A stretch of 64,000 nt of DNA from contig CAVSZB010000005.1 in assembly GCA_963732385.1 (NCBI GenBank), positions 39,742 to 103,741 on the forward strand. Reading direction: 5' to 3'. The notes under the pieces were generated by a model. It was given only the letters and a program-made list of their open reading frames with translations. It was not told where the DNA came from and ran no database searches. Source of the stretch: an uncultured bacterium (lineage in GTDB: Bacteria; Krumholzibacteriota; Krumholzibacteriia; LZORAL124-64-63). The translations under genes and the position numbers were made by a program. Within the stretch, counting starts at the first letter, position 1; every line of letters begins with the position of its first letter. Positions 1 through 64,000 of the stretch are shown here, one piece after another.

Positions 1-1239
1 AGTACGTGCGTCCAACCTTCAGCGGGAAATTCCGCGGCGGCACCGGCACGTGGACCGGCACCACGCCGGGCGTGGCGGTCCGCACCAGGAAGTCGATGTT
101 GTGCGGGCTGCCGACGATCACCTGCACCGGGACCTCGTCGCGGACACGCGCCTCCGACAGTTCGCCGCTCACGCCCAGGAACCACTGGACCGACGGCTCG
201 AACAGACGCTCGTCGGCGCAGGTGCCCACGAGCACCCACTCGTCGCGCGGGGCGAGCGGGATGGCGGTGACGAGCTGGGGAATGCCCTTCTCGAGCAGTT
301 CGCGGATGGTCCGCTCCAGTTCGCCGAACACCGGGCCGAGGTTCTCGTGCTGGTAGGCCGGCAGTTCGCGGGGGCTCCGGTCGACCACGAACGTGCAGAG
401 CGCGCCCGCCAGCTGCGCCAGCGTGAGGTACGCCGGCAGCGGGTGGCCGCGCGGATTGCGCTGGTGGTGCGCCAGCAGAGGGACGAACGAGTTCGCGGTG
501 TGCAGCAGCCAGAAGTGACCCACGTCGGCGGTGCCGAAATCGACCAGCCCGCCCCCGCGCTGCCGCGTCCCCTCGCTCAGGTAGGCGCTCTTGGTCACCA
601 GCGTCTCGAGCAGGAAGCGCATGATGCCGGGCAGCGGACCGGCTGCCGCGATCGTCAGGCTCGGCGGCGCATAGTCGCGCGCGAGGATGAACCGGCCGTC
701 GCTGGCGCGTTCGATCTCGGCGATCTTCAGCACGACGTGACCGGCCAGGTTCTCGCCGCCGAAGGCGAGCTTCAGATTCAGGCGCGAAACGACGATCTCG
801 ACCTGCTTGCCGGGGTCGTTCTCGTCGATGACCCGCACCACATCGCCGAGCTGGCGCGTTTCCGCGGCGCCGGTGCGCTCGGGCAGGCGGCAGAGCGGCA
901 CGCCGGCCCGCTCCTCGGGCGTGGCCAGGAACACCTCGAACCGCGTCTGGTCGGGACCGAACGCCTCGTTGAGCGGCCGACTGGGCGGCAGCGGGTCGAC
1001 GGCGGGCGCGCGCACGATGCCGCCGTCGGGCAGGACGGCGTCCACCTCCAGCAGGGTCAGGCGGCCGTTGCCCAGCGCCTCGGTATCGATCTGCAGCGAG
1101 CGGACGCCCCAGGCGAACGGGATCAGGGCGTCCTGCCGGAACTGGATCTCGCCGAGCAGGGCGCGATCCGCCTGCTGGAAATGCTGAGGGCCGAGAAACA
1201 TGCCCTCCTGCCAGACGACGCGGTTGTGACGGCTCATGA
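1..1239 (-). CDS. tssK: T6SS baseplate protein TssK (N-terminal ~413 aa; continues beyond window start)
   Basis: Manual reverse-strand translation from the ATG at 1239 gives MSRHNRVVWQEGMFLGPQHFQQADRALLGEIQFRQ..., the canonical TssK/ImpJ N-terminus. The frame stays open to position 1. The ORF track omits it because no stop falls in the window. Confidence 0.8.
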
Positions 1240-1268
1240 TCGCTGCGGCCCCTTCGTTGTCCGCCCGC

Positions 1269-1745
1269 TCACGACTTGTCCGCGGTCAGGCAGAGCTTCT
1301 CCAGGCGGATGGCGATCCGGGCGGAACCGCCCTCGAGCCTGACCACCTTTTTCCAGCACCCCGAACGGTGATCGCAGAAATCCGCCACCACGCCGACGGC
1401 CGTCACCCCCTTGCCGCGCGCCAGCTCGAAGATCTGCGCCGGCTCGCCCGGCATGACGGTCAGCTCCCTGACCGACGCCACGGCCTCGCCCAATGCCCGG
1501 CCCCGGTCGTCCCAGAGCCGGTCGAAGGCCGCTTCGCCGAACGCCTCCGCGTCGCGCAGGCTGTAGATGCGCACGACCACGGCATGATCGGCCGGATCGT
1601 CGCACGAGTTCAGGCGGGCCGCCCCCACCACGCTGAAGGCATCCCTGGCGGCGCCGCCCAGCCCCAGCATGCTGCATCCGCTGACGCCCACGGCCAGGCC
1701 CAGGAGCGTCCCCAGCGCCAGCGCCCTACCGATTCTGACCGACAT
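1269..1745 (-). CDS. tssJ: T6SS outer-membrane lipoprotein TssJ
   Basis: 158 aa with a signal peptide and lipobox (LAVGVSGCS). AVVVRIYSLRD and the overall size match TssJ/VasD/SciN. It lies 29 nt upstream of tssK on the same strand. Confidence 0.75.
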   Translation of the reverse strand: MSVRIGRALALGTLLGLAVGVSGCSMLGLGGAARDAFSVVGAARLNSCDDPADHAVVVRIYSLRDAEAFGEAAFDRLWDDRGRALGEAVASVRELTVMPGEPAQIFELARGKGVTAVGVVADFCDHRSGCWKKVVRLEGGSARIAIRLEKLCLTADKS

Positions 1746-1826
1746 CTTCGACTCCTTCGTGCGCAGCCGCTGCGGGAAGGGCCGGCGCGCGGTCCGTATG
1801 ACCGGCGCGGCCTCGCCGCGCCAGAC

Positions 1827-2480
1827 TCAGCGGCCTGCGATGCCGGGCGGTGGCGGGAAGCCCGGCAACGGTCCGGCCGGCGTCGTTTCGCCGTCGCCGC
1901 CGCCGCCACCGAGACTCATGGCCAGACCGCCGACCACGCCGACGATCAGCGCGATGCCCAGCGGCTTGGCGAAGAACGACTTGCCGCCCTTTCCGGTCTG
2001 CACCGGCGTCGGCTGCCAGGTCGGCTGCGGCGCGGGAGCGGGCGTCGCGGGCGACACGGTCGCCGGCGCCGACTCGCTGCGGCAGCCCGCCGCGGCCTGA
2101 TCGAAGTCCACCTGCTCGTCCCTGGGCAGCACGTCGGCCTCCGGACGCCAGCCGGCGTCGATCCGGAGCGCCTCGCAGAACATGTCGCGCGCGATGCTGT
2201 GATTGCCCAGGTTCACCAGACAACGCGCCTTCAGCACGTAGGCGTCGCGCAGGGCCGCACCTTCGAGCGTGCCGCCACTGATGAACTCGTTGCAGATGTC
2301 GAGCGCCTTCTGGAAGTCCGCGAAATCATACAGATCCTGGGCCTGAGCGAGTGCCGGAGTCCCGGCCGCGAGCGCGGCCCCGATCCAGAGCCCGCCCGGA
2401 GCCACGGTGGCCAGAAAGGCGATCAGGGTCGCCAGGCCCAGAACCCGAAAAGCGTTGTGGCGACGGTAATTGCCCATCAT
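1827..2480 (-). CDS. TPR-like membrane protein (N-terminal TM, Pro-rich segment, C-terminal TM), T6SS-associated by position
   Basis: The MMGNYRR start at 2480 has an AGGAGG-like RBS about 12 nt upstream. Hydrophobic stretches occur at both ends. It sits between the kinase genes and tssJ. Confidence 0.45.
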   Translation of the reverse strand: MMGNYRRHNAFRVLGLATLIAFLATVAPGGLWIGAALAAGTPALAQAQDLYDFADFQKALDICNEFISGGTLEGAALRDAYVLKARCLVNLGNHSIARDMFCEALRIDAGWRPEADVLPRDEQVDFDQAAAGCRSESAPATVSPATPAPAPQPTWQPTPVQTGKGGKSFFAKPLGIALIVGVVGGLAMSLGGGGGDGETTPAGPLPGFPPPPGIAGR

Positions 2481-2633
2481 CTCCGGTCCCCCCTCCTGAT
2501 GACGATCTGCAGTCCGGAACGCAGCATCTGACAATCGCCCGCACGGCTCAAGGAAAATTTGGGCGGCGCAACGGTCAGGGCGCCGACAGTTCGAAGCGGA
2601 TCCGGATCTCCTGGTTCTCGGCCAGCCTGACCT

Positions 2634-4715
2634 TCACCCGCCCCTCCCCCCCGCGCCGCGGCTGAAAGTCAGCGCGCCGCCATCGCCCGCGTTCTGGGCG
2701 CCGGTCACCACGTAGCCGGGGCAGCGCGCGCCGATCGTGTGCTCGCCCGCCTCCAGCTTCACCTGCAGGAAGGGGGTCTGCTGGCCGGTGTCGATCCCGT
2801 CGATCGTCACGAACGCGGCCGGGGTGGCGGCCACGCGCAGTGAGCCGGTCCGCTCGAGGAAGCGGTGGTGCCCCAGCGCGAGCGTCTCGCCGGCCGCGAT
2901 CTGGAAAGCCGGCAGGTCGAGGCGCCCGTACGACGGTCGGTACCGCAAAGAGACGGCGTGACGCCCGGCGTTGGCGGCCATCACGGCGACCTTCGCCCCC
3001 TCCTTGACCAGCTTCCCGTCCAGATAGACGTCCGCGTACGGAGAGATCACCACCCGCGCGTAACCGCGGCCCGGCGTCGCCGCGACCGTGGCGGAAGCGG
3101 CAGGGGGGGCGGCCACCGGTCGTTGTTGCGCCGGCGCTGTCGTGGGCGCTGTCGTGGGCGCTGTCGTCGGCGCTGTGGTCGGCGCTGTGGTCGGCGGGGT
3201 CGACGCAGCCGGCGGCGGCGTCGACAGCGGCGCGTCGACCGGCGCTGCGGGCGCCGGCGTCGAAACCGCCACGGTGTCCGGCGTCACGCCCGTGCGCGCG
3301 AACCGCGGCACGGGAGAGAGCAGGCGGCCGCCGATCATGATCGCCGCGGCGGCCACGACCACCAGCACGGCCGCGGCCGCCCAGCGCGAGCCGGGCGAGG
3401 CGAACCATGAGCGGAGGCTGCTGCCGGACCCGGCGCCGGCCGTGCGGCCGGCCTTCGGCGCCGCCGCCTTCGGTTCGGGCGGGCGCGCCCTGCCAGCGGT
3501 GCGGGAGGCGGGGGCTGCGGAGGCCTTGGGCATGACGAGCGTGCGGCCGGTGGCGTCCTCGTCGGCGCGGGCCGGGCGGGCGGCGACGGCGAGGCTCTGG
3601 CCCGATTCCTCCGCCCTGCGCTTCAGTTCGCTGATCGCCTCGCTGGCCTTGCTGTTCTGCGGGTCGAGCGAGAGGACGTAGTGGAACTCGCGGATCGCAT
3701 CGCCGATGTTCTCGAGCCCCATGTTCTTGAAATGGAAGCCGGCGTTGAGGTGGGCCTTGATGTTCTGGTGCCGCAGCTCCTCGGCGAACGCCATCGGCTC
3801 CTTGGCGAAACGGGCCAGGTAATCGCGGCGGTACTTGATCAGGGCGCCCGACCGGTCGATGCTCTCCATGCACTCCTTGAGCGCCAGCAGCACCTGGTCC
3901 ATGTTCTGGTAGCGCTTCGCCGGGTCCTTCGCGAGCATCTTCTCCATCAGGGACGAGAGCTCCGCGGTCAGCAGCGGGCAGGCTTCGCGGGTCAGCGGCG
4001 CCGGCGCGTCGTTGATGATCGACTCCTGCACGGATGTCGGCGTGTCCCCCTTGAACGGCTTCTCCCCGGACAGGAGCTGGTAGGCCATCACGCCGAGCGA
4101 GAAGATGTCCGTGCGATGGTCGAGGTCGTCCCGGCCCGCCGCCTGCTCCGGCGACATGTACGACGGCGTGCCGACGACCATCCCCGGCAGCGTCAGGTTC
4201 TGGGCGGTCAGGCGCGCGAAGTCGCGGGTGTCGCGGGCGAGGCCGAAGTCGGCGATCTTGATCTCGCCGTCGTTGCTCAGCAGCACGTTGTTCGGCTTCA
4301 TGTCGCGGTGGATGATGCCGGTCGTGTGGGCGGCCTTCAGGCCGTAGGCCACCTCTTCGAGGATCAGCAGCGCGATCTCGGCGGGCAGCGGCCGCGAGCG
4401 GCCGGCGGCCTTCTGGAAATCGGCGAACAGCTTCTGCAGATCGGGGCCTTCGATGTACTCCATGACGATGAAGTACATGTCGTCTTCGGAGCCGAAGTCG
4501 ATCACGCGGGCGATGTTGTTGTTCTGCAGCGAGGAGGCGGCCCGCGCCTCACGCTCGAAGCGGGCGATGAAGCTTTCGTCTCCGGCCAGGCCGGGGTGCA
4601 GGACCTTGACGGCGACCGAATAGTGCAGCGTTCCGTGCAGTCCCCGGTAGACCGTGGACATGCCGCCGGAGCCGATCTTCTCCTTGATCTCGTAGCCGTG
4701 GAACGTCGCCCCCAC
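2634..4715 (-). CDS. Hanks-type Ser/Thr protein kinase with TM segment, (TAPT)n linker and C-terminal PEGA domains; C-terminus probably frameshifted at a poly-C run (true end may be 2575)
   Basis: Kinase motifs GxGxxSxVY, AVK, HRDMKPNNVLL, DFGLA and SPEQ are present. PEGA-like periplasmic repeats follow. The alternative frame ends ...VKVRLAENQEIRIRFELSAP, which resembles the C-terminus of the paralog. Confidence 0.85.
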   Translation of the reverse strand: MGATFHGYEIKEKIGSGGMSTVYRGLHGTLHYSVAVKVLHPGLAGDESFIARFEREARAASSLQNNNIARVIDFGSEDDMYFIVMEYIEGPDLQKLFADFQKAAGRSRPLPAEIALLILEEVAYGLKAAHTTGIIHRDMKPNNVLLSNDGEIKIADFGLARDTRDFARLTAQNLTLPGMVVGTPSYMSPEQAAGRDDLDHRTDIFSLGVMAYQLLSGEKPFKGDTPTSVQESIINDAPAPLTREACPLLTAELSSLMEKMLAKDPAKRYQNMDQVLLALKECMESIDRSGALIKYRRDYLARFAKEPMAFAEELRHQNIKAHLNAGFHFKNMGLENIGDAIREFHYVLSLDPQNSKASEAISELKRRAEESGQSLAVAARPARADEDATGRTLVMPKASAAPASRTAGRARPPEPKAAAPKAGRTAGAGSGSSLRSWFASPGSRWAAAAVLVVVAAAAIMIGGRLLSPVPRFARTGVTPDTVAVSTPAPAAPVDAPLSTPPPAASTPPTTAPTTAPTTAPTTAPTTAPAQQRPVAAPPAASATVAATPGRGYARVVISPYADVYLDGKLVKEGAKVAVMAANAGRHAVSLRYRPSYGRLDLPAFQIAAGETLALGHHRFLERTGSLRVAATPAAFVTIDGIDTGQQTPFLQVKLEAGEHTIGARCPGYVVTGAQNAGDGGALTFSRGAGGRGG
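3137..3196. repeat. 5 x 12-bp in-frame tandem repeat encoding (TAPT)5 linker inside the kinase gene
   Basis: The unit ctgtcgtgggcg/ctgtggtcggcg repeats five times. On the minus strand it translates to TAPTTAPTTAPTTAPTTAP. Confidence 0.8.
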
Positions 4716-4749
4716 GTCGCTCCCTCCCCCCTGTGCGGACGCCGTGCTG

Positions 4750-7134
4750 TCAGGTCCGCGGTTTCCGCTTCAACTGCAGGTCGATCTTCAACCGGTCCCC
4801 CTGCGCGATCGTCACGCGGAAGGAGGTGTACTTGCCGCCGGAGCTGAGCGGCGGGAGCTGTTTCTGGCTGCCGTCGGCGGCCACCTGCGACGCGGTCTGC
4901 ACGGTGAAGTCGTCGCTGCGGACCGTCAGCGTATGCTCGCCTGGCTCGAGACGGCCCGTCCACGGCGTGTTGCCGACCCGCTCCTGATCGATGTCCAGCG
5001 GGACCGGATCGGTCGCCTCGATAGCCACCTCTCCGCCACTGAGCACCATCTCCAGCCGCACGCCCAGGGTCTGCCCGCCGCTGATCCTCACCTTCTTCAT
5101 GACCGGCGCGTAACCCGGCTTCTCGGCCCGCACCTCCCAGTTGTCCGCCGCGGTCAGTTCGGTGACCACCGGAGCGGTGCCGACCGGCCGCCACGGCTCC
5201 CCGGCCTGGCGCACCAGCACGGTGGCGCCGTCGGGCGTGACGCGCACGCGGATCCGGCCGCTGGAGCTCACCGCCGGCGCGGCCGCGGCCTCGCTCGGGG
5301 TCTCGGCGATCGTGGCCGGCGCCGGCACGGCAGCCGCGGTCCCGGGCGCGCCGGTGGCCGCGACAGCGGGCGTTTCGCCCTCTCCCTCCGGAACGAGCGC
5401 GCGCAGCTGTCCGCCCACGGAGGTCGTTTCACTCCCCGCCGCCGTCACGGCGAGCACCGTGTCCGCGTACCCCGCCAGCGACAGCCGGAACTCCCAGGCG
5501 CCGACCGCCAGGTCCGCCAGCACGCAGGCGGTCTGGCGACCGGTCGGGGTGAAATCGGCGGTGCCGGCCCGCCGCATCCAGACCTGCGCCCCTGCCGGCT
5601 CGCTGGCCACCTGTACGATCGCCGTGGCCGGCGGCGCGGTCGGGCCGCGCCGCGTGAGCAGGACCGCGGCCACCGCCACGATCACCACCGCTCCGAGCGC
5701 CATCGCCACCATGCCCCGTCGCCGGCGCAGCCCCTCCAGAATACCGGCCACGGGCGACGCGGCGGCGCGATCCGGCCGCGCCTTGCGCGGCTGACGCGGC
5801 TCCCGCGGCACACGCGGCGCACGCGGCGGCGGCGGCGCAGCCGCAGCCGGCTCCGGCGCGGGCGCCGCGACCGGCTCGGCGGCGCGCCGTGGCGGGCCGG
5901 CCGCCGGCATGACCATGGTGCGTCCCGACTCCACCGGGTCGGCGGCATCGACATCGTCGGGCTCGTGCGCGCCGAGCGGACCGGCGCCCGTGGGCGGGGG
6001 CGCGGCGCGCATCGTGACCCCTGAATCCTCGGCCCGCTTGCGCAGTTCGGCCAGGGCCTGCGAAGCCTTCGGGTTGCGCGGGTCGAGGCGCATGACGTGA
6101 CGGAATTCGCGCAGCGCGTCGGACATGCTGGCCAGGCCGAGGTTCTTGAAGTGGAAGCCGAGCCGCAGGTGCGAGTTGATGGCCTGGTGGCGCAGATCAT
6201 TGGCGGTGGCGGCCGGGTCCCGGGCGAAGCGCTGGAGCAGGTCGCGCCGCAGCTTCACCAGCCCGCCCGACGAGTCGATGCTGTCCATGCACTCCCGCAG
6301 CGCGTGCAGCACCTGGTCCATCGACTGGTACCGCTTGCCGGGATCCTTGGCCAGCATCTTGCTGACCATCTCCTCCATCTCGTTCGTCAGGAGCGGGCAC
6401 GAGGTCTCGGCCAGCGGACGGGGCGAGGCGTTGATGATGCGCTCCTGCACCTCGGTCGGGCTGTCGCCCTGGAACGGCTTCTCGCCGGCGAGGAACTGGT
6501 AGGCCATGACGCCGAGCGAGAAGATGTCGCTGCGGTGATCGACGTCGTCCCGGCCGACCGCCTGCTCCGGCGACATGTACGAGGGGGTGCCGACGATCAT
6601 GCCCGGGCGCGTCAGGTCGTCCGAGGCCATCCGCGCCTGGTCGCCCGTGTTGCGCGCGAGACCGAAGTCGGCCAGCTTCACCTCGCCGCGCCGGTCGATC
6701 AGGATGTTGCTCGGCTTGATGTCGCGGTGGACGACCCCCTCGGCATGCGCCTCGCGCAGCGCGTACGCCACCTCTTCGAGGATCAGCAGGGCGATCTCGG
6801 GCGGCAGCGGCTGGGCCGCGCCGCTCTCGGCGCGCAGCATCTCGAACACCTTGGCCAGGTCGGGCCCGTCGATGAACTCCATCACGATGAAGTAGCAGTC
6901 ATCCTCGCTGCCGAAGTCGATGACCGAGGTGATATTGACGCTGCGCAGCGCCGAGGCCGCCTTGGCCTCCCGTTCGAAGCGCGCGATGAACTGCGTGTCG
7001 CCGGCGAGGCCGGGGTGGAGGATCTTGACCGCGACGGGATAGCCCAGCGTCGTGTGGACCCCCTTGTAGACGGTCGACATCCCGCCCGCGCCGATCTTCT
7101 CGTGCACTTCGAAGCCGTGAAACGCTGTAGCCAC
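4750..7134 (-). CDS. Hanks-type Ser/Thr protein kinase (paralog of the downstream kinase) with TM and PEGA domains
   Basis: Motifs HRDIKPSNILI, DFGLA and GTPSYMSPEQ are present. The N-terminal 300 aa are near-colinear with the 2634..4715 kinase. The C-terminus has two PEGA-like domains. Confidence 0.9.
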   Translation of the reverse strand: MATAFHGFEVHEKIGAGGMSTVYKGVHTTLGYPVAVKILHPGLAGDTQFIARFEREAKAASALRSVNITSVIDFGSEDDCYFIVMEFIDGPDLAKVFEMLRAESGAAQPLPPEIALLILEEVAYALREAHAEGVVHRDIKPSNILIDRRGEVKLADFGLARNTGDQARMASDDLTRPGMIVGTPSYMSPEQAVGRDDVDHRSDIFSLGVMAYQFLAGEKPFQGDSPTEVQERIINASPRPLAETSCPLLTNEMEEMVSKMLAKDPGKRYQSMDQVLHALRECMDSIDSSGGLVKLRRDLLQRFARDPAATANDLRHQAINSHLRLGFHFKNLGLASMSDALREFRHVMRLDPRNPKASQALAELRKRAEDSGVTMRAAPPPTGAGPLGAHEPDDVDAADPVESGRTMVMPAAGPPRRAAEPVAAPAPEPAAAAPPPPRAPRVPREPRQPRKARPDRAAASPVAGILEGLRRRRGMVAMALGAVVIVAVAAVLLTRRGPTAPPATAIVQVASEPAGAQVWMRRAGTADFTPTGRQTACVLADLAVGAWEFRLSLAGYADTVLAVTAAGSETTSVGGQLRALVPEGEGETPAVAATGAPGTAAAVPAPATIAETPSEAAAAPAVSSSGRIRVRVTPDGATVLVRQAGEPWRPVGTAPVVTELTAADNWEVRAEKPGYAPVMKKVRISGGQTLGVRLEMVLSGGEVAIEATDPVPLDIDQERVGNTPWTGRLEPGEHTLTVRSDDFTVQTASQVAADGSQKQLPPLSSGGKYTSFRVTIAQGDRLKIDLQLKRKPRT

Positions 7135-7156
7135 GCCGCCTCCCTTTTCGTCCGGC

Positions 7157-7930
7157 TCAGGTCCGACTCTGCCGGGCCACCACGACCGTGATGTTGTCGG
7201 GGCCGCCCTCCTTGCGCGCCCGCTCCACGAGGAGCTGGCAGGCGCGCTGGGGCAGGTGCATCGAGACGATGCGCAGGATTTCGGGGTCGTGAATCACTTT
7301 GATCAGGCCGTCCGAGCAGAGCACCAGCGTGGCCCCCTCGGCGAAGATGACCGGGTTGCCGATGTCCGGCTCCACGCCCTCCTCGTTGCCGAGCCAGCGC
7401 GTCAGGACGTTCGACAGGCTCTGCTTGTCGGGCGGCAGCGTCTGGCCCTGGCGCCGGTACTCGCCGCCGAGCGAGTGGTCTTCGGTCAGCGGGAAGAGCT
7501 GCCCGTCGTGCGCGAGATAGGCGCGGCAGTCGCCGATGTGGCCGATCACCAGCTCCTGCCCGCGGACCACGGCGGCCGTGCAGGTCGTGGCCATGTTGGC
7601 GCGCAGCGGACTGGCGGCCGCATCGGCGAGGATGGCCCGGTTGGCCTCGAGCAGCGTCTCGTAGAGGGCCGCCCGCAGGTCGGTCGGCACGCCGGCGGCG
7701 AAGAAACGCTCGCCGAAGGTCTGCACCGCGATCCGGCTCGCCACCTCGCCCGCCGCGTTGCCGCCCACGCCGTCGGCCACGACGAGCAGCAGCGCCCCGG
7801 GCGCGGTGTCGCAGGTGAAGATGCCGACCGCGTCTTCGTTCTTCTCGCGCCGGCAGCCGATGTCGCTGAGGCTGGCGTGCAGGAGTCGCAGGCCGGTGGC
7901 CGGTGACGTCGGCGGGCTGTCGTGGTTCAT
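7157..7930 (-). CDS. PP2C-family Ser/Thr phosphatase
   Basis: 257 aa from the ATG at 7930, with GGAGG upstream. It carries the PP2C hallmarks DIGCRREKNEDA, VVADGVGG, GDCRAY and LCSDGL. The start overlaps the upstream gene's stop as ATGA. Confidence 0.9.
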   Translation of the reverse strand: MNHDSPPTSPATGLRLLHASLSDIGCRREKNEDAVGIFTCDTAPGALLLVVADGVGGNAAGEVASRIAVQTFGERFFAAGVPTDLRAALYETLLEANRAILADAAASPLRANMATTCTAAVVRGQELVIGHIGDCRAYLAHDGQLFPLTEDHSLGGEYRRQGQTLPPDKQSLSNVLTRWLGNEEGVEPDIGNPVIFAEGATLVLCSDGLIKVIHDPEILRIVSMHLPQRACQLLVERARKEGGPDNITVVVARQSRT

Positions 7931-9300
7931 GAGCCTCCTCTGCGACCCGGGAGCGCGAGGCCCGCCGGACGCGTTGTCCTGCGATAGACGAGCCCGACCG
8001 CGCCGCCCAGGAGCACGCGATCGCCTTCGCCGATGGTGGCCGTCCGCACCGGCCGTTCGTTGACCTGCGTCCCGTTCGTCGAGCGCAGATCGGTGATGAT
8101 GACCGCGCCCCGCCGCACCCGCAGCACCGCGTGCTGGCGGGAGACCCGCGGCTCCGCCACGACGATCGTGTTGCCGGCCGCCGAGCCGATCGTGGCGCCC
8201 GAGCGCGGCAGGCGGTGCACGGTCTGGCGTCCGCCGGCCGTCACGACCAGTTCGCCGGCCGAGGCGAAGCGCAGCCGCGCCAGCACGACCGCCGCGACGA
8301 TCAGCACCAGGGCCGCCAGCAGCAGCGCCGGCCAGCGGCCGATGCCGCGCTCGGCGAGCGCCCGGCGGGCGCGCAGCGTGCCGTCGGCCGCGAGCTCGCC
8401 GTCGGCGCGCGTCACGCGCAGCGTCACGTCGGCCGGCAGCCCCACGCCCGGCGCGGCAAACCGCGCCGCCAGCGCGCCGTCGACGACGGCCACCAGCCGC
8501 CGCACCGCCATCCCGGCCTCGCCGGCGCCGGCGGTCAGCAGCCGGCCGCCGCTGCCGTCGGCCAGGCGCCGCAGCCGCGCCGCCTCGGCGCCCGCCGCGT
8601 CGGTATCGCCGAGCAGGACGACGTACACCGCCACCCGGGCCGAGTCGGCGGCCGCCAGGCAGCTCACCGACGAGTAGCGGCTGCCCTGCCCCTGCCGGCC
8701 GCTCGTCACCACGATGAGCGTCCGCCGCGCCGGCAGCTCCGGAAAGGCCAGCACGGCCAGCGCGTCCTTCACATTGTCCCACAACGGGACCGGCGTGTCG
8801 CCGGCGAGGTCGGCCGCGGCCGGCGGGCGGGCCGCTCCCGCGCCGCCGCCACCGCCCGGCGCCAGCCGCCGCAGCGCCCGCGGACGCGACCCCGTCGCAT
8901 AGAGTCCGCGCCAGGCGTCGGGCGCGGCCTGCCCCGCGAACGCCGCCAGCGCCTCGCCGCAGGCCGCCACGGCGTCGGCGGGCAGGCCGCGCAGATCGGC
9001 CAGCACCGCCACCGCCGACGGCGCGCCGCCCGGAGCGGGGGCGAACGGCAGCAGCGTCGGCGCGCCCACCGGCCCGCCGCCCGCCGCGAGCGTCAGCGCC
9101 GCGGCCGGCACCGCCAGCGGCAGACCGCCGGCGTCGACCAGCGTGAACGGGAGCTGGTACTGCCCGCCCGTCAGCGGCACGCCCGGCTCGAGCCGCAGCT
9201 CGGCCGCAACCCCCTGGGCCCGCGCGCCGCCCCCCGGCGCCAGCAGCGCAATCACGACGGCCGCCGCCCGCAGCGACCGGAATCCGCGGCGTGAAAGCAT
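7927..9300 (-). CDS. Membrane protein with N-terminal signal peptide and periplasmic domain, one TM, and C-terminal cytoplasmic FHA domain
   Basis: Starts MLSRRGFRSLRAAAVVIALLA (signal). A TM segment WPALLLAALVLIVAAVVLARL follows. The C-terminal FHA signature is ATIGSAAGNTIVV..SRQHA..TDLRSTNGTQVN. Confidence 0.75.
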   Translation of the reverse strand: MLSRRGFRSLRAAAVVIALLAPGGGARAQGVAAELRLEPGVPLTGGQYQLPFTLVDAGGLPLAVPAAALTLAAGGGPVGAPTLLPFAPAPGGAPSAVAVLADLRGLPADAVAACGEALAAFAGQAAPDAWRGLYATGSRPRALRRLAPGGGGGAGAARPPAAADLAGDTPVPLWDNVKDALAVLAFPELPARRTLIVVTSGRQGQGSRYSSVSCLAAADSARVAVYVVLLGDTDAAGAEAARLRRLADGSGGRLLTAGAGEAGMAVRRLVAVVDGALAARFAAPGVGLPADVTLRVTRADGELAADGTLRARRALAERGIGRWPALLLAALVLIVAAVVLARLRFASAGELVVTAGGRQTVHRLPRSGATIGSAAGNTIVVAEPRVSRQHAVLRVRRGAVIITDLRSTNGTQVNERPVRTATIGEGDRVLLGGAVGLVYRRTTRPAGLALPGRRGGS

Positions 9301-9399
9301 GTCCGCGCCGCCCCTCCCCACGGTACGACCAGGTGCGCCGGCGGGAGAATCCCGACCCGCGTGGCGGAGTCTAAGGCGCGGCGGCGGGCATCGCAATCG

Positions 9400-11193
9400 C
9401 TAGTCGACCGGCAGATCGAACTGCTGTGGGCAGCGCATCACCACGGCCGCGGCCAGGAAGCGCGACACGTACTCCCGCGTCTCCTGCGGCAGACACGGCG
9501 CGTCCTTGCGCACGAGGTCCCAGAACTTCCAGCGCGACCACCAGTCGATGTTCATGCGCCGCAGGCAGGCGCGCAGCCCGTTGTCGCCCTTGTTGTAGGC
9601 GGCCACCGCGCACATGCAGTCGTTGGAACCGTAGGCGATCATCAGGTCCTGCAGGTACTGGCAGGCCGCGGTCGTGGCCCGCACCGGGTCCTTGCGCTCG
9701 TCGACGGTGTCGTCGACCCGCAGGCCGTAGTCGCGGGCGGTGCCGCGCATGAGCTGCCACATCCCCATCGCCCCGGCCGGACTCTCGATCTCGGCCTGGT
9801 AGCCGCTCTCGATGAACGGAAGGTAGCAGAAGGCCTGCGGGATCCCCTGCGCCTCGAGCTGCGAGCGCAGCATGTCCAGGTGCGGCCGCGCCCGGCGGAG
9901 CGTGCGCAGGGTGTAGTCGCGCCGGTCGACCGTCCACATCCGCACGGCGCCTTCCACCTCCGCCACCATCGTGCCCGGCAGCGCGTCCAGCCGCGTGTCG
10001 ACCCCGAACTGGGCGAAGATCCGCGACAGCTCCTCTTCCAGGCTGAAGGCCGGCGGCGGCGGGACGGCCGGCGCCGTCTCCTCGGCCGCGGTCACCTCGG
10101 GTTCCGGCGGCGGAGGCGGCGGCGGCCGCCGCCCCTCGCGCAGCTCCTGCAGCAGCGCGAACGGATCGCGGTCCCGCAGCCGATCCCGGTCGATCCGCTT
10201 GGCGGTCTCGCGCAGCGCCTCCCGCACTTCGTCGTCGCTCTGCCGGTCGGGCGGCAGCCGGTCGGCCGCGATCAGCGAGCGGATGGCGATCTCGAACTGC
10301 GCCTTGGCCACGGTGTCGTTGGGCGGCGAAGCGTCGTAGGCCACGAGCGCGTCGTCGAGGCTGCGCCGCGCCTGCTCGACGTACATGTCTTTCGTCCAGA
10401 GCCGCTCCACCCGCTCGCCCGCCGGCCGCAGCGACGGCAGCAGCAGCACCCCCACCAGCACCAGCGCCGCGATCCCCAGCACCATCGCCCCATGCACCGA
10501 AGGCACGGGACACAACTGCACGGTGAAGACGACATCGGCGAACCCGACCCGGTCCCCCACCCGCAGTACCCGCTCCTTGACCGCCTCCCCGTTGACGGAA
10601 GTGCCGTTCCTGCTCCCGGCATCGGTGAGCAGCAGCCGGTCCCCCCGCCGCTCGATCCGCGCATGCACCCCCGAGATCTGCGCCAGCGGCAGCAGCAGAT
10701 CGGCCCCCTCGTCCCGCCCGATCACGCTCAGCTTGCGCGCCAGCAGCAGCGAGGCTCCGCCCGCCCGCGTATCGCGCGACACCAGCCGCAGACAGAGCAG
10801 CCCCGCCGGATCAGGCAGCCGCCGCCCCGCCCCCCGCGCCCGCACCGGCCGCTCGAGCGAGAACACGAACTCCCGCTCCGGCCCCAGCCGCAGCACCGCG
10901 CCGTCCCGCAACGGCGCCCGCCCCACCCGCTCCCCGTCGACAAAGGTCCCGTTGGCGCTCCCCTGGTCCTCGACGAACCAGACCGCCCCCTCCTGCACCA
11001 GCTGCGCATGCCGCCGACTGAGCGCCGCATCGTCGATACAGAGATCGCACCCCGCATCCCGCCCGATCAGCAGCCGCCCCCCGGCCGGCACGCACACGTC
11101 GGCCCCGCCCGCCCGCGGACGCACCCGCGCCCCGCAGGCCGGCCGCGCCCCCGCGCGCCCCCCCGCTCTAAGTCCGCCGGAAGTGTCAGCCAT
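9400..11193 (-). CDS. FHA-FHA-TM-SLT fusion: two N-terminal FHA domains, a TM helix, poly-Pro linker and C-terminal lytic transglycosylase (SLT) domain
   Basis: FHA motifs (GRDAGCDL..SRRHA..GSANGTFV, and IGRDEGADL..SGVHA..GSRNGTSVN), a TM AMVLGIAALVLVGVLLLPSL, a PPPPPPP linker, and the SLT catalytic region ESGYQAEIESPAGAMGMWQLM...YN. Confidence 0.8.
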   Translation of the reverse strand: MADTSGGLRAGGRAGARPACGARVRPRAGGADVCVPAGGRLLIGRDAGCDLCIDDAALSRRHAQLVQEGAVWFVEDQGSANGTFVDGERVGRAPLRDGAVLRLGPEREFVFSLERPVRARGAGRRLPDPAGLLCLRLVSRDTRAGGASLLLARKLSVIGRDEGADLLLPLAQISGVHARIERRGDRLLLTDAGSRNGTSVNGEAVKERVLRVGDRVGFADVVFTVQLCPVPSVHGAMVLGIAALVLVGVLLLPSLRPAGERVERLWTKDMYVEQARRSLDDALVAYDASPPNDTVAKAQFEIAIRSLIAADRLPPDRQSDDEVREALRETAKRIDRDRLRDRDPFALLQELREGRRPPPPPPPEPEVTAAEETAPAVPPPPAFSLEEELSRIFAQFGVDTRLDALPGTMVAEVEGAVRMWTVDRRDYTLRTLRRARPHLDMLRSQLEAQGIPQAFCYLPFIESGYQAEIESPAGAMGMWQLMRGTARDYGLRVDDTVDERKDPVRATTAACQYLQDLMIAYGSNDCMCAVAAYNKGDNGLRACLRRMNIDWWSRWKFWDLVRKDAPCLPQETREYVSRFLAAAVVMRCPQQFDLPVD

Positions 11194-11195
11194 GA

Positions 11196-11627
11196 TCACG
11201 TCGCCGCAGGCAGCGGGAAACACCGGAAGAGGAACCGCGTGCCCCCCATCTGCACCCGGTCACCATCGCGCAGCGCCTGCTCGGTAATCCGCACGTCGTT
11301 CACGAGCGTCCCGTTGGTGGAGTTGAGGTCCCGCAGCACGTACTGCCCCCCCCCGAACACCACCTCCGCATGCCGACTGGAAAGGAACCGATCATCCCCG
11401 ATGATGACATCGCACCCCGCCACCGACCCGAAGCGAAGGGTCCCGGCCGTCAACCGAAAGTCCCGCCCCCGCTGCGCCCCACTGACAGCCACGAGCCACG
11501 CCACCAACTCCTGCCGCCCCACCGGACTCATGAGGACAGCCGTCTTGTCGAGATCGTCCACCGTCATCGCCCCCGGCGCCGCCACCGGCACCACAGGAGG
11601 AGGAGCAGCAGGAGGCGCAGGCGGCAC
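11196..11627 (-). CDS. FHA-domain protein (probably the C-terminal part of a zinc-ribbon/FHA protein)
   Basis: FHA signature FRLTAGTLRFGSVAGCDVIIGDDRFLSSRHAEVVFGGGQYVLRDLNSTNGTLVN. The N-terminus is a Pro/Ala-rich low-complexity stretch. Confidence 0.7.
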   Translation of the reverse strand: MPPAPPAAPPPVVPVAAPGAMTVDDLDKTAVLMSPVGRQELVAWLVAVSGAQRGRDFRLTAGTLRFGSVAGCDVIIGDDRFLSSRHAEVVFGGGQYVLRDLNSTNGTLVNDVRITEQALRDGDRVQMGGTRFLFRCFPLPAAT

Positions 11628-11690
11628 ATAGGCCGGAGGAGCCAGCAGGCGCAGCAGGAGCCGCCGGCGGAATGACCGGCCGCGCCCCGA

Positions 11691-12158
11691 TCACCGTGAT
11701 GTCATCCCCGCCCCCACCGGGTCCCCCCACCCCCGGCCCCGTCGGCACCCGACGGATCGGTTCGGAAACCGGCCGCGCCACCGGCGCATGCTCGATCCGC
11801 CGCACCGGCTCCGGCGCCCGCTGAAAAGGTTGAGGAGCAGGCGGCACCGCGCCAAGGGAGGAGGCGCAGCAGGAGCAGCCGGACAGCAGGAGCAGCCGGC
11901 CAAGTCGGCGGCCCCGCCGCCGGCGGCAGGAGACGTATAGGCAGGAGCCCCAGCCCCCGCATGAGGCGCCGGCGGCATCGGCTCCGCCGCCCGAGCCCCC
12001 CGCCCCGCCGCCGAACTCCCCCGCTCGTCATCTACAGGGATGAAATCCCCGCTAAGATCGCTCCCCCCCTCACAATAAGGACAGCTATCCCAAGACGGAT
12101 CCAGGAGATGCCCGTTCGCACAATGCCGCACCTTGTTCTTCCGCTTCCCGAACAGCAT
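11691..12158 (-). CDS. Zinc-ribbon domain protein with Pro/Ala-rich tail (probable N-terminal part of the FHA protein, split by frame changes)
   Basis: MLFGKRKNKVRHCANGHLLDPSWDSCPYCEG (CxxGH..CPYC zinc ribbon) followed by a low-complexity linker. Three overlapping frames are open across 11390-11850. Confidence 0.5.
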   Translation of the reverse strand: MLFGKRKNKVRHCANGHLLDPSWDSCPYCEGGSDLSGDFIPVDDERGSSAAGRGARAAEPMPPAPHAGAGAPAYTSPAAGGGAADLAGCSCCPAAPAAPPPLARCRLLLNLFSGRRSRCGGSSMRRWRGRFPNRSVGCRRGRGWGDPVGAGMTSR

Positions 12159-12598
12159 GCTCCCCCATCTCCCCCGCAGGACGGCCAAGCCAGCTAACTT
12201 TGTGGCTTGAGAAGGGTTCGGGGCAGTCTACCAACGGGGGTGCGGGGATTGTCAACTTACTGGGCGGAGGACTTGTTCCCAACCCAGCTTCGATCGTAAG
12301 GCCGGCGGGCAGCGTGCTCTCGCCATTTATTGCCCAGGACGCTGCTAGGATTGCCGAGATGGCTTCGAGTCACCCGTCCGCAAGCACTTCAACACGCTGA
12401 TGGCCGTGCTCATGTCGAGCCGGAACATCTGCGGAACGCAAAGCCCCAGCCAACCTACGAGGGCAGTTGATTGCAGCCAGCCCTATAGATTTACACTGCC
12501 ATGCGCTTAGACTATGCTGGTTCAGCCTTGTGGGCCAGGGGGGCCAGCGGGCTCCGTTGCAGTCACCTGATTCATGTTAACCACCGTGGGAGTGGGCA

Positions 12599-13315
12599 GT
12601 GTTTCATTGGATGATGTCGCCGCTTTCCCGACATGTCGACGGGGGCTTCGGCGCCATCGGAGACGCCTACAAGCGCGCCGCCGACAACCTGGATGAACCC
12701 GCTTCCTTAGCGAACCCGAATGGCCACTTGCCGGTGAACTTTTTGCGCCGGCATGCGATCGAGCTCTTCCTCAAATCGATGATTATGGTGCTGCATCGTT
12801 GCTTGAGCGATCCGCAAGACGAGCGCGACGGAGATGCAATGCCGGAAATACAGGTCGATGGTCGGTCGACACCCCTGTCACGCATCCATCGTATCCAGGC
12901 GCTTTTCGACTACTTTATGCAGTTGGCTACGTCTAACCGAGATCGATTTCTGGATGCCGACAAGACGGACTGGGCTAAAGTTCCGAGCGAGCTCGCCGGC
13001 TGGATAGCCGCGATTGAACGAGCAGACGCATCAAGTACTTTCTTCCGCTATCCTGAGCCGCCCAACCGTGCCGCCGTGACAGACAAGTCCGCATGGCGCG
13101 AGGTGCATCCGGAAGACATCGATGCACGGCTGAGCAGGCCAGGTCGTAGCCCTACTGGGCTCTTCATTCTCATGGGCGAGGACGAATGCGTGCGGCTTGC
13201 TTGCGCGCACGAAGGACTTCCGCTCCAGGAACTGTCATTGTCGCTGAAGCAGGCCACCGAGATGTTGTCAGGCGCTCATATCGGACTTAGGGCCGAACTT
13301 GCAGGAGGGTGGTAG
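12599..13315 (+). CDS. Hypothetical protein (238 aa), first gene of low-GC island
   Basis: GTG start with GGGAG about 6 nt upstream. GC is ~55% versus ~70% in the flanks. No recognisable motif. It lies 240 bp upstream of the DUF262 gene. Confidence 0.55.
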   Translation: MFHWMMSPLSRHVDGGFGAIGDAYKRAADNLDEPASLANPNGHLPVNFLRRHAIELFLKSMIMVLHRCLSDPQDERDGDAMPEIQVDGRSTPLSRIHRIQALFDYFMQLATSNRDRFLDADKTDWAKVPSELAGWIAAIERADASSTFFRYPEPPNRAAVTDKSAWREVHPEDIDARLSRPGRSPTGLFILMGEDECVRLACAHEGLPLQELSLSLKQATEMLSGAHIGLRAELAGGW

Positions 13316-13556
13316 TGGCCGAGAATAGCAGCATCAACGAACCGAAGGCACCGCCAGGCGATTGACCTGCGCCAGGCCAGCGCCAATCCGGCTTCGCAAG
13401 CCTTTCTTGCGAGCCATTCGCTACGTAGGTCAGAACAAGCAGAGTACCACAACCGCCCTTCGCGAATGTAAGTGCTGACATCGCAAATTACGGCGGCAGC
13501 CACCAAGTTGGATGGAATCCCGCAATCCAACAGGCACCATTCAAGGAGCATGCTGA

Positions 13557-14654
13557 GTGGAGATCGCAAAGAAACTGACTCCCACCACAAAAACTATCGA
13601 CGAACTAACCGAATTGTTCGACAACGGGCGCCTCGACCTAACGCCGGACTTTCAGAGAAACTCCGTCTGGCCTGGCCCGGCTAAAGCATATCTTGTCGAC
13701 ACCATCCTCAACGACATGCCAATCCCCCTCCTCTTCCTCACTCGAGAGAAGGACACCAATTCCAATCGCCTTCGATACCGTGTGATTGACGGGCAACAAA
13801 GAATTCGTGCCGCCATGGCTTTTCTTCACAATAGGTTCCCGATACCAAATCAATATAACCTTCAGCGCCCCAACGGCACCAAGTTCAAGCGCGTCCGGTT
13901 CCGCAATCTCTCTGAAGCGCTCAAGGAGCGCTTCATTGGGTACAGCTTCGTTGTATCTGAGCTAAGCGGATTCACGGATGAGGAGTTGCGGGACATATTT
14001 GTTCGAATCAACAAGTATGTAGTGCGCCTCAATCCCCAGGAGTTGCGGGACGCAAAGGCACCAGGCCCCTTTAGGCACTTCATCGACCAGTGTTCGCAGC
14101 GTGACATCTGGAACAAGGTCGGCATTTTCACTGGCAAGAATCGCGACCGGAAGCGCGACAAGGAGTTCATCGCTGAGTTGGCGATTCTTCTTCTCGATGG
14201 GCCGCAAGACAAGAAGGGCTCACTCGATCTCTATTACGCAGCAGTGCCCGATCAATTTTCTGGCGACGACCTCCAAGATGACCTTATCGGAACGGCCGAG
14301 ACGATTCACCAGTTGCTAGGAGCAAGCCCCCCTTCAACTCTAATTCGCCTACCTGTGTTTTATGGGCTGGTCGGCGCAATCTACAATATTCGATCAGACG
14401 AGGACGATGCGAAGAGGCTAGATGCGTCACTAACGGAAGCATATGATGCACTGGAAGAATTGTCCGACTTGGCAGATGACGTCGCTAAGGATGGTGCGGT
14501 TCCACCGGCAGACCTCACAGAGGAAGCGAAAGCCCGCCGCACTGACGCAGGGATATTTCGTCGTTCCATCAGCCAGCAGACCGACAATGTTCGGCCTCGC
14601 ACTGCGTGCATCGAGGTCCTTGAGCGCGTGATTCGATCTGCATTCGTTGAGTAG
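13557..14654 (+). CDS. DUF262 (ParB/Srx-like nuclease/NTPase fold) domain protein, 365 aa
   Basis: GTG start with AAGGAG 8 nt upstream. DUF262 motifs DFQRNSVW, AYLVDTILNDMPIPLLF and YRVIDGQQRIRA are present. No DUF1524/HNH C-terminal domain was recognised. GC is ~50%. Confidence 0.75.
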   Translation: MEIAKKLTPTTKTIDELTELFDNGRLDLTPDFQRNSVWPGPAKAYLVDTILNDMPIPLLFLTREKDTNSNRLRYRVIDGQQRIRAAMAFLHNRFPIPNQYNLQRPNGTKFKRVRFRNLSEALKERFIGYSFVVSELSGFTDEELRDIFVRINKYVVRLNPQELRDAKAPGPFRHFIDQCSQRDIWNKVGIFTGKNRDRKRDKEFIAELAILLLDGPQDKKGSLDLYYAAVPDQFSGDDLQDDLIGTAETIHQLLGASPPSTLIRLPVFYGLVGAIYNIRSDEDDAKRLDASLTEAYDALEELSDLADDVAKDGAVPPADLTEEAKARRTDAGIFRRSISQQTDNVRPRTACIEVLERVIRSAFVE

Positions 14655-14659
14655 ATGTC

Positions 14660-15655
14660 GTGCAAGACTTCATCAATCGTTACGAAGAAACCAGAGACCG
14701 CTTGGAAAGGGCAGCCCCTCGTCTTGAGGAGCAGTTAAAGACTGCTCTAAGAGATCACCGCATTCTCTTTCTTGCGGTTTCTGTACGCGTGAAGACTCTC
14801 GAGTCGGCGCTGCGCAAAATCAGCAAGAAGAAGTACAGCGATCCCTGGCAACAGATGATGGACTTGATCGCTGGGAGAATCTTTACCTATTTTCGACCGG
14901 ACGCCACCCAAGTGGAATCAGTTATCAGAGACTATTTTGATGTTCACGAGGAACACTCCAAGAACAAGTCAGATGATCTTGAATTCAACAAGTTCGGCTA
15001 CACATCCAGACACTTGGTATGTTCTCTGCGCGAGCGGTTTCCCGACCTTCGATTGAAGTCTCTAATTCCGGAAGGGATGATGTTCGAGCTTCAGATCCGA
15101 TCCGTCCTTGAACATGGATGGGCTGAGATAGAGCACGAACTGGTCTACAAGTCCGGTACGGAACCTCCAGACGCTATCCGAAGAAGATTTGCTGCCTCTG
15201 CGGCCGCACTGGAAATAGTCGAGCGCGAGTTCGACAGCCTTCGCGACTTTGAATTTCAAATGGCGGTGGATAGGTCGTTAGTCATTTCTGGCAATCTTGG
15301 TGCTCCCCTAGATAGGGCTTGGTTTATCGCCGTGCTGATGCGGGAATATCCTAGTCGCAGCACTTGGAGTCCCGATCCGCAGAAGAATGTCTTCTTCCGC
15401 AGTTATGAGCTCGTGCTCATCGAATCGCTTCGAGCGGTCGGTGTATCTACTGTTCGGGACTTTCTCAACAGGCTTCGCAAGCCAAAGCCTAGAAGAATGG
15501 TTCGCGAGTACGCTAAGAAGCGAGGGATACTCGAGGCCGACGTTTCTCATCTTCCAATCGCGATCTTCGCGACGTTTTATGACTCTGCGATCTCCATACC
15601 TGGAGAAATCAAACAAGTTGCTGACTCCACCATGCGCGAGCTACTGGCTTTATAG
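14660..15655 (+). CDS. RelA/SpoT synthetase-fold nucleotidyltransferase (small-alarmone-synthetase / toxSAS-like) with ~150-aa C-terminal extension
   Basis: Motifs VRVKTLESALRKISKK, DLIAGRIFTYF, FGYTSRHLV and ELQIRSVLEHGWAEIEHELVYK match the RelA/SpoT (PF04607) synthetase core. GTG start lies 5 nt after the DUF262 stop. GC is ~50%. Confidence 0.8.
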   Translation: MQDFINRYEETRDRLERAAPRLEEQLKTALRDHRILFLAVSVRVKTLESALRKISKKKYSDPWQQMMDLIAGRIFTYFRPDATQVESVIRDYFDVHEEHSKNKSDDLEFNKFGYTSRHLVCSLRERFPDLRLKSLIPEGMMFELQIRSVLEHGWAEIEHELVYKSGTEPPDAIRRRFAASAAALEIVEREFDSLRDFEFQMAVDRSLVISGNLGAPLDRAWFIAVLMREYPSRSTWSPDPQKNVFFRSYELVLIESLRAVGVSTVRDFLNRLRKPKPRRMVREYAKKRGILEADVSHLPIAIFATFYDSAISIPGEIKQVADSTMRELLAL

Positions 15656-15781
15656 CGGAGAAAGCCCCCACACGTGGTGCGAGGAGCTGCCTCACTCTAC
15701 GATCGGCTCCTGAGGTGGAACCGTGTCCTCGCGGCATAAGATCTCTCTGGAGGCCTGCTTGAAACGAACCAGACGATCGGG

Positions 15782-16258
15782 CAGTCGCTGGGGCTGACGG
15801 CAAGGCAGATGCGGATCGGGCGGGTGACGGTGGCCATGCGGTACGAGGCGAAGGGTGGGGAGTATTCGCGGAAGTTCAGCCACTATGAGATCTCGCAGCA
15901 GCTCAAGTTCATCGAGGAGGATGTGGCGCGGTACGATGAGTTTCGGGAGGTGCTCCTGGGAGTGCCGGGGTTGCAGGTGAATCAAGAGTTCGAGGCGAGC
16001 GGGGCGGAGTCGGCGAAGAACGACATGATGATCGAGGCACTGCGGTCGGCCAGACGGAAGGCGGAGGCGCTGGCGGCGGTCGTGGGAGCCAATGTCGGGC
16101 GGGCGATTTCGATCAGCGAGTTCAAGCCCAATCCGACGGATCGCGACATCGACACCGTGGCCTTTCTGCGCGGAGTGCCGTTCCGCGGCCCCGAGCCGGA
16201 CGGGATCGAGATCCGGGGGCGGATCTACGCCGTGTTCGAACTCGAGTAGGCAGCGGGC
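15782..16258. repeat. Direct repeat copy 1 (~477 bp, ~97% identical to 18362..18838; offset exactly 2580 bp)
   Basis: Base-by-base comparison of 15782-16258 with 18362-18838. Mismatches cluster in the first ~30 bp. Copy 1 encodes only the C-terminal 146 aa of the SIMPL protein. Confidence 0.85.
15809..16249 (+). pseudogene. Truncated duplicate of SIMPL/DUF541 gene (3' fragment, no signal peptide)
   Basis: The 146-aa translation is near-identical to residues ~102-247 of the 18086..18829 product. Confidence 0.7.
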
Positions 16259-16327
16259 GGCGTCGCTGCCCGATCTGGTGATCTTGCCGGCAGGAGCGGA
16301 CGGCGGACATTCCAAGGAGGGCACGGC

Positions 16328-18028
16328 ATGACCGCCGAGGAGCTCGCGAGGCTGATCGAGGCCGGCGAAACGCTTGCGATCGAGTTCAAGGGCGAGGAGC
16401 GTGAGGGCCTCTCGGATGCCGAACTGGTGGAGACGGTTGTCTGCCTCGCCAACAGGCCGGGTGGTGCCGATGCAGCATGGTTGCTCGTCGGCGTCGAGGA
16501 CGACGGCCGCGTGACGGGCGCGCGCCGGCGACATGCCGACCGCACCGATCCCAATAGGCTGCAGGCACTTGTGGCGAACCGGACGAGGCCGGCGCTGTCG
16601 GTGCGAGTTGACGTGATCGATATCGAGGGCAAGCAAGTCGTTGTCATCGACGTGCCTTTCGCCCGCTCGCCGGTCGGGACGACGGATGGCAAGTACGTGC
16701 GCCGGGCGCTGGGCGGCGACGGTCGACCGGCATGCGTGCCCATGCACTTTCACGAGATGCAATCGCACCAGGCCGATCGCGGCCTGCTCGATCATTCCGC
16801 GCTCGCGCTGCCGGACGCTCGCTGGCAGGATCTCGACCCGCTCGAATTCGAGCGTTTTCGCCGCTTCGTGCGCGAGAGTCAGGGCCGAGGCGATGCGAGC
16901 CTCGTGGAGTTGGCGGATATCGAGCTTGCCAAGGCGCTGGGCGCCGTGCAGGCCAACCATGACGTGTCTGCCGTGCACGTGCTTGGCCTGCTGCTCTTCG
17001 GCCGCGAAGAGGCGCTGCGCCGGCTGCTGCCGACTCATGAGGTCGCCTTCCAGGTTCTGTCGGGCCAGAAGGTGGAGGTCAACGACTTCTTCCGCTGGCC
17101 GCTGCTGCGTGTCGTGGATGAGCTGCTGGCGCGATTCCGGGCTCGCAATCGGGAGGAAGAACTGCTGGTCGGCATGCTGCGGATCGCCGTGCCCGATTAC
17201 GCCCCCGCTGCCTTTCGGGAGGGGGCTGCGAACGCCCTGATCCACCGCGACTACACTCGGCTCGGCGCCGTGCATGTGCAGTGGCGCGAGGACAGCATCG
17301 AGATCGCCAATCCCGGAGGCTTCCCGGAGGGGGTCCGCCTCGACAATCTGCTGGTCACCCAGCCGCGGCCCCGCAATCCCCTCCTGGCCGATGCGTTCAA
17401 GCGCGCCGGCATCGTCGAGCGCACCGCTCGTGGCATCGACACCATCTTCCACGAGCAGCTTCGCAACGGCCGTCCGGCGCCGAACTACGGGCGCAGCAAC
17501 GAGAGCGGGGTCGTGCTTGTCCTGCCGGGTGGCAAGGCCAATCTGGCCTTCGCGCGTCTCGTCGCCGAAGAGAGCCAGGCCGCCCGCCCCCTGTCCTTGG
17601 ATGACCTGTTGCTCCTCAACCACCTCTGGCTGGAGCGCCGCCTGAGTACGACCGAGTCCGCAGTGCTGATACAGAAACCCGAGGCGGAGGCGCGGACCCG
17701 CCTTCAGCGCCTGGTCGAAGCGGGACTCGTCGAAGCGCGCGGCGAGCGCAAGGGCCGGACCTGGCACCTCTCGGCTCCCGCCTACCGGCGCCTTGGGGAG
17801 CCTGGCGCCTACGTCCGCCAGCGCGGATTCGAACCGCTCCAGCAGGAGCAGATGGTGCAGCAATTCGTGGAAAAGCACGGTTCCATCAGCCGCGCCCAGG
17901 TGGCCGAGCTTTGCCGGCTCACCCCTCCGCAGGCCTATCGATTGCTCCAACGGCTTGCAAAGAAAGAACTTCTGTCTCGGCTGGGCTCTCGGGGGCGGGC
18001 CGTCCGCTACGGGCTGAAGGCACGATGA
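16328..18028 (+). CDS. AlbA_2 (Schlafen-like divergent AAA) + HATPase_c_4 + wHTH protein (often annotated as a transcriptional regulator or RecG-like)
   Basis: N-terminal ETLAIEFK...LANRPGGADAAWLLVGVEDDGRVTG (AlbA_2), central ANALIHRDY (HATPase_c_4), and a C-terminal winged-helix region. Confidence 0.7.
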   Translation: MTAEELARLIEAGETLAIEFKGEEREGLSDAELVETVVCLANRPGGADAAWLLVGVEDDGRVTGARRRHADRTDPNRLQALVANRTRPALSVRVDVIDIEGKQVVVIDVPFARSPVGTTDGKYVRRALGGDGRPACVPMHFHEMQSHQADRGLLDHSALALPDARWQDLDPLEFERFRRFVRESQGRGDASLVELADIELAKALGAVQANHDVSAVHVLGLLLFGREEALRRLLPTHEVAFQVLSGQKVEVNDFFRWPLLRVVDELLARFRARNREEELLVGMLRIAVPDYAPAAFREGAANALIHRDYTRLGAVHVQWREDSIEIANPGGFPEGVRLDNLLVTQPRPRNPLLADAFKRAGIVERTARGIDTIFHEQLRNGRPAPNYGRSNESGVVLVLPGGKANLAFARLVAEESQAARPLSLDDLLLLNHLWLERRLSTTESAVLIQKPEAEARTRLQRLVEAGLVEARGERKGRTWHLSAPAYRRLGEPGAYVRQRGFEPLQQEQMVQQFVEKHGSISRAQVAELCRLTPPQAYRLLQRLAKKELLSRLGSRGRAVRYGLKAR

Positions 18029-18145
18029 AAACACACATCGTGGCACAGAAACGCACGCGTGCATTGAAAACGCACGAAGTCGACAATGCGGCGCAATGGG
18101 CGAGCGCGCATTTGGACGCACCTCCTCGCCCAAAGGAGAATCGCC

Positions 18146-18829
18146 ATGCGATCCCTGTCATTCCTGATTCTGCTGGCGTGCATCGTGACAGCCCCGACTC
18201 TGGCTTCGAGCGCCGGGACCATCACCGTCATGGGCGACGCGTCGACGGTGGTCGGCGCGGACCGCGTCATCTGGAAGCTGTCGGTGACGACGAAGGACAC
18301 GAAGCTGGAGCAGGCGACGGCGCAGGCTGATGGGCTGCTGTCCCAGGCGGTGACTATCGGGGAGTCGCTTGGGCTGGCGAAGGAGCAGATGCGGATCGGG
18401 CGGGTGACGATGGCCATGCGGTACGAGGCGAAGGGTGGGGAGTATTCGCGGAAGTTCAGCCACTATGAGATCTCGCAGCAGCTCAAGTTCATCGAGGAGG
18501 ATGTGGCGCGGTACGATGAGTTTCGGGAGGTGCTCCTGGGAGTGCCGGGGTTGCAGGTGAATCAAGAGTTCGAGGCGAGCGGGGCGGAGTCGGCGAAGAA
18601 CGACATGATGATCGAGGCACTGCGGTCGGCCAGACGGAAGGCGGAGGCGCTGGCGGCGGTCGTGGGAGCCAAGGTCGGGCGGGCGATTTCGATCAGCGAG
18701 TTCAAGCCCAATCCGACGGATCGCGACATCGACACCGTGGCCTTTCTGCGCGGAGTGCCGTTCCGCGGCCCCGAGCCGGACGGGATCGAGATCCGGGGAC
18801 GGATCTACGCCGTGTTCGAACTCGAGTAG
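18146..18829 (+). CDS. SIMPL/DUF541 (BP26/Omp28-like) periplasmic protein, full length with signal peptide
   Basis: Signal peptide MRSLSFLILLACIVTAPTLASSAG (ATG at 18146; the ORF frame is open from 18086). The 3' ~450 bp duplicate 15782-16258. Confidence 0.7.
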   Translation: MRSLSFLILLACIVTAPTLASSAGTITVMGDASTVVGADRVIWKLSVTTKDTKLEQATAQADGLLSQAVTIGESLGLAKEQMRIGRVTMAMRYEAKGGEYSRKFSHYEISQQLKFIEEDVARYDEFREVLLGVPGLQVNQEFEASGAESAKNDMMIEALRSARRKAEALAAVVGAKVGRAISISEFKPNPTDRDIDTVAFLRGVPFRGPEPDGIEIRGRIYAVFELE

Positions 18830-18838
18830 GCAGCGGGA
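18362..18838. repeat. Direct repeat copy 2 (partner of 15782..16258)
   Basis: See copy 1. Confidence 0.85.
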
Positions 18839-18839
18839 C

Positions 18840-19061
18840 ATGGCACGCAAGGGATTCCATAAGGCGCAGAAGAGCATCGAGGTCTCGGTCGGGGAATCGG
18901 TACGTATCATTCGGGAGTTGCAGGAGCTGAGCCAGAATGAGCTGGCAGAGCTTTCTGGAATTCCGCAGTCGACGATTTCTGCGATCGAGAACGATCGTGT
19001 CAGTCTTGGCAATGATCGACGCCCAGGGCGCGGCCCCCCAACGTGGCTCGCAGCAGGTTGA
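18840..19061 (+). CDS. XRE-family helix-turn-helix protein (short; C-terminus looks atypical or truncated)
   Basis: HTH_3 signature IRELQELSQNELAELSGIPQSTISAIENDR. Confidence 0.55.
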   Translation: MARKGFHKAQKSIEVSVGESVRIIRELQELSQNELAELSGIPQSTISAIENDRVSLGNDRRPGRGPPTWLAAG

Positions 19062-19148
19062 TTCCCTGAGCACTTGAACATCGGCTTTACCCGCACCGCC
19101 AGGAATCGATGAGGCGCTGCCCCAGCCGCTACAGAGACGGGAGGTTCC

Positions 19149-20237
19149 GTGTTGTCCGACCTGTCCGCACTTGAACGGATCGGCTATTCACCGCGCTGGC
19201 AGGCGCTTTTCGCGCCTCATGTCGCGGGGGGGCTGACGGCCGCGCGTGTCATTCGCTGCGATCGTGGGGGCGTGCTGGTCGCGACGGTGGGCGGGATTCT
19301 GCGGGCGAGGCTGTCCACCCGGCTTCAGAAGGCGGCGGGAGGCCCGGCGGATCTGCCGGCGGTGGGCGATTGGGTCGCCGTGCTGGCTCCGGGGGACCTG
19401 GATGCGGCGCTCATCGACGTGGTGCTCGAGCGGGCGAGCGCCATCACGCGCGGGGATCCGGGGAAGACGTCCAACGTCCAGGTGCTGGTCGCGAACATCG
19501 ACATCGTGTTTGTCGTGCAGCCGATCGCCGGGGCGCCGAATCTGCGCCGCATCGAGCGCGAGCTGTCCGTGGCGTGGGAGTCGGGGGCGCTGCCGGTGGT
19601 GGTGCTCACCAAGGCGGACCTGTCGGACGATCCGGAGGGGGCGCGGGCGGCGGTCGAGGCGATCGCGCCGGGGGCGGACGTGCATGCGCTGAATGCGCTG
19701 GCCGGAGAGGGCGTTGAGCCCCTTCTCGCCTATGTCTCGGGGCATCGCACCGCCGTTCTGATCGGGCCGTCGGGCGCGGGGAAGTCGACGCTGGTCAACG
19801 CGCTGCTCGGCGAGCGACGGCAGACCACGCGCGAGGTGCGGCTGAGCGACGGGCGGGGACGCCACGCGACGGTGGCGCGCGAGCTGATCGAGCTGCCGGG
19901 GGGCGGCGTGCTCATCGACACGCCGGGGCTGCGTGAGCTTGGGCTGACCGGGTCGGAGGAAGGGATCGCGGCGGCCTTCCCTGAGATTGAGGCGGCCGCG
20001 CAGGCGTGCCGGTTCCGCGACTGTGCGCACGGTGATGAGCCGGACTGCGCCGTCCGGGCAGCCGTCGAGTCGGGCGCGCTGTCGGCCGAGCGACTGGCGA
20101 GCTACCACAAGCTGGTGCGGGAGGCGCAGCTCGCGGCGGCGAAAACGGACGTACGGCTGCGCTCGGAAGAGAAGCGCAAGTCGAAGGTCTTTGGCCGGGC
20201 GGTCAAAGAGTTCCACAGGCGGGGCGGGCGCGACTAG
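19149..20237 (+). CDS. rsgA: Ribosome small-subunit-dependent GTPase A (RsgA/YjeQ)
   Basis: Motifs GPSGAGKSTLVNALLG, RLSDGRGRHAT and DTPG, plus a C-terminal zinc finger CRFRDCAHGDEPDCAV. Circularly permuted GTPase order. GTG start. Confidence 0.9.
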   Translation: MLSDLSALERIGYSPRWQALFAPHVAGGLTAARVIRCDRGGVLVATVGGILRARLSTRLQKAAGGPADLPAVGDWVAVLAPGDLDAALIDVVLERASAITRGDPGKTSNVQVLVANIDIVFVVQPIAGAPNLRRIERELSVAWESGALPVVVLTKADLSDDPEGARAAVEAIAPGADVHALNALAGEGVEPLLAYVSGHRTAVLIGPSGAGKSTLVNALLGERRQTTREVRLSDGRGRHATVARELIELPGGGVLIDTPGLRELGLTGSEEGIAAAFPEIEAAAQACRFRDCAHGDEPDCAVRAAVESGALSAERLASYHKLVREAQLAAAKTDVRLRSEEKRKSKVFGRAVKEFHRRGGRD

Positions 20238-20283
20238 GTGATCCCCGTGGTCCGCTCCCCCACGCCCGCCCCTGATCCGGCGA

Positions 20284-21075
20284 TCACTCCGGGATCATTC
20301 GGGGCAGCACGCCTCCGGGGCGGCCGAAGTGGGGAACGGTGTCGCCTCCATCCACCGGGTCGGGGCTCACGAAATTTCGTTTCGAAGCTGAGAAGTACAG
20401 GCATCCGGATTCGGCCGGCGGGCGACTCCGCACGAAGGCCTCGGCCTCCTGCAGCGCAGCGATCCAGGTCGCCTTGAGCTGGACGAGGTCGATCGGGACC
20501 GCCAGATCGAGGTGCGCCAGGTCCTCCGGCCGGACCCTGCCCCGTCGTCGGAGCATCTCCAGCAACGAGAGCGGCGCGTAGCCGGGGTCCTTGCCCACGG
20601 CGGCCCACACCAGGGCTCCGAGCGGCAGGACGTTTTCGTGCAGATAGACGGTGTCGAGCAGGTCCCGCGGTTCGTCGCGCCCGGCGAGGGCCAGGACCTT
20701 GTTGGTCGCCAGATCGATCGGGTGGAGCTGGTAACCGAACTCGTCACTGCGCATGACCGGCATGAAACGCCAGGCCGAGTCCTGGGCCCACTCGATTTTC
20801 GTCGCGGTCTCGCCCTGGCAGACGATGGCTCGGATATGGCCCGGCTGGCTGATCTCCGTTTCCACATTGTAGCCGTTCGCCACGAGGGTGCCGTGATCAG
20901 CCGCGAAGGCCGAGGCCACGCGGACGGCGCTGTCGTGGAAGTAGTCGAGGTCGTGGCTGAATCGGTGGGTGTTGGGGGCCACCAGAATGGCCGCCGCACC
21001 GGCGAGATAGCTGTGCTCACTGCGGTTCGTCGCGAGCAGGCGTCCCAGCCGGGCCTGGAAATCAGTCAGCGGCAC
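20284..21075 (-). CDS. AbiEii/DUF1814-like nucleotidyltransferase (type IV toxin-antitoxin toxin-like)
   Basis: N-terminal LAGAAAILV....HRFSHDLDYF resembles the DUF1814 GGTAL...R.S.D.DF motif. It is paired with a small upstream gene. Convergent with rsgA. Confidence 0.5.
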   Translation of the reverse strand: MPLTDFQARLGRLLATNRSEHSYLAGAAAILVAPNTHRFSHDLDYFHDSAVRVASAFAADHGTLVANGYNVETEISQPGHIRAIVCQGETATKIEWAQDSAWRFMPVMRSDEFGYQLHPIDLATNKVLALAGRDEPRDLLDTVYLHENVLPLGALVWAAVGKDPGYAPLSLLEMLRRRGRVRPEDLAHLDLAVPIDLVQLKATWIAALQEAEAFVRSRPPAESGCLYFSASKRNFVSPDPVDGGDTVPHFGRPGGVLPRMIPE

Positions 21076-21333
21076 AGCTGAGCCCCTTTCTCCCAGGCGT
21101 GGCGGCCGCCGTGCCGCATCAGTTGCTCGGCGACCCAGGCCACGTCGGCGGCGCCGATCTCGAGATCAGGCGGACAGGACCAGAAGCAACGGGCGTGATA
21201 GGTGCGATAGGCCCGGCGCGCCTCGCGTACCCGGACCATGGCCCGGGCTTGCGCCGGCGCAAGTTCACGGCGGCTGTTGCGGCCGCCCCGGCTGCCGATC
21301 TGAGCGAGGTACCTGCGGACTGGAGTCTTCATG
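21066..21333 (-). CDS. Small basic protein (~89 aa), putative partner or antitoxin of the AbiEii-like gene
   Basis: Begins MKTPVRRYLAQIGSRGG...; its stop overlaps the downstream gene's start by 10 nt. Local GC is low. An alternative start at 21345 conflicts with the putative -10 box. Confidence 0.4.
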
Positions 21334-21340
21334 GAATATA

Positions 21341-21369
21341 TCATAAGCGGCTTATGATCTAACGTCAAT
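21341..21369 (-). promoter_or_regulatory. Sigma70-like promoter TTGACG-17-TATGAT immediately upstream of the small gene (leaderless transcript predicted)
   Basis: Minus-strand TTGACG at 21369-21364, a 17-nt spacer, TATGAT at 21346-21341, then the ATG 7 nt downstream (21333). It sits in the only AT-rich patch of the region. Confidence 0.35.
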
Positions 21370-21548
21370 GTATGAATATTGTTATATGAATAGTATAGCT
21401 CATTTTCAGAATCCGCTCGCCCCCGTGCGTCGAGGGGGCCACCAGCCCGCGATTCACAGCGGATGGATCGCACAAAGCGTCTGGCGCTGGTCGATTCGGG
21501 GCGGAAGGCGTTAGACTCAGGGAACAACTCTCGCACCGGGAGGAAGCG

Positions 21549-22190
21549 ATGCAGGCCAGTGAGCATGAGGCGATGTGCCAGGCGGTGGTGGACGGGGACG
21601 CGGGGCGGGCCCGGGCGCTTGCGCTGGGGATCGTGGAGGCGCGGGGGGATCTCTTGGCGGCGGTGGAGCACGGTTTCGCCGCCGGGATCCGTCGGGTCGG
21701 GGAGCTCTGGGAGGAGGGCGAGTACTTCCTGCCGGAGCTGGTGCAGGGGGCGGAGGCGATGAAGGCGGCCATGGAGATCCTTAATCCGGCGTTGGTGGCG
21801 GGGCGCGGAGCGGCGCCGGCGCGGGCCGGGGTGGTCATTGGGACGGTGCGGGGGGATCTTCACGATATTGGGAAGGGGCTGGTTGCCACGCTTTTGTCGG
21901 CGCATGGGTTCGAGGTTTACGATCTGGGGAGCGATGTGCCGATCGAGGCGTTCGTGGCGCGGGCCGGGGAGACGGGGGCCAGGATCGTGGCCGCTTCGGC
22001 GCTGTTGACGACGACGATGACGGCGCAGCGGGATCTCGTGCGCGCGATCGCGGAGGCGGGGCTGGCGCCCCGGGTGCGGGTGCTGGTGGGGGGAGCGCCG
22101 ACTTCGGCGGCGTGGGCGGCGGAGATCGGGGCGGCGCATGCGGAGAATGCGCTGCGGGCGGTGGCGGTGGCGGAGGGGTTGGTCGCGTGA
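21549..22190 (+). CDS. Cobalamin-binding corrinoid protein (B12-binding_2 + B12-binding domains)
   Basis: DxHxxG motif (GDLHDIGKGLV) and a Rossmann-like C-terminus; similar to MtbC/MtgC-type corrinoid proteins. Confidence 0.8.
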   Translation: MQASEHEAMCQAVVDGDAGRARALALGIVEARGDLLAAVEHGFAAGIRRVGELWEEGEYFLPELVQGAEAMKAAMEILNPALVAGRGAAPARAGVVIGTVRGDLHDIGKGLVATLLSAHGFEVYDLGSDVPIEAFVARAGETGARIVAASALLTTTMTAQRDLVRAIAEAGLAPRVRVLVGGAPTSAAWAAEIGAAHAENALRAVAVAEGLVA

Positions 22191-23107
22191 GTGGCCGGGC
22201 GGGGCGGAGCGGACTGGGCGACCGTCTGCGGGCGGGGCCGGTGCTGCTGCTCGATGGGGGGCTCGGGTCGTCGTTGATCGAGCGGGGGTTGACGGCCGGG
22301 ATGGCCCCCGATGCCTGGAACCTCGAGCGGCCGGACGATGTCGCGGCGGTGCATCGCTCCTTCGTCGAGGCGGGGAGCGAGGCGATCCACTCGAATACCT
22401 TCGGCGGCAACCGGATCAGGCTGGCGCGCGCCGGGCTGGCCGGGCGGCTGGCGGAGGTCAACGCGGCGGCGGTGGCGCTGGCGCGCGGGGCGGGCGCGGC
22501 GTTCGTGATCGGCGACCTCGGCCCCACCGGGGAGTATCTGCCCCCGGTCGGCGCCGGGGATCCCGAGGCCTGGGCCGCGTCCTCCCTGGAGCAGGCGAAA
22601 GCGCTCGTCGCTGCCGGGGTGGACGGCATCCATCTCGAGACGATGAGCGATCTGCGCGAGGCGCGGATCGGCATCGCCGCGGTGCGCTCACTCTCGACCG
22701 ACCTCCCGCTCCTGGCCTCGCTCACCTTCGAACGCAAGAAGCGGGGGTTCTTCACGGTCATGGGCGACCGGCTCGTTCCCGCCCTGCAGGCGCTGCGTGA
22801 AGCCGGGGCCGACGTGGTCGGGGCCAACTGCACGCTCGGCAGCGACGATTTCCAGGCGCTGGCGGCGGAGGCGCTCTCGGCCGGGTTGCCGATCGTCCTC
22901 CAGCCGAACGCCGGGCAGCCCGAGGTGGTGGCGGGGCGCGTGGTCTACCGGCAGGCGCCCGAGGCGTTCGCCGACGACCTGGCCGCGGTCCTGTCCCTGC
23001 CCGCGGACGGCGGCGGGCGGATCGCGGCGGTGGGCGGTTGCTGCGGCTGCGACGCCCGTTTCATCGCGGCGCTGCGTGGCCGGATTTCCGGGGCGCCGCC
23101 TCCATGA
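22187..23107 (+). CDS. Homocysteine S-methyltransferase-domain protein (Pfam S-methyl_trans; MetH N-terminal-module-like)
   Basis: GTG start overlaps the upstream stop. Motifs LLLDGGLGSSLIERGL, IHSNTFGGN and a Cys-rich GGCCGC near the C-terminus. Confidence 0.7.
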   Translation: MSGRAGRSGLGDRLRAGPVLLLDGGLGSSLIERGLTAGMAPDAWNLERPDDVAAVHRSFVEAGSEAIHSNTFGGNRIRLARAGLAGRLAEVNAAAVALARGAGAAFVIGDLGPTGEYLPPVGAGDPEAWAASSLEQAKALVAAGVDGIHLETMSDLREARIGIAAVRSLSTDLPLLASLTFERKKRGFFTVMGDRLVPALQALREAGADVVGANCTLGSDDFQALAAEALSAGLPIVLQPNAGQPEVVAGRVVYRQAPEAFADDLAAVLSLPADGGGRIAAVGGCCGCDARFIAALRGRISGAPPP

Positions 23108-23775
23108 TCGACGCCCTGTCCATCGAGACCCCGCTGGCGGAGGTGCATCGCCTGCTGGGATACCCCGCGGGACGCGTCGTGCCGGAGCGCGTGCGGTCGC
23201 GGCTGGAGGCGCTCCTGGCGGAGAGCCGGAGCCTGATCGAGGCGCGCGGGGCCCACGCGCGGTTTCCCGTGGCCGAGGCCGACGCCGTGCAGCTGACCCG
23301 GCCGGGGCCCGCGAGCGCTTTGGGGGAATTTGCGCTCGGGCTGGTCACGATCGGCCCGGGGGTCGAGACGCGCGCCGCCGCCATGCTGCGCGCGGGCGAC
23401 ACGAGCGGCGCCCTGTTGCTCGACGCGATCGGATCGGCGGCGGCCGAGGCGGCGGCCGATGCGCTCGGCAGCCTCATCGCGGGCGGGACGGCGGCCGGCG
23501 GTGTCGGGGAGCTGGCGCTTTCCCCCTGCCGCGTCAGTCCCGGCTACGGGGACTGGCCGCTGTTTGCGCAGGAGGCGATCTTCGCGCGTCTCCCCCACGA
23601 GGAACTCGGCGTGCGGCTCCTCCCCTCGCTGCTCATGACGCCACGCAAATCGATCACCTTCGCCCTCTGGTTCGACGCCGCCGGACACGCCCTCGGCGAC
23701 CTGCGCGGCTGCTCGTGCTGCCCGCTGGATCACTGTCCGCGGCAGGATGCACGGCAGAGAGGAAAACCGGCATGA
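23104..23775 (+). CDS. MetH activation-domain-like protein (vitamin-B12-dependent methionine synthase activation region family), low confidence
   Basis: ATGA overlap with the upstream gene. C-terminal CSCCPLDHC. Assigned mainly from position in the corrinoid cluster and size. Confidence 0.4.
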   Translation: MIDALSIETPLAEVHRLLGYPAGRVVPERVRSRLEALLAESRSLIEARGAHARFPVAEADAVQLTRPGPASALGEFALGLVTIGPGVETRAAAMLRAGDTSGALLLDAIGSAAAEAAADALGSLIAGGTAAGGVGELALSPCRVSPGYGDWPLFAQEAIFARLPHEELGVRLLPSLLMTPRKSITFALWFDAAGHALGDLRGCSCCPLDHCPRQDARQRGKPA

Positions 23776-25239
23776 ACTCCGCGTATCGTCCCCTCGTCCG
23801 CGTTCTCGATCCTGAGGAGCCGTCGCGCATCGTCGACGAGGCGATCGCCGTGCTCGAGATCATCGGCGTGCGCGTCGACAGCGAGGCCGGGCGGACCCTG
23901 CTCCTGGACGCCGGGGCTACGGCCGACGGCGACCGGGTGCTGATTCCCGAAACGCTGGTACGGCAGGCGCTGGCCACGGTCCCGCACGCGATCCATCTGT
24001 TCGACCGCGACGGGCGCGAGGCCGCCGATCTGTCCGGGGACCGGGTGCATTTCGACCCGGGCTCGGCGGCGATCCAGGTGCTCGACCCGCGCACCGGGCA
24101 GCGACGCGCAGCCGTCACCGCCGACGTCGTGGACCTGGTGCGTCTCGTCGACGGCCTCCCCCACTACGCGATCCAGTCGACGGCCCTCCTCGCCGCCGAC
24201 GTCCCCGCGGAGGTGGCCGACCGCTACCGGCTCTACCTGGCCCTGCGGCAACGGCCGCAAGCCGATCGTGACCGGCACCTTCCGGACCGACGGCTTCGCG
24301 CCGATGCGCGACCTGCTCGTGGCGGCGCGGGGCGGCGCGTCCGCGCTGGCCGAGCGTCCGCTGGCCATCTTCGACTGCTGCCCGAGCCCGCCTCTGGCCT
24401 GGAGCGATCTCACCTGCCAGGCGCTGCTCGACTGCGCGCGCGCGGGGATCCCGGCCAACCTGATCTCGATGCCGCTGGCCGGCGCCACCGCGCCGGTGAC
24501 GCTGCGCGAGTCGGTGGTGCAGCATGCGGCCGAGAGCCTCTCGGGGATCGTCCTCCACCAGCTGGCGGCGCCCGGCGCGCCGATCTCGTGGGGCGGCGCA
24601 CCGGCGGCGTTCGACATGCGCCACGGGACGACCCCCATGGGGTCGATGGAGACGATGCTCCTGAACCTCGCCAACGCCCAGGTCGGCAAGCACCTCGGCC
24701 TGCCGGTCCACGGGTACCTCGCCCTCTCCGACGCCAAGACTCCCGACTACCAGGCCGGCATGGAGACCGGCATGGGAGCGGTGCTGGCCGCGCTGGCCGG
24801 AATCAACCTCGTCTCGGGACCGGGAATCCTCGACTACATCCTCACCCAGTCGCCCGAGAAGCTCGTGCTCGACCATGAGGCCTGCGGGATGGCGCTGCGG
24901 CTGGTGCGCGGCGTGGCGACGAACCCGGTCGACATGCTCGCCCTCTTCGCCGACCTGGTGCGGACCGGAGAGTTCCTCTCGCATCCGCACACGCGGGCCA
25001 ACTGGAAGTCGGAACTGACCGTGCCCTCGGCCGTGATCGACCGCGACACCTGGGCCGACTGGGAAGCGAAAGGGACCCTCGACGCGGCCGCGCGGGCGCG
25101 GGCGGAAGTGGCGCGCCGACTCGCGCAAGCGCCGGACTCTGCCGCGCCGGATCCGCTCGCGGCAGAGCTCGACCGCATCATGCTGGCGGAGCTCTCCCGC
25201 CATGGGATGACGCGGTTGCCGGGGATGGGGCGGGGTTAG
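23772..25239 (+). pseudogene. MttB-superfamily (non-pyrrolysine) quaternary-amine:corrinoid methyltransferase with an apparent 1-nt frameshift near 24240-24250
   Basis: The N-terminal part MNSAYRPLVRVLDPEE... (frame of 23772) and the C-terminal part ...RKPIVTGTF...HGYLALSDAKTPDYQAG... (frame of 24268) are colinear with MttB. Leu sits at the Pyl position, and there is no in-frame TAG. Confidence 0.65.
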
Positions 25240-25339
25240 CGCGGCGGCGGACGATCGCGGCAAGGCAGGACGACATCCACTACGTTCGCGGCGGCCGCGC
25301 CGGCGGCGGCGGGCGTCAAGACCCCGTGAGCGGAGCGCC

Positions 25340-25933
25340 ATGGCCGGCCTGAAACCTCGCTTCTTCCCCACCCCCGCCGCCTTCCGGGCGTGGCTCGAAT
25401 CGCATCACGCCTCGACCGGCGAGCTGCTGGTCGGCTTCTACAAGAAGGGCTCGGGCAAGCCGAGCATCACCTGGCCGGAGTCGGTCGACGAGGCGCTCTG
25501 CTTCGGGTGGATCGACGGGATCCGGCGGAGCATCGACGAGGTCAGCTACTCGATCCGGTTCACGCCGCGCAGGACCGGGAGCATCTGGAGCAGCGTCAAC
25601 ATCGCGCGGGCCGAGGCGCTCATCGCGCAGGGGCGGATGCGGGCGACGGGGCTGGCAGCCTATGCCGTCAGGAAAGAGAACCGGTCGGGCGTCTACTCCT
25701 ACGATCAGCGCGGCGTGGAGCTGCCTCCCCCCTACGATCGGCTCCTGAAGCGGGACCGGGCGGCGTGGGAGTTCTTCCGGGCGCAGCCGGCCTCGTATCG
25801 CAAGGCGGTCTGCTGGTGGGTGGTCAGCGCGAAACGGGAAGAGACGCGGTTGAAGCGGCTGGAGAAGCTCGCCGAGCATGCGGCCCGGGGGGAGCGGCTG
25901 CCGGCGATGGCGCCGCGAAAACCTGCTCGCTAG
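25340..25933 (+). CDS. YdeI/OmpD-associated (bacteriocin-protection) family protein
   Basis: Motifs EALCFGWIDGIRRSIDEVSYSIRFTPRRTGSIWS and a GRM motif typical of PF13376. Confidence 0.55.
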   Translation: MAGLKPRFFPTPAAFRAWLESHHASTGELLVGFYKKGSGKPSITWPESVDEALCFGWIDGIRRSIDEVSYSIRFTPRRTGSIWSSVNIARAEALIAQGRMRATGLAAYAVRKENRSGVYSYDQRGVELPPPYDRLLKRDRAAWEFFRAQPASYRKAVCWWVVSAKREETRLKRLEKLAEHAARGERLPAMAPRKPAR

Positions 25934-26003
25934 CCGGTGGCCCGCCCGCGACTCGCCCGTGGGCACCCGAGAGGACCACGCCCAGAAAGACAGGAGGGGA
26001 AAG

Positions 26004-26432
26004 ATGAGTTTCGCTCGCGAGGCGACGCTGTCGATCCTGGCCGGGGCGGCGGCCGGGGCTTGCGTTCTGGGGCTGGTCGGGCGGGCCGCCATGGCGGCCG
26101 TGGCGCTCGTCACCGGGAACGCTCTCAATCCGAGCCTGCGGGGCCTGCTCGAGGTGGCCGCCGCCGGGACGTTGCTGGGCATCCTTGGCGGACTGCTGCT
26201 TCTGGCCTGCAGAAGGATGCGGCGCATCAGGGACCTGGCGCCTGGCCGGATCGTCGGCGTCACATTGTTCCTGTGCTCGGTGCTTGCTTTCGGGGCGAAG
26301 GGCCGCATCGATTTCGGCTCGCCGGTCTCACTGCTGACGCTCGCCGTGGCGGCCATGATCTTCCTGGCCTACGGAATCGCCGCCGACAGCCTGCTGACCC
26401 GCTTCGCGGGCGGGGCCGGCGAAAAACGCTGA
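26004..26432 (+). CDS. Small hydrophobic membrane protein (~143 aa, 4 predicted TM segments)
   Basis: Hydrophobic segments run throughout. No recognisable motif. Confidence 0.4.
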   Translation: MSFAREATLSILAGAAAGACVLGLVGRAAMAAVALVTGNALNPSLRGLLEVAAAGTLLGILGGLLLLACRRMRRIRDLAPGRIVGVTLFLCSVLAFGAKGRIDFGSPVSLLTLAVAAMIFLAYGIAADSLLTRFAGGAGEKR

Positions 26433-26588
26433 CCAGCACAATCCAACGGCGGCGCCTGGACCGTTCCGTCCTGCGCTTGATCCTTGGCGTGTCCGGCGTT
26501 AGGATGCCCGCTCCGTTCGGGGTGTGCCCCACCGCCCGTCGACGGCCGGCGCAACACGTTGACCGCCCTATCTGAAAAGGACCTCCCC

Positions 26589-26909
26589 ATGCCACCCATG
26601 GGCCGTTTAGGCGACAAGTCGCAGGCTCCGGTCGATGTGCACGGGTGCCCGGCCTGTCCGCATCCGGTGATCGGGCCGGCCATCGTCGGGTCGCCGAACG
26701 TCATGGTGAACGGGATGCCGGCGCTGCGGGTCGGGGACAAGGGGATCCATGCCGTCTGCTGCGGGCCGAACACCTGGACCGCGACCGCCGGCAGCGCCAC
26801 GGTCATGATCAACAACCTGCCGGCGCATCGGATGGGTGACCAGGACCAGCATTGCGGCGGGCCCGGGACCCTCATCGAGGGCAGTCCGGACGTGATCGTC
26901 GGGGGCTGA
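26589..26909 (+). CDS. PAAR-domain protein (T6SS spike tip)
   Basis: Three PAAR-like repeats (PALRVGDK, PAHRMGDQ, GSPDVIVGG). 107 aa. Confidence 0.85.
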   Translation: MPPMGRLGDKSQAPVDVHGCPACPHPVIGPAIVGSPNVMVNGMPALRVGDKGIHAVCCGPNTWTATAGSATVMINNLPAHRMGDQDQHCGGPGTLIEGSPDVIVGG

Positions 26910-26921
26910 GACGGGGGGGCC

Positions 26922-27752
26922 ATGCCGGCACCGAATGCGCAGATGTTTTCCCAGCTCACCCGCACGAATTTCAGCGCGAAGGGCATTCTGATTCCGCTGG
27001 ACTGGGCGCCGCCGGGCGAGCAGTTCCCCGACGCGTTCGCGCCGGCGGAGCGGCAGGTCGCGCCAGGGTCGCCCACCGAGCTGTTCCATGCGGCCACCCT
27101 CAACAAATACCATGTCGATGCCGCCAGCGGCATGAGCGACAGGCTCGGCACCTACATCGACGGGGTCTGCGGGGCGATCTGCGGGGCGATCGGCAACTGG
27201 ATGCAGACCGCGATGGTCGCCGGGGCGCTCATCAACGGGCCGGTCGGGACGCTGCTGCCGGGCGGGGTCGTGGGGCCGCCTCTGCTGCCGCTCATTTTGG
27301 GGCAGGCGCCCAGGACGACGCCGCTCGAGACGCAGTACTCGCTGGCGATCGCCAACGCGTTCAGTTCGGCCTGGCAGGCGTGGCAGACGGGGCTGACCGG
27401 GATGCTGAGCTATCCGGCATTCGCGGCGGTGCCGTCGCCGGTGGCGCCGCCGATGCCCAACGTGCCGATGCCGCTGGTGACCTTCCCGTCGGCCGGCGAG
27501 GCGATGCTCTCCCCCGCCACGCTGCAGGCCTCGATGGTCGGGATGCTGGGCAATCCGACGGCGCAGCACGCGCCCGAGCTGTTCGACGCGCTGGCGCAGG
27601 CGTTCGGCATGGTGTTCCAGATGTTCAAGTCGACGACCATCGTGCAGAATGTGCTCGGCACCGGGCCGGTGCCGACGTTCGCGCCGCCGTTCGTGCCGGT
27701 GGGTCCGGTGCTGGCCGGCACCGTCATCCCCACGCCCGGGGTGTTCGTGTGA
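26922..27752 (+). CDS. Hypothetical protein (276 aa) between PAAR and DUF2169; candidate PAAR-associated cargo or chaperone
   Basis: No signal peptide. Pro/Ala-rich C-terminal half. Position only. Confidence 0.45.
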   Translation: MPAPNAQMFSQLTRTNFSAKGILIPLDWAPPGEQFPDAFAPAERQVAPGSPTELFHAATLNKYHVDAASGMSDRLGTYIDGVCGAICGAIGNWMQTAMVAGALINGPVGTLLPGGVVGPPLLPLILGQAPRTTPLETQYSLAIANAFSSAWQAWQTGLTGMLSYPAFAAVPSPVAPPMPNVPMPLVTFPSAGEAMLSPATLQASMVGMLGNPTAQHAPELFDALAQAFGMVFQMFKSTTIVQNVLGTGPVPTFAPPFVPVGPVLAGTVIPTPGVFV

Positions 27753-27777
27753 GCGACCGGCGGAGGGTCGCAGCGAC

Positions 27778-28902
27778 ATGAAGATCGTCAACGAGACGCC
27801 GTTCATCGCCGAGGCGCTGCCGTTTGTCTGGCCGGACGGACGGGCCGCGCTGACGATCATCCTCAAGGGGACGTTCACGATCCGTCCGGATGAGCCGGCC
27901 GAGCCGGCGATCGAGCAGCTGCCGATCCTGTTCGCCGACGCGCCGCTCGACCCGGAGAACCCGGCGCTGGGCGCCCGGTTCGAGGCCGACGTCGTCCCGT
28001 TCAAGCCGCGCGCCGACATCGTGCTGGTGGGCAAGGCGCACGCGCCGCCGCGCAAGCTGGCGCGGGCGCTCGACGCGGCGCTGCGCGTGGGCAAGGTGAA
28101 GAAGGTCGTGCGGGTGATCGGCGACCGCCACTGGACCTGCGGCGGACGCCTGCTGCCGGCCGCGTTCTCGGCGGCGGAGCCGTTCAAGAGCATGGACCTG
28201 GTCTACGCGCGCGCCTTCGGTGGCATCGACCAGAAGGGGGGCGGCTACTGCCGCTACAACCCCATCGGCCGCGGCTACATGGCCAAGAAGAGCAAGAGCG
28301 CGGTCGACGGCACGCCGCTGCCGAACGTGGAAGACCCGCGCCACCTGATCAGGAAGTGGGACAGCCGTCCGCGCCCCGCCGGTTTCGGCTTCACCGGCCG
28401 CGGCTGGCTGCCCCGCCTGCGCTACCTCGGCACCTACGACGAACGGTGGCGCAAGGAGCGGGCGCCGGCGCCGCCGGAGGACTTCCGCTTCGAGGCGTAC
28501 AACGGCGCGCATCCCGACCTGCAGGTGAAGGAATACCTGCGCGGCGACGAGGACGTGGAGCTGGTCCACCTCACGCCGGAGCCGCGCCTGCGCTTTTTGC
28601 TGCCGGCGGTGACGCCGGTCTGCGCGGTGCTGCGTCACGGCGCGGCGGTCGATCCGGTGCTCGCGCGAAAAGACGACGAGAAGGTCGACGAACCGCCGCC
28701 GCCCATCCCGCGCGACGGCGAAGAGCAGGTCGTCGACGAGCCGACGCCGGGCTCGTCGGCCGGCGAGCGGGTCGCGCTGAATCTCGACACGCTCGTGTTC
28801 GACCCCGAAGAGATGCGTTTCTATCAGGTCTGGCGGGGCGTCTTCCCGCTGGCCGACCCTGCGGCGCGCGAAGTGGCGGAGATCGGCGTCTGGCTGGCGT
28901 GA
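27778..28902 (+). CDS. DUF2169-domain protein (T6SS effector adaptor family)
   Basis: The N-terminus MKIVNETPFIAEALPFVWPDGRAALTIILKGTF is typical of DUF2169. It sits between PAAR and the PLD effector. Confidence 0.7.
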   Translation: MKIVNETPFIAEALPFVWPDGRAALTIILKGTFTIRPDEPAEPAIEQLPILFADAPLDPENPALGARFEADVVPFKPRADIVLVGKAHAPPRKLARALDAALRVGKVKKVVRVIGDRHWTCGGRLLPAAFSAAEPFKSMDLVYARAFGGIDQKGGGYCRYNPIGRGYMAKKSKSAVDGTPLPNVEDPRHLIRKWDSRPRPAGFGFTGRGWLPRLRYLGTYDERWRKERAPAPPEDFRFEAYNGAHPDLQVKEYLRGDEDVELVHLTPEPRLRFLLPAVTPVCAVLRHGAAVDPVLARKDDEKVDEPPPPIPRDGEEQVVDEPTPGSSAGERVALNLDTLVFDPEEMRFYQVWRGVFPLADPAAREVAEIGVWLA

Positions 28903-28951
28903 CGCGCCCGGCGTGCCGGCCGTCCGCCGTTTCGCGGCACGGAGTTGAGCG

Positions 28952-31900
28952 ATGGCGAACGAGGTCCACCTCACCGGGCAGAACGTCCTCGACCCGCCCC
29001 CCCGGGACCGCTGGTTCGTCGACTACCTGCCGCTGTGCGGCGGCGACGAACTCACCTACTACGTCGACGGCGAGAGCTATGCCACCGACCTGCACGCCGC
29101 CCTCACCGGGGCCGCGCAGGAGATCTGCCTGACCGGCCTGCACTTCAGCGGCCACTTCCACCTCAAGCGGCCGGGCGGCTGCGATCCCCTGAAGCAGGAC
29201 GATCCCGACACGCTGCAGGAGATCCTGGCGGCCCGCAGCAAGGCCGGCTGCGAGATCTATCTGCTGGTGAACCAGTTCTGGCCGGACGAAGGGAAGCTCG
29301 CCGCCAACTACTGGCGCGCCTACCGGGATCTCGACAAGCTGCTCTGGAAGATGCCCAGCGCGATCCGCGGCACGATCATGGCCTCGGGCGGGATTCCCGA
29401 CTACCTGGAGCGGACGTTCGCCTTCTTCAAGTACCTCAAAGACCACGGCAACGCGGCGAAGATCCACTGCTACACCGACATCCACCAGGGCTACATCTTC
29501 CACAGCAACCACCAGAAGACGATCATCGTCGACCGCAAAACCGCCTTCTGGGGCGGCATCGACCTGACCGACATCGACGGCGACCGTTGGGACGCCGCCG
29601 CCCATACGCCGGGCAACAAGCTGCGCAACTTCGACAAGCCCGAGCGCAACTGGCACGACCTGCAGATGCGGGCCGTCAAGCCGCAGGGCGCCAAAGTCAG
29701 CGCCGTCGACTACGTCTACGCCAACTTCCTGGCGCGCTACAACCACGGCTACCTCTACACGCCGTGGCGCAACGGGCAGGGCGTGCTCGAGGCGAAGCAG
29801 GAGAGCGGCTTCCCCAGGCTGTCGCCGCCCGGCGGCAAGACCGCGCAAGACTACGTGCCGAAGAAGCATTGGTACTACCCGCGGCAGCGCGAGCGCTACC
29901 AGAAGCAGAACGTGCTGGCGTGGCCGCTCGTCCAGGTGGTCCGCTCCATGCCGGCGGGCGCCGGCGGCAACTACGCCCGCAACCAGCATCCGCTCTGGAA
30001 CGAGCTGCGGGTCGCGGTGCAGCCCGACCCGGATTTCCCGCCGCAGTACGTCAACCCCGCGTTCGAGCACTCCGCGCGCGACGCCTACCTCAAGGGGATC
30101 GCCGCCGCCGAGAAGTTCATCTACCTCGAGAACCAGTGGGTGGCCGACGACAGGATCTGGGCCGCGCTGTTCGCCGCCGCCGAGAAGCATGGCGCCGAGG
30201 CCGACTTCCGGCTGCTCGTCGTCCTGCCCAAGAAGTTCCTGGCCGCGGCCGGCTTCGGCAGCGAGCAGACGATCGACCTCAACCCGTACGTGGAGAAGCT
30301 CGCCCGCATCTTCAAGGCCAAGGGGCGGCCGGAGAACTTCGGCCTGTTCAGCATTTTGCAGCCGGCGGCCCACCAGGACCCGGTGCGCGATCAGACGCAG
30401 GTGCCGGAGTGCGTCTGGGACTACATGTACGTGCACTCCAAGCTGCTGATCGTGGACGACTGCTGGGCGCTGCTCGGCTCGGCCAACGCCGGCGGCATCT
30501 CGCTGACCGGCCTGGGCACGACGAGCGAGCCCGACACGGAGCTGTCGGCCATCGTGCTCGACGAACGGGACGACGGCTCGCTCGTCAAACAGCTGCGCAA
30601 GAAGCTCTGGGCCGAGCACCTCGGGGTGGCCGAAGGGAACGTGGCCGACTACAAGACCGGCGCCGACCTGTTCCACAAGCAGGCGAAGGAGCAGGCGTTC
30701 AACACGACGAGCGCCAGGCGCGCGCACTACAACCTGCTCTACTACCCCTCCTCCCCCAAGGCCGCCGCCGCGCCCAACCAGGGGGTGTGGCGCCACCTCA
30801 AGTGGGCGCAGATCCAGCACCAGGTGAAGGCGCGCGTGGCCGACCCCGACGCCATCCACCAGACCTACTACAACCTGAGCGGCCCGCTCACGGCCGTGCA
30901 CATGCTGCTCGAGCGCGATCCGTCGCGGTACGAGAAGCTGGTGGCCAATCTCTACAAGACCGGCGTCGACAAGGCGTGCGACGTGCGCCTGCAAATGCCC
31001 AACCCCCACCTGCACGACGTGCCGGTCCTGGTGCGGCCGCAGGAGCTGGTCGAGTTCGCCGTCGAATCCGAGCACCCGATCCTCGAGGTCGACTGGATGG
31101 TCGGCGGCGCGCTCACCGACAGCGCCAACTGGGTGCTCGACTACCAGGGCTCCGTGTCCGAGACCACGGCCACGGTCTGCTCCAACGGCGACATGGTGCG
31201 GCACCTCAAGAAGACCATCCCCTGCCAGGGCGGCGTCACCCACCTGAGCTGCGAGAGCTACGGCGAGCTGAAGGAGGCGCAGAAGGCGAGCCTGCTGCTG
31301 GGCACCGGCGCGCCGACGAAGCCGCACACGGTGTTCGGCGCGGTCAAGATCGGCACGGCGCTGCTGCTGCAGCGCGACGACGCGGCGGTCGAGCGCGACA
31401 AGGGCGTGGCCAACCGCGACCTGGGCGACCCGAAGTACTGGATCAGCCGCGTGACCGACAACCCGTGGCTGCAGCTCAGGCGCGACCGCGCCTACCCGCT
31501 CTACCCCGGCGTGCTGACCCCGTACGACGTGAAGCACATCCTGGGCGACCGGATGTACGTGCGCCTGCTCCAGCCGCTCGAGTTCAAGTACGACGGCGAC
31601 AAGATCACCCACGTGCGGATGAGCTTCTGGACCTGGGGCCACCGCTCCACGCTCGAGGTGCCGGCCGCGCTGTTCGCCAAGCAGGTCTACGGCTTCTTCA
31701 TCGGCTACTACACCAACGGCGCGCGCGCGCGGGCCGAAGAGAAGTTCCGGCTGCGCGCCGACAGGGTGAAGCTCAAGGCCGGCTGGCAGCGCGACTACGT
31801 GCACGACGACTGCGACGGCAGCAAGCTGACCGTGACCTGCGTCAGCGGCTCGCTGCGGGTGGAGCTGGCGCGGGCCGTCTGGTCGACGTGGGAGGTCGTG

Positions 31901-32041
31901 CGGACCGTCACCGTCGGCGCGGGGCAGTCGGTCCCGCTGGAGATCGGCGAGGCCTCGAAGGTCAACGACCAGGACGACCGGGCCAGGATCACGGCCCTGG
32001 CGGATGCGGAATACTCGCTCGACATGAAGAGCTGGACCTAG
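28952..32041 (+). CDS. Phospholipase D superfamily protein with two HKD motifs (Tle5/PldA-like T6SS lipase effector), 1029 aa
   Basis: HKD motif 1 HQKTIIVD...GGIDL and motif 2 HSKLLIVDD..GSANAGGIS. The size and PAAR/DUF2169 context match T6SS PLD effectors. Confidence 0.8.
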   Translation: MANEVHLTGQNVLDPPPRDRWFVDYLPLCGGDELTYYVDGESYATDLHAALTGAAQEICLTGLHFSGHFHLKRPGGCDPLKQDDPDTLQEILAARSKAGCEIYLLVNQFWPDEGKLAANYWRAYRDLDKLLWKMPSAIRGTIMASGGIPDYLERTFAFFKYLKDHGNAAKIHCYTDIHQGYIFHSNHQKTIIVDRKTAFWGGIDLTDIDGDRWDAAAHTPGNKLRNFDKPERNWHDLQMRAVKPQGAKVSAVDYVYANFLARYNHGYLYTPWRNGQGVLEAKQESGFPRLSPPGGKTAQDYVPKKHWYYPRQRERYQKQNVLAWPLVQVVRSMPAGAGGNYARNQHPLWNELRVAVQPDPDFPPQYVNPAFEHSARDAYLKGIAAAEKFIYLENQWVADDRIWAALFAAAEKHGAEADFRLLVVLPKKFLAAAGFGSEQTIDLNPYVEKLARIFKAKGRPENFGLFSILQPAAHQDPVRDQTQVPECVWDYMYVHSKLLIVDDCWALLGSANAGGISLTGLGTTSEPDTELSAIVLDERDDGSLVKQLRKKLWAEHLGVAEGNVADYKTGADLFHKQAKEQAFNTTSARRAHYNLLYYPSSPKAAAAPNQGVWRHLKWAQIQHQVKARVADPDAIHQTYYNLSGPLTAVHMLLERDPSRYEKLVANLYKTGVDKACDVRLQMPNPHLHDVPVLVRPQELVEFAVESEHPILEVDWMVGGALTDSANWVLDYQGSVSETTATVCSNGDMVRHLKKTIPCQGGVTHLSCESYGELKEAQKASLLLGTGAPTKPHTVFGAVKIGTALLLQRDDAAVERDKGVANRDLGDPKYWISRVTDNPWLQLRRDRAYPLYPGVLTPYDVKHILGDRMYVRLLQPLEFKYDGDKITHVRMSFWTWGHRSTLEVPAALFAKQVYGFFIGYYTNGARARAEEKFRLRADRVKLKAGWQRDYVHDDCDGSKLTVTCVSGSLRVELARAVWSTWEVVRTVTVGAGQSVPLEIGEASKVNDQDDRARITALADAEYSLDMKSWT

Positions 32042-32051
32042 GCGGCGGACA

Positions 32052-32663
32052 ATGGCACGCATCGAAATCGATCAGGGCGACTGCATCTCCAGTCTCGCGG
32101 CACGGCACGGGGTGCCGTGGGAGGCCATCTGGGACCATCCGGACAACGCCGACCTCAAGTCGCGGCGCGGGGATCCCAACGCCCTGCTGCCGGGCGACGT
32201 CGTGATCGTGCCCGATCCGCAGCTGAAGCAGGAATCGGGCGGCTCCGACACCCGGCATCGCTTCCGGCGCAAGGGGGCCGCTCCGCTGCTGCGGGTGCGC
32301 CTGCTCAAGGGGGGCGAGGCGTGGGCGAACGAGAAGTTCCGCGCCGTGATCGACGGGGCCTGGCAGGAGGGGACGACCGGCCCGGACGGGATGGCCGAGC
32401 TCAAGGTGCCGCCGGCCGCGCAAGGCGGCGCCATCCACATCGGCCCGGCCGACCGGCAGGACATCTACCACTTCCGGCTCGGGCACCTCGACCCGCTCGA
32501 CACCGACTCGGGCGTCCGCCAGCGGCTGGCCTGCCTCGGCTACGCCGTGGGCGAGGAAGCGGCCGGCGCGATCCGGGCCTTCCAGGCGGCCGAGGGGCTG
32601 ACCGAGTCGGGCCAGGCCGACGGCGCCATGCAGGCCAGACTCAAGGAGCGTTACGGGCGATGA
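32052..32663 (+). CDS. LysM + PG_binding_1 protein, paralog 1
   Basis: N-terminal LysM (IEIDQGDCISSLAARHGVPWEAIW...LLPGDVVIVP), C-terminal peptidoglycan-binding repeat (GVRQRLACLGY..AIRAFQAAEGL). No signal peptide. Confidence 0.7.
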   Translation: MARIEIDQGDCISSLAARHGVPWEAIWDHPDNADLKSRRGDPNALLPGDVVIVPDPQLKQESGGSDTRHRFRRKGAAPLLRVRLLKGGEAWANEKFRAVIDGAWQEGTTGPDGMAELKVPPAAQGGAIHIGPADRQDIYHFRLGHLDPLDTDSGVRQRLACLGYAVGEEAAGAIRAFQAAEGLTESGQADGAMQARLKERYGR

Positions 32664-33172
32664 ACGACCTGCCGCTCGGCAAGACGGTGCCGAAAGGGAA
32701 GGCGCACGGCGCGCTCGACGCACCGGTGATCGAAGTGTTCTTCCAGAAGTCGCCGGGCCGGGGCCTGGCACCCGACCAGGGCATCGCCGACCTTGAATAC
32801 GAGGTCCGCATCGGCGGCAAGACAACGCAGACCGGCAAGACCGGCAAGGACGGGCTGATCAAGGTGACGGCCACGGGCCCGGAGATCACGCTCGACCTGC
32901 GCGCGGGGGGCAGGACCGTCGCGAGCTACAAGCTGACCTGGACCGACGACCCGCTGGAGGCGGCCGCCACCCTGGAGGGACGGCAGCGGCGCCTGCGGCT
33001 GCTCGGCTACCAGATCGGGCACGCCGGAGCCGACGGGAGCGGCGTGGACGGCGTCACCGGCGGGGCGACCGAGCGCTCGATCCTCGATTTCCAGGTCGAC
33101 CACGGGCTCGCCGCGGACGCGGCCGTCGGGAACAACACGCAGAAGCGCCTGGTGAAGGAAGCGGGGGCCTGA
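32660..33172 (+). CDS. PG_binding_1-domain protein (170 aa)
   Basis: ATGA overlap with the upstream gene. C-terminal LLGYQIGHAGADGSGVDGVTGGATERSILDFQVDHGL. No signal peptide. Confidence 0.6.
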   Translation: MNDLPLGKTVPKGKAHGALDAPVIEVFFQKSPGRGLAPDQGIADLEYEVRIGGKTTQTGKTGKDGLIKVTATGPEITLDLRAGGRTVASYKLTWTDDPLEAAATLEGRQRRLRLLGYQIGHAGADGSGVDGVTGGATERSILDFQVDHGLAADAAVGNNTQKRLVKEAGA

Positions 33173-33176
33173 AGCG

Positions 33177-34319
33177 ATGGACACGATCTCCGTCAGGGTC
33201 TTCCGGAAGCTGCAGGTCGTGGCGCCGGTGCGCTTCGCGCGCGCGGCCACCGGCAACCCGCGGCGGGACCGCCCCGATCCCGACGACCGCGGCTTCGCCA
33301 TGGGCCACCGGCCGGGATCGTGGCAGAAGTCCGACGCGCGCGGCCCGATGCTCGGCCTGACCGCCGGCGACGAGGTCACGCTGAAGGTCCTGCGCGAGGA
33401 CATCAGCGCCGACGCCCCCATCCACATCACCAGCAGCGAGCCGGGCGTGGTGACCGTCACCTCCCCTGTCGCGGGCACCCCCGTCGGGGCCGACGGCGAG
33501 TTCACGATCAAGGCGGCCGACAAGCCGGCCAACGCGCCGGCCAAGATCCAGGCGCGGCTCGGTTCCGCGACCGGGCCGGTGCTCGGCGAGCTGGAGCCGC
33601 ACGTCTTCGCGCTGCGCTGGGTGCGGGTGCTCGCCCACCTGGTGACGATCGACGGCACGGCGACCACCCGCACCGCGGATTCGCTCGTGGCGCACTTCCG
33701 GCAGGTGAACGACATCTGGCGCCCGTGCGGGGTGCAGTTCATCTACGTGAAGGCCGCGACCGTCACCGAGCGGATCACCGGCACGCGGTACCGGCGCCGG
33801 GACGGCACCATGGCCGCCCTGCCGGCACCGCTCGGCCCGGGCGGCAGCTACGCCGCCGCCGGCACGGTCACCACGAACCTCGGCGCCTCGCACTGGGAGG
33901 AATTCTCCACCCTGCTGCAGATCTACCCGGCGGCCAACGCGGTGAACGTCTACTTCGTCGGCGCGGCGCCCGAGTGGAACGGCCTGACGTACGATCACGA
34001 CATCCCGCGGCCCAACGGCTACGGCATCGCGATCGCCGACGCGGCCTCCGCCACGGACACGGCGCACGAGCTCGGGCACTTCCTGAACCTCGACCGCCAC
34101 TCGGACGAGAACGCCACGGGCGCGATCGTCCGTCGCGACATGTGGAACATCCGGCGTCTCATGTACAGCGTCTGGCCCCCGGCGACCCCGGCGCACAGGC
34201 ACGACGTCGGCTACGGTCCCAACCGCTACGGGGCGGTGATCTCCCTGAAAGACCTGCCGCGTGAGGCCAGCGACGGCGAGTGCCAGCGGGCGCGCAGTCG
34301 GGCCGCCAACCCCTACTGA
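33177..34319 (+). CDS. HExxH zinc-metallopeptidase-like protein, candidate T6SS effector
   Basis: TAHELGHFLNLDRHSDE (HExxH plus a downstream His/Asp). No signal peptide. It lies 5 nt after the PG-binding gene. Confidence 0.55.
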   Translation: MDTISVRVFRKLQVVAPVRFARAATGNPRRDRPDPDDRGFAMGHRPGSWQKSDARGPMLGLTAGDEVTLKVLREDISADAPIHITSSEPGVVTVTSPVAGTPVGADGEFTIKAADKPANAPAKIQARLGSATGPVLGELEPHVFALRWVRVLAHLVTIDGTATTRTADSLVAHFRQVNDIWRPCGVQFIYVKAATVTERITGTRYRRRDGTMAALPAPLGPGGSYAAAGTVTTNLGASHWEEFSTLLQIYPAANAVNVYFVGAAPEWNGLTYDHDIPRPNGYGIAIADAASATDTAHELGHFLNLDRHSDENATGAIVRRDMWNIRRLMYSVWPPATPAHRHDVGYGPNRYGAVISLKDLPREASDGECQRARSRAANPY

Positions 34320-34369
34320 GCGGCGGAGAGGGCGCGCGGCGCCGGGCCGCGCGCAGACGGTGGAAACGG

Positions 34370-35281
34370 ATGCAGAAACGCTTGCGAAGCGGTGAACTGG
34401 CGGTCGCGGCCCTGGCGCTGCTGGTCCTCTCCTGCGGGGGGAACCGCGATCACGCGGATCGGCGCGACACGAAAGGCGACGCGGCGACGTCGGCAAGCCC
34501 GAAGGGAACAGCCATGCAACAGGCACAGATCATCGAGCGCATCCGGCAGGGGGACGGCTCCGTCATCGACGAGGTCGCCCCGCTCGGCCCCGGCATCACG
34601 CGGGACCTCATCCCCCTGACAAGCGACGCCGACCCCGAGGTGCGCGAACTGGCCCTCTACTGCCTCAACGAGGCGGGCGGCCCCGAGGCGCCGGCCGTGT
34701 TCGCCGCCGCGCTGCGCGACACGGTGGACACCGTCCGCTACCGGGCCTGCCTCTTCCTGCACCGCCACCACACCCCGTCGCAGGGCCCCGAACTGCTGCG
34801 GCTGCTGCGCGACGAGCCCGATCCGTACGTGCGCGGCGAGCTGGCGCTGATCCTCGCGGAGATGGGCGACCGGGAGGCCACGCCGCTGCTGCGGGCGCGC
34901 CTGCCCCACGAGCCCGACCCGGAAGCGCGCGACAAGCACCGGCTGGCCCTGGCCCGTCTGGAGGACGGCCAGGAGCGTCGCGACATCCACGCGGCCCTCG
35001 CCGACGCCAGCGTGGAGGTCCGTTACCGGGCGCTGCGGGACTTCGCCTACCTGGGCGACCGGACGCAGGCGTCGCGCCTGCTGCCGCTGCTCGACGACGA
35101 GCGGCCGGCCGAGAACGTGGCGCCCGGAGGCCACGCCCGTTTTGTCCGCCTGTGCGACGTCACGGTGCGCACGCTCGACGCGCTGCTCGCGCACCCGTTC
35201 CCGTTCCCGGTGGAGTTCACGAAGCAGTACTCGCCGGAGGAGATCCGGCAGGCGAAGGAAGTGCTGGCCACGCCCCGCTGA
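34370..35281 (+). CDS. HEAT-repeat lipoprotein (candidate periplasmic immunity protein)
   Basis: Signal peptide plus lipobox (LLVLSCGG). Repeated DPEVRELALYCL / DPYVRGELALILAEMG HEAT/PBS-lyase-like repeats. Confidence 0.55.
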   Translation: MQKRLRSGELAVAALALLVLSCGGNRDHADRRDTKGDAATSASPKGTAMQQAQIIERIRQGDGSVIDEVAPLGPGITRDLIPLTSDADPEVRELALYCLNEAGGPEAPAVFAAALRDTVDTVRYRACLFLHRHHTPSQGPELLRLLRDEPDPYVRGELALILAEMGDREATPLLRARLPHEPDPEARDKHRLALARLEDGQERRDIHAALADASVEVRYRALRDFAYLGDRTQASRLLPLLDDERPAENVAPGGHARFVRLCDVTVRTLDALLAHPFPFPVEFTKQYSPEEIRQAKEVLATPR

Positions 35282-35302
35282 GCCGCGCGGCGCGCGGCCG
35301 CC

Positions 35303-36043
35303 TCAGCAGCCGTGCAGCTCGACGAGCTTGTCGCGGACGGCCTGGTCGATCTCGCCGCTGGCCTCGAGCCCGTTGCGCTCCTGGAACTCCCTCAGGGCGG
35401 CCCGCAGTTCCGGTGTCATCTCGTCGCTCCGGCCGCAGCGATAGCCGAGGTTCTCGAGGCGCTTGCACACGCCGGCGATCTGGTCGACCGGGTCCATGTC
35501 CCCCAGCCTCAGCGCGAAGACCTCCTGCCGGCTCGTGCCGGGCCGCACGACCAGCCGCCCCCGGCGCGCGCCGGGCGGGATGCGGCATTCGATGCGGCCG
35601 TCGCCGTCGGTGGTGCCGTCGGTGAGGATCCCGTCGACCTCCAGCACGTACGGCACGTTGGCGCGGGGCGACGGCGCGGCCGGGGCGGACGCGGCGGCGC
35701 CGGTTCCGCCTGACGCGGCCGCCGCGGGGTCCCTGAGCTGGAAGCGGAGCATGCCGGTCTCGCCGCGCCGCCTGAAGCGGTGCAGGCTGCCGGCCGGGCC
35801 CGTCTCCTGTTTCGGTCGCGGCTCCGGTATCGTGATCCGGTCGCCCGCCAGCAGGACGTGCGGGTTCCCGCGCACCCGCTTCAGCTCGGCGTTCTCCGGC
35901 AGGTCCCACAGGGTCCGCCAGAAGAAGCCGTGGCTCGCGGCGATGCTGTCGAGGCAGTCGCCCGCCTCGACGACGTAGTCCCCCTGCCCCACCGGGCCGG
36001 ACGGGGGCGGTGAAGCGGCGCCGGGCGCGGAATTGCCGGTCAT
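35303..36043 (-). CDS. LysM + PG_binding_1 protein, paralog 2
   Basis: Same architecture as paralogs 1 and 3 (YVVEAGDCLDSIAASHGF ... GVCKRLENLGY..ALREFQERNGL). Confidence 0.7.
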   Translation of the reverse strand: MTGNSAPGAASPPPSGPVGQGDYVVEAGDCLDSIAASHGFFWRTLWDLPENAELKRVRGNPHVLLAGDRITIPEPRPKQETGPAGSLHRFRRRGETGMLRFQLRDPAAAASGGTGAAASAPAAPSPRANVPYVLEVDGILTDGTTDGDGRIECRIPPGARRGRLVVRPGTSRQEVFALRLGDMDPVDQIAGVCKRLENLGYRCGRSDEMTPELRAALREFQERNGLEASGEIDQAVRDKLVELHGC

Positions 36044-36053
36044 CGACGGCTCC

Positions 36054-37400
36054 TCAGAAGTCGTACATCACATCGGGCTCGGGCGGCGCGATGGAGGCCC
36101 GGATCGTCAGCCGGGTCAGGAACGGGCTGTGCGTGTGGCCGATCACGTAGACGGCGAAGTTAGGATTGGCGACGTAGGCCAGCGCGGCGGTGGTCAGGTA
36201 GTAGTCGCGCCGGCTCGGATCCCACTGGCGTATGCTCGGGGTCGTGAACACGCGGTTCGTGATCGACTGGCCGCTGACGGCCCCGTCGCGGTTGGCGCTG
36301 TCGCAGCGGTGGCCGTGCTCGATGTACACGCCATCCGCGCGGTACTCGCGCCGGCGCGCCGGCACGCCGGGCGGCACGTGCGCGGCCAGGTAGCAGTCGT
36401 GGTTCCCCCACAGCCACGACTTGTGGCCGACCGCGAGGGAGTGCAGCCCCGTGATGGCCTCGGGGTTCACCGCCGCCGTCCGGCGCATCCAGTAGTCGAT
36501 GAACTCGACCGCCCCGAGGACCACCTCGCCGCCCCGGGCGCGCAGGTCCTGCAGCCGCACCTCGTGGGCGTCGCGCTCCTGGAAGAACCGGTCGAGGCCG
36601 ATCCACAGGTCGTACATGTCACCGGCCTGGACGAAGTGGATGCGGTCGCGCACGCCGGAGGCGCCGAGCAGCCGGGCGAAGAGCGCCAGGTCCGCCCCCG
36701 CGCCGCCGAAGATGTCCCCGGCAAGGTAGCGGTCGTACCAGGTCAGGACGCTGCCGGTGCGGTTCGGGTCGAAATCGAAGCGCCCCATCCGGTACTCCGG
36801 CTCGACCAGTTCCTGCCAGGCCACGAACTGGCCGCCCCGTTCGCCCCAGTGCTCCTGCGTGGCGGGGCGGCAGTCGACGAGCGGCAGGTGCAGGTCGCCC
36901 AGGATGACATGGACCTGGTCCCAGCTCACGGGGGCCCGGGACGGCGACCAGACGCGCTTGACGAGGCGGACGGAGCTGTGCGGCCCGCAGAGGGCCGCGA
37001 TCACGTCGTTCATGGGACGGGCATTGACGGCCACGGTCGGCGGCGCGCCGCCGGCGCGGCTGCGGAATTCGCAGAGCGCGACCCACTGTCCCCAGACGAG
37101 CCCGAAGCTCCGCTGGGGGTTGGACCCGTCGCCCCAGCGGCCGACATCCATGAACGCCAGCACCGGCGGCGAGGTGATGAGGGTGTTGACGACCTGCGCG
37201 TCGGTGCGGCCCCGCGCCACGCACACCTCGCCCTGGTAGGTCAGCTCGGTCCAGACCGTGGCGATCACGCCCTGCCACGTGTCGGGCCAGTCTCCGACCG
37301 GCGCGTCGCACCGGGAGAGGTGGCCCGTCTCGGTGAACGTCAACTCGGCCGTGACGTCGTCCGGAATGGTCTCGCCGTAGCCATTGGGAATGTCAGGCAT
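36054..37400 (-). CDS. Calcineurin-like metallophosphoesterase (448 aa), candidate T6SS effector
   Basis: Metallophosphatase motifs ILGDLHLP, GDMYDLW, GNHD, EHGHRCD and GHTHSP. No signal peptide. Flanked by LysM-PGB paralogs downstream of vgrG. Confidence 0.7.
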   Translation of the reverse strand: MPDIPNGYGETIPDDVTAELTFTETGHLSRCDAPVGDWPDTWQGVIATVWTELTYQGEVCVARGRTDAQVVNTLITSPPVLAFMDVGRWGDGSNPQRSFGLVWGQWVALCEFRSRAGGAPPTVAVNARPMNDVIAALCGPHSSVRLVKRVWSPSRAPVSWDQVHVILGDLHLPLVDCRPATQEHWGERGGQFVAWQELVEPEYRMGRFDFDPNRTGSVLTWYDRYLAGDIFGGAGADLALFARLLGASGVRDRIHFVQAGDMYDLWIGLDRFFQERDAHEVRLQDLRARGGEVVLGAVEFIDYWMRRTAAVNPEAITGLHSLAVGHKSWLWGNHDCYLAAHVPPGVPARRREYRADGVYIEHGHRCDSANRDGAVSGQSITNRVFTTPSIRQWDPSRRDYYLTTAALAYVANPNFAVYVIGHTHSPFLTRLTIRASIAPPEPDVMYDF

Positions 37401-37434
37401 GGGCCCTTCCTGCCACCGGCGGCGATCGTCCGCC

Positions 37435-38100
37435 TCAGGATCCGTGCTCCGCGGCCAATTTGTCGCGCGTCTTCTGGTCCGGCTCGCCCGTCGCCTCGAG
37501 ATCGCAGGCCCGCTGGAAGTCGCCGAGCGCGGCGCGCGTCGGCTCGTCCAGCGCGCCCGACGCCGGGCACGGATAGCCCAGGTTCTCGAGCCGCTGCTGA
37601 ACGCCGGTAAGCGACTCGACCGGATCGAGCCCGCTCAGCCGCAGCTCGAACGTCTGCTGGTCCTGCTCGTCCTGCCCCACGACCAGGGTGCCGCGCTGCG
37701 CGTTCGGCGGCACCGGCACCTCGACCACGCCATCGCCGTCGGTGCTGCCCTGACTCAGCCTGCCGTCGATGTTGAGCGTGTACGGCTCGTTCTTGCGCGG
37801 CTCGCCATCGCGCAGGATCCGCACGCGCAGCTTCGACGGCAGCCCCTTGCGGTGGAAGCGGTGCTTGCGGCCGTCGGCCCCGGGCTCCTGCTTCGGGCGC
37901 GGGTCGGGAACCTGCACGCGGTCGCCCGGCAGCAGCAGCGACGGGTCCTTGCGCTCCCGCTTGAGCTGCGCGTTGTCGGGGTGGTTCCAGAGGGTGTCGG
38001 GCAGGTAGCCGTGCGCCAGGGCGATGCTCTCGATGCACTCGCCCTGCTTCACGACGTAATTCCCGCCGCCCACCGGTTTCGCCGTCGCGCCGTCGGCCAT
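37435..38100 (-). CDS. LysM + PG_binding_1 protein, paralog 3
   Basis: The ATG abuts the vgrG stop with zero gap. YVVKQGECIESIALAHGY...LLPGDRVQVP plus C-terminal GVQQRLENLGY..ALGDFQRACDL. Confidence 0.7.
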   Translation of the reverse strand: MADGATAKPVGGGNYVVKQGECIESIALAHGYLPDTLWNHPDNAQLKRERKDPSLLLPGDRVQVPDPRPKQEPGADGRKHRFHRKGLPSKLRVRILRDGEPRKNEPYTLNIDGRLSQGSTDGDGVVEVPVPPNAQRGTLVVGQDEQDQQTFELRLSGLDPVESLTGVQQRLENLGYPCPASGALDEPTRAALGDFQRACDLEATGEPDQKTRDKLAAEHGS

Positions 38101-40419
38101 CTAGGCCTTCTCCCAGGTGTCCTGGTCCAGGTCGGGGAAGGTGATCTGGCAGTTGCCCGGCTCGATCCCCTCCACCCGCGCGAGCCCCTTCTCGTCGAGC
38201 GTGCCCTCGGCCGTGGAGCCGTCGGGCAGCTCGATCCGGTAGCGCTCGCCCGGCACCGGCTGGTTGTCGTCATCCACCAGTTCGATCTCGATCCAGCTCG
38301 TCTTGCGCGCCTTCTCCTCGGACGTCTTGGGCGGCTTGTGCGGCGTGACCTGCGTCATGGCGCCGGCCACCGCGTCGCCCGCGACGACCGCCGCGATCGG
38401 CACCGCCGGCGGCACCAGGCCGAGCGCGCTGATGGCGTCGGCCGCGGAGCCGGGACCCGAGTTGATCTTGGTCATCCCGCCGTCGATGGTGACGACCGAG
38501 CCCTTCAGCGTCACGCCGGCCGGATCGATGACCACGCTGTTGCCGCCGCACTTCAGGGTGATCTTCGTCATCCCCTCCACGACGATGCCCATCGCCTTCA
38601 GGTGCAGGTTCTGCCCCACCTCGGCGAAATAGTTCGCGTTGTAGGCCTCGCTCACGTCGCCCTTGACCTTCAGCGAGCGGCTGCCGCCGATCTCGATCGC
38701 CTCCTTGCCGACGACCTTGCGGTGGCGGTCCTTGCCGATCTCCTCGACGTGGTCGGCGCCCACCTTCTCCTGGCGGTTGTTGTCGACCTGCTCGATCTGG
38801 TCCTTCTTGACGTACAGGTGACGGTCGTTGCCGATCCACTCGCGGGCGTCGTTGCCGACGCGCAGATCCTCGTCCCGCTCGGCGCGCACGAACAGCTGCT
38901 CGGCGCCCTTCTTGTCCTCGAAGCGGATCTCGTTGAAACCGCCCCCGCCCTTGCTGGACAGGCTCTTGAGGGCCGACATCGTGGCGTTGGCCGGCAGGTC
39001 GTACGGCGGCATGGCGGCGCTGTTGTAGACCCCGCCGGTGATGAGCGGGCGGTCCGGATCCCCTTCCAGGAATTCGACCACCACCTCGTGTCCGATGCGC
39101 GGGATGAACAGCCCGCCCCACTGCTTGCCGGCCCACGGCTGGGCGACGCGGATCCAGCACGAGCTGGTCTCGTCGGCCTGGCCCTGCCGGTCCCAGTGGA
39201 ACTGCACCATCACGCGGCCGTGCTTGTCGACGTGGATCTCCTCCCCCTTGGGGCCGACCACGAAGGCGGTCTGCGGCCCGGGCACGCGCGGCTTGGGCGT
39301 CAGGCGCGCCGGCCGGTACGGCACCGCGTGGGGCATGCAGACGAAGCGGTTCTCGTACTTGCTGGTCCAGCGATCGATGGCGCCGCCGCTCTCGAACACC
39401 GCCTCCTGGGTCAGCTCGTGCCGCACCTCCGTCAGCAGGTAGCTCTGCGCGAAGTCGGCGCGGGGATGCTCCGCCAGGTCGAAGCGGTGGCCCGGCAGGA
39501 AGGCGCGGCAGTCGCTCTCGCCCCGCACCTGGACGGCCAGCTGGTCGCCCTCCTGGCGGCGCAGCTTGAGCCGGGCCTCGCCGAGGTTGAGCTTGCCGGC
39601 CTGCTCGGACCCCAGCGTGGCGTAGGCGCCGGGGTAGTCGAAGATCTCCAGCCGCCGGTCGCCCCCCTCGGGCACGGTGCTGTTGGCCGAAACCAGCAGG
39701 CTCGTGCCGGGATCCAGGAAGTTGAAATCGCACAGGCTGTAGGCGCCGGGCTGCAGCGTGTGCTCGGCCGTCCAGGCCCGCACCGAGTCGGTGTTCTCGT
39801 GCCGGTCGGCCCCCGGGTCGAAGCTGGCGATCGGCTGGTCGGGACAGGGGGGATTGCGGCCCGGCGCGTCGGCCAGCACCAGCTTGTGCATCGACGGGCC
39901 GTGCTCGAAGAAGTAGAAGATCCCCTCCTCCTCGAGCAGCCGCGACACGAAGCTGAAGTCCGACTCGCGGTACTGGACGCAGTAGACCCACGGCTCGTAG
40001 GTCCCGTCGAGCCGCAGCTCGAAATCGTTGAGCTTGAGCCCGGTGAACACCTTCTTGACGATGTCGGGCACGGTCTCATTCTGGAAGATGCGGCAGTCCG
40101 TGCGCCGCGTGAGCAGCCACGGCCACGGCACGAGCTCCGCGTGATAGACCGTCAGACGGCGGTCCGAACCGGCCTGCGCGAAGCGCGAGATCAGGCCATG
40201 GATGCGGCGCTTGCCGCCGTCGGCGAGCGCGATCTCGATCAGCGCCGGCTGGCCGATGAGGGCCTTGAAATCGATGGCGTCGTCCTCGGCCAGCAGCTCG
40301 AGCTGGAACTGGAACGGACGCGAAACGCCTTCCCAGCCCGTCAGCCGCCGCACCAGCAGCTTGTCCTCGCCCAGCGGCGTGCTGATGTTACAGATCCGGC
40401 CTTCCTGCTGGAAAAACAT
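38101..40419 (-). CDS. vgrG: T6SS spike protein VgrG (TssI)
   Basis: 772 aa. N-terminal gp27-like/gp5-like regions with canonical VgrG blocks (RLTGWEGVSRPFQFQLEL, VVEFLEGDPDRPLITGGVYN). Confidence 0.9.
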   Translation of the reverse strand: MFFQQEGRICNISTPLGEDKLLVRRLTGWEGVSRPFQFQLELLAEDDAIDFKALIGQPALIEIALADGGKRRIHGLISRFAQAGSDRRLTVYHAELVPWPWLLTRRTDCRIFQNETVPDIVKKVFTGLKLNDFELRLDGTYEPWVYCVQYRESDFSFVSRLLEEEGIFYFFEHGPSMHKLVLADAPGRNPPCPDQPIASFDPGADRHENTDSVRAWTAEHTLQPGAYSLCDFNFLDPGTSLLVSANSTVPEGGDRRLEIFDYPGAYATLGSEQAGKLNLGEARLKLRRQEGDQLAVQVRGESDCRAFLPGHRFDLAEHPRADFAQSYLLTEVRHELTQEAVFESGGAIDRWTSKYENRFVCMPHAVPYRPARLTPKPRVPGPQTAFVVGPKGEEIHVDKHGRVMVQFHWDRQGQADETSSCWIRVAQPWAGKQWGGLFIPRIGHEVVVEFLEGDPDRPLITGGVYNSAAMPPYDLPANATMSALKSLSSKGGGGFNEIRFEDKKGAEQLFVRAERDEDLRVGNDAREWIGNDRHLYVKKDQIEQVDNNRQEKVGADHVEEIGKDRHRKVVGKEAIEIGGSRSLKVKGDVSEAYNANYFAEVGQNLHLKAMGIVVEGMTKITLKCGGNSVVIDPAGVTLKGSVVTIDGGMTKINSGPGSAADAISALGLVPPAVPIAAVVAGDAVAGAMTQVTPHKPPKTSEEKARKTSWIEIELVDDDNQPVPGERYRIELPDGSTAEGTLDEKGLARVEGIEPGNCQITFPDLDQDTWEKA

Positions 40420-40441
40420 GGTGGCTCCTGTCGCTGGATCG

Positions 40442-43105
40442 TCAGGTCATCCGGTACTGGAACGTCCCCTGGTCCACGAGCACCTCGACGCGCGAGAACG
40501 GCTCGCTCGCCGCCATCCGCGTCAGAAACTCCACCGAGATCTGCGGCAACAGCGTCTGGGTGAGGATGTGATCGATGGCCCGGGCCCCGCTTTCCGCCTC
40601 GGTGCAGCGCGCGGCGATCGCCTCGAGCAGGTCGTCGCCATAGACGAAGTCGACCCGGTGGTTCTGCCGCACGCGGCGGGCGATCCGCCCGAGCTGCAGG
40701 CTGATGATGCGCCGCAGCGGCTCGCCCTGGATCGGATAGTACGGCACGACGACCATGCGTCCGAGCAGCGCGGCCGGGAACTGCCGCAGCAGCTCGGGGC
40801 GGATCGCGTCGGCCAGCCCTGCCGGCTCCGGGCAGGTCTCCGGGTCGGCGCACAGCTTCATGATCGTATCCGAACCGACGTTGGAGGTGAGCAGGATCAC
40901 GGTGTTCTTGAAGTCGATCTCCCGCCCCTGGCCGTCTTCGAGCATCCCCTTGTCGAACACCTGGTAGAACAGCTCCATCACGTCGGGGTGGGCCTTCTCC
41001 ACCTCGTCGAGCAGGACCACGGCGTACGGACGCCGACGCACCGCCTCGGTGAGCACGCCCCCCTCGCCGTAGCCGACGTAGCCGGGCGGCGCCCCCTTCA
41101 GGCTCGAAACCGTGTGCGCCTCCTGGTACTCCGACATGTTGATCGTGATCAGATTGCGCTCGCCGCCGTAGAGCGCCTCGGCCAGCGCCAGGGCGGTTTC
41201 GGTCTTGCCCACGCCGCTCGGACCGACGAGCAGGAAGACCCCCACCGGCCGCGACGGGTTGTCGAGGCCGGCGCGCGCGGTGCGGATCCGGCGCGCCACC
41301 GCCTCGAGGCCGTGGTCCTGGCCGATCACCCGCTCGCGCAGCCGGTCGCCGAGATTGAGCACGGTCTGGATCTCGTCGGCCACCATGCGGCCGGTCGGGA
41401 TGCCGGTCCAGCCGGAGATCACCTCGGCGATGGTCTGGTCGCTGACCTCGCAGCCGACGAGCGGCTGCTCCCCCTGGAGCCTGGCGAGCTGGCCGCGCAG
41501 CTTGTCCAGCTCGGCGCGCAGCTTCTTCTGCTCGGCGGCCTTGAGCGGCTCGCTCCCCTCCTCCCCCTCCAGCCGGGTGCGGACGGCCACGAGCTTGTCC
41601 ACCAGCTCCAGCTCCTGCTTCCAGCGCGTCTCCATCTCGGCCAGGCGCGTGGCGCTGTCGGCGCGGGCGGCGGCGATCTCGGCCAGCCGCTCCGCATGGT
41701 CGACGCCCAGGGCGCTCTCGCGCTGGAGGATGCGCGTCTCGGTGTCGAGCGCGTCGAGCCGCCGGTGGAGATCCTCCACCGGCGCCGGCGTGGCGCTGCG
41801 GCCGATGGCCACCCGCGCGCAGGCCGTGTCGAGCACGCTGACCGACTTGTCGGGCAGCTGGCGGGCCGGGATGTAGCGGTGCGACAGCTTCACGGAGGCG
41901 GACACCGCGCCGTCCAAAATGCGCACCCCGTGGTGCTTCTCGAGCTTCGGCGAGAGACCGCGCATCATCTCCACGGCGGAGCTTTCGGTCGGCTCGTCCA
42001 CCTTGACCACCTGGAACCGCCGCGACAGCGCGGGGTCCTTCTCGAAATAGCGTTTGTACTCCGCCCAGGTGGTGGCGGCGATCGTGCGCAGCTCGCCGCG
42101 CGCGAGGGCCGGCTTGAGCAGGTTCGCGGCGTCATTCTGCCCCTCCTGGCCGCCGGCGCCGATCATGGTGTGCGCCTCGTCGATGAACAGGATGATCGGC
42201 CGCGGCGACGTTTTGACCTCGGAGATGACCTGCTTGAGCCGGTTCTCGAACTCGCCCTTGACCCCGGCCCCGGCCTGCAGCAGCCCGAGATCGAGCGTGC
42301 GCAGCGCCACGCCCTGCAGGATCGGCGGCACGTCGCCCGCCGCGATGCGCAGCGCGAACCCCTCCACGACGGCCGTTTTGCCCACGCCGGCCTCGCCGGT
42401 CAAAATCGGGTTGTTCTGGCGGCGACGCGTGAGGATGTCGATGATCTGGCGGATCTCCGCGTCGCGCCCCAGGACCGGGTCGACGCGTCCGGCCTGCGCT
42501 TCGGCCGTGAGGTCGATCGTGAACTGGTCCAGGGCCGGCGTGCCGGCCCCGGCCACCGCGCCGGCGGCCCCGCCGGCCGCACCGGCGCCGCCGACCGGCG
42601 CGCCCGCGCCGAGCGCGAACACCTCGCGATCCTCGGGCGAGCCCGCCACGATCGCGGCGAACTCGTGCTCGAGCGTCTCGAGCTTGATGCGACGCAGGTC
42701 GGGCGAGGCGTCGAGCAGGCGGCGCTGCAGCTGCCGATCGCCGAGCGCCCCCAGCAGCAGGGCTCCCGAGCGCACCCGGGCGGTGCCGAGATTGATCGAC
42801 GAAAGCACCCACCCCTCCCGCATCACGTCCTCCAGGCTCGGCGAGAGCTGGGGCCGGCCGCCATTGCCGGTCTTGTACTGGTCGAGCGACCGCTCGAGGT
42901 CGCGCAGGAAGCGGTCAGGCTCGATCTCGAACCGGCGCAGGATGCGGTCGAAATCGCCGCCGGTCCCCTCGCCCAGCTTCATGAACCAGTGCTCGAGCTC
43001 CACCTCGTAGTGGGTGCGTGAAAGACAGAGCCCCGCCGCGCCCTCCAGCCCGCGCCGGGCATTGTCCGTCAGCTTCCCGACCAGCGACTTCAGGTTCAGA
43101 CTCAC
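40442..43105 (-). CDS. clpV: T6SS AAA+ ATPase ClpV (TssH)
   Basis: 887 aa. Two AAA+ modules (GEAGVGKTAVVEG; GPSGVGKTETALALAE) and a ClpV-type N-domain. Confidence 0.9.
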   Translation of the reverse strand: MSLNLKSLVGKLTDNARRGLEGAAGLCLSRTHYEVELEHWFMKLGEGTGGDFDRILRRFEIEPDRFLRDLERSLDQYKTGNGGRPQLSPSLEDVMREGWVLSSINLGTARVRSGALLLGALGDRQLQRRLLDASPDLRRIKLETLEHEFAAIVAGSPEDREVFALGAGAPVGGAGAAGGAAGAVAGAGTPALDQFTIDLTAEAQAGRVDPVLGRDAEIRQIIDILTRRRQNNPILTGEAGVGKTAVVEGFALRIAAGDVPPILQGVALRTLDLGLLQAGAGVKGEFENRLKQVISEVKTSPRPIILFIDEAHTMIGAGGQEGQNDAANLLKPALARGELRTIAATTWAEYKRYFEKDPALSRRFQVVKVDEPTESSAVEMMRGLSPKLEKHHGVRILDGAVSASVKLSHRYIPARQLPDKSVSVLDTACARVAIGRSATPAPVEDLHRRLDALDTETRILQRESALGVDHAERLAEIAAARADSATRLAEMETRWKQELELVDKLVAVRTRLEGEEGSEPLKAAEQKKLRAELDKLRGQLARLQGEQPLVGCEVSDQTIAEVISGWTGIPTGRMVADEIQTVLNLGDRLRERVIGQDHGLEAVARRIRTARAGLDNPSRPVGVFLLVGPSGVGKTETALALAEALYGGERNLITINMSEYQEAHTVSSLKGAPPGYVGYGEGGVLTEAVRRRPYAVVLLDEVEKAHPDVMELFYQVFDKGMLEDGQGREIDFKNTVILLTSNVGSDTIMKLCADPETCPEPAGLADAIRPELLRQFPAALLGRMVVVPYYPIQGEPLRRIISLQLGRIARRVRQNHRVDFVYGDDLLEAIAARCTEAESGARAIDHILTQTLLPQISVEFLTRMAASEPFSRVEVLVDQGTFQYRMT

Positions 43106-43137
43106 GAATCCCCTCCTCGCATCCGGGATCGTTGCGC

Positions 43138-44193
43138 TCAGGCCACGGCGCTTGCCGGCGCCTGCGCGTCGATGAGGATTTCCGCCGACGCCTCCCGCGT
43201 CCGCGCCGACTGGAGCCAGGTGGACCAGCCGAGCCAGGGCGCGCCGTGCGCGTCGGCCACGCCCAGGCGCAGGCCGGGCACCGCCTCGGGCCGCAGCACG
43301 AGCTGCAGGTCGAAATCGTGCTCCGCGCCGGCGCCCAGCCGCACCATCTCGACCAGCGGCCGGAAGGCCTGGCCGGTGGGCAGCAGCTCCTGGAACGCCG
43401 GCCAGTCGAGCGGGCCGAGGCGCAGCCGGAAGCGCGCCTGCGCCACCTGCACGCGGCCGCCGAGCGTCAGATCGCAGCCCAGCTGGTTCGCGTACCGGCC
43501 GAGCCGGCTGCGCTCCTCCTCACCGATGACATACCACTCGGGAACGAACTGCTCCACGGCGACCGGCACGCCGAAATAGCTCTCCAGCAGGTCCGCCAGC
43601 CCGACGGCGGTGACGCGACCGCGCCGGAACGCCGACGCCCGCGCCAGCAGGGCGCGCGCGTCGAACGGCAGCTCGTGCCCCGTGTCGGGCGCACCCAGAC
43701 CGAGCAGCGAGAGCAGAGCGCGCTCGAACACGCCCGGCTTGTCGCTGTCATCCCGTTCGTAGGTGATCGGAAAGCGGTACTTGGCCCAGGCGCGGTAGAA
43801 GAGCGAGACCAGCCGATGGTTGAACAGGTCGAAGAAGTCGCGCAGCGCCGTGTCGCGCTCACGCAGCCGGGTCAGCAGCAGCTCCACGTACGGCGTCGGC
43901 AGGCTGCCGAAGCTGGCGGGGGTGGCGAGGCCCATGAAGGCGACCGTGAGCTGCGCCGGCCCCTCGCCGGTCGGAGCGGTCACGGACCTGACGTCGCTTG
44001 GCGGGAAGGCCAGCGAGACATCGGAGAGGAAGCGAACCGTCTCGCGACGCGGATCGTCCCCTTCGCCGACAGGCACGGCTGCCGACGCCCCGAGCTGCAG
44101 CAGGCGCACCGCCTGGAAGAACTCGAAGCGGTATCCGTGCGCGAACAGCAGTTCGCTCAGGTCAGCGTGACTTGTCCGGCGCGAGGCGGCCAC
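43138..44193 (-). CDS. tssG: T6SS baseplate protein TssG
   Basis: N-terminal ELLFAHGYRFEFFQAVRLLQ matches the TssG/ImpH family. Overlaps the end of tssF. Confidence 0.8.
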   Translation of the reverse strand: MAASRRTSHADLSELLFAHGYRFEFFQAVRLLQLGASAAVPVGEGDDPRRETVRFLSDVSLAFPPSDVRSVTAPTGEGPAQLTVAFMGLATPASFGSLPTPYVELLLTRLRERDTALRDFFDLFNHRLVSLFYRAWAKYRFPITYERDDSDKPGVFERALLSLLGLGAPDTGHELPFDARALLARASAFRRGRVTAVGLADLLESYFGVPVAVEQFVPEWYVIGEEERSRLGRYANQLGCDLTLGGRVQVAQARFRLRLGPLDWPAFQELLPTGQAFRPLVEMVRLGAGAEHDFDLQLVLRPEAVPGLRLGVADAHGAPWLGWSTWLQSARTREASAEILIDAQAPASAVA

Positions 44194-46055
44194 CGCTTCA
44201 TCACCCCTTCCGCCTGGCGGCCGACGGCCACCGTCTGGGTGAACGAGTTCACCGTCGTGTAGAGCCCGAAGAAGCGCTCCAGGACCGACGCGAAGAGGAA
44301 CGCGCTGCTGCCGGCGTACTTCGCCTCGTCGAACTCCAGCGTGACCTCCAGGCCCCGCACGAACAGGCGTCCGCTGCCCGTCGCCACGCGCCTCAGCGCG
44401 CGCTGCGCGCGCACGCCGACCAGGCCGGAAATACGTTTGCGGGTCGCCTCGGAGTTGACGTAGTCGAGCAGCGAAAGCAGCTCCCGCAGCGCGACCGGAT
44501 CGCTGGCGGGCGTGGCGGATGACGCGCCGCCCTCCTCCTCGGTCGTGGCCTCGGGCGCCAGACCGGACAGCGAGAGATGGTTGAGCTGGAGCATCGACAC
44601 CAGACGCCAGTGTCCCTCGCGCCGCAGCGGCAGGCGCAAGGTGGGCGTCGGCTTGCGCAGGGCGCGGACCCGCGTCACGCCGGGCTGCCCTTCGATCTGG
44701 AAATCGCCGCGCTCGTCACCCAGGAGCAGGCCGGCCGGCACGTCGCGGTTGCTGCAGACGGCGCGGACCATCAGGGTCTCGCTCGGCATCTCCTGCAGCG
44801 GACGCCCGTTGCGGTCCGCCAGCATCAGGAACAGGTCCGTGCCCGGGTCGCCCTCCCGCGGCGACGGGCGTCGCGTGGCGCTCCAGAAGGCCGGCTCGTG
44901 CCCGCGCGGGTCGCCGTGACGCAACGAGTAGAAGGGGCGGTAGCTCGTGACCGCGCCCGTACCCGGCTCCACCGACTCCACATCCTGCACCGCGATGACC
45001 TCGTAGGCGTGAGCGGCGTGCAGGTCGGGAACGACCGCGTACTCCGACACGGCGTGGGTCAGCCGGATCGGCTCGGCCTGGTAGGGGAACAGGTTGACGG
45101 CGGGCGCGCAGCCGAGCCGCAGGCTCTCGGGACCGAGCGCGCTGGCCAAAGCGAGCGGCGGCTGTTCGAGCAGGACCAGCAGCTCGAGATCCGGTCCGCA
45201 ACCGGCGAGCACGTCGGGAGTCAGACCGGCGATGTCGACGAACAGGAACTTGTCGGGGAAACAGAAATAGTCCTGCAGCAGGCCGTAGCCGACCTGCGAC
45301 GCGGGCGTGCTTTCGAGCAGCATCTCGTCCGGGCCGAAGCCGACGGCCTGCAGCCGGTCGGGCGGCAGGAAACGGCCCGGCGTACGGCGCCCGGCCGGAG
45401 CGTTCGTGGCCTGGCCGTTCTGCACCAGCACGCCCAGAGGATTCCGCATCAACTGGCCGTAGAGCTGGTGGGCGATGTCGGGCGATCCGTCCACGAAGAA
45501 GCGCAGGGAGCCCAGCGGCAGTTGCGCGAAATTCTGCGCGCCGATCGTGCGCAGCCTGATGCGGATCGCGCCCGCCGCCCCGGCGGGAGCGCCGGGGTGA
45601 CCGCGATCCAGGGGCGCGACGTCCACGCCGGTCACCTGGATCGGCCAGAGCGTGACCGGGTAGCAGGTGCGGAACCGGCAGCGCACCCCGCCGACGGGGC
45701 GGGTGTGCAGCAGGGAGTGGCGCGGCAACCGGATGCCGGTCGTCGCCTCGGCGCGGCTGGCGTCGGGCGTGAACTGCGCGATGGTGAGCGAGGGCACCGG
45801 CGCGAGCAGCTGCGGGTAGAGCGCGCCCAGAAATGCATTGGTGATCTCGGGGAACTCGTCGTCGAGGCGCAGCTGCACGCGCGCCGTCAGGACCGCGAAC
45901 GCCTCGATCATCCGCTCCACGTGCGGATCCTCGCACCGGTCGGGCTCCAGGAGGAGCTGGCTGGCGATGCCGGGATGCTTGGCGGCGAACTCCGCCGCCA
46001 GGCGCCGGATGAAACGCAGTTCGCGCTCGTAGTACTGCTGCAATTCGTCGGACAT
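44157..46055 (-). CDS. tssF: T6SS baseplate protein TssF
   Basis: Starts MSDELQQYYERELRFIRRLAAEFAAKHPGIASQL. ATG at 46055 with a 1-nt ATGA overlap with tssE. The upstream 345 nt of the ORF frame are antisense read-through. Confidence 0.85.
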   Translation of the reverse strand: MSDELQQYYERELRFIRRLAAEFAAKHPGIASQLLLEPDRCEDPHVERMIEAFAVLTARVQLRLDDEFPEITNAFLGALYPQLLAPVPSLTIAQFTPDASRAEATTGIRLPRHSLLHTRPVGGVRCRFRTCYPVTLWPIQVTGVDVAPLDRGHPGAPAGAAGAIRIRLRTIGAQNFAQLPLGSLRFFVDGSPDIAHQLYGQLMRNPLGVLVQNGQATNAPAGRRTPGRFLPPDRLQAVGFGPDEMLLESTPASQVGYGLLQDYFCFPDKFLFVDIAGLTPDVLAGCGPDLELLVLLEQPPLALASALGPESLRLGCAPAVNLFPYQAEPIRLTHAVSEYAVVPDLHAAHAYEVIAVQDVESVEPGTGAVTSYRPFYSLRHGDPRGHEPAFWSATRRPSPREGDPGTDLFLMLADRNGRPLQEMPSETLMVRAVCSNRDVPAGLLLGDERGDFQIEGQPGVTRVRALRKPTPTLRLPLRREGHWRLVSMLQLNHLSLSGLAPEATTEEEGGASSATPASDPVALRELLSLLDYVNSEATRKRISGLVGVRAQRALRRVATGSGRLFVRGLEVTLEFDEAKYAGSSAFLFASVLERFFGLYTTVNSFTQTVAVGRQAEGVMKRWPPRAGQVTLT

Positions 46056-46537
46056 CAATCCCCCGTCGTGACCTGGACCGCGCCGCTGGCCGTTTCGACG
46101 CTCGTATCGAAGGAGATCGGTTCGCGCACCGGATCGACGTTGAGCAGCGCGTGGATGCTGAACTTCAGGCGCGCGTGCCCCTCTTCGCGCCCCGACACGG
46201 ACTCCACCTTGATCGAGCGCGGCAGCAGCCGGGGCTCGAACGTGCGCAGCGCCTCTTCGATGTGCACGCAGATGCGCTGACGGTCCGCATGGCTGCTGGA
46301 AAAGAGGGTCAGGTCGGGTATCCCGTAGGCGAGGATCGAACTGCGGGCCTCGGGCAGGTCCGACAGATCCAGCAGCGGCTGGCGCGAATTGAGCAGCCAC
46401 TCGATGTCACGGCGCACCGACTGCTTCAGTTCCTCCACGCCGATGCGCAGATCGCCCTGACGGCGCCCGCCGCCGGTCGACACCAGCCGATCGAGCACGG
46501 AGTGACGCAGAACATCCCTGGGCCGCGAGTCCGCCAT
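46055..46537 (-). CDS. tssE: T6SS baseplate protein TssE (gp25-like)
   Basis: SVLDRL...SVRRDIEWLLNSR...SILAYGIPDL. ATG at 46537. Confidence 0.85.
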   Translation of the reverse strand: MADSRPRDVLRHSVLDRLVSTGGGRRQGDLRIGVEELKQSVRRDIEWLLNSRQPLLDLSDLPEARSSILAYGIPDLTLFSSSHADRQRICVHIEEALRTFEPRLLPRSIKVESVSGREEGHARLKFSIHALLNVDPVREPISFDTSVETASGAVQVTTGD

Positions 46538-46565
46538 CGCCGTCCCCTTGCGCCGACACCCGGCG

Positions 46566-47381
46566 CTAGGCGGCCGGGCCGAATTCCAGCGAGCGCACCG
46601 CGAGCAGGCCCGCATCGCGCTCTTCTCCGTCAAGACCCACGCAGGCCAGCAACCGCTGGCCGAGGCCGCGGAAGAACGGCCCTTCGTCCTGCCAGTCGGT
46701 CTGCCGACCCAGGCAAAGCTGCTCGTCGGGCGCCGCGGCCGACCCGGCGTAGAGCACGGGCAGATGCACCGCGGCCGTCTCCCCGTCGATCCCCTCCAGG
46801 CGGGCCGGCAGCCAGAGCAGGTCCAGCAGATGCCCCGGTTCGTCGATCGTCAGCCGGCCGATCCGCTCGAATGGCAGCCAGAGGTAGCGACCGCCCGCGA
46901 AAACCTCGAGCACGGAGCCGAGCAGATCGTCCAGATCCCGCAGCCCCGCGAACTCGCGGCCGTCGAGCCGCCCGACCAGCGCGGGCTGCGCGGCGACCGC
47001 CGCCTCGAGGCGGCGACCGGCCTCGGCCGCATTGCCGCCACGCCAGGCAGCCAGCGCCGCCTGGCGCTCCCGTGCATGCGCCGGCGCGTCGGGAGGAAGC
47101 AGGGGCGCCTCCTCCCCGCCGAAGACCGCCACCCGGTGGCGTTCCGCCGCCAGCAGTCCGCCGTAGACCCCTGCCGACGTGGTCAGCTGGGGGTCCTGGT
47201 GGACCAGAACGTCAAGCTGGCGAGCGGCGCGGTCCCACTCGCCAGCAAAACAGAGCAGGCCGAACAGCAGGTAACGCTCCCCCGCGTCGAGCGGCCGTGT
47301 CTTGACCGCCGCCTGCTGCGCCGCGACGGCCTCGGCGAGACGGCCGGCCTGCAGCAATGTCCGGGCGTCGGATCCCGCCAT
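46566..47381 (-). CDS. tagJ: T6SS accessory protein TagJ (ImpE family)
   Basis: MAGSDARTLLQAGRLAEAVAAQQAAVKTRPLDAGERYLLFGLLCFAGEWDRAARQLDV closely parallels the ImpE/TagJ N-terminus. Confidence 0.8.
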   Translation of the reverse strand: MAGSDARTLLQAGRLAEAVAAQQAAVKTRPLDAGERYLLFGLLCFAGEWDRAARQLDVLVHQDPQLTTSAGVYGGLLAAERHRVAVFGGEEAPLLPPDAPAHARERQAALAAWRGGNAAEAGRRLEAAVAAQPALVGRLDGREFAGLRDLDDLLGSVLEVFAGGRYLWLPFERIGRLTIDEPGHLLDLLWLPARLEGIDGETAAVHLPVLYAGSAAAPDEQLCLGRQTDWQDEGPFFRGLGQRLLACVGLDGEERDAGLLAVRSLEFGPAA

Positions 47382-47404
47382 CACCCACCGCCCCCTTGCC
47401 GGCC

Positions 47405-47893
47405 TTACTTGGTGGCGTTGGTCTGCAGGTTCCAGGAGCCGGCGGTGTTGCCGCCGCCGCCGCCGCCTTCGCGCTTCTGGATCGTGTACTTCCACTCGAT
47501 CTTGCCGTAATTGAAGCCGACGTTCTCGATCGGCAGGCCCTGGCTCGACCCGCCCACGGAGACGTTCGAGATGATGGCGTTGGTCAGCTTGTACTCCATG
47601 TACTGGACCTGCCCGCCCTCGGTGGAACGGCAGAGCGTGAGCGTGATCTGCTTCAGGTGCGCCCCCTCACTGCACTTCTGGGCCAGGATGGGCGACGCCT
47701 TGTCGAGCTCCTTGGTGATCGTGAAATCGCCGTGCTCGCAACGACCGACCGAGGCGCCGCCCGCGGTGCTGGCCGAGGCGGCAGCCGGCTGGCTGACGCC
47801 GTGCGAGAACGACAGGATCTCGATCCAGTCCTTGAAATTGGCGGCGGTGCTCTCCCCCGGAATGCCCTCGATCTTCAGATACGCATCGGTCAT
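47405..47893 (-). CDS. hcp: T6SS tube protein Hcp (TssD)
   Basis: MTDAYLKIEGIPGES...ILSFSHGVSQP...EHGDFTITKELDKASP. 162 aa. Confidence 0.9.
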   Translation of the reverse strand: MTDAYLKIEGIPGESTAANFKDWIEILSFSHGVSQPAAASASTAGGASVGRCEHGDFTITKELDKASPILAQKCSEGAHLKQITLTLCRSTEGGQVQYMEYKLTNAIISNVSVGGSSQGLPIENVGFNYGKIEWKYTIQKREGGGGGGNTAGSWNLQTNATK

Positions 47894-47983
47894 GACGTTA
47901 CATCCTTTCGGCACGGCGGGCGCCCTCAGGACGCACCGCCCTCCTCCATCACGCCGTGGACGACGGGCCCTGCCCGCCGCCCC

Positions 47984-49480
47984 TTACTTGGCCGCCGCGG
48001 GCAGGTCCGCCACCAGCCGCAGCGAAACATTCAACTCCTCGAGCTGGAAGTGCGGTCGCAGATGCGCCACGGCCCGGTAGCAGCCGGGCCGCGCCTTGTC
48101 CTCGACCACCTCGATGCTCGCCTCGCGCAGCGGGAACTTGGCCTTCTGCTCCTGCGTGGCGTCGTCCTGGTCGAGCACGTAGTGGCTGATCCAGTTGTTC
48201 AGGAACGTCTGCACCTGCGAACGCGACGCGAAGGCGCCGATCTTGTCCCGGCAGATCGCCTTCAGATAGTGCGCGATGCGCGAGGTGGCCATCAGGTACG
48301 GCAGGCGCCGCGACAGATCCGCGTTGGCCGAGGCCGCCGCGTCCTGGTAGGTCTTGGGCCGCTGCGCGGTGTAGCCGCTGAAGAACGCCGCATAGTCGGT
48401 GTTCTTGCAGTTGACCAGGCCGATGAAGCCGAGGTCGGACAGCTCCTTGTCGCGCGTGTCGGGGATCAGCACCTCGGTCGGGCACTTGCTGCCGACGTCG
48501 CCCTCGCGCGTCTTGAAGACGTGGATCGGCAGCCCCTCGACCAGGCCGCCACCCTCCGGTCCGCGGATCGCCACGCACCAGTGGTGACGGGAAAACGCCT
48601 CGGTCATGCGCCCCGCCATGGCGTAGGACGCATTGCTCCACAGGTACTTGTCATGGTCGGCCCCGTCCACGTCCTCCTCGAAGTCGAACGCGTCGACCGG
48701 GGTCGTGGCGCGCCCGTAGGGGAGGCGCGCGAGCGTGTGGGGCAGGGTCAGCGCCACGAAGCGGGCGTCCTCGGAGTCGCGGAACGACAGCCACTTCGTG
48801 TTTTCAGGGTTGCTCTTGTCGAAGATCTTGGCCAGGTCGCGCGGGTCGGGCAGCTGGGAGTAGCTCTCGAGGCCGAACATCTCCGCGCCGGCCGCCGAGA
48901 TGAACGGCGCATGCGCCGCAGCGGCGACATGCGAGACGTTCTCGAGCAACTCCATGTCCTGCGGGCCCTTGCCAAACTCGTAGTCCCCCACGAGCAGGCC
49001 GTACGGGTCGCCGCCATAGAGGCCGAACTCGTACTCGTAGACCTTCTTCCAGAGCGCGCTCTCGGTGAACTCGGGCGCCGCCTGGAAGTCACGCAACAGG
49101 TCCTTCTTCGAGATGTTCAGCACCCGGACCTTGAGGGTCTCGCTGGTTTCGCTCTTGTGCACCATCTGGTGCAGCCCGCGCCACGACGCTTCGAGTTTCT
49201 GGAACGGCTCGGCGTGGATGATCTCGTTGAGCTGCTGCGAAATCAGCGCGTCGATGGCGGCGATACGCTGGTTGACCGTCCGGGTGACCCCCTTGGCCAC
49301 CACCGTACCGGGATCGAGGAGCTGGCCGACGAGCGTCTTGATGAGCTGCTCGCCGTACTCCCGCGCGGTCTCGTCGCGCGGCTTGATGCCGGTGGCGAGG
49401 ATCTCCTTCAGGACATCCGCGCCATCGAGCTGGACGAGCTCTTTGGCCGGGATCGGCTTCGATTTCCTGGACTCTGCCAT
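47984..49480 (-). CDS. tssC: T6SS sheath large subunit TssC (VipB)
   Basis: 498 aa from the ATG at 49480. Canonical TssC blocks (LNISKKDL, ESALWKKVYEYEFG, LPYLMATSRIAHYLK). Confidence 0.9.
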   Translation of the reverse strand: MAESRKSKPIPAKELVQLDGADVLKEILATGIKPRDETAREYGEQLIKTLVGQLLDPGTVVAKGVTRTVNQRIAAIDALISQQLNEIIHAEPFQKLEASWRGLHQMVHKSETSETLKVRVLNISKKDLLRDFQAAPEFTESALWKKVYEYEFGLYGGDPYGLLVGDYEFGKGPQDMELLENVSHVAAAAHAPFISAAGAEMFGLESYSQLPDPRDLAKIFDKSNPENTKWLSFRDSEDARFVALTLPHTLARLPYGRATTPVDAFDFEEDVDGADHDKYLWSNASYAMAGRMTEAFSRHHWCVAIRGPEGGGLVEGLPIHVFKTREGDVGSKCPTEVLIPDTRDKELSDLGFIGLVNCKNTDYAAFFSGYTAQRPKTYQDAAASANADLSRRLPYLMATSRIAHYLKAICRDKIGAFASRSQVQTFLNNWISHYVLDQDDATQEQKAKFPLREASIEVVEDKARPGCYRAVAHLRPHFQLEELNVSLRLVADLPAAAK

Positions 49481-49481
49481 G

Positions 49482-50012
49482 TTACTTCGCCTCCCCGTCG
49501 CCGGCGCCGCCCGGCTGCCCGGCGTCCAGCGCGCCCCGGAGCTTCTCGCGCAGTTCCTTGTTGTCCATGATCGTCTCGAGCAGCTCCTCGAGCCGGTCAT
49601 TCCCCTCGGTCTTGCTCAGCAAGGCCTTGAGCTGCGTGCGGATCTCGAGAAGATCGTTGAGCGGCTTCACCTGCCGCACGACGTTCTCGGGCTGGAAGTC
49701 CGCCATCTTCTCGAAGTTCAGCTCCACCGACAGCTCGCTGCCGTCGTCGGCCAGCTGGTTCGGGACCTTGTAGGCGAGCCGCGGCTGCATGCTCTTGAGG
49801 ACCGAATCGAAATTGTCGGGATCGACATCGACGAACTTGCGATCCTTCGGCTTGGCCAACGGGGTCCTGGGCTGCCCTGAAAGGTCGGACATCACCCCGA
49901 CGACGAAGGGCAGCTCCTTCATCGTCGGCACGCCGTTAAGCTCCACCTCGTAGGAGATGTGCACACGCGGCGGCCGCACCCGCTCCTTCTTCTTGTAGAT
50001 GCTCTCACCCAT
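49482..50012 (-). CDS. tssB: T6SS sheath small subunit TssB (VipA)
   Basis: VHISYEVELNGVPTMKELPFVVGVMSDLSG is the TssB signature. Confidence 0.9.
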   Translation of the reverse strand: MGESIYKKKERVRPPRVHISYEVELNGVPTMKELPFVVGVMSDLSGQPRTPLAKPKDRKFVDVDPDNFDSVLKSMQPRLAYKVPNQLADDGSELSVELNFEKMADFQPENVVRQVKPLNDLLEIRTQLKALLSKTEGNDRLEELLETIMDNKELREKLRGALDAGQPGGAGDGEAK

Positions 50013-50027
50013 CTTGGTCCCTCCCTC

Positions 50028-51116
50028 TCAGGCGTCCCCGGGGGGCTGCAGGCCCAGCAGGTCCTGCACCTGGCCCCGCACGTCCTCGTTCTTGACGAAA
50101 TCCCTGAACAGCGACTCGAACGGCAGATCTCCCCACTTGACGGCGCGCTCGATCAGCAGAGCGACCGGGCTGTGCGGCTCGGTGCGGCGCAGAAATTCGG
50201 CCACGACGCGCAACTGCCGATAGGCCTGCTCGCGCGTGGCGATCGGCCCCGCGGCGGTTGCGACCCCGCCCCCGCCCCCGCCGGGCGACGACGCGCCGGG
50301 CGATGCCCCGGCCGACATCGCGGCAGCGGCTCCGTCGACCGGCTGGTCGCCGCTGCCAGCCTGATCCAGCTGCGCCTGGCACGCCTCGAGCAGATTGCGC
50401 AGGTCGAGCAGGTGCGGCGCCTCGGGTCCGAATTTCGACTCGCAGGCGTCGCCAAGAGCCGTCAGTTCGGCGGCGCAGGCCGCGATCGCCTCGCGCAGCG
50501 CCGCCAGCCGGACAGGCGGCGTCCGGCCCAGCGCCGTGCGCCACTGCTCGCCGGTGATCAGGCCGGCGTCGATCATCTCCTGGTACTGCTGACGGTCGGA
50601 CCGCCGTGCCGCCTCTTCGACCCGACGCGACTGCTCGAAGTCGAACAGGCTGCGCGGCGAGTCCCCCGGCGCTCCGGCCAGGGGGATCTGACGGACCGCG
50701 GTCAGGAAGTCGCGCGAGGCGCCGAGCCAGGCCAGCGGCCGGGCCCGGATCGCCAGGTCGATCCCGTCCTCGTCGCAGCCCGGATAGAGGGTGTCCCAGA
50801 AGCGGTCGATCAGCTCCCGGATCAGCCGCAACCCCGCGGCCAGCCCCGGGAACCCCTCCGTGCGCGCCAGCGCCAGGGTGAGCGTGGCGGCAAGCTCCAG
50901 GTCCTTGCTCCGCTCGCGCAGGGCGGCGGTGCTCTCGCGCAGCACGGCCGGCCAGTCGGCGTTGCGGCCCTGCCCCTCGGGATCGGTCGTCGCATCGACT
51001 TCCCGGCGCAGCTCCGCGAGGCGGCGGAAGGTCGTGTCGCCCGCGATCAGGCGCAGATCGACGCCGGCCGGATGCTCGGCGGAAATGGGCAGCAGGAAAC
51101 TCTCGAGATCAACCAT
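50028..51116 (-). CDS. tssA: T6SS protein TssA (ImpA_N domain)
   Basis: N-terminal LLPISAEHPAGVDLR...FRRLAELRRE matches the ImpA_N domain. Confidence 0.8.
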   Translation of the reverse strand: MVDLESFLLPISAEHPAGVDLRLIAGDTTFRRLAELRREVDATTDPEGQGRNADWPAVLRESTAALRERSKDLELAATLTLALARTEGFPGLAAGLRLIRELIDRFWDTLYPGCDEDGIDLAIRARPLAWLGASRDFLTAVRQIPLAGAPGDSPRSLFDFEQSRRVEEAARRSDRQQYQEMIDAGLITGEQWRTALGRTPPVRLAALREAIAACAAELTALGDACESKFGPEAPHLLDLRNLLEACQAQLDQAGSGDQPVDGAAAAMSAGASPGASSPGGGGGGVATAAGPIATREQAYRQLRVVAEFLRRTEPHSPVALLIERAVKWGDLPFESLFRDFVKNEDVRGQVQDLLGLQPPGDA

Positions 51117-51340
51117 GGCGGAACGGCCGGATCTTGTCGTGCACCCTTTACCTGACGCGGTCGGCGCAGCACAAACCGCGACGTGGCGCTCGGACGACCC
51201 GCCGGCACCCCCCTTGTGCCGCGCAGCTTAGCCGCCTCGATACCATGAGTCAACCCGCGGCTTGGCGCCGTTCAGGAGCCTTCAAATCGCGCCCCGGCAG
51301 CCTTGTGCATCCCCCGCGCCTGTCCTATCCTCCTGCGTCC

Positions 51341-52789
51341 ATGTCCAGTGAATACGCACATCCGGCCAGCCGCCCCACCGTGCGGTCGCTCCTGACCGTC
51401 CACCACGGACGCGAAATCTCGCGCCTGGCGTACCCGACCATCCTCACGATGCTCTCGCAGACCCTCATGTGGACGATCGACACGGCGCTGCTCGGCCGCG
51501 TGTCGAGCACGGCGCTGGCGGCCGCGGGCCTGGGCGGGATGATCACCTGGGCCGGCTACAGCCTCTGCAACCAGCTCAGCCGCATCACCGGCACGTTCGT
51601 GGCGCAGGCGCACGGCAAGGGGGACGACGAGGCGGTCGGCGACTACGTCTGGCAGGGGATCTGGCTGGCGCTGACCGGCGGCCTCGTCCTGCAGGCGATC
51701 GGTTATTTCAGCTACCTCGGCCTGCCGCTGACCCGCAACCCGGCCGAGGTGCAGACGCTCGCCTACACCTACATCAAGTGGCGCTCGGCCAGCGCCGTCG
51801 GCACGCAGCTCTCGTTCGCCCTGATGGGCTTCTTCCAGGGTCGCCGCGACGTGCACGTGCCGATGTGGGCCGGCGTCGTGGCCAACGTGATGAACCTGGT
51901 GCTCGACCTCTGGCTGATCTTCGGCTGGTCCGGCTTCGAGCTGGGCGGCCACCGCTGGCTCGCCATGGCGCCGCACGGCGTGGCGGGCGCCGCCATCGCC
52001 ACGAGCGTGAGCATCTTCGCCAACGCCGCGATCCTGGCCGCCTGGCTCTGGCTACCCCGGATGCACCGCCTGCGCTACCGGATCCATGTGCCGCGCCGTC
52101 CCCGCCCCCGCGAGATCCGCGACCTGGTGCGCGTGGGCAGCCCCTCCGCCGGCGAGAACTTCATCGACATGGCGTCGTTCGTGGTCTTCAGCTCCCTGAT
52201 CGGCCGGGCCGGAGCCGCCCAGCTCGCCGCCAGCCAGATCACGATCAACCTGCTGTCGTTCTCGTTCATGCCGATCTGGGGCCTGACGATCGCCGGCTCC
52301 GTGCTGGTCGGCAACTGGATCGGCGCCGGCAACCCCGAAGCCGCCGAGCGCTACGGACGGCAGGTCTACAAGCTGGGCGTCTACTACACCCTCGCCCTGG
52401 GCGCCCTGCTCGTGCTGCTGCGCGGCCAGCTGTTCCGCGTCTTCACCCCCGACCCCGCCGTGATCGCCCTCGGCTCCGGTCTCGCCCTCGTGGCCGCCGC
52501 CTTCCAGTTCGGCGACGGCCTGCGCATGATCGGCGGCGGCCTCCTCAACGGCGCCGGCGACACCCGCTTCCCCATGATCCAGAGCCTGTTCGTGCTGTGG
52601 GGCCTCTTCCTGCCGCTGACCTGGTGGATCATCGTCCGCCAGGGGGGAGACGTGCGCGCCGCCTGGCTCGGCGGCGCCGTGATCTACCTGCTGCAGGCGG
52701 CGGGGCTGTGGTGGCGGGTCAGATCGGGGAAGTGGAAAAGGGTGCGCATCTTTACGGCGCGGCCGGACGGCGACGCGCCTGCCTCCTAG
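51341..52789 (+). CDS. MATE-family efflux transporter
   Basis: 12-TM profile with NorM/MatE-like blocks (PTILTMLSQTLMWTIDTALLG, GAGDTRFPM). Divergent from tssA. Confidence 0.8.
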   Translation: MSSEYAHPASRPTVRSLLTVHHGREISRLAYPTILTMLSQTLMWTIDTALLGRVSSTALAAAGLGGMITWAGYSLCNQLSRITGTFVAQAHGKGDDEAVGDYVWQGIWLALTGGLVLQAIGYFSYLGLPLTRNPAEVQTLAYTYIKWRSASAVGTQLSFALMGFFQGRRDVHVPMWAGVVANVMNLVLDLWLIFGWSGFELGGHRWLAMAPHGVAGAAIATSVSIFANAAILAAWLWLPRMHRLRYRIHVPRRPRPREIRDLVRVGSPSAGENFIDMASFVVFSSLIGRAGAAQLAASQITINLLSFSFMPIWGLTIAGSVLVGNWIGAGNPEAAERYGRQVYKLGVYYTLALGALLVLLRGQLFRVFTPDPAVIALGSGLALVAAAFQFGDGLRMIGGGLLNGAGDTRFPMIQSLFVLWGLFLPLTWWIIVRQGGDVRAAWLGGAVIYLLQAAGLWWRVRSGKWKRVRIFTARPDGDAPAS

Positions 52790-52900
52790 CACGGGGATCC
52801 TCGGCCGAGGCTCCGTGCGCGACAGGGCAGAGCGAGAGAGAGCGGCGGCCAGCCCGCCGGTTGCGCAATACCGCCACGTGCCCCGGCCTCGCCGCCGCCA

Positions 52901-55900
52901 TCATTTGACCAAAGTCATGCGCCTCGTCTCGCCGAACGAGTCGGCCTCCATACGGCAGACGTACACGCCCGAGGCCACCTGCTGCCCGTGGTCGCCCGTC
53001 CCGTCCCATTGGATCTCGTGACTCCCGGCGGCCCTCACCTCGTTCATGAGCACGCGGACCAGATGGCCACTCAGGTCATATACGGCCAGCCGAACCGGTC
53101 CGGTCCGGGGCAGCGTGAAACAGATCGTCGTCAGGGGATTGAACGGGTTGGGGCGCGCCGTCTCGAGCACGAGGCCGTCGGGAGCCGGGCGGTCCGGCGC
53201 CGCGGTCACCTTCTGCAGGGTGAAGCGCTGGCTGCGGACGTATACCACGTGGCCTGCGGTATCGATGACCCGCAGGCGCAGGACCGCCTCCTCAGAGGAC
53301 GCCATCGGGACGGTCCAGAAGTACCGCTCACCCTTGATCTCCTCCGGGGTCAGATCGGTGTCGATCGGGACGTAGGTCGCGCCGGCGTCGAGCGAGTAGT
53401 CGAGCCGGCCGCTCTGGGCCGCCGGCGGTCCGCCGTCGTACAGCTCCCAGCGGATCGAATAGACCGTCCCCTCCACCAGCACGTTGCCGCGGAGGGGGGC
53501 CAGGAAGTAGATGCCGAAAAGGCTGGGATCGATCGTGATCGGGCCGTGGGTGAGAACCGTGCTGCCCAGTCCGGCCACGTCCACGCCCCGCACGTGGAAG
53601 TAGTTGGCCCCCTCCTTGCCAAGGGTGCTGGTGGCCGTCAGGTCCGTGGTCTCGACGGTGTTGTCGAGGGTGACCGGCGGCGTGGCGCCCCCGCCGACCA
53701 GGTAGGAGTAGCCGGCGACCCCGCTGGTGGCGTCGGTCGAGGGCAGCCAGTCGATCGACAGCTGCGTCGGGCCCAGCGTCTGGCCGCCGTCGAGCGTCGC
53801 GTAGTCATAGCCTGGCGCCGTCGGCGGCGCCATGTCGATCCAGAACGGACCCAGGTGCAGGGTTTCCGCGGCGTAGTTGCCCGCGTAGTCGACGGTCCGC
53901 ACGTGGAACCAGTGGTCGTTCCCGTCGGGCAGCGGCGGGCTCGTCTCCGCAGTGAACTCGCCGTAGGTCGTCACGACCGTCGGCGCGGTCGCCGCTGACC
54001 GGTCCCACAGGGTGGCGTACTGCGGCCAGGAACCGGCGCAGTTGTCGTAGCCCCAGTTCCACTGCGCGCTGACCGTGTTGTCGGTGGTCGACCAGACCCC
54101 CACCGTGTGCGAGCTGCTGGTCAGGCTCGTGGGATTCGTGGGCGGCTCGAGGTCGAGGCTGAAGCTCCAGCAGGAGGTCCAGTCGCTGACCAGGCCGCAC
54201 TCGTGGAAAGCGCGGACCCGCCAGTAGTAGACGAGGCCCGACTGCAGCCCGGACGGCGTATAGGTGTTGGACGTGGTTGTGCCGACACTGCCGACCCCGC
54301 AGCTCGTGCCGATCTGTACCTCGTAGTGGTCCCAGTCGTCGATATGGTTCCAGCTCAGAACGGTACTTGACGATCCGCAGGCCGTGCCGTCGCCAGGGCC
54401 GATGCGGACAGGGGCCGCGACGAGCACGGGTGCGGTCTTGAACGTCCAGCAGAAGCCGGGCGTGCTGCTCCAGTCGGTCGTCTGCCCGCAGACGGTGTGG
54501 GCCCGCACGCGCCAGTAGTAGGTGGTGTTGGGCAGCAGACCCGGCATGGCCAGAGTCGTGCCGGTGATTCCCGTGGTGATGCTCCCCTCATAGCAATAGA
54601 CCGGGCTGAGCTGGAGGTCGTAGGTGGCCGCGTCGGGCAGGGGCGACCAGTCGAGAACGAAGCGCGATCCGCCCTGGCAATGCTCGCCGTCATCCGGGCT
54701 GACCACCGTACTGACCACCGCGGGATTGGGCGCCGTGCGGAAGGAACGGCACGCGCTCCAGACGCCCCAGTCGCCACAGTCGGCGCGCGTGCGCACGCGC
54801 CAGTAGTAGGTCGTCCCGAGCGATAGCCCGTACCAGCTGTGGGAAGTCATCGAGGTTTCGACGACCGTCCCCCCGTCGCAGGACTCGCCCACCTGGAGCT
54901 GGTAGTCGGCGTACGGCGCCACGGGATTCCAGGTGAACAGCACGTCCGGCGCGACGCAGATCTGCCCGTCGATCGGCATGCCGAGGGCCGGCGGCCAGGC
55001 AGGAGGGCAGATCACGACGATTTGGTGGGCGTTCCAGCCGTTGCCGGTGTTGTTGGCGTTGTTCCAGTCCGGAGCCACCAGGCTCACGATGACGAAGTAG
55101 GTGCCGCTTTGCGTGACGGGGGGGATCAGCGGCGGCACGTCGGCCGTGATCCTCGCCCCGCTCTGCGGCGCGAAGGTGCGCACGAAACTGCCGGGTCCCA
55201 TGTCGACGTCGTCCATCGACCAGCTGTCATCGGTGGACAGGTAGGCGCGATACGTCCAGGTCCCGCTGACTGCCGCGGACGAGTAGTTGAAGACCGCGAA
55301 ATCGAGCCAGGCCATGCGGTTGCCGGACTCGATCTCCTCCGGACCGTTGGCGTCCATGACGATGAGATCCGGCTCCGGCGGCGTGTCCTCGGCGATCATC
55401 TGCCCGATCTGGGCGAACTTGGTTTCGGTCACCTTGCAGTCGACCGTGACCGTGGAACGATCGCTCGTCGAGAGGACGGCGTAGATGGCCCCCGTCGTCG
55501 TCTTCAGGGCTCCCGAGCCGCTCGTGCCGCCCCAGGTGGGACCGTCCCAGCTCGCGCGGTTGTCCCAGCCGTCCTGGCTGCAGTCGTCGAAGGAGCCGGC
55601 GTTCTCGTACATCAGCTCGCCGGTGTAGGGAGCCTCGGCCGGGTACCCCTCGTGCCGCCAGATACTGCTTTCCCAGGAGTCGCAGTCGTTGTCGTAGCCC
55701 CAGCCCCACCAGCCGGTCAGGGCGCCGATGGGGTGGTCGAGGTCGATGACCGCCACGTCGTGGTCGTAGTCGTAGTCCTCGGTCCAGAGCGTCCAGACAT
55801 GGATCTGGGCTTCCCTCGCGGTGCCGAACGGCCTCTGCCCCTGCTCGTAGCCCGGAATCACCTGGACCGAGTCGATGAAGGCGGAGAGATCCTGTTTGTA

Positions 55901-56434
55901 GACGCAGTGCGCCGCCGTGAGGACGTGCTGGGGGTCGATCAGGGTGCCGGAGCAATGGCCCCCGGATGTGTTGCCGCCATAGTAGAGGAACAGCTTGACC
56001 CGCCGCGGGTAATATCCGATCGCGGGATTGGCCACTTCGCTCCAGGTGGAGAAGTTCTTGGCCACCCCCTCGGGGTCGTCGAGCAGCTGGTCGATGCCGA
56101 ACCCTGCGCGGGTGTAGGGCTCGATCAGCCCCTTCAGGCCGTCGACGCTCCGCTCCCTGACGAGACCGGTGGCGCGATCCAGCGTCAGGATGCGGCTCTC
56201 GTCCTCCGGCGCGCCGGGCGCGCGGCGCGGCGGCGGCGGCGGCTCCATCGGCATGAGCGTGGCCAGCGGGCTCTGCAGGCGGTCGTCCGCCGTAGCTCCG
56301 GCCGCAGGATTCGGCTCCTGATCTCCAGGATCCGCCCCGGCGCCCCGCGGCAGGACAGCGATGATGAGCAGGAAGAGAGACGCCACGCCTGCGAAGGTCG
56401 ACAGGAGGGAGGCGCGGAAACGCACCGGCTGCAT
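52901..56434 (-). CDS. Secreted trypsin-like (S1) serine protease, multi-domain, with C-terminal T9SS-type sorting domain (Por_Secre_tail / FlgD-Ig-like)
   Basis: Signal peptide. GTLIDPQHVLTAAHC (S1 His motif). Repeated beta-rich domains. C-terminus NPFNPLTTICFTLPRTGPVRLAVYDLSGHLVRVL...SGVYVCRM is typical of the T9SS C-terminal domain. Confidence 0.75.
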   Translation of the reverse strand: MQPVRFRASLLSTFAGVASLFLLIIAVLPRGAGADPGDQEPNPAAGATADDRLQSPLATLMPMEPPPPPRRAPGAPEDESRILTLDRATGLVRERSVDGLKGLIEPYTRAGFGIDQLLDDPEGVAKNFSTWSEVANPAIGYYPRRVKLFLYYGGNTSGGHCSGTLIDPQHVLTAAHCVYKQDLSAFIDSVQVIPGYEQGQRPFGTAREAQIHVWTLWTEDYDYDHDVAVIDLDHPIGALTGWWGWGYDNDCDSWESSIWRHEGYPAEAPYTGELMYENAGSFDDCSQDGWDNRASWDGPTWGGTSGSGALKTTTGAIYAVLSTSDRSTVTVDCKVTETKFAQIGQMIAEDTPPEPDLIVMDANGPEEIESGNRMAWLDFAVFNYSSAAVSGTWTYRAYLSTDDSWSMDDVDMGPGSFVRTFAPQSGARITADVPPLIPPVTQSGTYFVIVSLVAPDWNNANNTGNGWNAHQIVVICPPAWPPALGMPIDGQICVAPDVLFTWNPVAPYADYQLQVGESCDGGTVVETSMTSHSWYGLSLGTTYYWRVRTRADCGDWGVWSACRSFRTAPNPAVVSTVVSPDDGEHCQGGSRFVLDWSPLPDAATYDLQLSPVYCYEGSITTGITGTTLAMPGLLPNTTYYWRVRAHTVCGQTTDWSSTPGFCWTFKTAPVLVAAPVRIGPGDGTACGSSSTVLSWNHIDDWDHYEVQIGTSCGVGSVGTTTSNTYTPSGLQSGLVYYWRVRAFHECGLVSDWTSCWSFSLDLEPPTNPTSLTSSSHTVGVWSTTDNTVSAQWNWGYDNCAGSWPQYATLWDRSAATAPTVVTTYGEFTAETSPPLPDGNDHWFHVRTVDYAGNYAAETLHLGPFWIDMAPPTAPGYDYATLDGGQTLGPTQLSIDWLPSTDATSGVAGYSYLVGGGATPPVTLDNTVETTDLTATSTLGKEGANYFHVRGVDVAGLGSTVLTHGPITIDPSLFGIYFLAPLRGNVLVEGTVYSIRWELYDGGPPAAQSGRLDYSLDAGATYVPIDTDLTPEEIKGERYFWTVPMASSEEAVLRLRVIDTAGHVVYVRSQRFTLQKVTAAPDRPAPDGLVLETARPNPFNPLTTICFTLPRTGPVRLAVYDLSGHLVRVLMNEVRAAGSHEIQWDGTGDHGQQVASGVYVCRMEADSFGETRRMTLVK

Positions 56435-56670
56435 GGCGCGACTCCTTTGCAGACGCGCGTGTGGCCGAAACGCGGCCGGACGGACAGGGTCGCCGGAGGC
56501 GAGATCCAGGCACGAGTGTAGCACGGATGACGAGGGCGCGACAAATCTCCCCGCGATTTGAACCCCTCCCGACCGCGACCGGCATGTGGCGGTGGCGAGG
56601 TGGCGGCCGGAGAAGATCAGGGCGGGTCGCTGACGTAGAAACGGGGGCGTCGGGCCGGAAGCTTACGAAC

Positions 56671-57708
56671 TCATGCTCCACCCGCGCCCCCGGCGGCAGG
56701 CGGGTCGGCTTCGTCGCGGTCGGGCCGCGGCCGCAGCCTGCGGTCCGTGAACAGGACGACAACGGCCGCCAGCGCCATGAGCAGCAGGAGGATGCCAACC
56801 GACCGCAGGTAGCGGGCCGGATCGCACATCGCGAAATCGGGCACGGCGTTGAGCGTCGTGTGGACGGCGATCGGCACGAGCAGGCTGCCGCCGCCGCGGA
56901 TGGTGATCCAGGTGAACAGCACTGTGACCGGCAGCGTCCACGCCTGTCGCAGGATCACCGCGCCGAGTCCTCCCCAGCGGGGGTCCGCCGTCAGGTCGAT
57001 CGGCGCGTGCCAGAACGCCCACCAGAAGCTGATGATGAGGCTCGCCTCGAACGGACTGCGCGTGCGCAGCAGGCGCGGCAGCCAGACGCCGCGCCACCCC
57101 AGCTCCTCGCCGAGCGAGCCGCCGTACAGCAGATTCACGGCGAGCGAGGTGACGATCGCCCCCGCGGCCAGCGGCGACACGGCCACGCCGGCGATCGGCG
57201 CCGAGCCGGCCCCGCCGTCGGCCGCCAGCAGCCACGACAGCCAGGCGCAGCCGGCGCAGGCGAGTGCGCCGCCCGCCGCCCAGACCGCCACTGTCCGCGC
57301 CCGCGCCGATCCATCCGGCCACGGCACGAGCCGGTTGCCGCCGCGCGCGAAATGGAACAGGACCCAGGCACCGAACGCAACGAGCGCCGCCGTCCACCGC
57401 GGCCCGATCTCCGCCAGCGACGGGAATCCCCGCGTCGCGATCAGCGCGCCCAGCCCCACGGCCGGCAGGTAGACGAGCGCCAGCGTGCGCCAGGCGCGCC
57501 GCGCTGCCCCCGCCTCGCTCCACGCGGCGACGATCAGGCCGGCGAAGGCCGGCGCGAACACCCCGACCTGCGCCACCAGCCAGTGGAGGTCCGGCGTCCG
57601 GATGTTCGGGCGCCCCAGCGCCCCCGACAGCAGCCAGAGAGGCCACGACAACGCGTACGTCAGCACGAGGAATACCGCCGTGCCGTGACGGGCGATCAGA
57701 CGGGTCAT
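56671..57708 (-). CDS. CPBP-family (CAAX/Abi) intramembrane metalloprotease
   Basis: EELGWRG, FWWAFWH and HTTLN motifs. Multi-TM. Confidence 0.75.
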   Translation of the reverse strand: MTRLIARHGTAVFLVLTYALSWPLWLLSGALGRPNIRTPDLHWLVAQVGVFAPAFAGLIVAAWSEAGAARRAWRTLALVYLPAVGLGALIATRGFPSLAEIGPRWTAALVAFGAWVLFHFARGGNRLVPWPDGSARARTVAVWAAGGALACAGCAWLSWLLAADGGAGSAPIAGVAVSPLAAGAIVTSLAVNLLYGGSLGEELGWRGVWLPRLLRTRSPFEASLIISFWWAFWHAPIDLTADPRWGGLGAVILRQAWTLPVTVLFTWITIRGGGSLLVPIAVHTTLNAVPDFAMCDPARYLRSVGILLLLMALAAVVVLFTDRRLRPRPDRDEADPPAAGGAGGA

Positions 57709-57991
57709 GTCGCTTCTTTCGCGCCGGGCAACCGGGTCGGGGTCCGGAGCGGATTATAGGGCGGGACCGGCCGACAGCCGACCCCTGTCTTCAGTCGACC
57801 GCGCTCGCACAGCCCGGAATCCGTGACGCGAGCGCGATGCGACCCGTCATGCCGCGCAGGAGAACCGGCTCCTGCGCGTTGTTGTCTGATGGCACCGGTC
57901 GGGACGCTGCCGCCGACGCGCCTGGAGCGGATCACCGGGACCGGAACGACGACGCGCCGCGATCTTCGGTCCGTTCTGGGGGGAGGACGAA

Positions 57992-58339
57992 ATGCAGACC
58001 CTCAAGTTCAGAGTCCTTTTGCTGGCCGGGACCGTGCTGGTCGCCATCTGCGGGGGTTGCGCGCCCATGCCGTATTACGACGCTGAAGTCGTGGTCTTCG
58101 CGCCGGGGCCCGACGTCTATCCGTGCCCGCCGTCCCGGCCGCCCCACGGCAGACCGTCGGCCACGGGGACCTCGCAGCCGACGCAGCGGGACACCCCCCT
58201 CGCTCACGGCCAGATCACGTCCGACTCCGCAACCGGGACCCGCGAATTGCGGCCGGAAGTCCGGGTCCGGGTTCCGCGTCCCGAGCCGGAAAGCACTCCT
58301 GAACGGGTCGCCCCCAGCGGCCGCACCCGCACGCGCTGA
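57992..58339 (+). CDS. Small lipoprotein (115 aa)
   Basis: Signal peptide plus lipobox AICGGC. Pro-rich. Confidence 0.4.
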   Translation: MQTLKFRVLLLAGTVLVAICGGCAPMPYYDAEVVVFAPGPDVYPCPPSRPPHGRPSATGTSQPTQRDTPLAHGQITSDSATGTRELRPEVRVRVPRPEPESTPERVAPSGRTRTR

Positions 58340-58368
58340 GACTCCGCCGGCCCCGGCCGGCACGTAGT

Positions 58369-60153
58369 TCAGTAGTAGTACCAGATCGAGGCGTACTCCT
58401 CCAGGTTCTCGCCGAGGGCATCCAGGCGTTCCAGATAGCCGAGGATCGGGACATCGGCGCCGACGTAGGAGTTGAACTCCGTAATGCCCTTCTCCCAGGA
58501 GTGGTACTCGTAGACGCGGGCGCCGTCGGGCAGCACCGAGATGAGATCACGATCCTGGCTGGAGCGCAGGTAGTTCTTGCCGAGGCCGGGCAGGTTGAAG
58601 ACCGGCTCGTCGGTGCGGCGCAGGCCCGGCAGGAGCCGGGCCTCCTCCTTCTGTTCCTGCACGAGGCGCGCGATCGGCACGCGATACGTCCTGGTCTCCT
58701 CCTTCCCCTTGGGCGCGAACGTGTAATAGGGATCGATGCCGCAGCGGCGCAGGAGCATGCGCAGGCGGGCCGCCTCGAAACGGCGTGAGACGAAAAATGT
58801 GAACACCAGCTGATTGTAGATGCCGACCCCCTGGCGCCGCAGGCGGTCCACGGCGGCCACCAGCTCCGGCGTGATCTCGTACGGGTGCTGCACGTGGGTC
58901 ACGAGGCAGACTTCGCGCCGTCCCGGCCGCCGCGCCGAGCCGATGATCCGCGCCAGCTTGTCGGTGATCCTCAGCGGCAGGGTGACCGGAACACGGCTGC
59001 CGATCCGGATCAGATCGAGGCTCGGCACGCGATCCAGCCGCTCGAGCAGGGCCGCGATCGCCTCGTCCGGCATGGCCAGCGGGTCGCCGCCCGTCACGAG
59101 CACCTCGCGCACGGAGGGATGCGTTTCGAGCCAGCGGCAGGCCTCCTCCAGGGTCCGGGCGGACGGGAACGCGTCCGGCGCCATCGCCTCGTCGATCTCC
59201 CAGTTGCGCTGGCAATAGACGCAGATCTGCGGGCAGGTGTTGAACGGCTTGAGGATCGCCACGGCGGGATAGCGACGTGTGACGAGATCGATGGGCGAGG
59301 TGTCGCGCTCGAGCATGAAGTCGCACGCCTGATCCTGGGCGCCGCGGTGCGCGGTCATCTCGCGCACGTAATCGCGGGGCGGCAGCACCTGCGCGCGCAG
59401 GGACCGGTCGCGTCCTGCCTCCGGATCGTCGTCCAGAAGCGCGGCGTAGAAGGGGGTGACGCCGAACGGCAATGCCGCCGCGCGGGCCGCGCGCGCGCTC
59501 GCCAGCTCCTCCGCGCTCAGGGTGGCCGCGCGCGCAAGCTGGTCCGGTTCGACGATCACGTTGGCGAGGTGCCAGCGCCAGTCGGACCAGTCGGCCGCGC
59601 TGCCGCCGAGCGCCTGCAGCACCTTCTCACGTCGGGCGGCGCGGCGCGCGATCGCCTCCGCCGCCAGTCCGTCGGCGTACCGCGCCATCGTGGTCTCGAC
59701 CCGGTCCCAGAGCAGATCGAGATCGTCGGAACGTGCGCGCGATGCCTCGCGGCCGGCCAGCGGCGGCCGCGGCTCCGGCTCGGGCGGAGCCTGGTTCAGC
59801 CAGGCCGCCAGACCACGCGCCAGGGCGAGCATCTCGGCGTAGAAGCCCGGGGTGAGATCGGGGCGCGGCCGGCCGCGCGCCAGATCCCACAGGGCCCCGG
59901 CCACGCTGAAGCCCGAGAGTTTTTCGGAGTTCTCCGTCAGCATGCCGCGCAGGGCGCGGGCGCAGTCGCGCGCCCGCACGTAGCGCAGGCTCTCGTGGCC
60001 GGCGCTCGCTTCCATGACATCATGCTGGAGTCGGGTCACCAGAACGTACAGGCGGCGGCGGGCCGTGGCCGATGTGGCGCAGTCGGCAATGCGGACGAGC
60101 AGAGGGGCGGCCTCCGCGAGGAAGGTCGCGCGGTCGGTGCCGGGGATCGGCAT
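58369..60153 (-). CDS. KamA-family radical SAM protein (lysine-2,3-aminomutase-like) with ~200-aa N-terminal extension
   Basis: Motif CPQICVYCQRNW (CxxxCxxC). The downstream KamA-type C-terminal region is conserved. Confidence 0.7.
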   Translation of the reverse strand: MPIPGTDRATFLAEAAPLLVRIADCATSATARRRLYVLVTRLQHDVMEASAGHESLRYVRARDCARALRGMLTENSEKLSGFSVAGALWDLARGRPRPDLTPGFYAEMLALARGLAAWLNQAPPEPEPRPPLAGREASRARSDDLDLLWDRVETTMARYADGLAAEAIARRAARREKVLQALGGSAADWSDWRWHLANVIVEPDQLARAATLSAEELASARAARAAALPFGVTPFYAALLDDDPEAGRDRSLRAQVLPPRDYVREMTAHRGAQDQACDFMLERDTSPIDLVTRRYPAVAILKPFNTCPQICVYCQRNWEIDEAMAPDAFPSARTLEEACRWLETHPSVREVLVTGGDPLAMPDEAIAALLERLDRVPSLDLIRIGSRVPVTLPLRITDKLARIIGSARRPGRREVCLVTHVQHPYEITPELVAAVDRLRRQGVGIYNQLVFTFFVSRRFEAARLRMLLRRCGIDPYYTFAPKGKEETRTYRVPIARLVQEQKEEARLLPGLRRTDEPVFNLPGLGKNYLRSSQDRDLISVLPDGARVYEYHSWEKGITEFNSYVGADVPILGYLERLDALGENLEEYASIWYYY

Positions 60154-60349
60154 CGGGCATCTCTCCTGTGCGCTTGCCGGTGAGGAGCCGGCGACGAGGG
60201 CTCCGTTCGGAATCGCCCGGGAGAGGGCGCGACGGAGGCCGTTACGTGTAGAGTAGCGCGAACGACGGCCCGGGGCAACGCCAGCCCGGACAAACGAACG
60301 GGGGCGGCGTCCGCCGCCGCCCCCCTCCGCACTTCGGACGGTGTCCGCC

Positions 60350-61562
60350 TCAGGGCAGCAGCGTTCCGCCCCATTCGACGACCGTCGCGCCGTTTCTCAC
60401 GAACGTATTCACCGGCGGCTCCGGCAGCGTCTCGCGCGTATCGCACCCCTGGAAAACGAACCACAGCCGCAGCAGCGAAGCGGGCGTCGGCGTGATGGCG
60501 AGTTCGACCCAGGGATCCAGGTCCGCCCCCACGAGGGGATGCACCCGATAGAAGGGCCGCTGGCCGAGCCTCTCGAGCCAGTAGACGAGGAAATCGCGCC
60601 GCTCGGCCGCGGTGAGACCGTATCGGGTCAGCAGAGCGTCCAGACCCGGCTCCAGGTCGGCCGCGGCCAGGCACCACCCCCGGGACAGGGCCGGCAGACG
60701 CGACAGGGAGGCCTCGTAGAAGAGATAGTCGTACCGGTCGTTGATGCGCCCGGTCGGCTCGACCTGCACGACCCAGCCCTGGCCGTAGTCGGGAATGCTC
60801 CTGGTCAGGCGCGTCCCCTGGTGCAGGGCGAGACAGACCTGAAAGCGGCCGGCCGTCTCCGGATAGATGTAGATGGCCGGCTTGTCGACATTGATGTCCT
60901 GCAGCCAGAGCGTGTCTAGTCCCGCGGCCGAAAGACCGTCGCAGAAGAAAACGTCGCTCTCCGCCGACACGAACGCGGGTCCGGTCTCCCCGGTCGCCAG
61001 CGTGGCCGACACACAGTAGTTGCCCGTGGCCACCGTCGTGAAGGCATACGCACCGTCAGCCGCCGCCAGCGTGCTGTCGGTGGCCACGAAACGCGCGCCG
61101 GCGAGGCGATGGAGTTTCACGCTGGCCTGCCCGGCCGGCTCTCCGGTGATCCCTTGCATCGCCGTCCCGCCGACCTCTCCGGCCACATCGATCGCCTGCA
61201 GCCGCAGACACAGATCTCCAGCGATCTTTCCGTCGACCGTCACCGGCGCCGAGCACGGGCTGACATAGGAGGGACGCGCAGCGTAAAGCGTATAAGATCC
61301 GCCATTGAGACCGCCGAACGCAAAACGACCGCGAAAATCGGCGAGGGTGCTGTCGATAACGGTCACGTACGGAGCGAACCACGAGATGAGCGGCAGCAGG
61401 TACACGGTCGTGCCTTCGGGAGAAGCAAGCGGAGCGGGCATCTCGATCGTGCCGGTGATGTCGGGGGGCGTGGTTCCGGTGGGGGTGCTGTCGCAGCCTG
61501 CGGCCAGCAGAGCGCCGATGAGGACGAGGAGGACGAGGGTGAATATCGGTCGGTAATTCATG
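60350..61562 (-). CDS. Lipoprotein of unknown function (404 aa)
   Basis: ATG at 61562. Signal peptide plus lipobox (LLAAGCDS). No catalytic motif recognised. Confidence 0.5.
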
Positions 61563-61716
61563 GCATCTCCCTCTGCGATGCCGCGCACCAGGCTGGGCGA
61601 CGCCCGCTCCACGGCGGTCCGGGGGACAAGGATCCCCCTGAAGATTCCCCCGCCAAAACGTACGGGATGCCCGGCATTCGCGCCAGCCCGGGAGGGCGAC
61701 CGGCGCCGGGCCGTCC

Positions 61717-62094
61717 CTATGACTCCGGTGTCGGCCGATCCGAAGTCGGCAGCTCGTGCTGCCGCAGAAAGGAAAGCTGGTCCCAATACCCGCGCTGGAA
61801 ACGGATGCGACCACCAACGACGTGGAAGAATCCGCATCCCCGAAGTCCCCCGGGGTCCCGCCATTCGAGAATCGCCCAGTCGCCGTCCGCGAAGAGATTC
61901 TCCACGATGCACACCATCTCCGCCCGCGCGAATTCGCGCTGAAACATGGCCGCGATGGCGGCCCGCCCTGCGGTGGGCTCCCACATGACCTGGTGGTTGA
62001 TCGCGTCATCCTCGTAGAGTGCGGCGAGGCCCGCAACATCGGCGCGATTGAAAGCATCGACCCACGCGCGAACAACGTCTTTCGGTGCTTGCAT
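61717..62094 (-). CDS. SnoaL-like / NTF2-fold protein
   Basis: VRAWVDAFNRADVAGLAALYEDDAI... is typical of the SnoaL_2/DUF4440 fold. Confidence 0.55.
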   Translation of the reverse strand: MQAPKDVVRAWVDAFNRADVAGLAALYEDDAINHQVMWEPTAGRAAIAAMFQREFARAEMVCIVENLFADGDWAILEWRDPGGLRGCGFFHVVGGRIRFQRGYWDQLSFLRQHELPTSDRPTPES

Positions 62095-62435
62095 CTCTCT
62101 CCCGGCGGCAGACTTCCATCTCCCGCGGATGGCCTGGTTGGTTCGCCGATGTGCTCGAGGATCCGCGCGGATTCGCCGCGATCGACCGGGAACTCATCCG
62201 CGTCTTCGCCAGCCAGTTGGCGGTGTCGCTGGAGAATCTACGTCTCAGCCACGAGATCGTCGAGCCCCAGAAGGAGGCCGTCCTCACGCTCGGCGGCGTA
62301 ATCGAAACCCGCTCCAAGGAGACCGCGGGCACGTGCCGCGCATCGTGGAGTGCGCGGCCCTGCTCCGGATGGTGTGACGCCGGCCGGCGGGCAGCCGCCG
62401 TTCCCGCTCCCCAGCGCACGCAACACAACGGATGA
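62085..62435 (+). pseudogene. Gene fragment resembling the GAF-to-HD-GYP junction of a signalling protein
   Basis: IDRELIRVFASQLAVSLENLRLSHEI...EAVLTLGGVIETRSKETAG resembles the end of a GAF domain and the start of an HD-GYP domain. The frame then degenerates. Confidence 0.35.
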
Positions 62436-62590
62436 CTCCGGGACCCCTCTGCTCTATAATGATCCGTCGGTCGACCATGGTCGGCCAAAGTGTAGATGCG
62501 GGGGAAGGCATGAGCCTCGCTCGGCTGCTGCACGCCCGCAGCGCCAGACCGGGCTTCCAATGCTGATCGTGCGGGCCGGAGGGATCGGAC

Positions 62591-64000
62591 CATGATACCG
62601 TCCCGACCCGGCATCGACCTGCGCTCCTCTCTGCTCTACGCGCTGCTCGGCGGCGCGTGGATCCTCTTCTCGGACCGCCTCTTACTCTCTATGAGCCGCG
62701 ATCCCGTGGCGTTTGCGCGCGTGCATAGCTGGGAGGGCTGGGTCTTCGTGCTCGGCAGTGCGCTCTTCATCTTTGCTCTCCTGCGGGTCGAATTGATCAG
62801 GCGTCACCGCACCGAAACCGCCCTGTACGCCAGAGAGGAACGTTTCCGCCACATCGCCGAGCGGATTTCCGACGTCGTCTCCGTCTGGGACGAACGGTCG
62901 CGCATCACCTACGTCTCGCCTTCGGTCACCCGCGTGCTGGGATACGAACCGCAGGAGATCCTCGCCTGGCGCAACCCGTCCGCTTTCATCCACGCGGAGA
63001 GCCAACCGGACTTCAAGGCCCTCCGGGAGAGGATCCTGACCGGGGCCGTCTCAGACATCGAGCGACTGGAAATCCGCTTCAAGCGCAAGGACGGGACCTG
63101 GGCCTGGCTGGATCTGGAGGCCACGCCGTTCCAGGCCGACAAACGGTTCGGGGGCCTGCAGGTCATCGCCCGCGACGTCACCGAACGCAAACTGGCGGAG
63201 GATGCGCTGCGCCAGAGCGCACGCAGCTATCGGGGCATTTTCAATGCCGCCACGGACGCCATCTTCGTGCACGACGCCGCGACCGGGACCATTCTCGACG
63301 TCAACGACGCCGCACTGCGCCTGTTCGAGGTCGACCGGGCGGAAGCTCTGAACCTGACTCCCGACGCGGCCAACCTCGGCGTCAGCCCCTATTCGGCGGT
63401 CGAGGCGAGACAGTGGATGGCCAGGGCGATCGCCGAGGGACCCCAGCTGTTCGAGTGGCTGGCCAGGAAGAAGAGCGGCGAGCTGTTCTGGGTCGAAACC
63501 GCCCTGAAATGCGCCGAACTTGACGGTCAGCAACGCGTGCTGGCGCTCGTGCGCGACATCAGCGAGCGCAAGCGCACCGCGGAGGTGTTGCAGGAGAAGC
63601 ACGAGGAACTGGAGCGCTTCTTCGGCCTCACGCTCGATCTGATGTGCATCGCCGACATGGACGGCCACCTCCTGCGCGTGAACCATTCCTGGAAACTGAT
63701 GCTCGGCCATGATCTGCAGCAGATGCAGGGGCGGAAGTTCCTCGAGTTCATCCACCCCGATGATGTCCAACCGACGCTCCAGGCGATCGCCGCCCTGTCC
63801 GCGGGCCGGGATGTTGTCGACTTCAGCAATCGATATCGCGGCCAGGACGGCAGCTACCGCTGGATCGAGTGGCGCGCGACCCCCTATCAGGGCAGGCTGA
63901 TCTACGCCGTGGCCCGCGACATCACAGAGCGCAAGCGCGCGGAACACCAGTTGATCCTGCAGCGCGATCTCGGCCTCGCCCTGGGCAACTCCCGCGACCT
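62591..64000 (+). CDS. Membrane-anchored multi-PAS sensor protein (N-terminal part; continues past window end)
   Basis: ATG at 62591, two TM segments, then at least 3 PAS repeats (ERKLAEDALRQS..., ERKRTAEVLQEK..., ERKRAEHQL...). The frame is open to the window end. Confidence 0.75.

Follow-up and report, generated by a model that had tools for sequence, protein, structure and literature searches.

The window, by which we mean the whole 64,000-nucleotide stretch of DNA that was analysed, contains an islet whose GC content falls to 52-59% in the composition profile, compared with ~71% in the flanks and the genome. The islet holds an orphan 238-aa ORF and a two-gene module made up of a DUF262 gene and a RelA_SpoT gene; a truncated SIMPL gene adjoins its right edge, downstream of the RelA_SpoT gene, and an Rfam scan across it returned no RNA elements. 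The features of the locus are as follows.

12200-15771, no strand: low-GC islet, from the composition profile and direct-repeat analysis
13543-13548, plus strand: Shine-Dalgarno-like AAGGAG, 8 nt 5' of the GTG start of the DUF262 gene (sequence)
13557-14654, plus strand: DUF262 (ParB/Srx-like, GmrSD_N) gene, 365 aa, predicted sensor or regulator (Pfam, PADLOC, AF2)
13788-13802, plus strand: codons of DGQQR (D78-R82), the nucleotide-binding/hydrolysis motif (sequence)
14655-14659, plus strand: spacer of 5 nt between the DUF262 stop codon and the RelA/SpoT GTG (sequence)
14660-15247, plus strand: RelA/SpoT synthetase (RelQ/RelP-like) catalytic domain, ~residues 1-196, predicted effector
15248-15655, plus strand: all-helical, family-specific C-terminal domain, ~residues 197-331, with the stop codon; kept across the family

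The DUF262 gene begins with GTG and ends with TAG at 14652-14654, exactly 5 nt before the GTG of the second gene, as the preliminary description of this DNA had it. That second gene (14660-15655, plus strand; 331 aa) is preceded by a weak Shine-Dalgarno-like TGAG and nothing stronger, and its N-terminus, MQDF, lines up with the MQSF of homologues. The 5-nt spacing suggests that the two genes are translationally coupled. We note that a regulator-first, enzyme-second order with tight coupling would fit an antitoxin-toxin pair equally well. The upstream 238-aa ORF (12599-13315) was considered as a third gene of the system and rejected on three lines of evidence: it matched no family in Pfam, NCBIfam, PADLOC or PHROGs, tblastn found no match to it at E <= 1e-3 in 84 loci (L001-L084), and a terminator-like hairpin (13390-13402) lies between it and the two-gene module. 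The module itself was acquired horizontally, and its setting is a low-GC islet rather than a housekeeping context.

The only Pfam family found in the 365-aa protein was PF03235 (GmrSD_N; E 1.1e-20, residues 17-166), and no DUF1524/HNH domain was detected by Pfam, which agrees with the earlier reading of this gene as a DUF262 protein with a DGQQR motif and no HNH partner domain. An N-terminal NTP-binding domain (~residues 6-166) is followed by a helical C-terminal half for which no PDB sequence match was obtained. The top PADLOC model was NsnA (5.5e-37, residues 9-228), and PD-T4-2_A matched as well (3e-21, residues 16-207). The AF2 model of the protein had a pLDDT of 91.4 and among PDB entries was most similar to BrxU (7p9k, E 1.2e-4), followed by Noc/ParB CTPases at E values of at least 0.02. 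In an alignment of 53 homologues, 42 columns were invariant. These included DGQQR, present in 53 of 53 sequences, and acidic and basic residues beyond it, with the motifs EGPQDKK and QTDNxxPR. Neither Pfam nor PDB comparison recognised a nuclease or any other toxic domain. In a sister DUF262 clade the coupled enzyme is a Ser/Thr kinase, an arrangement that fits a sensor with exchangeable effectors.

PF04607 (RelA_SpoT) covers residues 43-167 of the 331-aa protein (E 3.8e-18), so that both family assignments proposed for the pair were confirmed by HMM search; Pfam found no hydrolase domain. The synthetase motifs are complete, namely RxKxxxSxxxK (R43-K53), DxxxGR (D68-R73), GYxSxH (113-118) and ExQIRS...WAExEHxxxYK (143-164). 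Across 79 family sequences R43, K45, K53, R73, E143 and Q145 were invariant, while D68, G113, Y114, S116, H118 and R147 were conserved in at least 90%. The core had been called intact, and it is. The preliminary description had allowed that this gene might encode a housekeeping small alarmone synthetase. We rejected that identity: the score against the RelQ/YjbM equivalog model of NCBIfam, GTPPhKinYjbM, was 53 bits, far under the cut-off of 320, the gene lies in the low-GC islet, and the protein carries an extra C-terminal domain. By fold comparison the catalytic domain is nearer to RelQ/RelP, which make (p)ppGpp, than to CapRel, which modifies tRNA, or to Tas1/FaRel, which make (p)ppApp; fold similarity is a poor guide to which acceptor is used.

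The C-terminal domain of the Rel protein is a candidate regulatory or partner-docking domain. It had no Pfam or PDB sequence match and no fold match. An alignment of the domain run against a 5.8-billion-protein collection gave zero matches, a result that is uninformative because known family members were missed too. An HMM of the domain picks out almost every DUF262-linked homologue but, of the orphans, just two (L025 and L084), which are intact, share the same C-terminal domain and have no DUF262 partner. The existence of such partner-less copies suggests that the enzyme alone is not lethal. Family members differ widely in the net charge of the domain, from -15 to +9, the window protein having +5. 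Since the charge is so variable, the DNA-mimic mechanism of the PANGU system (see below) is not simply transferable, and a PANGU-style acidic C-terminal domain is not supported.

The preliminary description had left it to be established whether the two genes occur together elsewhere, and they do. In 10 of 10 DUF262 homologues checked by contig (38-78% identity) a RelA_SpoT gene lies directly downstream, and species-representative genomes provided 11 more pairs, from Acidobacteriota, Actinomycetota and Alphaproteobacteria. A Rel profile search returned 80 genome loci, 11 of which have the subfamily-specific DUF262 gene directly upstream; the family C-terminal domain is clear in 9 of these 11. 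A metagenome scan with the DUF262 alignment served as a specificity control only, since the VIDGQQR pattern is too general and the scan recovered mostly generic DUF262 genes; among 80 such loci the sole subfamily member, L139, was also the only one with a Rel partner. The conserved bicistronic partnership was found at 26 loci in all. The intergenic gap lay between -11 and +14 nt in 15 of 16 pairs and was 38 nt in the remaining one, and the pairwise identity matrices of the DUF262 and Rel proteins were correlated (r = 0.82, Mantel p = 2e-4). The pairing greatly exceeds what chance would give, and the two genes form a conserved, co-diverging module in at least four phyla. No described system with a DUF262 and RelA_SpoT pair was found in PADLOC, Pfam, NCBIfam or the searchable literature, which bears out the earlier impression that the combination has no name.

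Several copies appear to be decaying: L001 has the substitutions D68G and H159P, L017 and L054 are frameshifted, and L085 is a fusion by in-frame deletion. Three contigs carry a 617-aa DUF262-Rel fusion (P0247), from which the final ~50 DUF262 residues, including the invariant QTDNxxPR, and the first ~15 Rel residues are missing; its own 90% cluster contains unfused members. We down-weighted it as Rosetta-stone evidence, as it looks like a recent in-frame deletion.

Association of the pair with defence islands was only partial. Defence-type neighbours were present at 6 of 10 distinct annotated loci: Schlafen-like and AbiEii genes in the window, and elsewhere an MmeI-type RM system, Shedu, NaeI RM, an OLD/AAA_15 nuclease and AbiTii. 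Also found near pairs were integrases, a resolvase, a relaxase, a D5 primase and IS elements, and TA genes are abundant around L001. With mobile-element and defence genes counted together, more than half of the annotated loci carry them, and the distribution over several phyla is patchy. Most of the 73 neighbouring ORFs at 12 genome loci were non-defence genes. Several pairs sit in housekeeping surroundings (cox/GreA at L220-221, and also L222), and no defence or mobile genes were found within 7 kb of L220-222. On IMG/VR viral contigs a DUF262 partner was present at 0 of 50 RelA/SpoT relatives, and a phage-borne origin was discarded.

The explanation we prefer, with confidence that is about evenly balanced, is a self-contained, horizontally mobile two-gene module acting in anti-phage defence or abortive infection, in which the DUF262 protein would sense and license a toxic alarmone synthetase. 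The pair is probably an undescribed anti-phage or stress "kill-switch". The DUF262 protein, which joins a ParB-like NTPase domain to a helical domain akin to the DNA-binding 'ParBDB' region found in NsnA and SspE, would sense foreign or damaged DNA in an NTP-dependent manner. Once triggered, it would dock on the C-terminal helical domain of Rel and switch the enzyme on. The Rel enzyme would then move pyrophosphate from ATP, most likely to GTP or GDP to yield (p)ppGpp and less likely to ATP to yield (p)ppApp or to the tRNA 3' end, and its product would shut down growth of the infected cell. A fuller version of this reading, to which we give slightly less than an even chance, is that the pairs constitute an unnamed defence family in which a ParB-like DUF262 switch directly licenses an alarmone synthetase through a helical docking domain, without a nuclease or ATPase intermediary, and so turns foreign- or damaged-DNA recognition into (p)ppGpp/(p)ppApp dormancy; the pair would then have a wide distribution among soil Acidobacteriota, Actinomycetota and Alphaproteobacteria. 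Those parts of the preliminary interpretation that could be checked all held. We infer sensor and effector, or else toxin-antitoxin (TA), roles by reference to the closest precedents, PD-T4-2, Menshen and PANGU, which are nearer than those named in the preliminary description.

The main rival, which we consider unlikely, is a type II TA pair founding a new toxSAS family. Rel would be constitutively toxic, the DUF262 protein would be both antitoxin and DNA-binding autorepressor, and loss or titration of the antitoxin would free the toxin. DndB and similar DUF262-only proteins are DNA-binding regulators, which counts for such a role. So do the bicistronic and tightly coupled arrangement with the putative antitoxin first, the co-divergence of the partners and the many TA genes around L001. 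However, the partner is large (~335-365 aa) and has an invariant NTPase motif and ~40 further invariant columns, unlike a passive antitoxin, and the intact orphans L025 and L084, which retain the C-terminal domain, argue weakly against obligatory neutralisation. The combination of toxSAS enzymes with unrelated antitoxins is an established pattern according to work cited in the PANGU preprint (10.64898/2026.04.06.716658), but PANGU itself, the closest architectural precedent, was shown not to be a TA system (bioRxiv 10.64898/2026.04.06.716658), and the nearest DUF262 relatives, NsnA and PD-T4-2_A, are needed positively for defence and are not antidotes (PMC10952713).

Less probable again is a role in stress signalling outside defence, whereby the DUF262 protein would sense chromosomal or nucleotide state (DNA damage or modification) and tune the synthetase to adjust the physiology of the host, with no killing and no anti-phage role. 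The position of the window module inside a low-GC islet, a score far under the RelQ equivalog threshold, and the patchy multi-phylum spread with mobile or defence genes at more than half of the annotated loci all argue against this, as do the decaying copies (L001, L017, L054, L085), which are typical of accessory conflict genes. The similarity of the catalytic domain to housekeeping RelQ/RelP, the pairs amid housekeeping genes at L220-222 and the lack of phage-borne copies among the 50 IMG/VR loci weigh on the other side. The least probable reading reverses the roles, so that Rel would sense through its C-terminal domain and make a nucleotide signal that the DUF262 protein would bind, itself becoming the effector and, for instance, clamping or cutting DNA: ParB-fold domains do bind CTP and other NTPs, the DUF262 model resembles ParB/Noc CTPases and BrxU, many of its invariant charged residues lie outside DGQQR (EGPQDKK, QTDNxxPR), and CapRel-type enzymes sense phage proteins by their C-terminal domain (cited in bioRxiv 10.64898/2026.04.06.716658), but the DUF262 protein has no recognisable nuclease or toxic domain, in each characterised DUF262 system it is DUF262 that senses or regulates and another domain that executes (PMC10952713, PMC12065111), and RelA/SpoT products arrest growth themselves, making an extra effector needless.

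If the sensor-effector reading is confirmed, the pair would represent a new combination in bacterial immunity and the second case, after PANGU, of a DNA-binding partner that activates rather than neutralises an alarmone synthetase. It would also offer a clean two-protein system for the question of how a ParB-fold NTPase signals to a partner enzyme, which is common to PD-T4-2, Menshen and Dazbog. If the sister clade linked to a kinase is counted too, the effectors of DUF262 proteins would then comprise a HEPN RNase, an ABC ATPase with a nuclease, a Ser/Thr kinase and a pyrophosphokinase. The idea is directly testable, since two carriers, Arthrobacter sp. ISL-95 (L035) and Microbacterium sp. NPDC057944 (L086), are cultured.

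The type IV restriction proteins GmrSD, BrxU and SspE share with the first gene product the N-terminal DUF262 domain and DGQQR motif, and BrxU (7p9k) is its best structural match, but in them the same polypeptide also has a DUF1524 HNH nuclease at its C-terminus, a domain absent here. On the side of the second gene, the housekeeping synthetases RelQ and RelP are single-domain proteins of ~200-230 aa, whereas Rel of the window has 331 aa and an additional domain. Like toxSAS TA enzymes it is synthetase-only (PF04607) with a conserved bicistronic partner, and with CapRel(SJ46), FaRel, FaRel2 and PhRel it shares the RelA/SpoT synthetase fold, used there as a growth-arresting conflict effector. 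CapRel has a regulatory C-terminal domain of similar size, but it is one fused polypeptide, which detects phage capsid and pyrophosphorylates tRNA, whereas the module in the window is a pair of genes; the C-terminal domain of Rel in the window gave no sequence match to CapRel, and Rel lacks the pseudo-ZFD antitoxin/sensor domain of CapRel.

The closest known systems are PD-T4-2 (DUF262 plus HEPN), Menshen and PANGU type I, the first two of which are validated and combine a DUF262 protein that has no nuclease with an effector encoded separately (PMC10952713, PMC12065111, PMC9519451). PD-T4-2 (Vassallo et al. 2022; E. coli ECOR65) likewise consists of two genes, the first a stand-alone DUF262 gene without DUF1524 and the second a presumed toxic effector, the role proposed here for Rel. 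Its effector is a HEPN protein (PF18735; PMC10952713) rather than a RelA/SpoT synthetase (PF04607); PADLOC and Pfam gave no PD-T4-2_B or HEPN match in the window partner, and PD-T4-2_A scores below NsnA for the window DUF262 protein. In Menshen (NsnABC; Millman 2022; PMC12065111) the likeness to NsnA extends from ParB-DUF262 into the following helical region, and a DUF262 DNA sensor with a swappable effector would be the logic in common. Menshen requires the NsnB ABC ATPase as transducer and NsnC, an inPIN nuclease, as effector; no NsnB/NsnC-type genes were found downstream in the window or at any related locus, where RelA_SpoT follows DUF262 directly. PANGU type I pairs Pag1A, a YejK-like nucleoid protein, with the GRel toxSAS Pag1B (bioRxiv 10.64898/2026.04.06.716658) and resembles the window module in gene order and architecture, being bicistronic with the DNA-binding protein first and a synthetase with a C-terminal domain second. 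Its partner belongs to NdpA/YejK (IPR007358), whereas that of the window is a ParB-like DUF262 NTPase with PF03235 only, and no NdpA-type gene was found among the Pfam-scanned neighbours of related synthetases. The Pag1B C-terminal domain, compared by description only, is an acidic DNA mimic, in contrast to the variable charge found here. That domain binds the partner, and the PANGU synthetase, inactive alone, is activated by its partner; it produces pppGpp and works through abortive infection, not as a TA toxin (bioRxiv 10.64898/2026.04.06.716658).

The window averages ~71% GC, and its composition profile falls to 52-59% GC between 12.2 and 15.8 kb. This low-GC islet contains three ORFs, all on the plus strand, listed here with the motif codons read from the sequence.

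12599-13315, plus strand: orphan ORF, 238 aa
13557-14654, plus strand: DUF262 gene, 365 aa, Pfam GmrSD_N/DUF262
13788-13802, plus strand: DGQQR codons of the DUF262 gene
14660-15655, plus strand: RelA/SpoT gene, 331 aa, Pfam RelA_SpoT

The DUF262 gene starts with GTG downstream of AAGGAG, and its product matched one Pfam family only, GmrSD_N/DUF262 (E 1.1e-20, residues 17-166), with no DUF1524/HNH domain found by Pfam. Its stop lies 5 nt before the GTG of the RelA/SpoT gene, whose product matched RelA_SpoT (E 3.8e-18, residues 43-167) with the full set of synthetase motifs; no hydrolase domain was found. The preliminary description had claimed a DUF262 gene with DGQQR and no DUF1524/HNH, ending 5 nt before the GTG of a gene with an intact synthetase core. 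Since ORFs, domains, motifs and spacing were all as stated, this observation was confirmed in all particulars, and its interpretation as a two-gene module is supported within the reach of sequence analysis. The 238-aa orphan had no match in Pfam, NCBIfam, PADLOC or PHROGs, nor by tblastn against retrieved loci L001-L084; it has a promoter-like site of its own (12490-12518) and a terminator-like hairpin (13390-13402).

The pairing of DUF262 with RelA/SpoT is a conserved module. An indexed search with the synthetase returned just 17 close relatives, and the three that were fetched (45-66% identity) all had a GmrSD_N gene of 356-365 aa directly upstream, in neighbourhoods otherwise unrelated to one another. 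When 185,579 species-representative genomes were scanned with a synthetase profile, 80 RelA/SpoT loci resulted; in 11 of these (L005, L006, L007, L009, L013, L016, L017, L035, L054, L059 and L061) the HMM built for the DUF262 partners matched, each time directly upstream. The family C-terminal domain was clear in nine of the 11 synthetases and divergent in L059 (E 0.0027) and L035 (E 7.1). The DUF262 query found 456 homologues, and RelA_SpoT lay immediately downstream in all ten sampled by contig lookup (38-78% identity). As a specificity control, 80 generic metagenome DUF262 loci showed a synthetase solely beside the subfamily member L139. Of 16 pairs, 15 have their genes -11 to +14 nt apart and the remaining pair has a gap of 38 nt; the pairwise identity matrices of the two proteins were correlated (r = 0.82, Mantel p = 2e-4). 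Carriers included Acidobacteriota, Actinomycetota, Alphaproteobacteria and one Armatimonadota MAG, and the homologues also took in a Binataceae MAG; two carriers, Arthrobacter sp. ISL-95 and Microbacterium sp. NPDC057944, are cultured isolates. The best 150 matches of an exhaustive profile search formed ~100 full-length clusters at 50% identity. The family is genuine and of modest size.

Some copies appeared altered. Protein P0247 (L085 6001-7854), found on three contigs, is an in-frame DUF262-RelA/SpoT fusion of 617 aa. Its DUF262 part is ~50 residues short at the C-terminal end, and its synthetase part ~15 residues short at the start. Fellow members of the 90% cluster are not fused (344-379 aa), and the fusion is probably a recent deletion product. 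P0014 (L001 8001-9026), a paired synthetase whose gene adjoins a DDE transposase, has two substitutions, D68G and H159P, at catalytic positions that are conserved elsewhere; this copy may have lost its activity. Apparent frameshifts in the L017 DUF262 gene and the L054 synthetase gene could be sequencing errors in these MAGs.

The synthetase model (pLDDT 95.9, pTM 0.89) consisted of two domains packed together. Its catalytic domain ranked closest to RelQ/RelP, with poorer fold fits to CapRel (11.9), long Rel/SpoT (11.7), Tas1 (8.8) and FaRel (6.3). This similarity is weak evidence for GTP/GDP as the putative acceptor substrate. Catalytic residues were invariant or almost so among 79 relatives. 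Residues ~197-331 were modelled as an all-helical domain without a match by Pfam, PDB sequence or fold, whose net charge ranges from -15 to +9 across the family. In PADLOC the synthetase weakly matched the single-gene candidate PDC-S33 (3e-8). Two homologues share the helical C-terminal domain, keep their motifs intact and lack a DUF262 neighbour: L025 4977-6023, preceded by a membrane transporter-like gene, and L084 ~4875-6044, preceded by a Ser/Thr kinase-WD40 protein gene. These orphans argue that the enzyme would not be intrinsically lethal by itself.

The DUF262 protein (model pLDDT 91.4) had BrxU as its top structural match (E 1.2e-4), Noc/ParB CTPases being weaker (E >= 0.02), and its top PADLOC models were NsnA (5.5e-37, residues 9-228) and PD-T4-2_A (3e-21). 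An alignment of 53 homologues contained 42 invariant columns, including DGQQR and the family motifs FQRNxVWP, EGPQDKK and QTDNxxPR. Such strong conservation points to a protein that is probably active and NTP-using, not a passive antidote. A classical toxSAS toxin-antitoxin pair, to which the tight gene coupling would be suited, is the leading rival, though less likely, the unaccompanied synthetases also speaking weakly against it.

The nearest DUF262 clade (36-40% identity over the N-terminal ~220 residues) has a Ser/Thr protein kinase gene (~290 aa) directly after the DUF262 gene, at L141 3932-5867, L143 3938-6208, L144 3941-5829, L145 2192-4140 and L140 190-2432. In L141, L144 and L145 the pair is flanked by a ~390-415-aa ORF upstream and a 590-756-aa ORF downstream, which in L141, the one scanned, are a class-V aminotransferase and a ResIII/SNF2 helicase. 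This is apparently a further undescribed DUF262-plus-effector arrangement, and it lends weight to the view that a single type of sensor is combined with interchangeable effectors.

Context was sampled at ten distinct gene-annotated loci, the window included, with flanks of 7-8 kb per side (L004 is a 4.7-kb contig). Defence-type genes flanked six of them.

Window: SLFN_AlbA_2 protein, AbiEii
L003: MmeI-type RM system and helicase
L004: Shedu
L086: NaeI RM
L087: OLD/AAA_15 nuclease with IS element
L219: two AbiTii, HNH, recombinase

Neighbours in the 12 genome loci included integrases, a resolvase, a TrwC relaxase and a D5-type primase, as well as ribonucleotide reductase, a tRNA synthetase and ThiC; the flanking genes of L220-222 were all housekeeping. 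None of 50 RelA/SpoT relatives on IMG/VR contigs was part of a pair. From this mixture we concluded that the module acts like a small accessory cassette that is mobile and that frequently, though not in every case, lies near defence genes or mobile elements. A stress-signalling role outside defence, with which the housekeeping surroundings would agree, is unlikely beside the defence-type neighbours.

Around the islet, the 566-aa product of 16328-18028 (plus strand) has SLFN_AlbA_2 (4e-14), HATPase_c_4 (1.6e-16) and a C-terminal wHTH, matches pAgo-associated SIR2-PNTD models in PADLOC (1e-12), and is a candidate for a Schlafen-type defence gene distinct from the neighbouring module. A ~480-bp direct repeat (15772-16257 and 18352-18837; ~99% identity over 454 nt) flanks it on both sides. 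Copy 1 is a 5'-truncated SIMPL/DUF541 gene (ORF 15809-16249) abutting the islet's right edge, and copy 2 covers the 3' portion of an intact one (18086-18829); this layout suggests that SIMPL once stood in two tandem copies, one of which was cut short when the islet inserted. An AbiEii-like nucleotidyltransferase toxin gene (20284-21075, minus strand; Pfam 6.5e-5, several weak PADLOC AbiEii models) has a small same-strand ORF just upstream that could be its antitoxin. Immediately left of the islet lies a very GC-rich cluster (7157-12188, minus strand) whose translations look PP2C phosphatase- and FHA-domain-like by eye; an ARAGORN tRNA-Ser(GCT) call within this coding region (8281-8351) is possibly spurious.

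In all characterised DUF262 systems the DUF262 domain senses DNA or nucleotides and controls a separate executor. GmrSD, BrxU and SspE use an HNH nuclease for this, PD-T4-2 uses a HEPN protein, and Menshen uses NsnB/NsnC (PMC10952713, PMC12065111, PMC9519451). The closest effector-side precedent is PANGU type I, in which phage-induced genome damage frees a DNA-bound YejK-like protein that binds the C-terminal domain of the GRel synthetase, whereupon the inactive tetramer becomes an active complex that makes pppGpp; each gene is non-toxic alone (bioRxiv 10.64898/2026.04.06.716658). Because of these precedents we favour, at about even confidence, a model in which the DUF262 protein would license the synthetase through its C-terminal domain, and the licensed enzyme would make a growth-arresting alarmone. 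A swap of roles, in which a nucleotide would activate DUF262 as the effector, would suit an NTP-using protein and is very unlikely beside executors that lie outside the DUF262 domain throughout.

The pairing is absent as a system from PADLOC 2.0, Pfam and NCBIfam, and full-text searches found no paper that joins the two families, in keeping with the earlier remark that the pair was not recognised as a named system. A supplement may still mention it, because the Menshen survey marks its list of DUF262 systems (GmrSD, PD-T4-2, Dazbog, SspE and Menshen) with the words 'but not limited to'. In membership tests the module missed defining features of each named family resembling it, and its proposed logic matches known kinds. 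The sensor-effector pairing, known from sequence alone, is well supported, testable and apparently undescribed; conceptually, it is an incremental step after PD-T4-2 and PANGU.

Follow-up and report, generated by a model that had tools for sequence, protein, structure and literature searches.

How did a gene for a Schlafen-like AlbA_2 ATPase come to lie between two near-identical copies of the 3′ end of a SIMPL gene? The arrangement occurs in an uncultured soil bacterium, within a stretch of 64,000 nucleotides (the window). Several questions follow. Is the repeat genuine, and is it recent? Where did the DNA between the copies come from? Was a mobile element involved, or can ordinary host recombination account for the layout? 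Coordinates are positions in the window, all features given lie on the + strand, and the loci fetched for comparison are cited by number (L001 and so on).

The preliminary description held that positions 15782–16258 recur with a 2580-bp offset at 18362–18838 with about 97% identity. Comparison in register bears this out, with 12 mismatches in 477 positions (97.5% identity) and both copies on the same strand. Eight of the 12 mismatches fall within the first 23 nucleotides. The core of the direct repeat, 15805–16257 on the left and 18385–18837 on the right, extends over 453 bp with three substitutions, at 15830, 16093 and 16219 in left-copy coordinates (99.3% identity at the same offset). Identity stops sharply at 16257/18837, 8 nt past the SIMPL stop codon. 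The outgroup L001 polarizes the three core differences; one is private to the left copy and two to the right, which is the pattern expected of two young copies of one sequence. Three differences in 453 bp compare with a backbone divergence of approximately 7% from the nearest relative. The 2.58-kb head-to-tail partial duplication is genuine and recent.

An assembly artefact, either a strain chimera or a repeat-graph loop passing the SIMPL 3′ end twice, has to be weighed given that the contig was assembled from a metagenome and that strain variants of the locus coexist in related samples (L005, L090 and L007–L009). Against it, the copies are told apart by their three substitutions and have four distinct flanks, of which the left-type 3′ flank occurs independently in L001 and L005 and the right-type 5′ end in L001 and L090. 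Two short Logan contigs also encode an identical AlbA_2 protein; their joints are inferred from coordinates only, and on that basis the first starts 100 nt before the AlbA_2 ATG, 30 nt inside the repeat, and the second ends 51 nt past the joint between AlbA_2 and SIMPL. The 30-nt overlap into the repeat is presumably k−1 for k = 31 in the Logan method. For the nearest relative the source is a MAG assembled from Nanopore long reads (PMC12313526), and reads of that type would span 3 kb, although the window's own assembly may be of a different type. On these comparisons an artefact appears unlikely, markedly so, as the cause of the repeat.

The two copies are not equivalent. The left core, defined by the in-register comparison, holds the 3′ two-thirds of SIMPL. 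Its open reading frame (15809–16249, 146 aa) has no signal peptide and matches only positions 60–161 of the Pfam SIMPL profile. The source record annotates this frame as a gene, with product P0002, for which a look-up returned no entry; we flag this 146-aa ‘gene’ as a pseudogene stump. The right copy belongs to an intact SIMPL unit (18123–18837), delimited by homology to L001 and L090 and comprising a 23-nt leader with a ribosome-binding site, the gene itself (18146–18829, 227 aa with signal peptide) and the first 8 nt past the stop codon. Its protein matches the profile (PF04402/DUF541) over positions 1–161 at 9e-22 and has a hydrophobic, signal-like N-terminus; the exact 227-aa product is already on record. 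The initial view of a truncated, signal-less left copy and an intact right one is upheld. Homology of the unit to L001 and L090 starts at 18123/18124 in both, and their upstream contexts differ. Selection keeping the ribosome-binding site within short spacers could itself give rise to a shared SIMPL start at −22/−23.

On the 3′ side the left copy continues into 20 nt (16258–16277) that are identical at 19 positions to the sequence after the stop codon in L001 and so represent a native SIMPL 3′ flank; a comparable flank lies behind a SIMPL relic in L005 (16128–16224, relic 2). This flank is missing behind the right copy, which is cut 8 bp after the stop codon and joined straight to a truncated XRE gene, and the SIMPL unit has unequal right ends in the two copies (+8 against +28). 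No third SIMPL copy was found elsewhere in the window. SIMPL of this type is rare, with six matches in 5.8 billion proteins, and a search for relatives in species-representative genomes, JGI metagenome contigs, viral contigs and plasmids found none. Pfam analysis of L001, L002 and L003 gave no conserved SIMPL neighbour, only a UvrD-like helicase.

The DNA between the copies had been described as host-like in GC content and as encoding a Schlafen-like AlbA_2/HATPase_c_4 protein. The gene assignment agrees with Pfam, which places SLFN_AlbA_2 (PF04326, 4e-14), HATPase_c_4 (PF13749, 1.6e-16) and a C-terminal wHTH (HTH_24 and others) in 16328–18028. The SLFN_AlbA_2/HATPase_c_4 (COG2865-like) architecture is complete and the protein shares 75–91% identity with more than 100 full-length homologues. 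The statement on GC holds loosely, 0.676 as against 0.715–0.735 for the backbone, but AlbA_2 homologues in unrelated contigs have the same value (0.675–0.678), so GC is uninformative on origin. By blastn, the AlbA_2 module (16274–18122) is 87.5–88.3% identical to L091–L095 and L006, the matches spanning 16262/16282–18122. It contains the last 50–66 bp or so of a helicase gene, then the intact AlbA_2 gene, then 94 bp of the intergenic DNA that follows. The order in the source operon is SNF2 helicase, AlbA_2, DUF4391, type III Mod and type III Res. Mod and Res stand beside AlbA_2 in L091–L095 and are missing in the window, and no copy of the remaining R-M-like operon genes was found elsewhere in the variable region or in relatives. 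Since the window retains AlbA_2 with a helicase tail and a spacer only, the gene is an orphan, and the cut points, inside the helicase gene and in the intergenic spacer, mark the module as a torn fragment, not a self-contained element. Judged by its alignments, the 1.85 kb between the copies is evidently not host DNA but comes from a type III R-M-like operon that has been transferred widely.

Its two junctions differ in character. That between the SIMPL flank and the module falls within a patch of microhomology (16262–16278). The L001 flank may include a relic of the module, but their confident overlap is just 4–16 nt. At the joint between AlbA_2 and SIMPL, 18122/18123, microhomology is at most 1–2 nt. 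A further AlbA_2 fragment, L096, showed no link to SIMPL.

Upstream of its core the left copy carries a diverged shoulder (15749–15804), recognized by in-register comparison with the right copy and by translation. Here 24 of the 33 positions 15772–15804 are identical to the right copy and the SIMPL reading frame is kept. The binomial tail for this score is 6e-8, and five of 200,000 random pairs of 33-mers from the window do as well. Fainter similarity (33/56) reaches back to about 15749, and a stop codon lies upstream of the shoulder at 15737. The in-frame translation of the shoulder is GGLLETNQTIGQSLGLTARQ; a 17-mer within it, CTGGGGCKGACGGCAAG, is common to the window and the SIMPL relic of L005. 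The crowding of mismatches at the 5′ edge, remarked upon in the preliminary description, is thereby given a different cast: the shoulder does not look like wear of a duplicate but like what is left of another SIMPL allele, with the joint at about 15805. Such a pattern is not what a simple single crossover between two diverged alleles would produce.

The shoulder could instead be true old divergence, if two old SIMPL paralogues surrounded AlbA_2 and recent gene conversion evened out their 3′ 453 bp. Identity does jump sharply at 15805, from about 60–73% to 99.3%, the tract end coincides with the end of right-hand homology at +8, and the L005 relic is a like mosaic, diverged in its left part and standard in its right. 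Set against this, the left-copy flank past +8 conforms to the L001 type at 19 of 20 positions, so the left copy is not generally diverged; the ‘old’ sequence survives for about 56 nt only, too short to show uniform paralogue-level divergence; and it would still have to be explained how an operon fragment came to have a SIMPL copy on either side. We regard conversion of old paralogues as improbable.

The whole arrangement sits in a variable region between backbone points 12258 and 19089, from an FHA-domain gene to rsgA. The latter (19149–20237; Pfam RsgA_GTPase, 3e-44) is the first conserved backbone gene rightward, an anchor for comparing relatives, with 91–93.5% nucleotide identity to L005 and L007–L009. 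Backbone homology to L005 and L008 ends at 12258; homology to L005, L007–L009 and L090 resumes at 19089–19106. The left part of the region is a low-GC block (12259–15740, GC 0.547) that was annotated with Pfam and PADLOC. It encodes a 238-aa product of no assigned family (12599–13315), a GmrSD_N/DUF262-type gene (13557–14654) and a RelA_SpoT-domain gene (14660–15655), the last two by Pfam and also found as a pair in L097; PADLOC matches in the block are NsnA/PD-T4-2_A and PDC-S33. At the right edge lies the truncated XRE-type HTH gene (XRE′, 18838–19088). Its open reading frame, 18840–19061 with GC 0.57, covers positions 2–35 of the 55-position Pfam HTH_3 profile and also matched PADLOC control-protein/HTH and NCBIfam antitoxin-type HTH models. 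In relatives, the interval bounded by these two backbone points is occupied by RhuM, FlgD_ig/CARDB genes, other cargo or a single decayed SIMPL. The locus is a recombination hot spot just upstream of rsgA. A scan of 15500–19300 for promoters and terminators gave no informative sites.

Relatives without AlbA_2, which the preliminary description had suggested looking for, do exist: L090 and L005 have a single SIMPL, 3′-deleted or decayed, directly upstream of rsgA. These two share one deletion joint, from about SIMPL nt 433 to window position 19089, which is explained by one 510-bp deletion of a window-like SIMPL–XRE′ arrangement. Neither form of immediate precursor, a single SIMPL followed by an intact XRE gene or SIMPL, flank and AlbA_2 without a second SIMPL, was found in relatives. 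The pre-shoulder DNA (15640–15810), the XRE′ region and the low-GC block had no match among 97 fetched loci. A search for the source of the shoulder allele among relatives of the block found none; the RelA_SpoT family of the block is rare (17 matches), and the one contig examined stops 145 bp past the gene.

Is a dedicated element required? Neither an integrase nor a transposase was found among all open reading frames of 12259–19088, and no tyrosine or serine recombinase gene was detected in the variable region (Pfam, PADLOC and NCBIfam in both cases). The plasmid and viral collections yielded no match that might represent a free circle or donor replicon. An att-like motif at the left edge of the hot spot, TGTCAACT, was rejected as a single occurrence at chance level. 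Integrase islands that duplicate the 3′ end of a target gene (tRNA, tmRNA or protein-gene att) resemble the locus in placing a 3′ fragment and an intact gene around acquired defence-type DNA. That model was rejected since here the order is reversed, the fragment (15805–16257) being upstream of the intact gene (18146–18829), the repeat, at 453 bp, is far from a short att core, and an integrase or other recombinase is absent from the variable region. A composite transposon or IS26-like translocatable unit was likewise rejected, the repeats encoding SIMPL (PF04402) and no transposase and the ends of the 2580-bp unit lacking inverted repeats.

There remains the thought that SIMPL is a discrete cassette of a site-specific system, integron-like or other, and that stump, AlbA_2 and SIMPL form a decayed cassette array. 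Compact single-gene modules on one strand recall such arrays, and SIMPL homology begins at −22/−23 in three different contexts. SIMPL 3′ relics edge two variable regions, upstream of rsgA and after an MTTB gene in L005, and occupy a third position in L001. Moreover, L002 carries a 48%-identical SIMPL homologue that is a genuine integron cassette, its array having 13 attC sites, and in L012, a more distant rsgA relative, two attC-like sites precede rsgA. However, pattern scans (R″ RYYYAAC ... R′ GTTRRRY), which recover the 13 sites in L002, gave 0 relevant matches to attC-type sites in the 64-kb window. The GTTRRRY core is at none of the joints, Pfam found no IntI recombinase domain in the variable region, and secondary structure at the junction flanks is not significant (z-scores −0.9 to +1.1). 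The AlbA_2 module is an operon fragment with arbitrary cuts for ends, and the right ends of the two SIMPL units, as noted, are unequal. A cassette array is most improbable.

We favour, with a probability of roughly 0.55, a SIMPL–AlbA_2–SIMPL merodiploid formed by host general recombination, followed by a second exchange at about 15805 that imported the low-GC block. The region looks like 1.18 head-to-tail units of a 2580-bp sequence, SIMPL gene plus 3′ flank plus AlbA_2 module, put in place by ordinary host recombination. In a first step a 1.85-kb operon fragment with AlbA_2 as its only gene would have joined the native SIMPL 3′ flank at the microhomology patch. Next, this SIMPL–AlbA_2 unit and a resident SIMPL beside XRE′–rsgA would have yielded SIMPL–AlbA_2–SIMPL, either by a Campbell-type event, one homologous crossover of a 2.58-kb circle through SIMPL, or by unequal crossing-over with later loss of the second AlbA_2. 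Finally, and with indirect support, a later homologous exchange may have swapped everything leftward, with its right-hand crossover in conserved SIMPL at about 15805–15830; along with a divergent left flank it would have imported the low-GC GmrSD_N/RelA_SpoT block and, from another SIMPL allele, the stump. In favour of this exchange are the shoulder, a true but diverged SIMPL sequence whose 17-mer recurs in L005, and the flanks: on the left the window shares 71–73% identity with L005 and L008, against 92% between those two, whereas on the right all pairs share 91–93.5%.

Some observations sit less comfortably with this history. It requires at least three events, its immediate precursor is seen in none of the relatives, and the common start of SIMPL homology to three contigs in differing contexts fits a discrete cassette better. 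The low left-flank identity could reflect fast-evolving, low-complexity FHA-protein sequence and not import. The sharp boundary at 15805 could be the end of a gene-conversion tract.

Integration of a circular molecule through the shared segment, as first proposed, is right in its topology. The left copy keeps the native 3′ flank and the right copy the native 5′ leader and gene, so a popped-out circle would carry a complete SIMPL unit: recombination between the copies would free a coherent 2580-bp circle with intact SIMPL, L001-type 3′ flank and AlbA_2 module. Single-SIMPL relatives are also in keeping. Such integration is not sufficient alone, however. The predicted empty site after excision, a SIMPL stump fused to XRE′, is seen in no relative, and as the chromosome would then have the stump only, one more event at the least is required to arrive at the present layout. 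Nor is the circle unique as an explanation, for unequal crossing-over or additive integration of a linear fragment yields the same layout. Campbell-type insertion and unequal crossing-over share one topology and appear indistinguishable here from sequence alone.

Additive integration would bring in linear DNA of a related strain, consisting of left flank, low-GC block, SIMPL stump, flank and AlbA_2, anchored by homology on the left and closed by an illegitimate joint upstream of the resident SIMPL. In this homology-facilitated illegitimate recombination the two copies would be orthologues from two strains, not made in place. The outlying left flank is consistent with such a donor, as are the left-copy flank type known from L001 and relic 2 of L005, the resident XRE′ context of the right copy and the near-absence of microhomology at 18122/18123. 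Donor and recipient SIMPL would nevertheless have to be 99.3% identical over 453 bp while the adjoining backbone differs by about 27%; the diverged shoulder is left to an earlier event in the donor, and no donor-like contig was found. This route is unlikely, if deserving of some weight.

The favoured merodiploid has known counterparts. Suicide plasmids and IS26-type translocatable units re-entering at a resident copy also leave direct repeats of a shared segment around an insert, a coherent circle of which, here 2580 bp, is releasable without site-specific sites. In this case an ordinary gene for a periplasmic protein takes the place of the insertion sequence or plasmid backbone as shared segment, neither a circle nor a replicon is known, and the hybrid left stump hides the pre-integration site. 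Tandem duplication by unequal crossing-over or illegitimate recombination with trimming, as in duplication–amplification, shares the head-to-tail, near-identical copies, the expected RecA instability and a single novel joint, AlbA_2–SIMPL at 18122/18123; it differs in that 1.18 units only are present and in that unrelated DNA has replaced both outer ends, the low-GC block at the left end and XRE′ at the right. In defence-island hot spots with flank-mediated turnover, too, a fixed position, here between the FHA gene and rsgA, carries cargo that differs per relative (GmrSD_N, RelA_SpoT, AlbA_2 and AbiE-type genes). The locus departs from them in its uncultured, Eisenbacteria-like host lineage and in the apparent use of a cargo gene, SIMPL, as recombination anchor.

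The layout looks like the product of ordinary host recombination and not a new kind of mobile element. It provides a worked example of how a defence-associated gene is broken out of a type III R-M-like operon that has spread widely by transfer, and persists as an orphan at a chromosomal hot spot in a phylum of uncultivated soil bacteria. For annotation, the lesson is that a GC content like that of the host is not evidence that DNA belongs to the host. The duplicated gene segment, a few hundred base pairs long, allows ordinary recombination to excise the cargo. Repeats of 453 bp at 99.3% identity should permit RecA-dependent pop-out of AlbA_2 together with the sole intact SIMPL 5′ end, so the arrangement is predicted to be unstable unless under selection. 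SIMPL 3′ ends with the same flank at several positions, hybrid SIMPL alleles with differing crossover points in two genomes and a distant homologue that is a true cassette prompt a tentative and rather doubtful extension, that SIMPL, perhaps once an integron cassette, serves as a portable homology anchor and repeatedly moves defence DNA between hot spots of the clade with no dedicated recombinase. If so, stump, AlbA_2 and SIMPL would be one snapshot of a recurring ‘gene-as-att-site’ shuffling, and the family would offer a recombinase-free route for shuffling defence genes.

The window shares its backbone with the nearest genome contig, from a Microflora Danica MAG (CAVYVY010000011.1; L005, identical to L011), at 6720-12258, 19089-25244 and from 26578, which defines a variable region at 12259-19088, between an FHA-domain gene and rsgA. 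The host belongs to an uncultured lineage; its RsgA matches that of L005 at 92%, and the next named relative, Candidatus Eisenbacteria, at 72%. The Microflora Danica catalogue is described in PMC12313526 as built on deep Nanopore sequencing. From left to right the variable region holds a low-GC block (GC 0.547, with an unknown ORF, a GmrSD_N gene and a RelA_SpoT gene), a SIMPL stump, the AlbA_2 gene, an intact SIMPL gene and a truncated XRE gene. Pfam places a partial SIMPL domain at 15809-16249, AlbA_2, HATPase_c_4 and wHTH domains at 16328-18028 and a full SIMPL domain at 18146-18829, bearing out the preliminary description of a truncated left copy and an intact right gene around an AlbA_2/HATPase_c_4 gene. 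Within the low-GC block the GmrSD_N (DUF262-type) and RelA_SpoT-domain genes form a tight pair (13557-15655), also present in the homologous contig L097 at 66% identity, where it adjoins a Shedu-like SduA_C gene. PADLOC labels the first gene NsnA (5.5e-37) or PD-T4-2_A and the second PDC-S33; together they probably make up a two-gene defence module, and the family is rare (17 RelA_SpoT homologues).

Comparison of 15782-16258 with its copy at a fixed offset of 2580 bp reveals 12 mismatches over 477 positions (97.5% identity), eight of them in the first 23 nt, in agreement with the roughly 97% identity and the clustering at the 5′ edge first described. The repeat core is 453 bp (15805-16257 and 18385-18837) and 99.3% identical, with only three substitutions: 15830 G/A, 16093 T/G and 16219 G/A. 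Polarised against the related contig L001, one change is private to the left copy and two to the right, a split that young duplicates would show. Gene conversion between old SIMPL paralogues is a possible alternative origin for the near-identity of the copies. Identity ends abruptly 8 nt past the SIMPL stop codon. To the left of the core lies a diverged shoulder (15772-15804) in which 24 of 33 positions are identical and the SIMPL frame is kept; weaker similarity (33/56) extends back to 15749, and a stop codon lies upstream at 15737. The shoulder encodes a SIMPL-like peptide (GGLLETNQTIGQSLGLTARQ versus DGLLSQAVTIGESLGLAKEQ). Its similarity is beyond chance, since the binomial tail is 6e-8 and only 5 of 200,000 random 33-mer pairs did as well.

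The two copies differ in their surroundings. L001, at 84-85% nucleotide identity, carries a single SIMPL gene and then AbiEii backbone. The L001 sequence 3′ of the SIMPL stop agrees at 19 of 20 positions with window 16258-16277, which flanks the left copy, and does not match the 3′ flank of the right copy. The right copy retains the native leader, with homology to L001 and to the homologous contig L090 beginning at 18123/18124, 22-23 nt before the ATG. Upstream of that point the window, L001 and L090 each have different DNA. An assembly artefact, the other explanation offered at the outset, is unlikely because substitutions separate the copies and their four flanks all differ, each of them also occurring elsewhere. 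In addition, the exact 566-residue AlbA_2 protein occurs on two short-read Logan contigs of about 1.9 kb (ERR15459710, 1892 bp; ERR12035938, 1879 bp). Judged from coordinates only, one starts within the left repeat, 30 nt from its end (window 16228), and the other stops 51 nt past the AlbA_2-SIMPL joint (window 18173), which is consistent with a real repeat in independent samples; such breaks are how a k = 31 graph would behave at a true repeat.

The AlbA_2 protein shares 75-91% amino acid identity with homologues in MAGs of Gammaproteobacteria, Nitrospirae, Bacillota, Thermus, Planctomycetes and others. In the homologous contigs it is part of a conserved operon of SNF2-type helicase, AlbA_2, DUF4391, type III Mod (PADLOC MTase_III, 2.6e-224) and type III Res (NCBIfam, 2.6e-107). 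Such unusual conservation across phyla implies recent and wide horizontal spread of the operon. Window 16262/16282-18122 is 87.5-88.3% identical to it at the nucleotide level, including a Gammaproteobacteria MAG contig (87-88%). The match is limited to the last 50-66 bp or so of the helicase gene, AlbA_2 and a 94 bp spacer, and a search for other parts of the operon in the variable region and in relatives found none; the AlbA_2 gene is therefore an orphan, itself intact, that was torn out of a type III R-M-like operon. The GC content of 0.676, earlier described as host-like, carries no weight, because AlbA_2 homologues elsewhere have the same value. The joint between the SIMPL flank and the module (16274-18122) lies within 16262-16278, where flank and helicase 3′ end are alike, suggesting microhomology-mediated joining. 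At the AlbA_2-SIMPL joint (18122/18123) microhomology is at most 1-2 nt. The spacer, 18029-18122, 3′ of the AlbA_2 stop, is a conserved intergenic element with three GAAA(A)CRCAC repeats and a palindrome, GCACGCGTGC, also kept in the contigs L091, L006 and L096. In the operon this element may act as operator of the genes that follow AlbA_2; in the window it lies upstream of SIMPL.

How might this arrangement have arisen? The SIMPL unit (715 bp), flank and AlbA_2 module total 2580 bp, so that the window holds 1.18 head-to-tail units. The circle-integration topology first proposed is right: recombination between the repeats would free a circle with a complete SIMPL gene, its native flank and AlbA_2. 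We argue for more than one event, because the chromosome left after release would keep only a SIMPL stump, and because a lone crossover of diverged alleles predicts similar divergence on both sides rather than 60-73% on one and 99.3% on the other. In the favoured account, which has three steps, the operon fragment would first have become attached to a SIMPL flank. A homologous event through SIMPL would then have given SIMPL-AlbA_2-SIMPL; the route would be either Campbell insertion, with the 2.58-kb unit entering a resident SIMPL-XRE′ copy, or unequal crossing-over and trimming. Finally, a later exchange may have swapped the left side, with a crossover near 15805 in the highly conserved CAGATGCGGATCGGGCGGGTG stretch. 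Three observations point to this exchange. A distinctive 17-mer of the shoulder also occurs in the SIMPL relic of L005; that relic is itself a mosaic, its left part diverged and its right part standard; and the left flank of the window (12074-12258) reaches no more than 71-73% identity with L005 and with the related contig L008. Those two agree with each other at 92%, and right of the variable region every pair is 91-93.5% identical. Such a left flank points either to import of a divergent segment or to very fast evolution of this stretch. As a rival to the three-step account, a linear piece of donor DNA may have been integrated additively.

The findings speak against a site-specific cassette system as the agent. 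Pfam, PADLOC and NCBIfam found no recombinase gene in 12259-19088, a pattern scan of the whole 64-kb window gave no attC-type sites where the same pattern finds 13 in the homologous contig L002, and the joints lack significant structure.

The same interval holds only a RhuM fragment in the related contigs L007-9, and FlgD_ig/CARDB genes with the decayed SIMPL relic in L005. L090 and L005 each have a SIMPL directly upstream of rsgA, cut at about nucleotide 433 and, in L005, decayed. There SIMPL is fused to window position 19089, a deletion joint common to both, so a SIMPL gene directly upstream of rsgA is ancestral in the group; both contigs are explained if a SIMPL-XRE′ arrangement like that of the window lost 510 bp in a single deletion. 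A second SIMPL 3′ relic, L005:16128-16224 (window 25244), is decayed, has a flank similar to that of the left copy and is fused to an MTTB gene end via GCGCGG microhomology. A second variable region (25245-26577), with this relic at its left boundary, has a 197-residue ORF in the window and is nearly empty in L007.

Several further features of the neighbourhood were observed. An AbiEii-like nucleotidyltransferase gene and its small upstream partner follow rsgA (20284-21360). In L007-9 this gene has a 744-bp internal deletion (window 20309-21052), and in L001 the pair lies directly 3′ of SIMPL, with no rsgA between. In L012, more distant (RsgA 68%), two attC-like imperfect palindromes (2766-2848 and 4813-4909), 5-7 kb upstream of rsgA, hint that some members of the clade have integron cassettes in this region. 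A tRNA-Ser(gct) called by ARAGORN at 8281-8351 on the minus strand lies in a 0.80-GC stretch and is possibly a false positive, since the stretch corresponds to FHA-domain gene coding region in annotated L005.

A SIMPL homologue, 48% identical, belongs to a textbook array of integron cassettes in L002 (1-13963; also in L003 and L004), where 13 attC-type sites (CTAAC...GTTAG, about 95 nt) separate same-strand genes that include BrnT/BrnA, HepT and DUF4440, the last in two copies. The cassettes stand in a different order in the L003 sample than in that of L002. That this distant homologue is a cassette, and that hybrid alleles of SIMPL and its 3′ ends recur at the edges of variable regions, could raise interest in SIMPL as a portable homology anchor, an idea that we consider improbable. 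In defence hot spots, shared homology is already known to give rise to segmental duplications and merodiploids; what is new is a case from a phylum that is poorly known, with its anatomy well resolved.

What the first reader, a model, noticed from the sequence alone, without database searches (positions are those of the whole stretch)
21549..25239. Corrinoid methyltransferase cluster pairing a non-Pyl MttB-family enzyme with a homocysteine-methyltransferase domain; the MttB gene carries a 1-nt frameshift
Gene order is B12-binding protein, S-methyl_trans (Hcy-binding MetH module) domain, MetH-activation-like domain, then MttB-superfamily. The MttB homolog has Leu at the pyrrolysine position, so it is the quaternary-amine (glycine betaine type) subclass. 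This suggests methyl transfer from a quaternary amine via cobalamin to homocysteine, that is, methionine synthesis from betaine-like donors rather than the usual transfer to THF. The frame changes between about 24240 and 24250: frame A reads ...ADRYRLYLAL and frame B reads ...GNGRKPIVTGTF..., and both align colinearly to MttB. This is either an indel error or a recent pseudogene.
Basis: partly seen in the sequence, partly recalled or inferred. Interest (0 to 1): 0.5.

Follow-up and report, generated by a model that had tools for sequence, protein, structure and literature searches.

The report
Cobalamin methyltransferase operon, one-base frameshift
This is a four-gene vitamin-B12-dependent operon that probably makes methionine from homocysteine using a methyl group taken from an unknown compound; the same operon was already proposed in 2022 but never tested, and this copy carries one extra base that breaks one gene.

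Summary
Window 21549-25239 (+) holds four genes joined by 4-nt start/stop overlaps:
- an MttC-like corrinoid protein;
- a MetH-type, zinc-site homocysteine-binding methyltransferase;
- a TM0269-like MetH reactivation-domain protein;
- a non-pyrrolysine MttB-family methyltransferase with Leu (CTC) at the Pyl position.

The MttB gene is split by exactly one extra A at 24250/24251. Two relatives about 94% identical in DNA, and nine other members of its 90% protein cluster, have intact 488-codon genes. The other three genes are intact. dN/dS after the break is 0.16-0.17. So this is an assembly indel or a very recent mutation, and only reads can decide.

The four-gene order recurs in about 62 of the 80 best related loci, across many uncultured phyla, with no other conserved neighbour. 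Williams et al. 2022 (PMC9324843) already described this cluster and proposed corrinoid-dependent methionine synthesis from an unknown methyl donor.

The "glycine betaine type" label is not supported. The four MtgB betaine-binding residues (Y97, R312, H348, F356) correspond here to S, H, a deletion and I.

One extra: the reactivation protein family has an invariant C-terminal CX2CX4C motif that TM0269 lacks.

The parts
21538..21544 (+). Shine-Dalgarno-like GGGAGGA ahead of the first gene of the operon
   Evidence: Read directly from the sequence.
21549..22190 (+). Corrinoid (cobalamin-binding) protein, 213 aa, MttC/MtgC-like, predicted to bind cobalamin through a histidine ligand (His-on)
   Evidence: PF02607 + PF02310. 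Best PDB match is MttC 7xcn_M at 146 bits. DxHxxG (D103, H105, G108), SxL and GG motifs are at least 95% conserved in 62 operon homologues. dN/dS against L005 is 0.05.
22187..23107 (+). Homocysteine-binding, zinc-dependent methyltransferase module, 306 aa (MetH Hcy-domain type); GTG start overlaps the previous stop (GTGA)
   Evidence: PF02574 covers profile 1-281 of 283, E = 5e-52. Best PDB match is the T. maritima MetH Hcy domain 1q7m at 148 bits; BHMT scores 49 bits. C215, C285 and C286 align to the zinc ligands C207, C272 and C273 of T. maritima MetH (identity of those ligands from my recollection of Evans et al. 2004). The DGG, ET and QPNAG motifs are at least 95% conserved in 65 sequences. 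dN/dS is 0.18.
23104..23775 (+). MetH reactivation (AdoMet-binding) domain protein, 223 aa, TM0269-like; ATGA overlap at both ends
   Evidence: phmmer against 1j6r gives E = 1e-4. A family profile against 1j6r gives E = 1e-15, and against MetH activation domains 2e-4 to 0.03. The AF2 model has pLDDT 87.7; the top 19 Foldseek PDB hits are all MetH activation domains, and 1j6r has TM-scores 0.64/0.72. R143-x-S-P-G-Y148 is invariant.
23710..23736 (+). C-terminal C203-x2-C206-x4-C211 motif of the reactivation protein
   Evidence: Invariant in 43 of 43 family members. TM0269 lacks it: its chain ends 8 residues after the aligned region. The region has low pLDDT in the model.
23772..25239 (+). MttB-superfamily (PF06253) non-pyrrolysine methyltransferase gene, 488 codons once one base is removed; as given it is split into two frames
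24250..24251 (+). The frameshift: AA where relatives have a single A (a one-base insertion)
   Evidence: Alignments to L004 (94.5% nt identity), L005/L006, L001 and L002. It is the only coding indel in the window's disfavour across 10.7 kb of synteny with L005.
24724..24726 (+). CTC (Leu318) at the position of pyrrolysine in MttB
   Evidence: phmmer alignment to 7xcl and the codon read. In the clade this position is Leu in 37 and Val in 5 sequences.

Best explanation
The locus is a self-contained, four-protein, cobalamin-dependent methyl-transfer system built like a MetH whose folate module has been swapped.

Inferred mechanism:
1. The MttB-family TIM-barrel enzyme takes a methyl group from an unknown donor. 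The donor is probably a quaternary ammonium or similarly activated methyl compound, and probably not glycine betaine. The methyl goes onto Co(I) of the small corrinoid protein.
2. The MetH-type zinc protein transfers the methyl from methyl-Co(III) to homocysteine, giving methionine.
3. The TM0269-like AdoMet-binding protein rescues oxidised Co(II) by reductive methylation. Its conserved CX2CX4C tail may act as a metal or Fe-S electron entry point.

Shown here: domain identities, catalytic motifs, gene order, translational coupling, and wide conservation of the four-gene module. Inferred: donor, acceptor, direction of transfer, and the role of the Cys motif.

In this window the MttB gene carries one extra A at 24250/24251. 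This is either a consensus error of the assembly or a very recent inactivating mutation. It is not a programmed frameshift and not an old pseudogene.
For: - Domain and motif evidence for all four proteins.
- 4-nt start/stop overlaps at all three gene junctions.
- The same order, B12-HcyMT-Act-MttB, sits immediately upstream in about 62 of the 80 best related loci from GTDB species representatives. These include Eisenbacteria, Acidobacteriota/Thermoanaerobaculia, Myxococcota, Krumholzibacteriota, Latescibacterota, Gemmatimonadota, Zixibacteria and Omnitrophota.
- The order also appears in L001-L003 and L005.
- Starting from distant reactivation-protein homologues (33-36% identity) leads back to the same operon in L086 and L087.
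- Clustering of all flanking ORFs finds no other conserved neighbour: no pterin-binding protein, RamA or transporter.
- An apparent Act-MttB fusion exists (P0028, 710 aa).
- The HcyMT is far closer to MetH Hcy domains (148 bits) than to BHMT (49 bits) or SAM/SMM-type homocysteine methyltransferases (66 bits).
- Williams et al. 2022 proposed the same function independently.
- Frameshift: it is the single base that differs from relatives. Nine 488-aa members sit in the 90% cluster. dN/dS is 0.24 overall and 0.16-0.17 downstream of the break. Window-lineage changes are 17 nonsynonymous to 24 synonymous. The other three genes are intact.
Against: - No experiment exists for any member of this cluster.
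- The donor is unknown.
- About 18 of the 80 related loci lack the full upstream trio. Some of these are truncated contigs, and some have only the corrinoid gene adjacent.
- No SAM or cobalamin riboswitch lies upstream that would tie the operon to methionine or B12 regulation.
- Pfam PF02965 is just under threshold on the single sequence.
- The window-lineage N:S ratio (17:24) is somewhat higher than in the two sister lineages (9:21 and 5:17), so slight relaxation cannot be excluded.
- I could not retrieve the source record or any reads.
Confidence: 0.6

Rival explanations
1. One reading: the MttB homologue is a glycine betaine (MtgB-type) methyltransferase, so the operon is a B12-dependent betaine:homocysteine methyltransferase.
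For: Leu sits at the Pyl position, as in MtgB. Characterised non-Pyl members of the superfamily act on quaternary amines. The corrinoid protein scores 193 bits on the NCBIfam MtgC model.
Against: The four betaine-binding residues shown by mutagenesis and a crystal structure (Y97, R312, H348, F356; PMC13080624) correspond to S98, H313, a gap and I356. S98 and H313 are invariant in this clade. R312, which is conserved in all characterised acidic-quaternary-amine enzymes, is His here. The protein is closer to Pyl-MttB than to MtgB (184 against 169 bits). The MtgC score is far below its cut-off of 310. No betaine transporter or catabolic gene is nearby in 80 loci.
Confidence: 0.1
2. The frameshift is genuine, so the operon is non-functional in this strain (a recent pseudogene).
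For: The extra base is in the sequence as given, and the source's own gene caller produced a 323-aa fragment. The insertion is not in a long homopolymer (A becomes AA). No other obvious frameshift appears in the 64-kb window by GC3 frame analysis. The window-lineage N:S ratio is slightly raised.
Against: This is the only lesion in the operon, and the other three genes are intact with dN/dS of 0.05-0.58. dN/dS downstream of the break is 0.16-0.17. All close relatives are intact. The sister MAG contig (L005, Flye-style name 'contig_13222') shows four 1-nt insertions within 330 nt of another gene, so this type of assembly does carry indel errors.
Confidence: 0.4
3. The PF02574 protein methylates a thiol or selenol other than homocysteine, or the system runs in the opposite direction, or it passes methyl groups to another corrinoid client such as HgcA.
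For: Zinc-thiolate chemistry is not specific to homocysteine. A 2025 paper speculated that MttB homologues feed HgcA.
Against: The full-length match is to MetH Hcy domains, with the DGG, ET, QPNAG, NC and GGCCG motifs conserved across 65 operon members. No hgcAB or other acceptor gene is conserved nearby. Methionine's thioether is a poor methyl donor (established chemistry).
Confidence: 0.08
4. The break is a programmed +1 ribosomal frameshift in the MttB gene.
For: Both halves are well conserved and colinear.
Against: None of the relatives has the extra base. There is no slippery or stop-codon context at CTG CGG CAA CGG. No structured RNA was detected.
Confidence: 0.01

Closest known systems
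Gene cluster described in Ca. Electryoneota MAGs and 'diverse bacteria' by Williams et al. 2022, Environ Microbiol (PMC9324843)
   Same: It has the same four components: a non-Pyl MttB/MtgB homologue, a homocysteine S-methyltransferase, a corrinoid protein and an activation protein. Its MttB clade was reported as separate from MtgB and MttB but closer to MttB, which matches the scores. The proposed function is the same: corrinoid-dependent methionine synthesis from an unknown donor.
   Different: This is another host lineage, probably Eisenbacteria (81% identity to an Eisenbacteria MAG). This copy has a 1-nt insertion in the MttB gene. I could not check their Table S4 because the supplement is not held.
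Cobalamin-dependent methionine synthase MetH, with the split Thermotoga maritima system TM0268 + TM0269
   Same: The Hcy-binding zinc module, the cobalamin-binding module predicted to bind through histidine, and the AdoMet-binding reactivation module are all homologous to it. The best structural and sequence matches are T. maritima MetH (1q7m) and TM0269 (1j6r).
   Different: The methyltetrahydrofolate (pterin-binding) module is absent and an MttB-family TIM barrel stands in its place. All modules are separate polypeptides. The reactivation protein has an extra CX2CX4C tail.
MtgBCDE of Ruegeria pomeroyi / Phaeobacter inhibens (Mausz et al. 2025, PMC12478193)
   Same: A PF06253 methyltransferase, a small corrinoid protein and a PF02574 homocysteine module share one cobalamin carrier. 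This links demethylation of a methylated amine to methionine synthesis.
   Different: In that system the methyl group flows through a pterin-binding MtgD and tetrahydrofolate, the genes are scattered, and reactivation is assigned to RamA/DUF1638. Here there is no MtgD, RamA or DUF1638 within the operon or within 7 kb either side of the MttB gene in 80 related loci. Instead there is a TM0269-like protein in a tight operon.
MtgB/MtgC/MtgA glycine betaine:THF system of Desulfitobacterium hafniense, and the MtpB, MtcB, MtyB and MthB relatives
   Same: A non-Pyl MttB-superfamily enzyme methylates a cognate corrinoid protein, with Leu at the Pyl position.
   Different: The betaine-binding residues are not conserved. 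The acceptor module is a homocysteine domain rather than a methylcorrinoid:THF methyltransferase.
Betaine-homocysteine S-methyltransferase (BHMT)
   Same: The net chemistry would be similar: a methylated amine plus homocysteine gives methionine. It belongs to the same PF02574 zinc fold.
   Different: BHMT is cobalamin-independent and binds betaine itself. The protein here scores only 49 bits against BHMT but 148 bits against the MetH Hcy domain, and 171 bits against the NCBIfam BHMT model, whose cut-off is 338.

Membership tests
MttB superfamily (Pfam PF06253) | Full-length PF06253 TIM-barrel domain | tested here: met
   Two colinear matches, profile 29-171 (71 bits) and 205-488 (188 bits), joined by removing one base. 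The repaired 488-aa protein is 60-93% identical to more than 100 full-length homologues.
Pyrrolysine trimethylamine methyltransferase MttB (TIGR02369 equivalog) | In-frame UAG (pyrrolysine) at the active-site position, and a score above the equivalog cut-off of 525 bits | tested here: not met
   The codon is CTC (Leu) at 24724-24726. The fragment scores of 79 + 240 bits are well below 525. The PYLIS_3 hit of 25.9 bits is below its gathering score of 38 and only reflects coding homology.
MtgB glycine betaine:corrinoid methyltransferase | Betaine-binding residues Y97, R312, H348 and F356 (PMC13080624) | tested here: not met
   The aligned residues are S98, H313, a deletion and I356. S98 and H313 are invariant in 42 clade members.
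MetH-type homocysteine-binding module (PF02574) | Full-length domain with the three zinc-ligand cysteines and the DGG / ET / PNAG motifs | tested here: met
   PF02574 covers 1-281 of 283. C215, C285 and C286 align with C207, C272 and C273 of T. maritima MetH. These residues are conserved in at least 95% of 65 operon homologues. Substrate specificity itself cannot be tested with these tools.
Methyltransferase-cognate corrinoid proteins (PF02607 + PF02310) | B12-binding cap plus Rossmann domain with the DxHxxG...SxL...GG motif | tested here: met
   The scores fall below the equivalog cut-offs for MtgC, MtbC and MtaC, so no specific subtype is assigned.
MetH reactivation domain / TM0269 family (PF02965) | Activation-domain fold with the AdoMet-binding RxxxGY motif | tested here: met
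   The single sequence is just below the Pfam threshold (23.5 against 25 bits). The family profile hits 1j6r at E = 1e-15 and MetH activation domains at 2e-4 to 0.03. The AF2 model's top 19 PDB matches are all this fold. R143-x-S-P-G-Y148 is invariant. That RxxxGY is the AdoMet motif comes from my own knowledge of E. coli MetH.
Four-gene MttB-homologue / HcyMT / corrinoid / activation cluster (Williams et al. 2022) | All four genes adjacent on one strand | tested here: met
   The genes are at 21549-25239 with 4-nt overlaps. The same arrangement is found in about 62 of 80 related loci.
MtgBCDE split MetH/GBT demethylase (roseobacters) | Pterin-binding MtgD plus RamA/DUF1638 reactivation partners | tested here: not met
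   No such domains appear among the Pfam-annotated ORFs of the window or among conserved neighbours in 80 loci. The rest of the genome was not available.

The most novel reading that the evidence does not exclude
This operon family is a distinct, folate-independent, cobalamin-dependent methionine synthase. It would be widespread in uncultured soil and sediment phyla. Its methyl donor would be none of the known MttB-superfamily substrates, given the invariant Ser98 and His313 pocket residues. Its dedicated reactivation protein would carry a [4Fe-4S]-type CX2CX4C site, letting it receive the reducing electron directly instead of through flavodoxin or a RamA-type activase.
Probability: 0.25. Interest if true: 0.65.

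Novelty: new member of a known kind. Interest (0 to 1): 0.35.

Why it matters
If the predicted chemistry is right, many uncultured bacteria can make methionine with B12 but without methyl-tetrahydrofolate. These include Eisenbacteria, Thermoanaerobaculia, Krumholzibacteriota, Latescibacterota and others. They would draw the methyl group from an environmental methylated compound. That would add a route to methionine and SAM budgets, a new B12 demand in soils and sediments, and a new substrate class for the MttB superfamily.

This particular locus adds little beyond another example. It does supply a clean set of orthologues for expression, a negative result for the betaine motif, and the observation of a conserved Cys motif on the reactivation protein. 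The frameshift matters mainly as a caution about assembly quality.

Tried and rejected
- **Programmed frameshift.** Rejected: all relatives lack the extra base, and there is no slippery site or RNA structure.
- **Old pseudogene or degraded cluster.** Rejected: there is a single lesion, and dN/dS is low both upstream and downstream of it.
- **Riboswitch upstream (SAM or cobalamin).** None was found with a permissive Rfam search of 20800-25600.
- **Conserved neighbours hinting at the donor.** I looked for transporters, MetF, a pterin-binding protein and RamA. None was found in 80 loci. A few Krumholzibacteriota share a pyridine-nucleotide-disulphide oxidoreductase, an isochorismatase and a radical-SAM gene downstream.
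- **Retrieving the source record, to learn the sequencing technology and how the gene was called.** Three exact look-ups failed. The cluster look-up showed only a 433,921-bp NCBI/ENA contig and a called 323-aa fragment.
- **Other frameshifts in the window.** A GC3 frame-plot found none obvious, but the method is coarse.
- **P0090 (728 aa) as a second Act-MttB fusion.** Rejected: it is a frameshift read-through artefact.
- **Supplement of Williams et al. (Table S4).** It is not held.
- **My first tblastn MttB query.** It was mis-framed in its C-terminal part. The MttB columns of that table were ignored, and MttB positions were taken instead.


Full report
**1. What is in the sequence**

The window is about 70% G+C. 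On the + strand between 21549 and 25239 there are four consecutive genes.

- **Gene 1 (21549-22190, 213 aa).** It carries PF02607 + PF02310. Its best solved relative is the trimethylamine corrinoid protein MttC (7xcn_M, 146 bits), and it has a DxHxxG motif (GDLHDIGK).
- **Gene 2 (true start 22187, end 23107, 306 aa).** It is a full-length PF02574 domain, E = 5e-52. Its best solved relative is the homocysteine domain of Thermotoga maritima MetH (1q7m, 148 bits). It is far weaker against BHMT (49 bits). The three cysteines that align with the T. maritima MetH zinc ligands C207, C272 and C273 are present.
- **Gene 3 (23104-23775, 223 aa).** It scores 23.5 bits on PF02965, just below the gathering score of 25, and hits TM0269 (1j6r) at E = 1e-4. 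A profile of 43 family members raises the 1j6r match to E = 1e-15 and also finds the activation domains of Thermus, human and E. coli MetH, at E = 2e-4 to 0.03. An AlphaFold model (pLDDT 87.7) has MetH activation domains as its top 19 PDB matches, with 1j6r first at TM-scores 0.64/0.72.
- **Gene 4 (23772-25239).** It is an MttB-superfamily gene read in two frames. The first frame covers PF06253 positions 29-171 and the second covers 205-488. On TIGR02369 the two pieces cover positions 8-150 and 156-465.

All three junctions between genes are 4-nt overlaps (GTGA, ATGA, ATGA), and a GGGAGGA precedes the first ATG.

**2. The frameshift**

I aligned the gene to intact homologues: L004 (94.5% nt identity), L005/L006 (about 94%), L001 and L002. 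The window has exactly one extra base and no other gap in 1467 nt. It reads CTGCGGCAACGG where the others read CTGCGGC-ACGG. Removing one A at 24250/24251 restores a 488-codon gene reading ...LYLALRHGRKPIVTG..., the same length as its relatives.

- Over 10.7 kb of synteny with L005, this is the only coding indel that disfavours the window.
- Nine other members of the 90%-identity protein cluster are full length. The source's gene caller recorded only the 323-aa C-terminal fragment, on a 433,921-bp contig.
- Selection looks intact. dN/dS against L004 and L005 is 0.24 overall and 0.16-0.17 in the part after the break. Changes specific to the window lineage are 17 nonsynonymous to 24 synonymous, far from neutral expectation, though a little higher than in the two sister lineages at 9:21 and 5:17.
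- Genes 1-3 are intact, with dN/dS of 0.05, 0.18 and 0.58.
- A coarse GC3 frame-plot shows no other obvious frameshift in the 64 kb.
- The sister MAG contig (L005, 'contig_13222') has four 1-nt insertions within 330 nt of another gene, so indel noise occurs in this kind of assembly.

The lesion is therefore real in the sequence as given. It is either a consensus error or a very recent mutation. I lean about 60:40 towards an error, but only reads can decide. A programmed frameshift is excluded, because orthologues lack the base and no slippery site or RNA element is present.

**3. Is the pairing meaningful?**

Yes. I scanned one genome per GTDB species with an alignment of the MttB clade. This gave 572 relatives, and the best 80 loci are all MAGs. 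They come from Eisenbacteria (81% identity, the closest named taxon), Acidobacteriota/Thermoanaerobaculia, Myxococcota, Krumholzibacteriota, Latescibacterota, Gemmatimonadota, Zixibacteria, Omnitrophota and others.

- In about 62 of these 80 loci, corrinoid protein, HcyMT and reactivation protein lie immediately upstream in the same order and strand. Several of the remainder are contig ends.
- Metagenome contigs L001-L003 and L005 show the same arrangement.
- Starting instead from distant homologues of gene 3 (33-36% identity) leads back to the same four-gene operon in L086 and L087.
- Clustering all flanking ORFs of the 80 loci finds no fifth conserved gene: no pterin-binding protein, RamA, MetF or transporter.
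- One apparent Act-MttB fusion exists (P0028).
- Across the operon homologues, the HcyMT zinc cysteines and the DGG/ET/QPNAG motifs are at least 95% conserved, as are the corrinoid DxHxxG/SxL/GG motifs.

**4. Mechanism**

The parts amount to a MetH whose folate module is replaced by an MttB-family barrel.

1. The donor methylates Co(I) on the corrinoid protein, catalysed by the MttB homologue.
2. Methyl-Co(III) methylates zinc-bound homocysteine, catalysed by the PF02574 protein.
3. Occasional Co(II) is repaired by AdoMet-dependent reductive methylation on the TM0269-like protein.

TM0269 is the protein required to reactivate T. maritima MetH (Huang et al. 2007, cited). All of these steps are inferred from homology and gene context. 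None has been tested.

**5. Which donor?**

Leu at the Pyl position is confirmed: it is the CTC codon at 24724-24726, aligned to X334 of 7xcl. In the clade this position is Leu in 37 and Val in 5 sequences.

However, the four residues shown by mutagenesis and a ligand-bound structure to bind betaine in MtgB are not kept. Y97, R312, H348 and F356 (PMC13080624) align here with S98, H313, a one-residue deletion and I356. S98 and H313 are invariant in the clade. R312 is reported as conserved in all characterised acidic-quaternary-amine enzymes, and it is His here. The protein also scores higher against Pyl-MttB (184 bits) than against MtgB (169 bits). The donor is therefore unknown, and betaine is unlikely.

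**6. Comparison with what is known**

Williams et al. 2022 (PMC9324843) described exactly this cluster in Ca. Electryoneota MAGs and 'diverse bacteria'. Their cluster has a non-pyrrolysine MtgB/MttB homologue, a homocysteine S-methyltransferase, a corrinoid protein and an activation protein. They placed the MttB homologue in an uncharacterised clade nearer MttB. They hypothesised corrinoid-dependent methionine synthesis from an unknown methyl donor.

The roseobacter MtgBCDE system (PMC12478193) is a functional cousin. It routes methyl groups through a pterin-binding MtgD and uses RamA/DUF1638, neither of which accompanies this operon.

Full-text searches found no biochemical study of this cluster. 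The locus is thus a new member of a known, still hypothetical, kind.

**7. An extra observation**

Every one of 43 reactivation-protein homologues ends with C-x2-C-x4-C followed by [R/P][Y/H/F]R; in the window these are C203, C206 and C211 (nt 23710-23736). TM0269 lacks this tail. The same spacing binds the [4Fe-4S] cluster of ThiC (PMC4389238). The model is of low confidence in this region. A metal or Fe-S site that feeds the reactivation electron is an attractive but untested idea.

**8. Context**

The operon sits inside a type VI secretion locus. That locus includes TssK, TssJ, kinases and FHA proteins, PAAR, DUF2169, a PLD-like effector, VgrG, ClpV, TssF, TssC and TssA. An AbiEii-like toxin pair lies next to the operon. 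No one-carbon, methionine or B12 genes were found elsewhere in the window.

**Verdict**

Interest is moderate to low for this instance. It is higher for the operon family, which remains uncharacterised.

Noticed in passing
window 23710-23736 (C203, C206, C211 of the reactivation protein): An invariant C-terminal CX2CX4C-[R/P][Y/H/F]R motif is present in all 43 aligned reactivation-protein homologues and absent from TM0269. The spacing is the same as the ThiC [4Fe-4S] motif. It may be a metal or Fe-S site.
   Followed up: partly
window 1-11690 and 26589-51227: The methyltransferase operon is embedded in a type VI secretion locus. The locus includes TssK, TssJ, two PpkA-like kinases, three FHA proteins, PAAR, DUF2169, a 1029-aa PLD-like (HKD motif) putative effector, VgrG, ClpV, TssF, TssC and TssA. 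The same synteny is seen in the sister MAG L005.
   Followed up: partly
window 15772-16071 and 18352-18651: A 300-nt direct repeat (97% identical) duplicates the 3' part of a SIMPL/DUF541 gene on either side of a Schlafen/AlbA_2 + HATPase_c_4 gene (16328-18028). The adjacent 12-16 kb stretch has G+C of 0.54-0.57 against about 0.70 elsewhere. This could be an insertion or duplication, or an assembly artefact.
   Followed up: partly
window 20284-21420: An AbiEii-like nucleotidyltransferase toxin (263 aa, - strand) overlaps an 88-aa partner gene. An AT-rich intergenic region follows, containing the palindrome ATCATAAGCGGCTTATGAT, directly upstream of and divergent from the operon.
   Followed up: no
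window 24724-24823: A sub-threshold Rfam PYLIS_3 match (25.9 bits against a gathering score of 38) starts exactly at the Leu codon that replaces pyrrolysine. It reflects coding-sequence homology to mttB, not a functional PYLIS.
   Followed up: yes
L005 18909-19245 (homologous to window 29366-29699): The sister MAG contig has four separate 1-nt insertions within 330 nt of the PLD-like gene, splitting it into 205-aa and 752-aa calls. This is evidence of indel noise in these assemblies.
   Followed up: partly
P0028 (710 aa; named 'MAG: trimethylamine methyltransferase family protein [Candidatus Eisenbacteria bacterium]' by NCBI): An apparent natural fusion of the reactivation protein (residues 1-214) with the MttB homologue (residues 227-706). 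P0090 (728 aa) looks like a similar fusion but is a frameshift read-through.
   Followed up: partly
window 23497 / L005 10394: There is a 39-nt in-frame length difference in the reactivation gene: 223 aa in the window and in several relatives, against 236 aa in L005. It falls in a Gly/Ala-rich loop that is of low confidence in the model.
   Followed up: no

Follow-up and report, generated by a model that had tools for sequence, protein, structure and literature searches.

The question raised by this locus is what a metallophosphoesterase of the calcineurin-like superfamily is doing two genes behind the spike gene of a type VI secretion system (T6SS). The window, by which we mean the whole stretch of 64,000 nucleotides analysed here, derives from an uncultured bacterium. 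Our favoured answer is that the enzyme (hereafter MPE) is probably a VgrG-dependent T6SS cargo effector, loaded through an adaptor protein and working as a two-metal phosphoesterase, likely in the envelope of the target cell. Its secretion, toxicity, compartment of action and substrate are matters that we infer from the sequence, its structural model and its genomic surroundings.

Long spurious open reading frames are frequent in the window because of its GC content of about 70%. The MPE frame, which lies at 36054..37400 on the minus strand and encodes 448 residues from an ATG start, is nevertheless a real gene rather than a chance frame, since matches to homologues reach E = 7.6e-271. Its third-position GC of 0.92 is typical of genes in the window, and a Shine-Dalgarno-like AGGAAGG stands ahead of the ATG. 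The N-terminus carries no export signal. A predicted Sec or Tat signal peptide was likewise found in none of about 177 family members, the window protein included, when N-termini were inspected by eye and scanned for hydrophobicity.

The original prediction had read this frame as a cytoplasmic-type metallophosphatase of 448 residues with five conserved motifs, and each part of that description holds. The superfamily order of DxH, GD, GNH[DE], H and GHxH is reproduced by GDLH (motif I, residues 168-171, 36888..36899), GDMYD (motif II, residues 260-264, 36609..36623), GNHD (motif III, residues 332-335, 36396..36407), EHGH (motif IV, residues 361-364, 36309..36320) and GHTH (motif V, residues 421-424, 36129..36140), all on the minus strand. 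Motif II runs on into LWIG, which may be compared with GDLFEAWIG in LpxH. In an alignment of 47 family members motifs I and III are invariant throughout, as is G260 in motif II, and D169 and H171 (the metal ligands of motif I), D261, N333, H334 and D335 are conserved in 47/47. The motif IV ligand H362 and the motif V residues H422 and H424 are present in 46/47, the sole exception being an alignment gap, and the position of H364 is occupied by either H or Q across the family. With its metal ligands and the catalytic His of GNHD intact, the MPE is best read as an active two-metal phosphoesterase; it is the integrity of the metal site that leads us to predict an active hydrolase. At the extreme N-terminus most members also share a family-specific motif, NGxGExxPD, seen here as NGYGExxPD (residues 6-15, 37356..37385, minus strand), which is a possible loading determinant.

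As a sequence the MPE is divergent. The Pfam Metallophos model (PF00149, clan CL0163) matches it at 15.8 bits (E = 0.02), below the gathering cut-off of 21.5, and attains E < 0.01 in only 10 of 47 relatives. There is no match in NCBIfam, including the LpxH models PRK05340 and TIGR01854, or in PHROGs. Among PDB sequences neither phmmer with the MPE nor a search with a 47-sequence profile produced anything meaningful, and a Foldseek search of the PDB retrieved nothing for it at E <= 0.001. An Rfam scan of the window gave no match. The MPE does have the beta-sandwich fold of the metallophosphoesterases, and structure comparison gives LpxH (PDB 5b49) as the nearest fold, at an identity of only 15%; similarity to sphingomyelinase is much weaker. 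Alignment by hhalign to Escherichia coli LpxH places motifs II-IV in register (E = 0.006, with a probability of only 6%), six MPE relatives match PRK05340 weakly (E >= 0.037) and three bear the name LpxH in JGI annotation. Because these weak sequence signals agree in direction, we assign the MPE to the metallophosphoesterase superfamily, with LpxH as the closest group but without membership in it, the similarity being modest. Exhaustive profile searching gives a family of 617 representative clusters at E <= 1e-3, or 251 at E <= 1e-30, so that the family is both sizeable and unannotated. Its members come from Krumholzibacteriota-like bacteria, Gemmatimonadota, Planctomycetota, Myxococcota, Acidobacteriota, Fibrobacterota and Armatimonadota.

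Motif III takes the variant form GNRD in LpxH, whereas GNHD is invariant in the MPE family. The MPE also exceeds LpxH by around 200 residues, having long inserts and an additional domain at the N-terminus, and it is found in a T6SS vgrG operon whereas LpxH belongs to lipid A biosynthesis. Between motifs IV and V, where LpxH has a helical lipid-binding lid, the MPE model has three polar helices (375-411). The idea that the MPE is a true LpxH was rejected on the family models, motif III, its size and its genomic context.

The immediate neighbourhood is a compact operon on the minus strand. The vgrG gene (38101..40419) encodes a spike protein of 772 aa with a C-terminal extension (TIGR03361, E = 9.8e-192, together with Phage_GPD, Phage_base_V and Gp5_trimer_C). 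It is followed by the gene for a 221-aa protein with LysM-like, transthyretin-like (TTR-like) and PG_binding_1 regions (37435..38100), a probable VgrG-to-cargo adaptor or co-effector, then by the MPE and, starting 10 nt past the MPE stop, by a 246-aa paralogue of the same make-up (35303..36043; PG_binding_1 E = 6.9e-09), the last gene of the operon. Gaps between the four genes are 0-34 nt. The original prediction is thus confirmed in placing the MPE two genes downstream of vgrG on the same strand, between two LysM-PGB paralogues; in both of the latter the PG_binding_1 domain scores above threshold while the LysM-like N-terminus is sub-threshold. Upstream of vgrG, Pfam identifies the T6SS core genes ClpV, TssG, TssF, Hcp, TssC, TssB and TssA (40442..51116, minus strand), and TssK, TssJ, a pair of PpkA-like Ser/Thr kinases and FHA proteins are encoded at the left end of the window.

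Convergent with this operon is a second effector operon on the plus strand (26484..35281). It encodes PAAR, a 276-aa protein, DUF2169, a PLD-type protein of 1029 aa, a third LysM-PGB paralogue (32052-32663), a 170-aa protein that is tentatively TTR-like with a PGB domain (32660-33172), an HExxH protein of 380 aa (33177-34319) and a HEAT-repeat lipoprotein with the lipobox LVLSC (about 34370-35281), the last lying on the opposite strand to the MPE. Effectors encoded alongside the MPE are envelope-directed, as seen in the PLD and HExxH proteins here and in a LAS-like PGB protein at another locus (L029).

The two LysM-PGB proteins that flank the MPE are 50% identical to one another. They share with the third paralogue of the window, and with relatives elsewhere, a LysM-like N-terminus, a conserved basic linker, a beta domain and a C-terminal PG_binding_1, the last being a canonical peptidoglycan-binding domain. 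The TTR-like middle domain finds its match in the VgrG chain of the VgrG-Tle1 complex. A related beta domain forms the C-terminus of the VgrG of the window (residues ~708-772, 38104..38298, minus strand): hhalign aligns it with the LysM-PGB profile over 31 columns (probability 67%, E = 5e-5), with a TTR-like motif common to both, and at other loci the same VgrG segment matches separate small ORFs. In EAEC VgrG1 (PDB 6sjl) a TTR C-terminal domain within VgrG holds the Tle1 phospholipase directly, whereas in the window a TTR-like domain is also found on a separate protein, for which cargo binding is predicted.

A precedent for such an adaptor exists. Stand-alone LysM proteins encoded in vgrG loci were shown experimentally in 2023 to be needed for binding of the downstream effector to VgrG, and LysM and PG_binding_1 modules occur there either free or fused to the N-termini of toxins (PMC10673891). 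The gene order of vgrG, LysM and effector is the same in Ketobacter (Kalk_10465 VgrG, Kalk_10460 LysM, Kalk_10455 toxin) and Burkholderia (BRPE67_05220) as in the window, PG_binding_1 is a module of vgrG loci in those systems too, and their alternation between free and toxin-fused LysM is paralleled by one MPE family member, P0003 (PMC10673891). Unlike that LysM protein, the adaptor of the window combines LysM-like, TTR-like and PG_binding_1 regions and is present in two copies around the enzyme; and whereas an immunity gene has been identified for the published pairs, none is recognisable beside the MPE in the window (PMC10673891). Homologues of the adaptor also stand elsewhere between vgrG and unrelated genes, encoding proteins of 1233 aa (L032), 971 aa (L033, whose TssF..ClpV-VgrG layout is that of the window) and 691 aa (Sorangium). 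Since they precede unrelated large proteins, the slot appears to be swappable, and the position behind vgrG and the adaptor would bear the signature of a cargo slot for exchangeable effectors. The original prediction missed that the flanking LysM-PGB proteins are more likely to be loading adaptors than passive neighbours.

The arrangement is not peculiar to the window. A scan of species-representative genomes provided 27 loci, to which contig look-ups added more, and neighbouring genes were located by tblastn with the window proteins. Same-strand vgrG, LysM/PGB and MPE genes were seen in Planctomycetota (L002), in Myxococcota (L012-L014, L022, L023 and L027) and, after TssF-ClpV as in the window, in Phycisphaerales (L017), while L029 has the order TssC-Hcp-TssE-F-G-VgrG-LysM/PGB-MPE-PGB. 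In Terriglobales (L024) the LysM-PGB gene is ahead of the MPE and vgrG is just downstream on the opposite strand; in Minicystis rosea (L011) the MPE comes after a vgrG on its own strand and a LysM-PGB gene was not detected; and loci of Gemmatimonadota, Fibrobacteraceae and Armatimonadales have LysM-PGB and MPE with no full-length VgrG detected. Of 30 loci, 16 have a PGB-type gene immediately ahead of the MPE and 11 have a VgrG no more than 10 kb away, several of the others being at contig edges. The linkage of MPE to vgrG or adaptor spans at least seven phylum-level groups. PAAR, DUF4123, DUF2169 and RHS genes are frequent neighbours, a LysM-PGB copy downstream of the MPE recurs in L002, L004, L006, L007 and L029, and loci of the Gemmatimonadota type have an OmpA-like peptidoglycan-binding protein directly upstream. 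The partner proteins of the MPE thus include three types of peptidoglycan-binding module (LysM, PG_binding_1 and OmpA-like).

In P0003 (670 aa) LysM and PG_binding_1 are fused to the N-terminus of the MPE, the only LysM-PGB::MPE fusion among 177 family members, and in P0014 and P0015 (each 617 aa) Amidase_3 is fused to the MPE, this being one evolutionary event. The conservation of the arrangement behind vgrG across many phyla makes the MPE very probably an injected toxin of uncharacterised kind. The original prediction that it is VgrG-linked cargo gains strong support, from synteny in distant phyla, from a family devoid of signal peptides, from the LysM-PGB::MPE fusion and from the experimental LysM precedent (PMC10673891).

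An antibacterial toxin would be expected to travel with an immunity protein, and here the evidence differs between loci. No recognisable immunity candidate adjoins the MPE in the window, a point overlooked in the original prediction; the next gene is that of the signal-less LysM-PGB protein. All-against-all clustering of ORFs from 28 loci, with inspection of the downstream genes, revealed no downstream family conserved across phyla except the LysM-PGB paralogues. That the downstream LysM-PGB protein is itself the immunity protein is unlikely, given that it lacks a signal peptide and that a paralogue of 43% identity also follows an unrelated PLD effector. In the Polyangiaceae Minicystis rosea and Byssovorax (L011 and L027), a conserved protein of 111-114 aa with three TM segments is encoded right after the MPE, and its features would make it a typical immunity candidate.

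Under the scheme that we favour, the MPE would be synthesised as a signal-less cytoplasmic protein. The LysM-like/TTR-like/PG_binding_1 protein encoded between vgrG and the MPE, possibly helped by the second paralogue, would fasten it to the VgrG tip, from where it would be fired into a neighbouring cell. There it would act as a two-metal phosphoesterase, hydrolysing a phosphodiester or pyrophosphate bond in a wall-associated or lipid-linked molecule of the envelope. Candidate substrates would be lipid II or nascent glycan-PP-undecaprenol, a nucleotide-sugar precursor or a phosphodiester-linked wall polymer. The envelope is the most likely site because the nearest structural relative is LpxH, the partners bind peptidoglycan and some relatives are fused to amidases; the envelope-directed effectors encoded alongside and the three-TM immunity candidate of Polyangiaceae favour it too. 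The most economical guess at the bond attacked, again judged by LpxH as nearest relative, is a pyrophosphate or phosphodiester of a lipid- or wall-linked molecule. The activities originally suggested were a nuclease or phosphodiesterase for nucleic acids or nucleotides and a pyrophosphatase for cell-wall precursors; judged by the LpxH fold, the amidase fusions and the peptidoglycan-binding partners, the cell-envelope or pyrophosphatase option appears to fit best. Against an envelope or lipid target it must be said that, in our reading, the helices joining motifs IV and V look polar and not lipid-like, that the LysM and PGB modules could be no more than connectors to VgrG, uninformative on the target, and that the amidase fusions go back to one event. 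Against the cargo reading itself stand the missing immunity candidate beside the MPE in the window and a subfamily away from any T6SS gene, described below.

Colicin M and pyocin M are bacteriocins that act in the periplasm and kill by cutting a phosphate linkage of lipid II, the lipid-linked precursor of peptidoglycan. They offer a functional analogue of the favoured hypothesis, but their fold is unrelated to that of the MPE, they enter by Ton/Tol import rather than by a T6SS, and lipid II is a hypothetical substrate for the MPE. A bolder and distinctly speculative extension, which we consider improbable as it stands, is that the MPE founds a large family of T6SS toxins that cut the pyrophosphate or phosphodiester bond of lipid- or wall-linked peptidoglycan intermediates in the manner of colicin M, with a LysM/TTR/PG-binding partner protein that both clamps the enzyme to VgrG and tethers it to the peptidoglycan of the victim.

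How well do other explanations account for the same observations? A serious rival, albeit one to which we give only a minor share of belief, retains the T6SS toxin but gives it nucleic acids or soluble nucleotides as substrates, in the cytoplasm of the target. It could then be a DNase or RNase resembling Mre11/SbcD or the Pseudomonas nuclease MPE, or a pyrophosphatase or phosphodiesterase of NAD+, UDP-sugars, Ap4A or cyclic nucleotides. However, the closest fold is LpxH and no nuclease, and the MPE has neither a match to a nuclease family model, Mre11/SbcD among them, nor a nuclease capping domain. The domains fused to the MPE are a periplasm-acting amidase and peptidoglycan-binding modules, the partner genes encode LysM, PG_binding_1 and OmpA-like domains, and the membrane protein that is the immunity candidate in Polyangiaceae suggests a membrane or periplasmic site of action. 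A non-toxic secreted helper, stripping or remodelling a phosphoester-linked envelope component such as wall glycopolymers on behalf of the amidase, PLD and HExxH effectors, would need no immunity protein; this would suit both the lack of an adjacent immunity gene in the window and at many other loci and the position of the MPE among other envelope-directed effectors, and the Amidase_3::MPE fusions would couple helper to lytic enzyme. Yet the small membrane protein conserved right after the MPE in Polyangiaceae is placed as an immunity protein would be, and at many loci the MPE is the only enzyme beside VgrG and adaptor, so that we regard a helper role as unlikely.

Two further readings we would accept only with great reluctance. 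An MPE active against eukaryotes, for example as a phosphoinositide or sphingomyelin phosphodiesterase directed at protists or fungi, would likewise have no need of immunity; but the peptidoglycan-binding partners and the amidase fusions indicate bacterial walls, and the resemblance to sphingomyelinase falls far short of that to LpxH, making such a target very improbable. Just as improbable is an enzyme that is never secreted, whether a phosphatase with an accessory or regulatory T6SS role in the cytoplasm, for example opposing the PpkA-like kinases and FHA proteins, or a housekeeping enzyme placed here by chance. In its favour are the two Ser/Thr kinases and the FHA proteins, with no PP2C-type PppA in the window, and the fact that the PPP-family protein phosphatases have the same superfamily fold as metallophosphoesterases. 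An orphan subfamily (P0017-P0019) is also found in an ordinary chromosomal context beside glyA, with no T6SS genes within 8 kb. The signatures of PPP-family Ser/Thr phosphatases are GDxHG, GDxVDRG and GNHE. The motifs of the MPE do not conform to them, and on its motifs and position we reject a regulatory PPP-type phosphatase of the PpkA/FHA pathway.

The interpretation of the MPE as a T6SS cargo effector acting in the envelope has little direct precedent in its catalytic part. It had been claimed at the outset that T6SS effectors of this fold are poorly described, and the literature agrees: the searchable full text contained no characterised T6SS effector of metallophosphoesterase fold. The sole mention found is a predictive sentence of bioinformatic origin that names a metallophosphatase as a putative VgrG-linked effector in Neisseria, a link to VgrG such as we propose for the MPE but given there without characterisation. 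The delivery logic of VgrG, LysM adaptor and cargo is already known; it is the catalytic family that is new to it.

T6SS effectors have much to offer in the way of novel enzymology and antibacterial targets. The MPE family is a large one, distributed among poorly studied phyla, and automated effector catalogues miss it because it escapes standard domain annotation. Should it attack a phosphoester of the cell envelope, the T6SS would gain a new killing chemistry, and the family would provide a clean model of how LysM/TTR/PG-binding adaptors load cargo on VgrG; were the MPE a toxin degrading nucleotides or nucleic acids, it would still represent a new toxin fold for the T6SS. The domain architectures of the family are themselves varied: in P0264 a subtilase stands in front of the MPE, and the long relatives of 850-935 aa share a common, unannotated C-terminal extension.

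Family searches with the enzyme, the 448-aa calcineurin-like metallophosphoesterase, retrieved several members with additional regions. One sub-branch has 842–935-aa proteins (P0246, P0249, P0252, P0256 and 11 others) that have in common a C-terminal extension of around 270 residues, which is unannotated. The N-terminal extensions of other family members are helical and Ala/Arg-rich, and neither these nor the C-terminal extension matched any family in Pfam. An association with subtilases is seen repeatedly, as a fusion in the family member P0264, where the subtilase lies ahead of the enzyme domain, and as a neighbouring gene at the L028 locus (1–9854). There, five consecutive genes without a Pfam match and the subtilase gene precede P0015, an Amidase_3::enzyme fusion.

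Among loci in other genomes, those of Minicystis rosea (L011) and a Byssovorax MAG (L027) have a conserved 111–114-aa protein with three predicted membrane helices encoded directly 3′ of the enzyme gene (11223–11558 and 8194–8538, respectively). Beyond it are encoded a protein of 271 aa, a CobW-like GTPase, a WD40-like protein and another, more distant copy of the enzyme. At a further locus, L029, the enzyme homologue shares a common effector island with a 373-aa PG_binding_1 protein (10638–11759), whose C-terminal pattern HYCGRAVD...WWHFQ resembles, as judged from sequence, those of LAS/VanY-type zinc peptidases.

Returning to the window, a second effector operon on the forward strand (26484–35281) is convergent with that of the enzyme. 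It encodes a PAAR protein, a Pro/Ala-rich protein of 276 aa, a DUF2169 protein, a 1029-aa PLD-type protein and the window's third copy (32052–32663) of the LysM-PGB (LysM-like/transthyretin-like/PG_binding_1) proteins, along with a 170-aa PGB protein (32660–33172) and a 380-aa protein bearing a HELGH zinc-peptidase motif but no Pfam match. Also present is a HEAT-repeat lipoprotein (about 34370–35281; lipobox LVLSC), the only obvious candidate for periplasmic immunity in the region.

On the reverse strand, 9400–11223 encodes a 607-aa fusion of two FHA domains and an SLT lytic transglycosylase domain. Its neighbours are a second FHA protein and a pair of PpkA-like Ser/Thr kinases (2634–7134). 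Both kinases carry PEGA domains; no PP2C-type phosphatase is found in the window. Next to the T6SS regulatory genes there is also an island of low GC content (54–57%, against around 70%) at 12599–15655, with three forward-strand genes encoding an unknown 238-aa protein, a GmrSD_N/DUF262 protein (13557–14654) and a RelA_SpoT-domain protein (14660–15655). This island looks like a horizontally acquired module, of defence or toxin type, inserted at that position.
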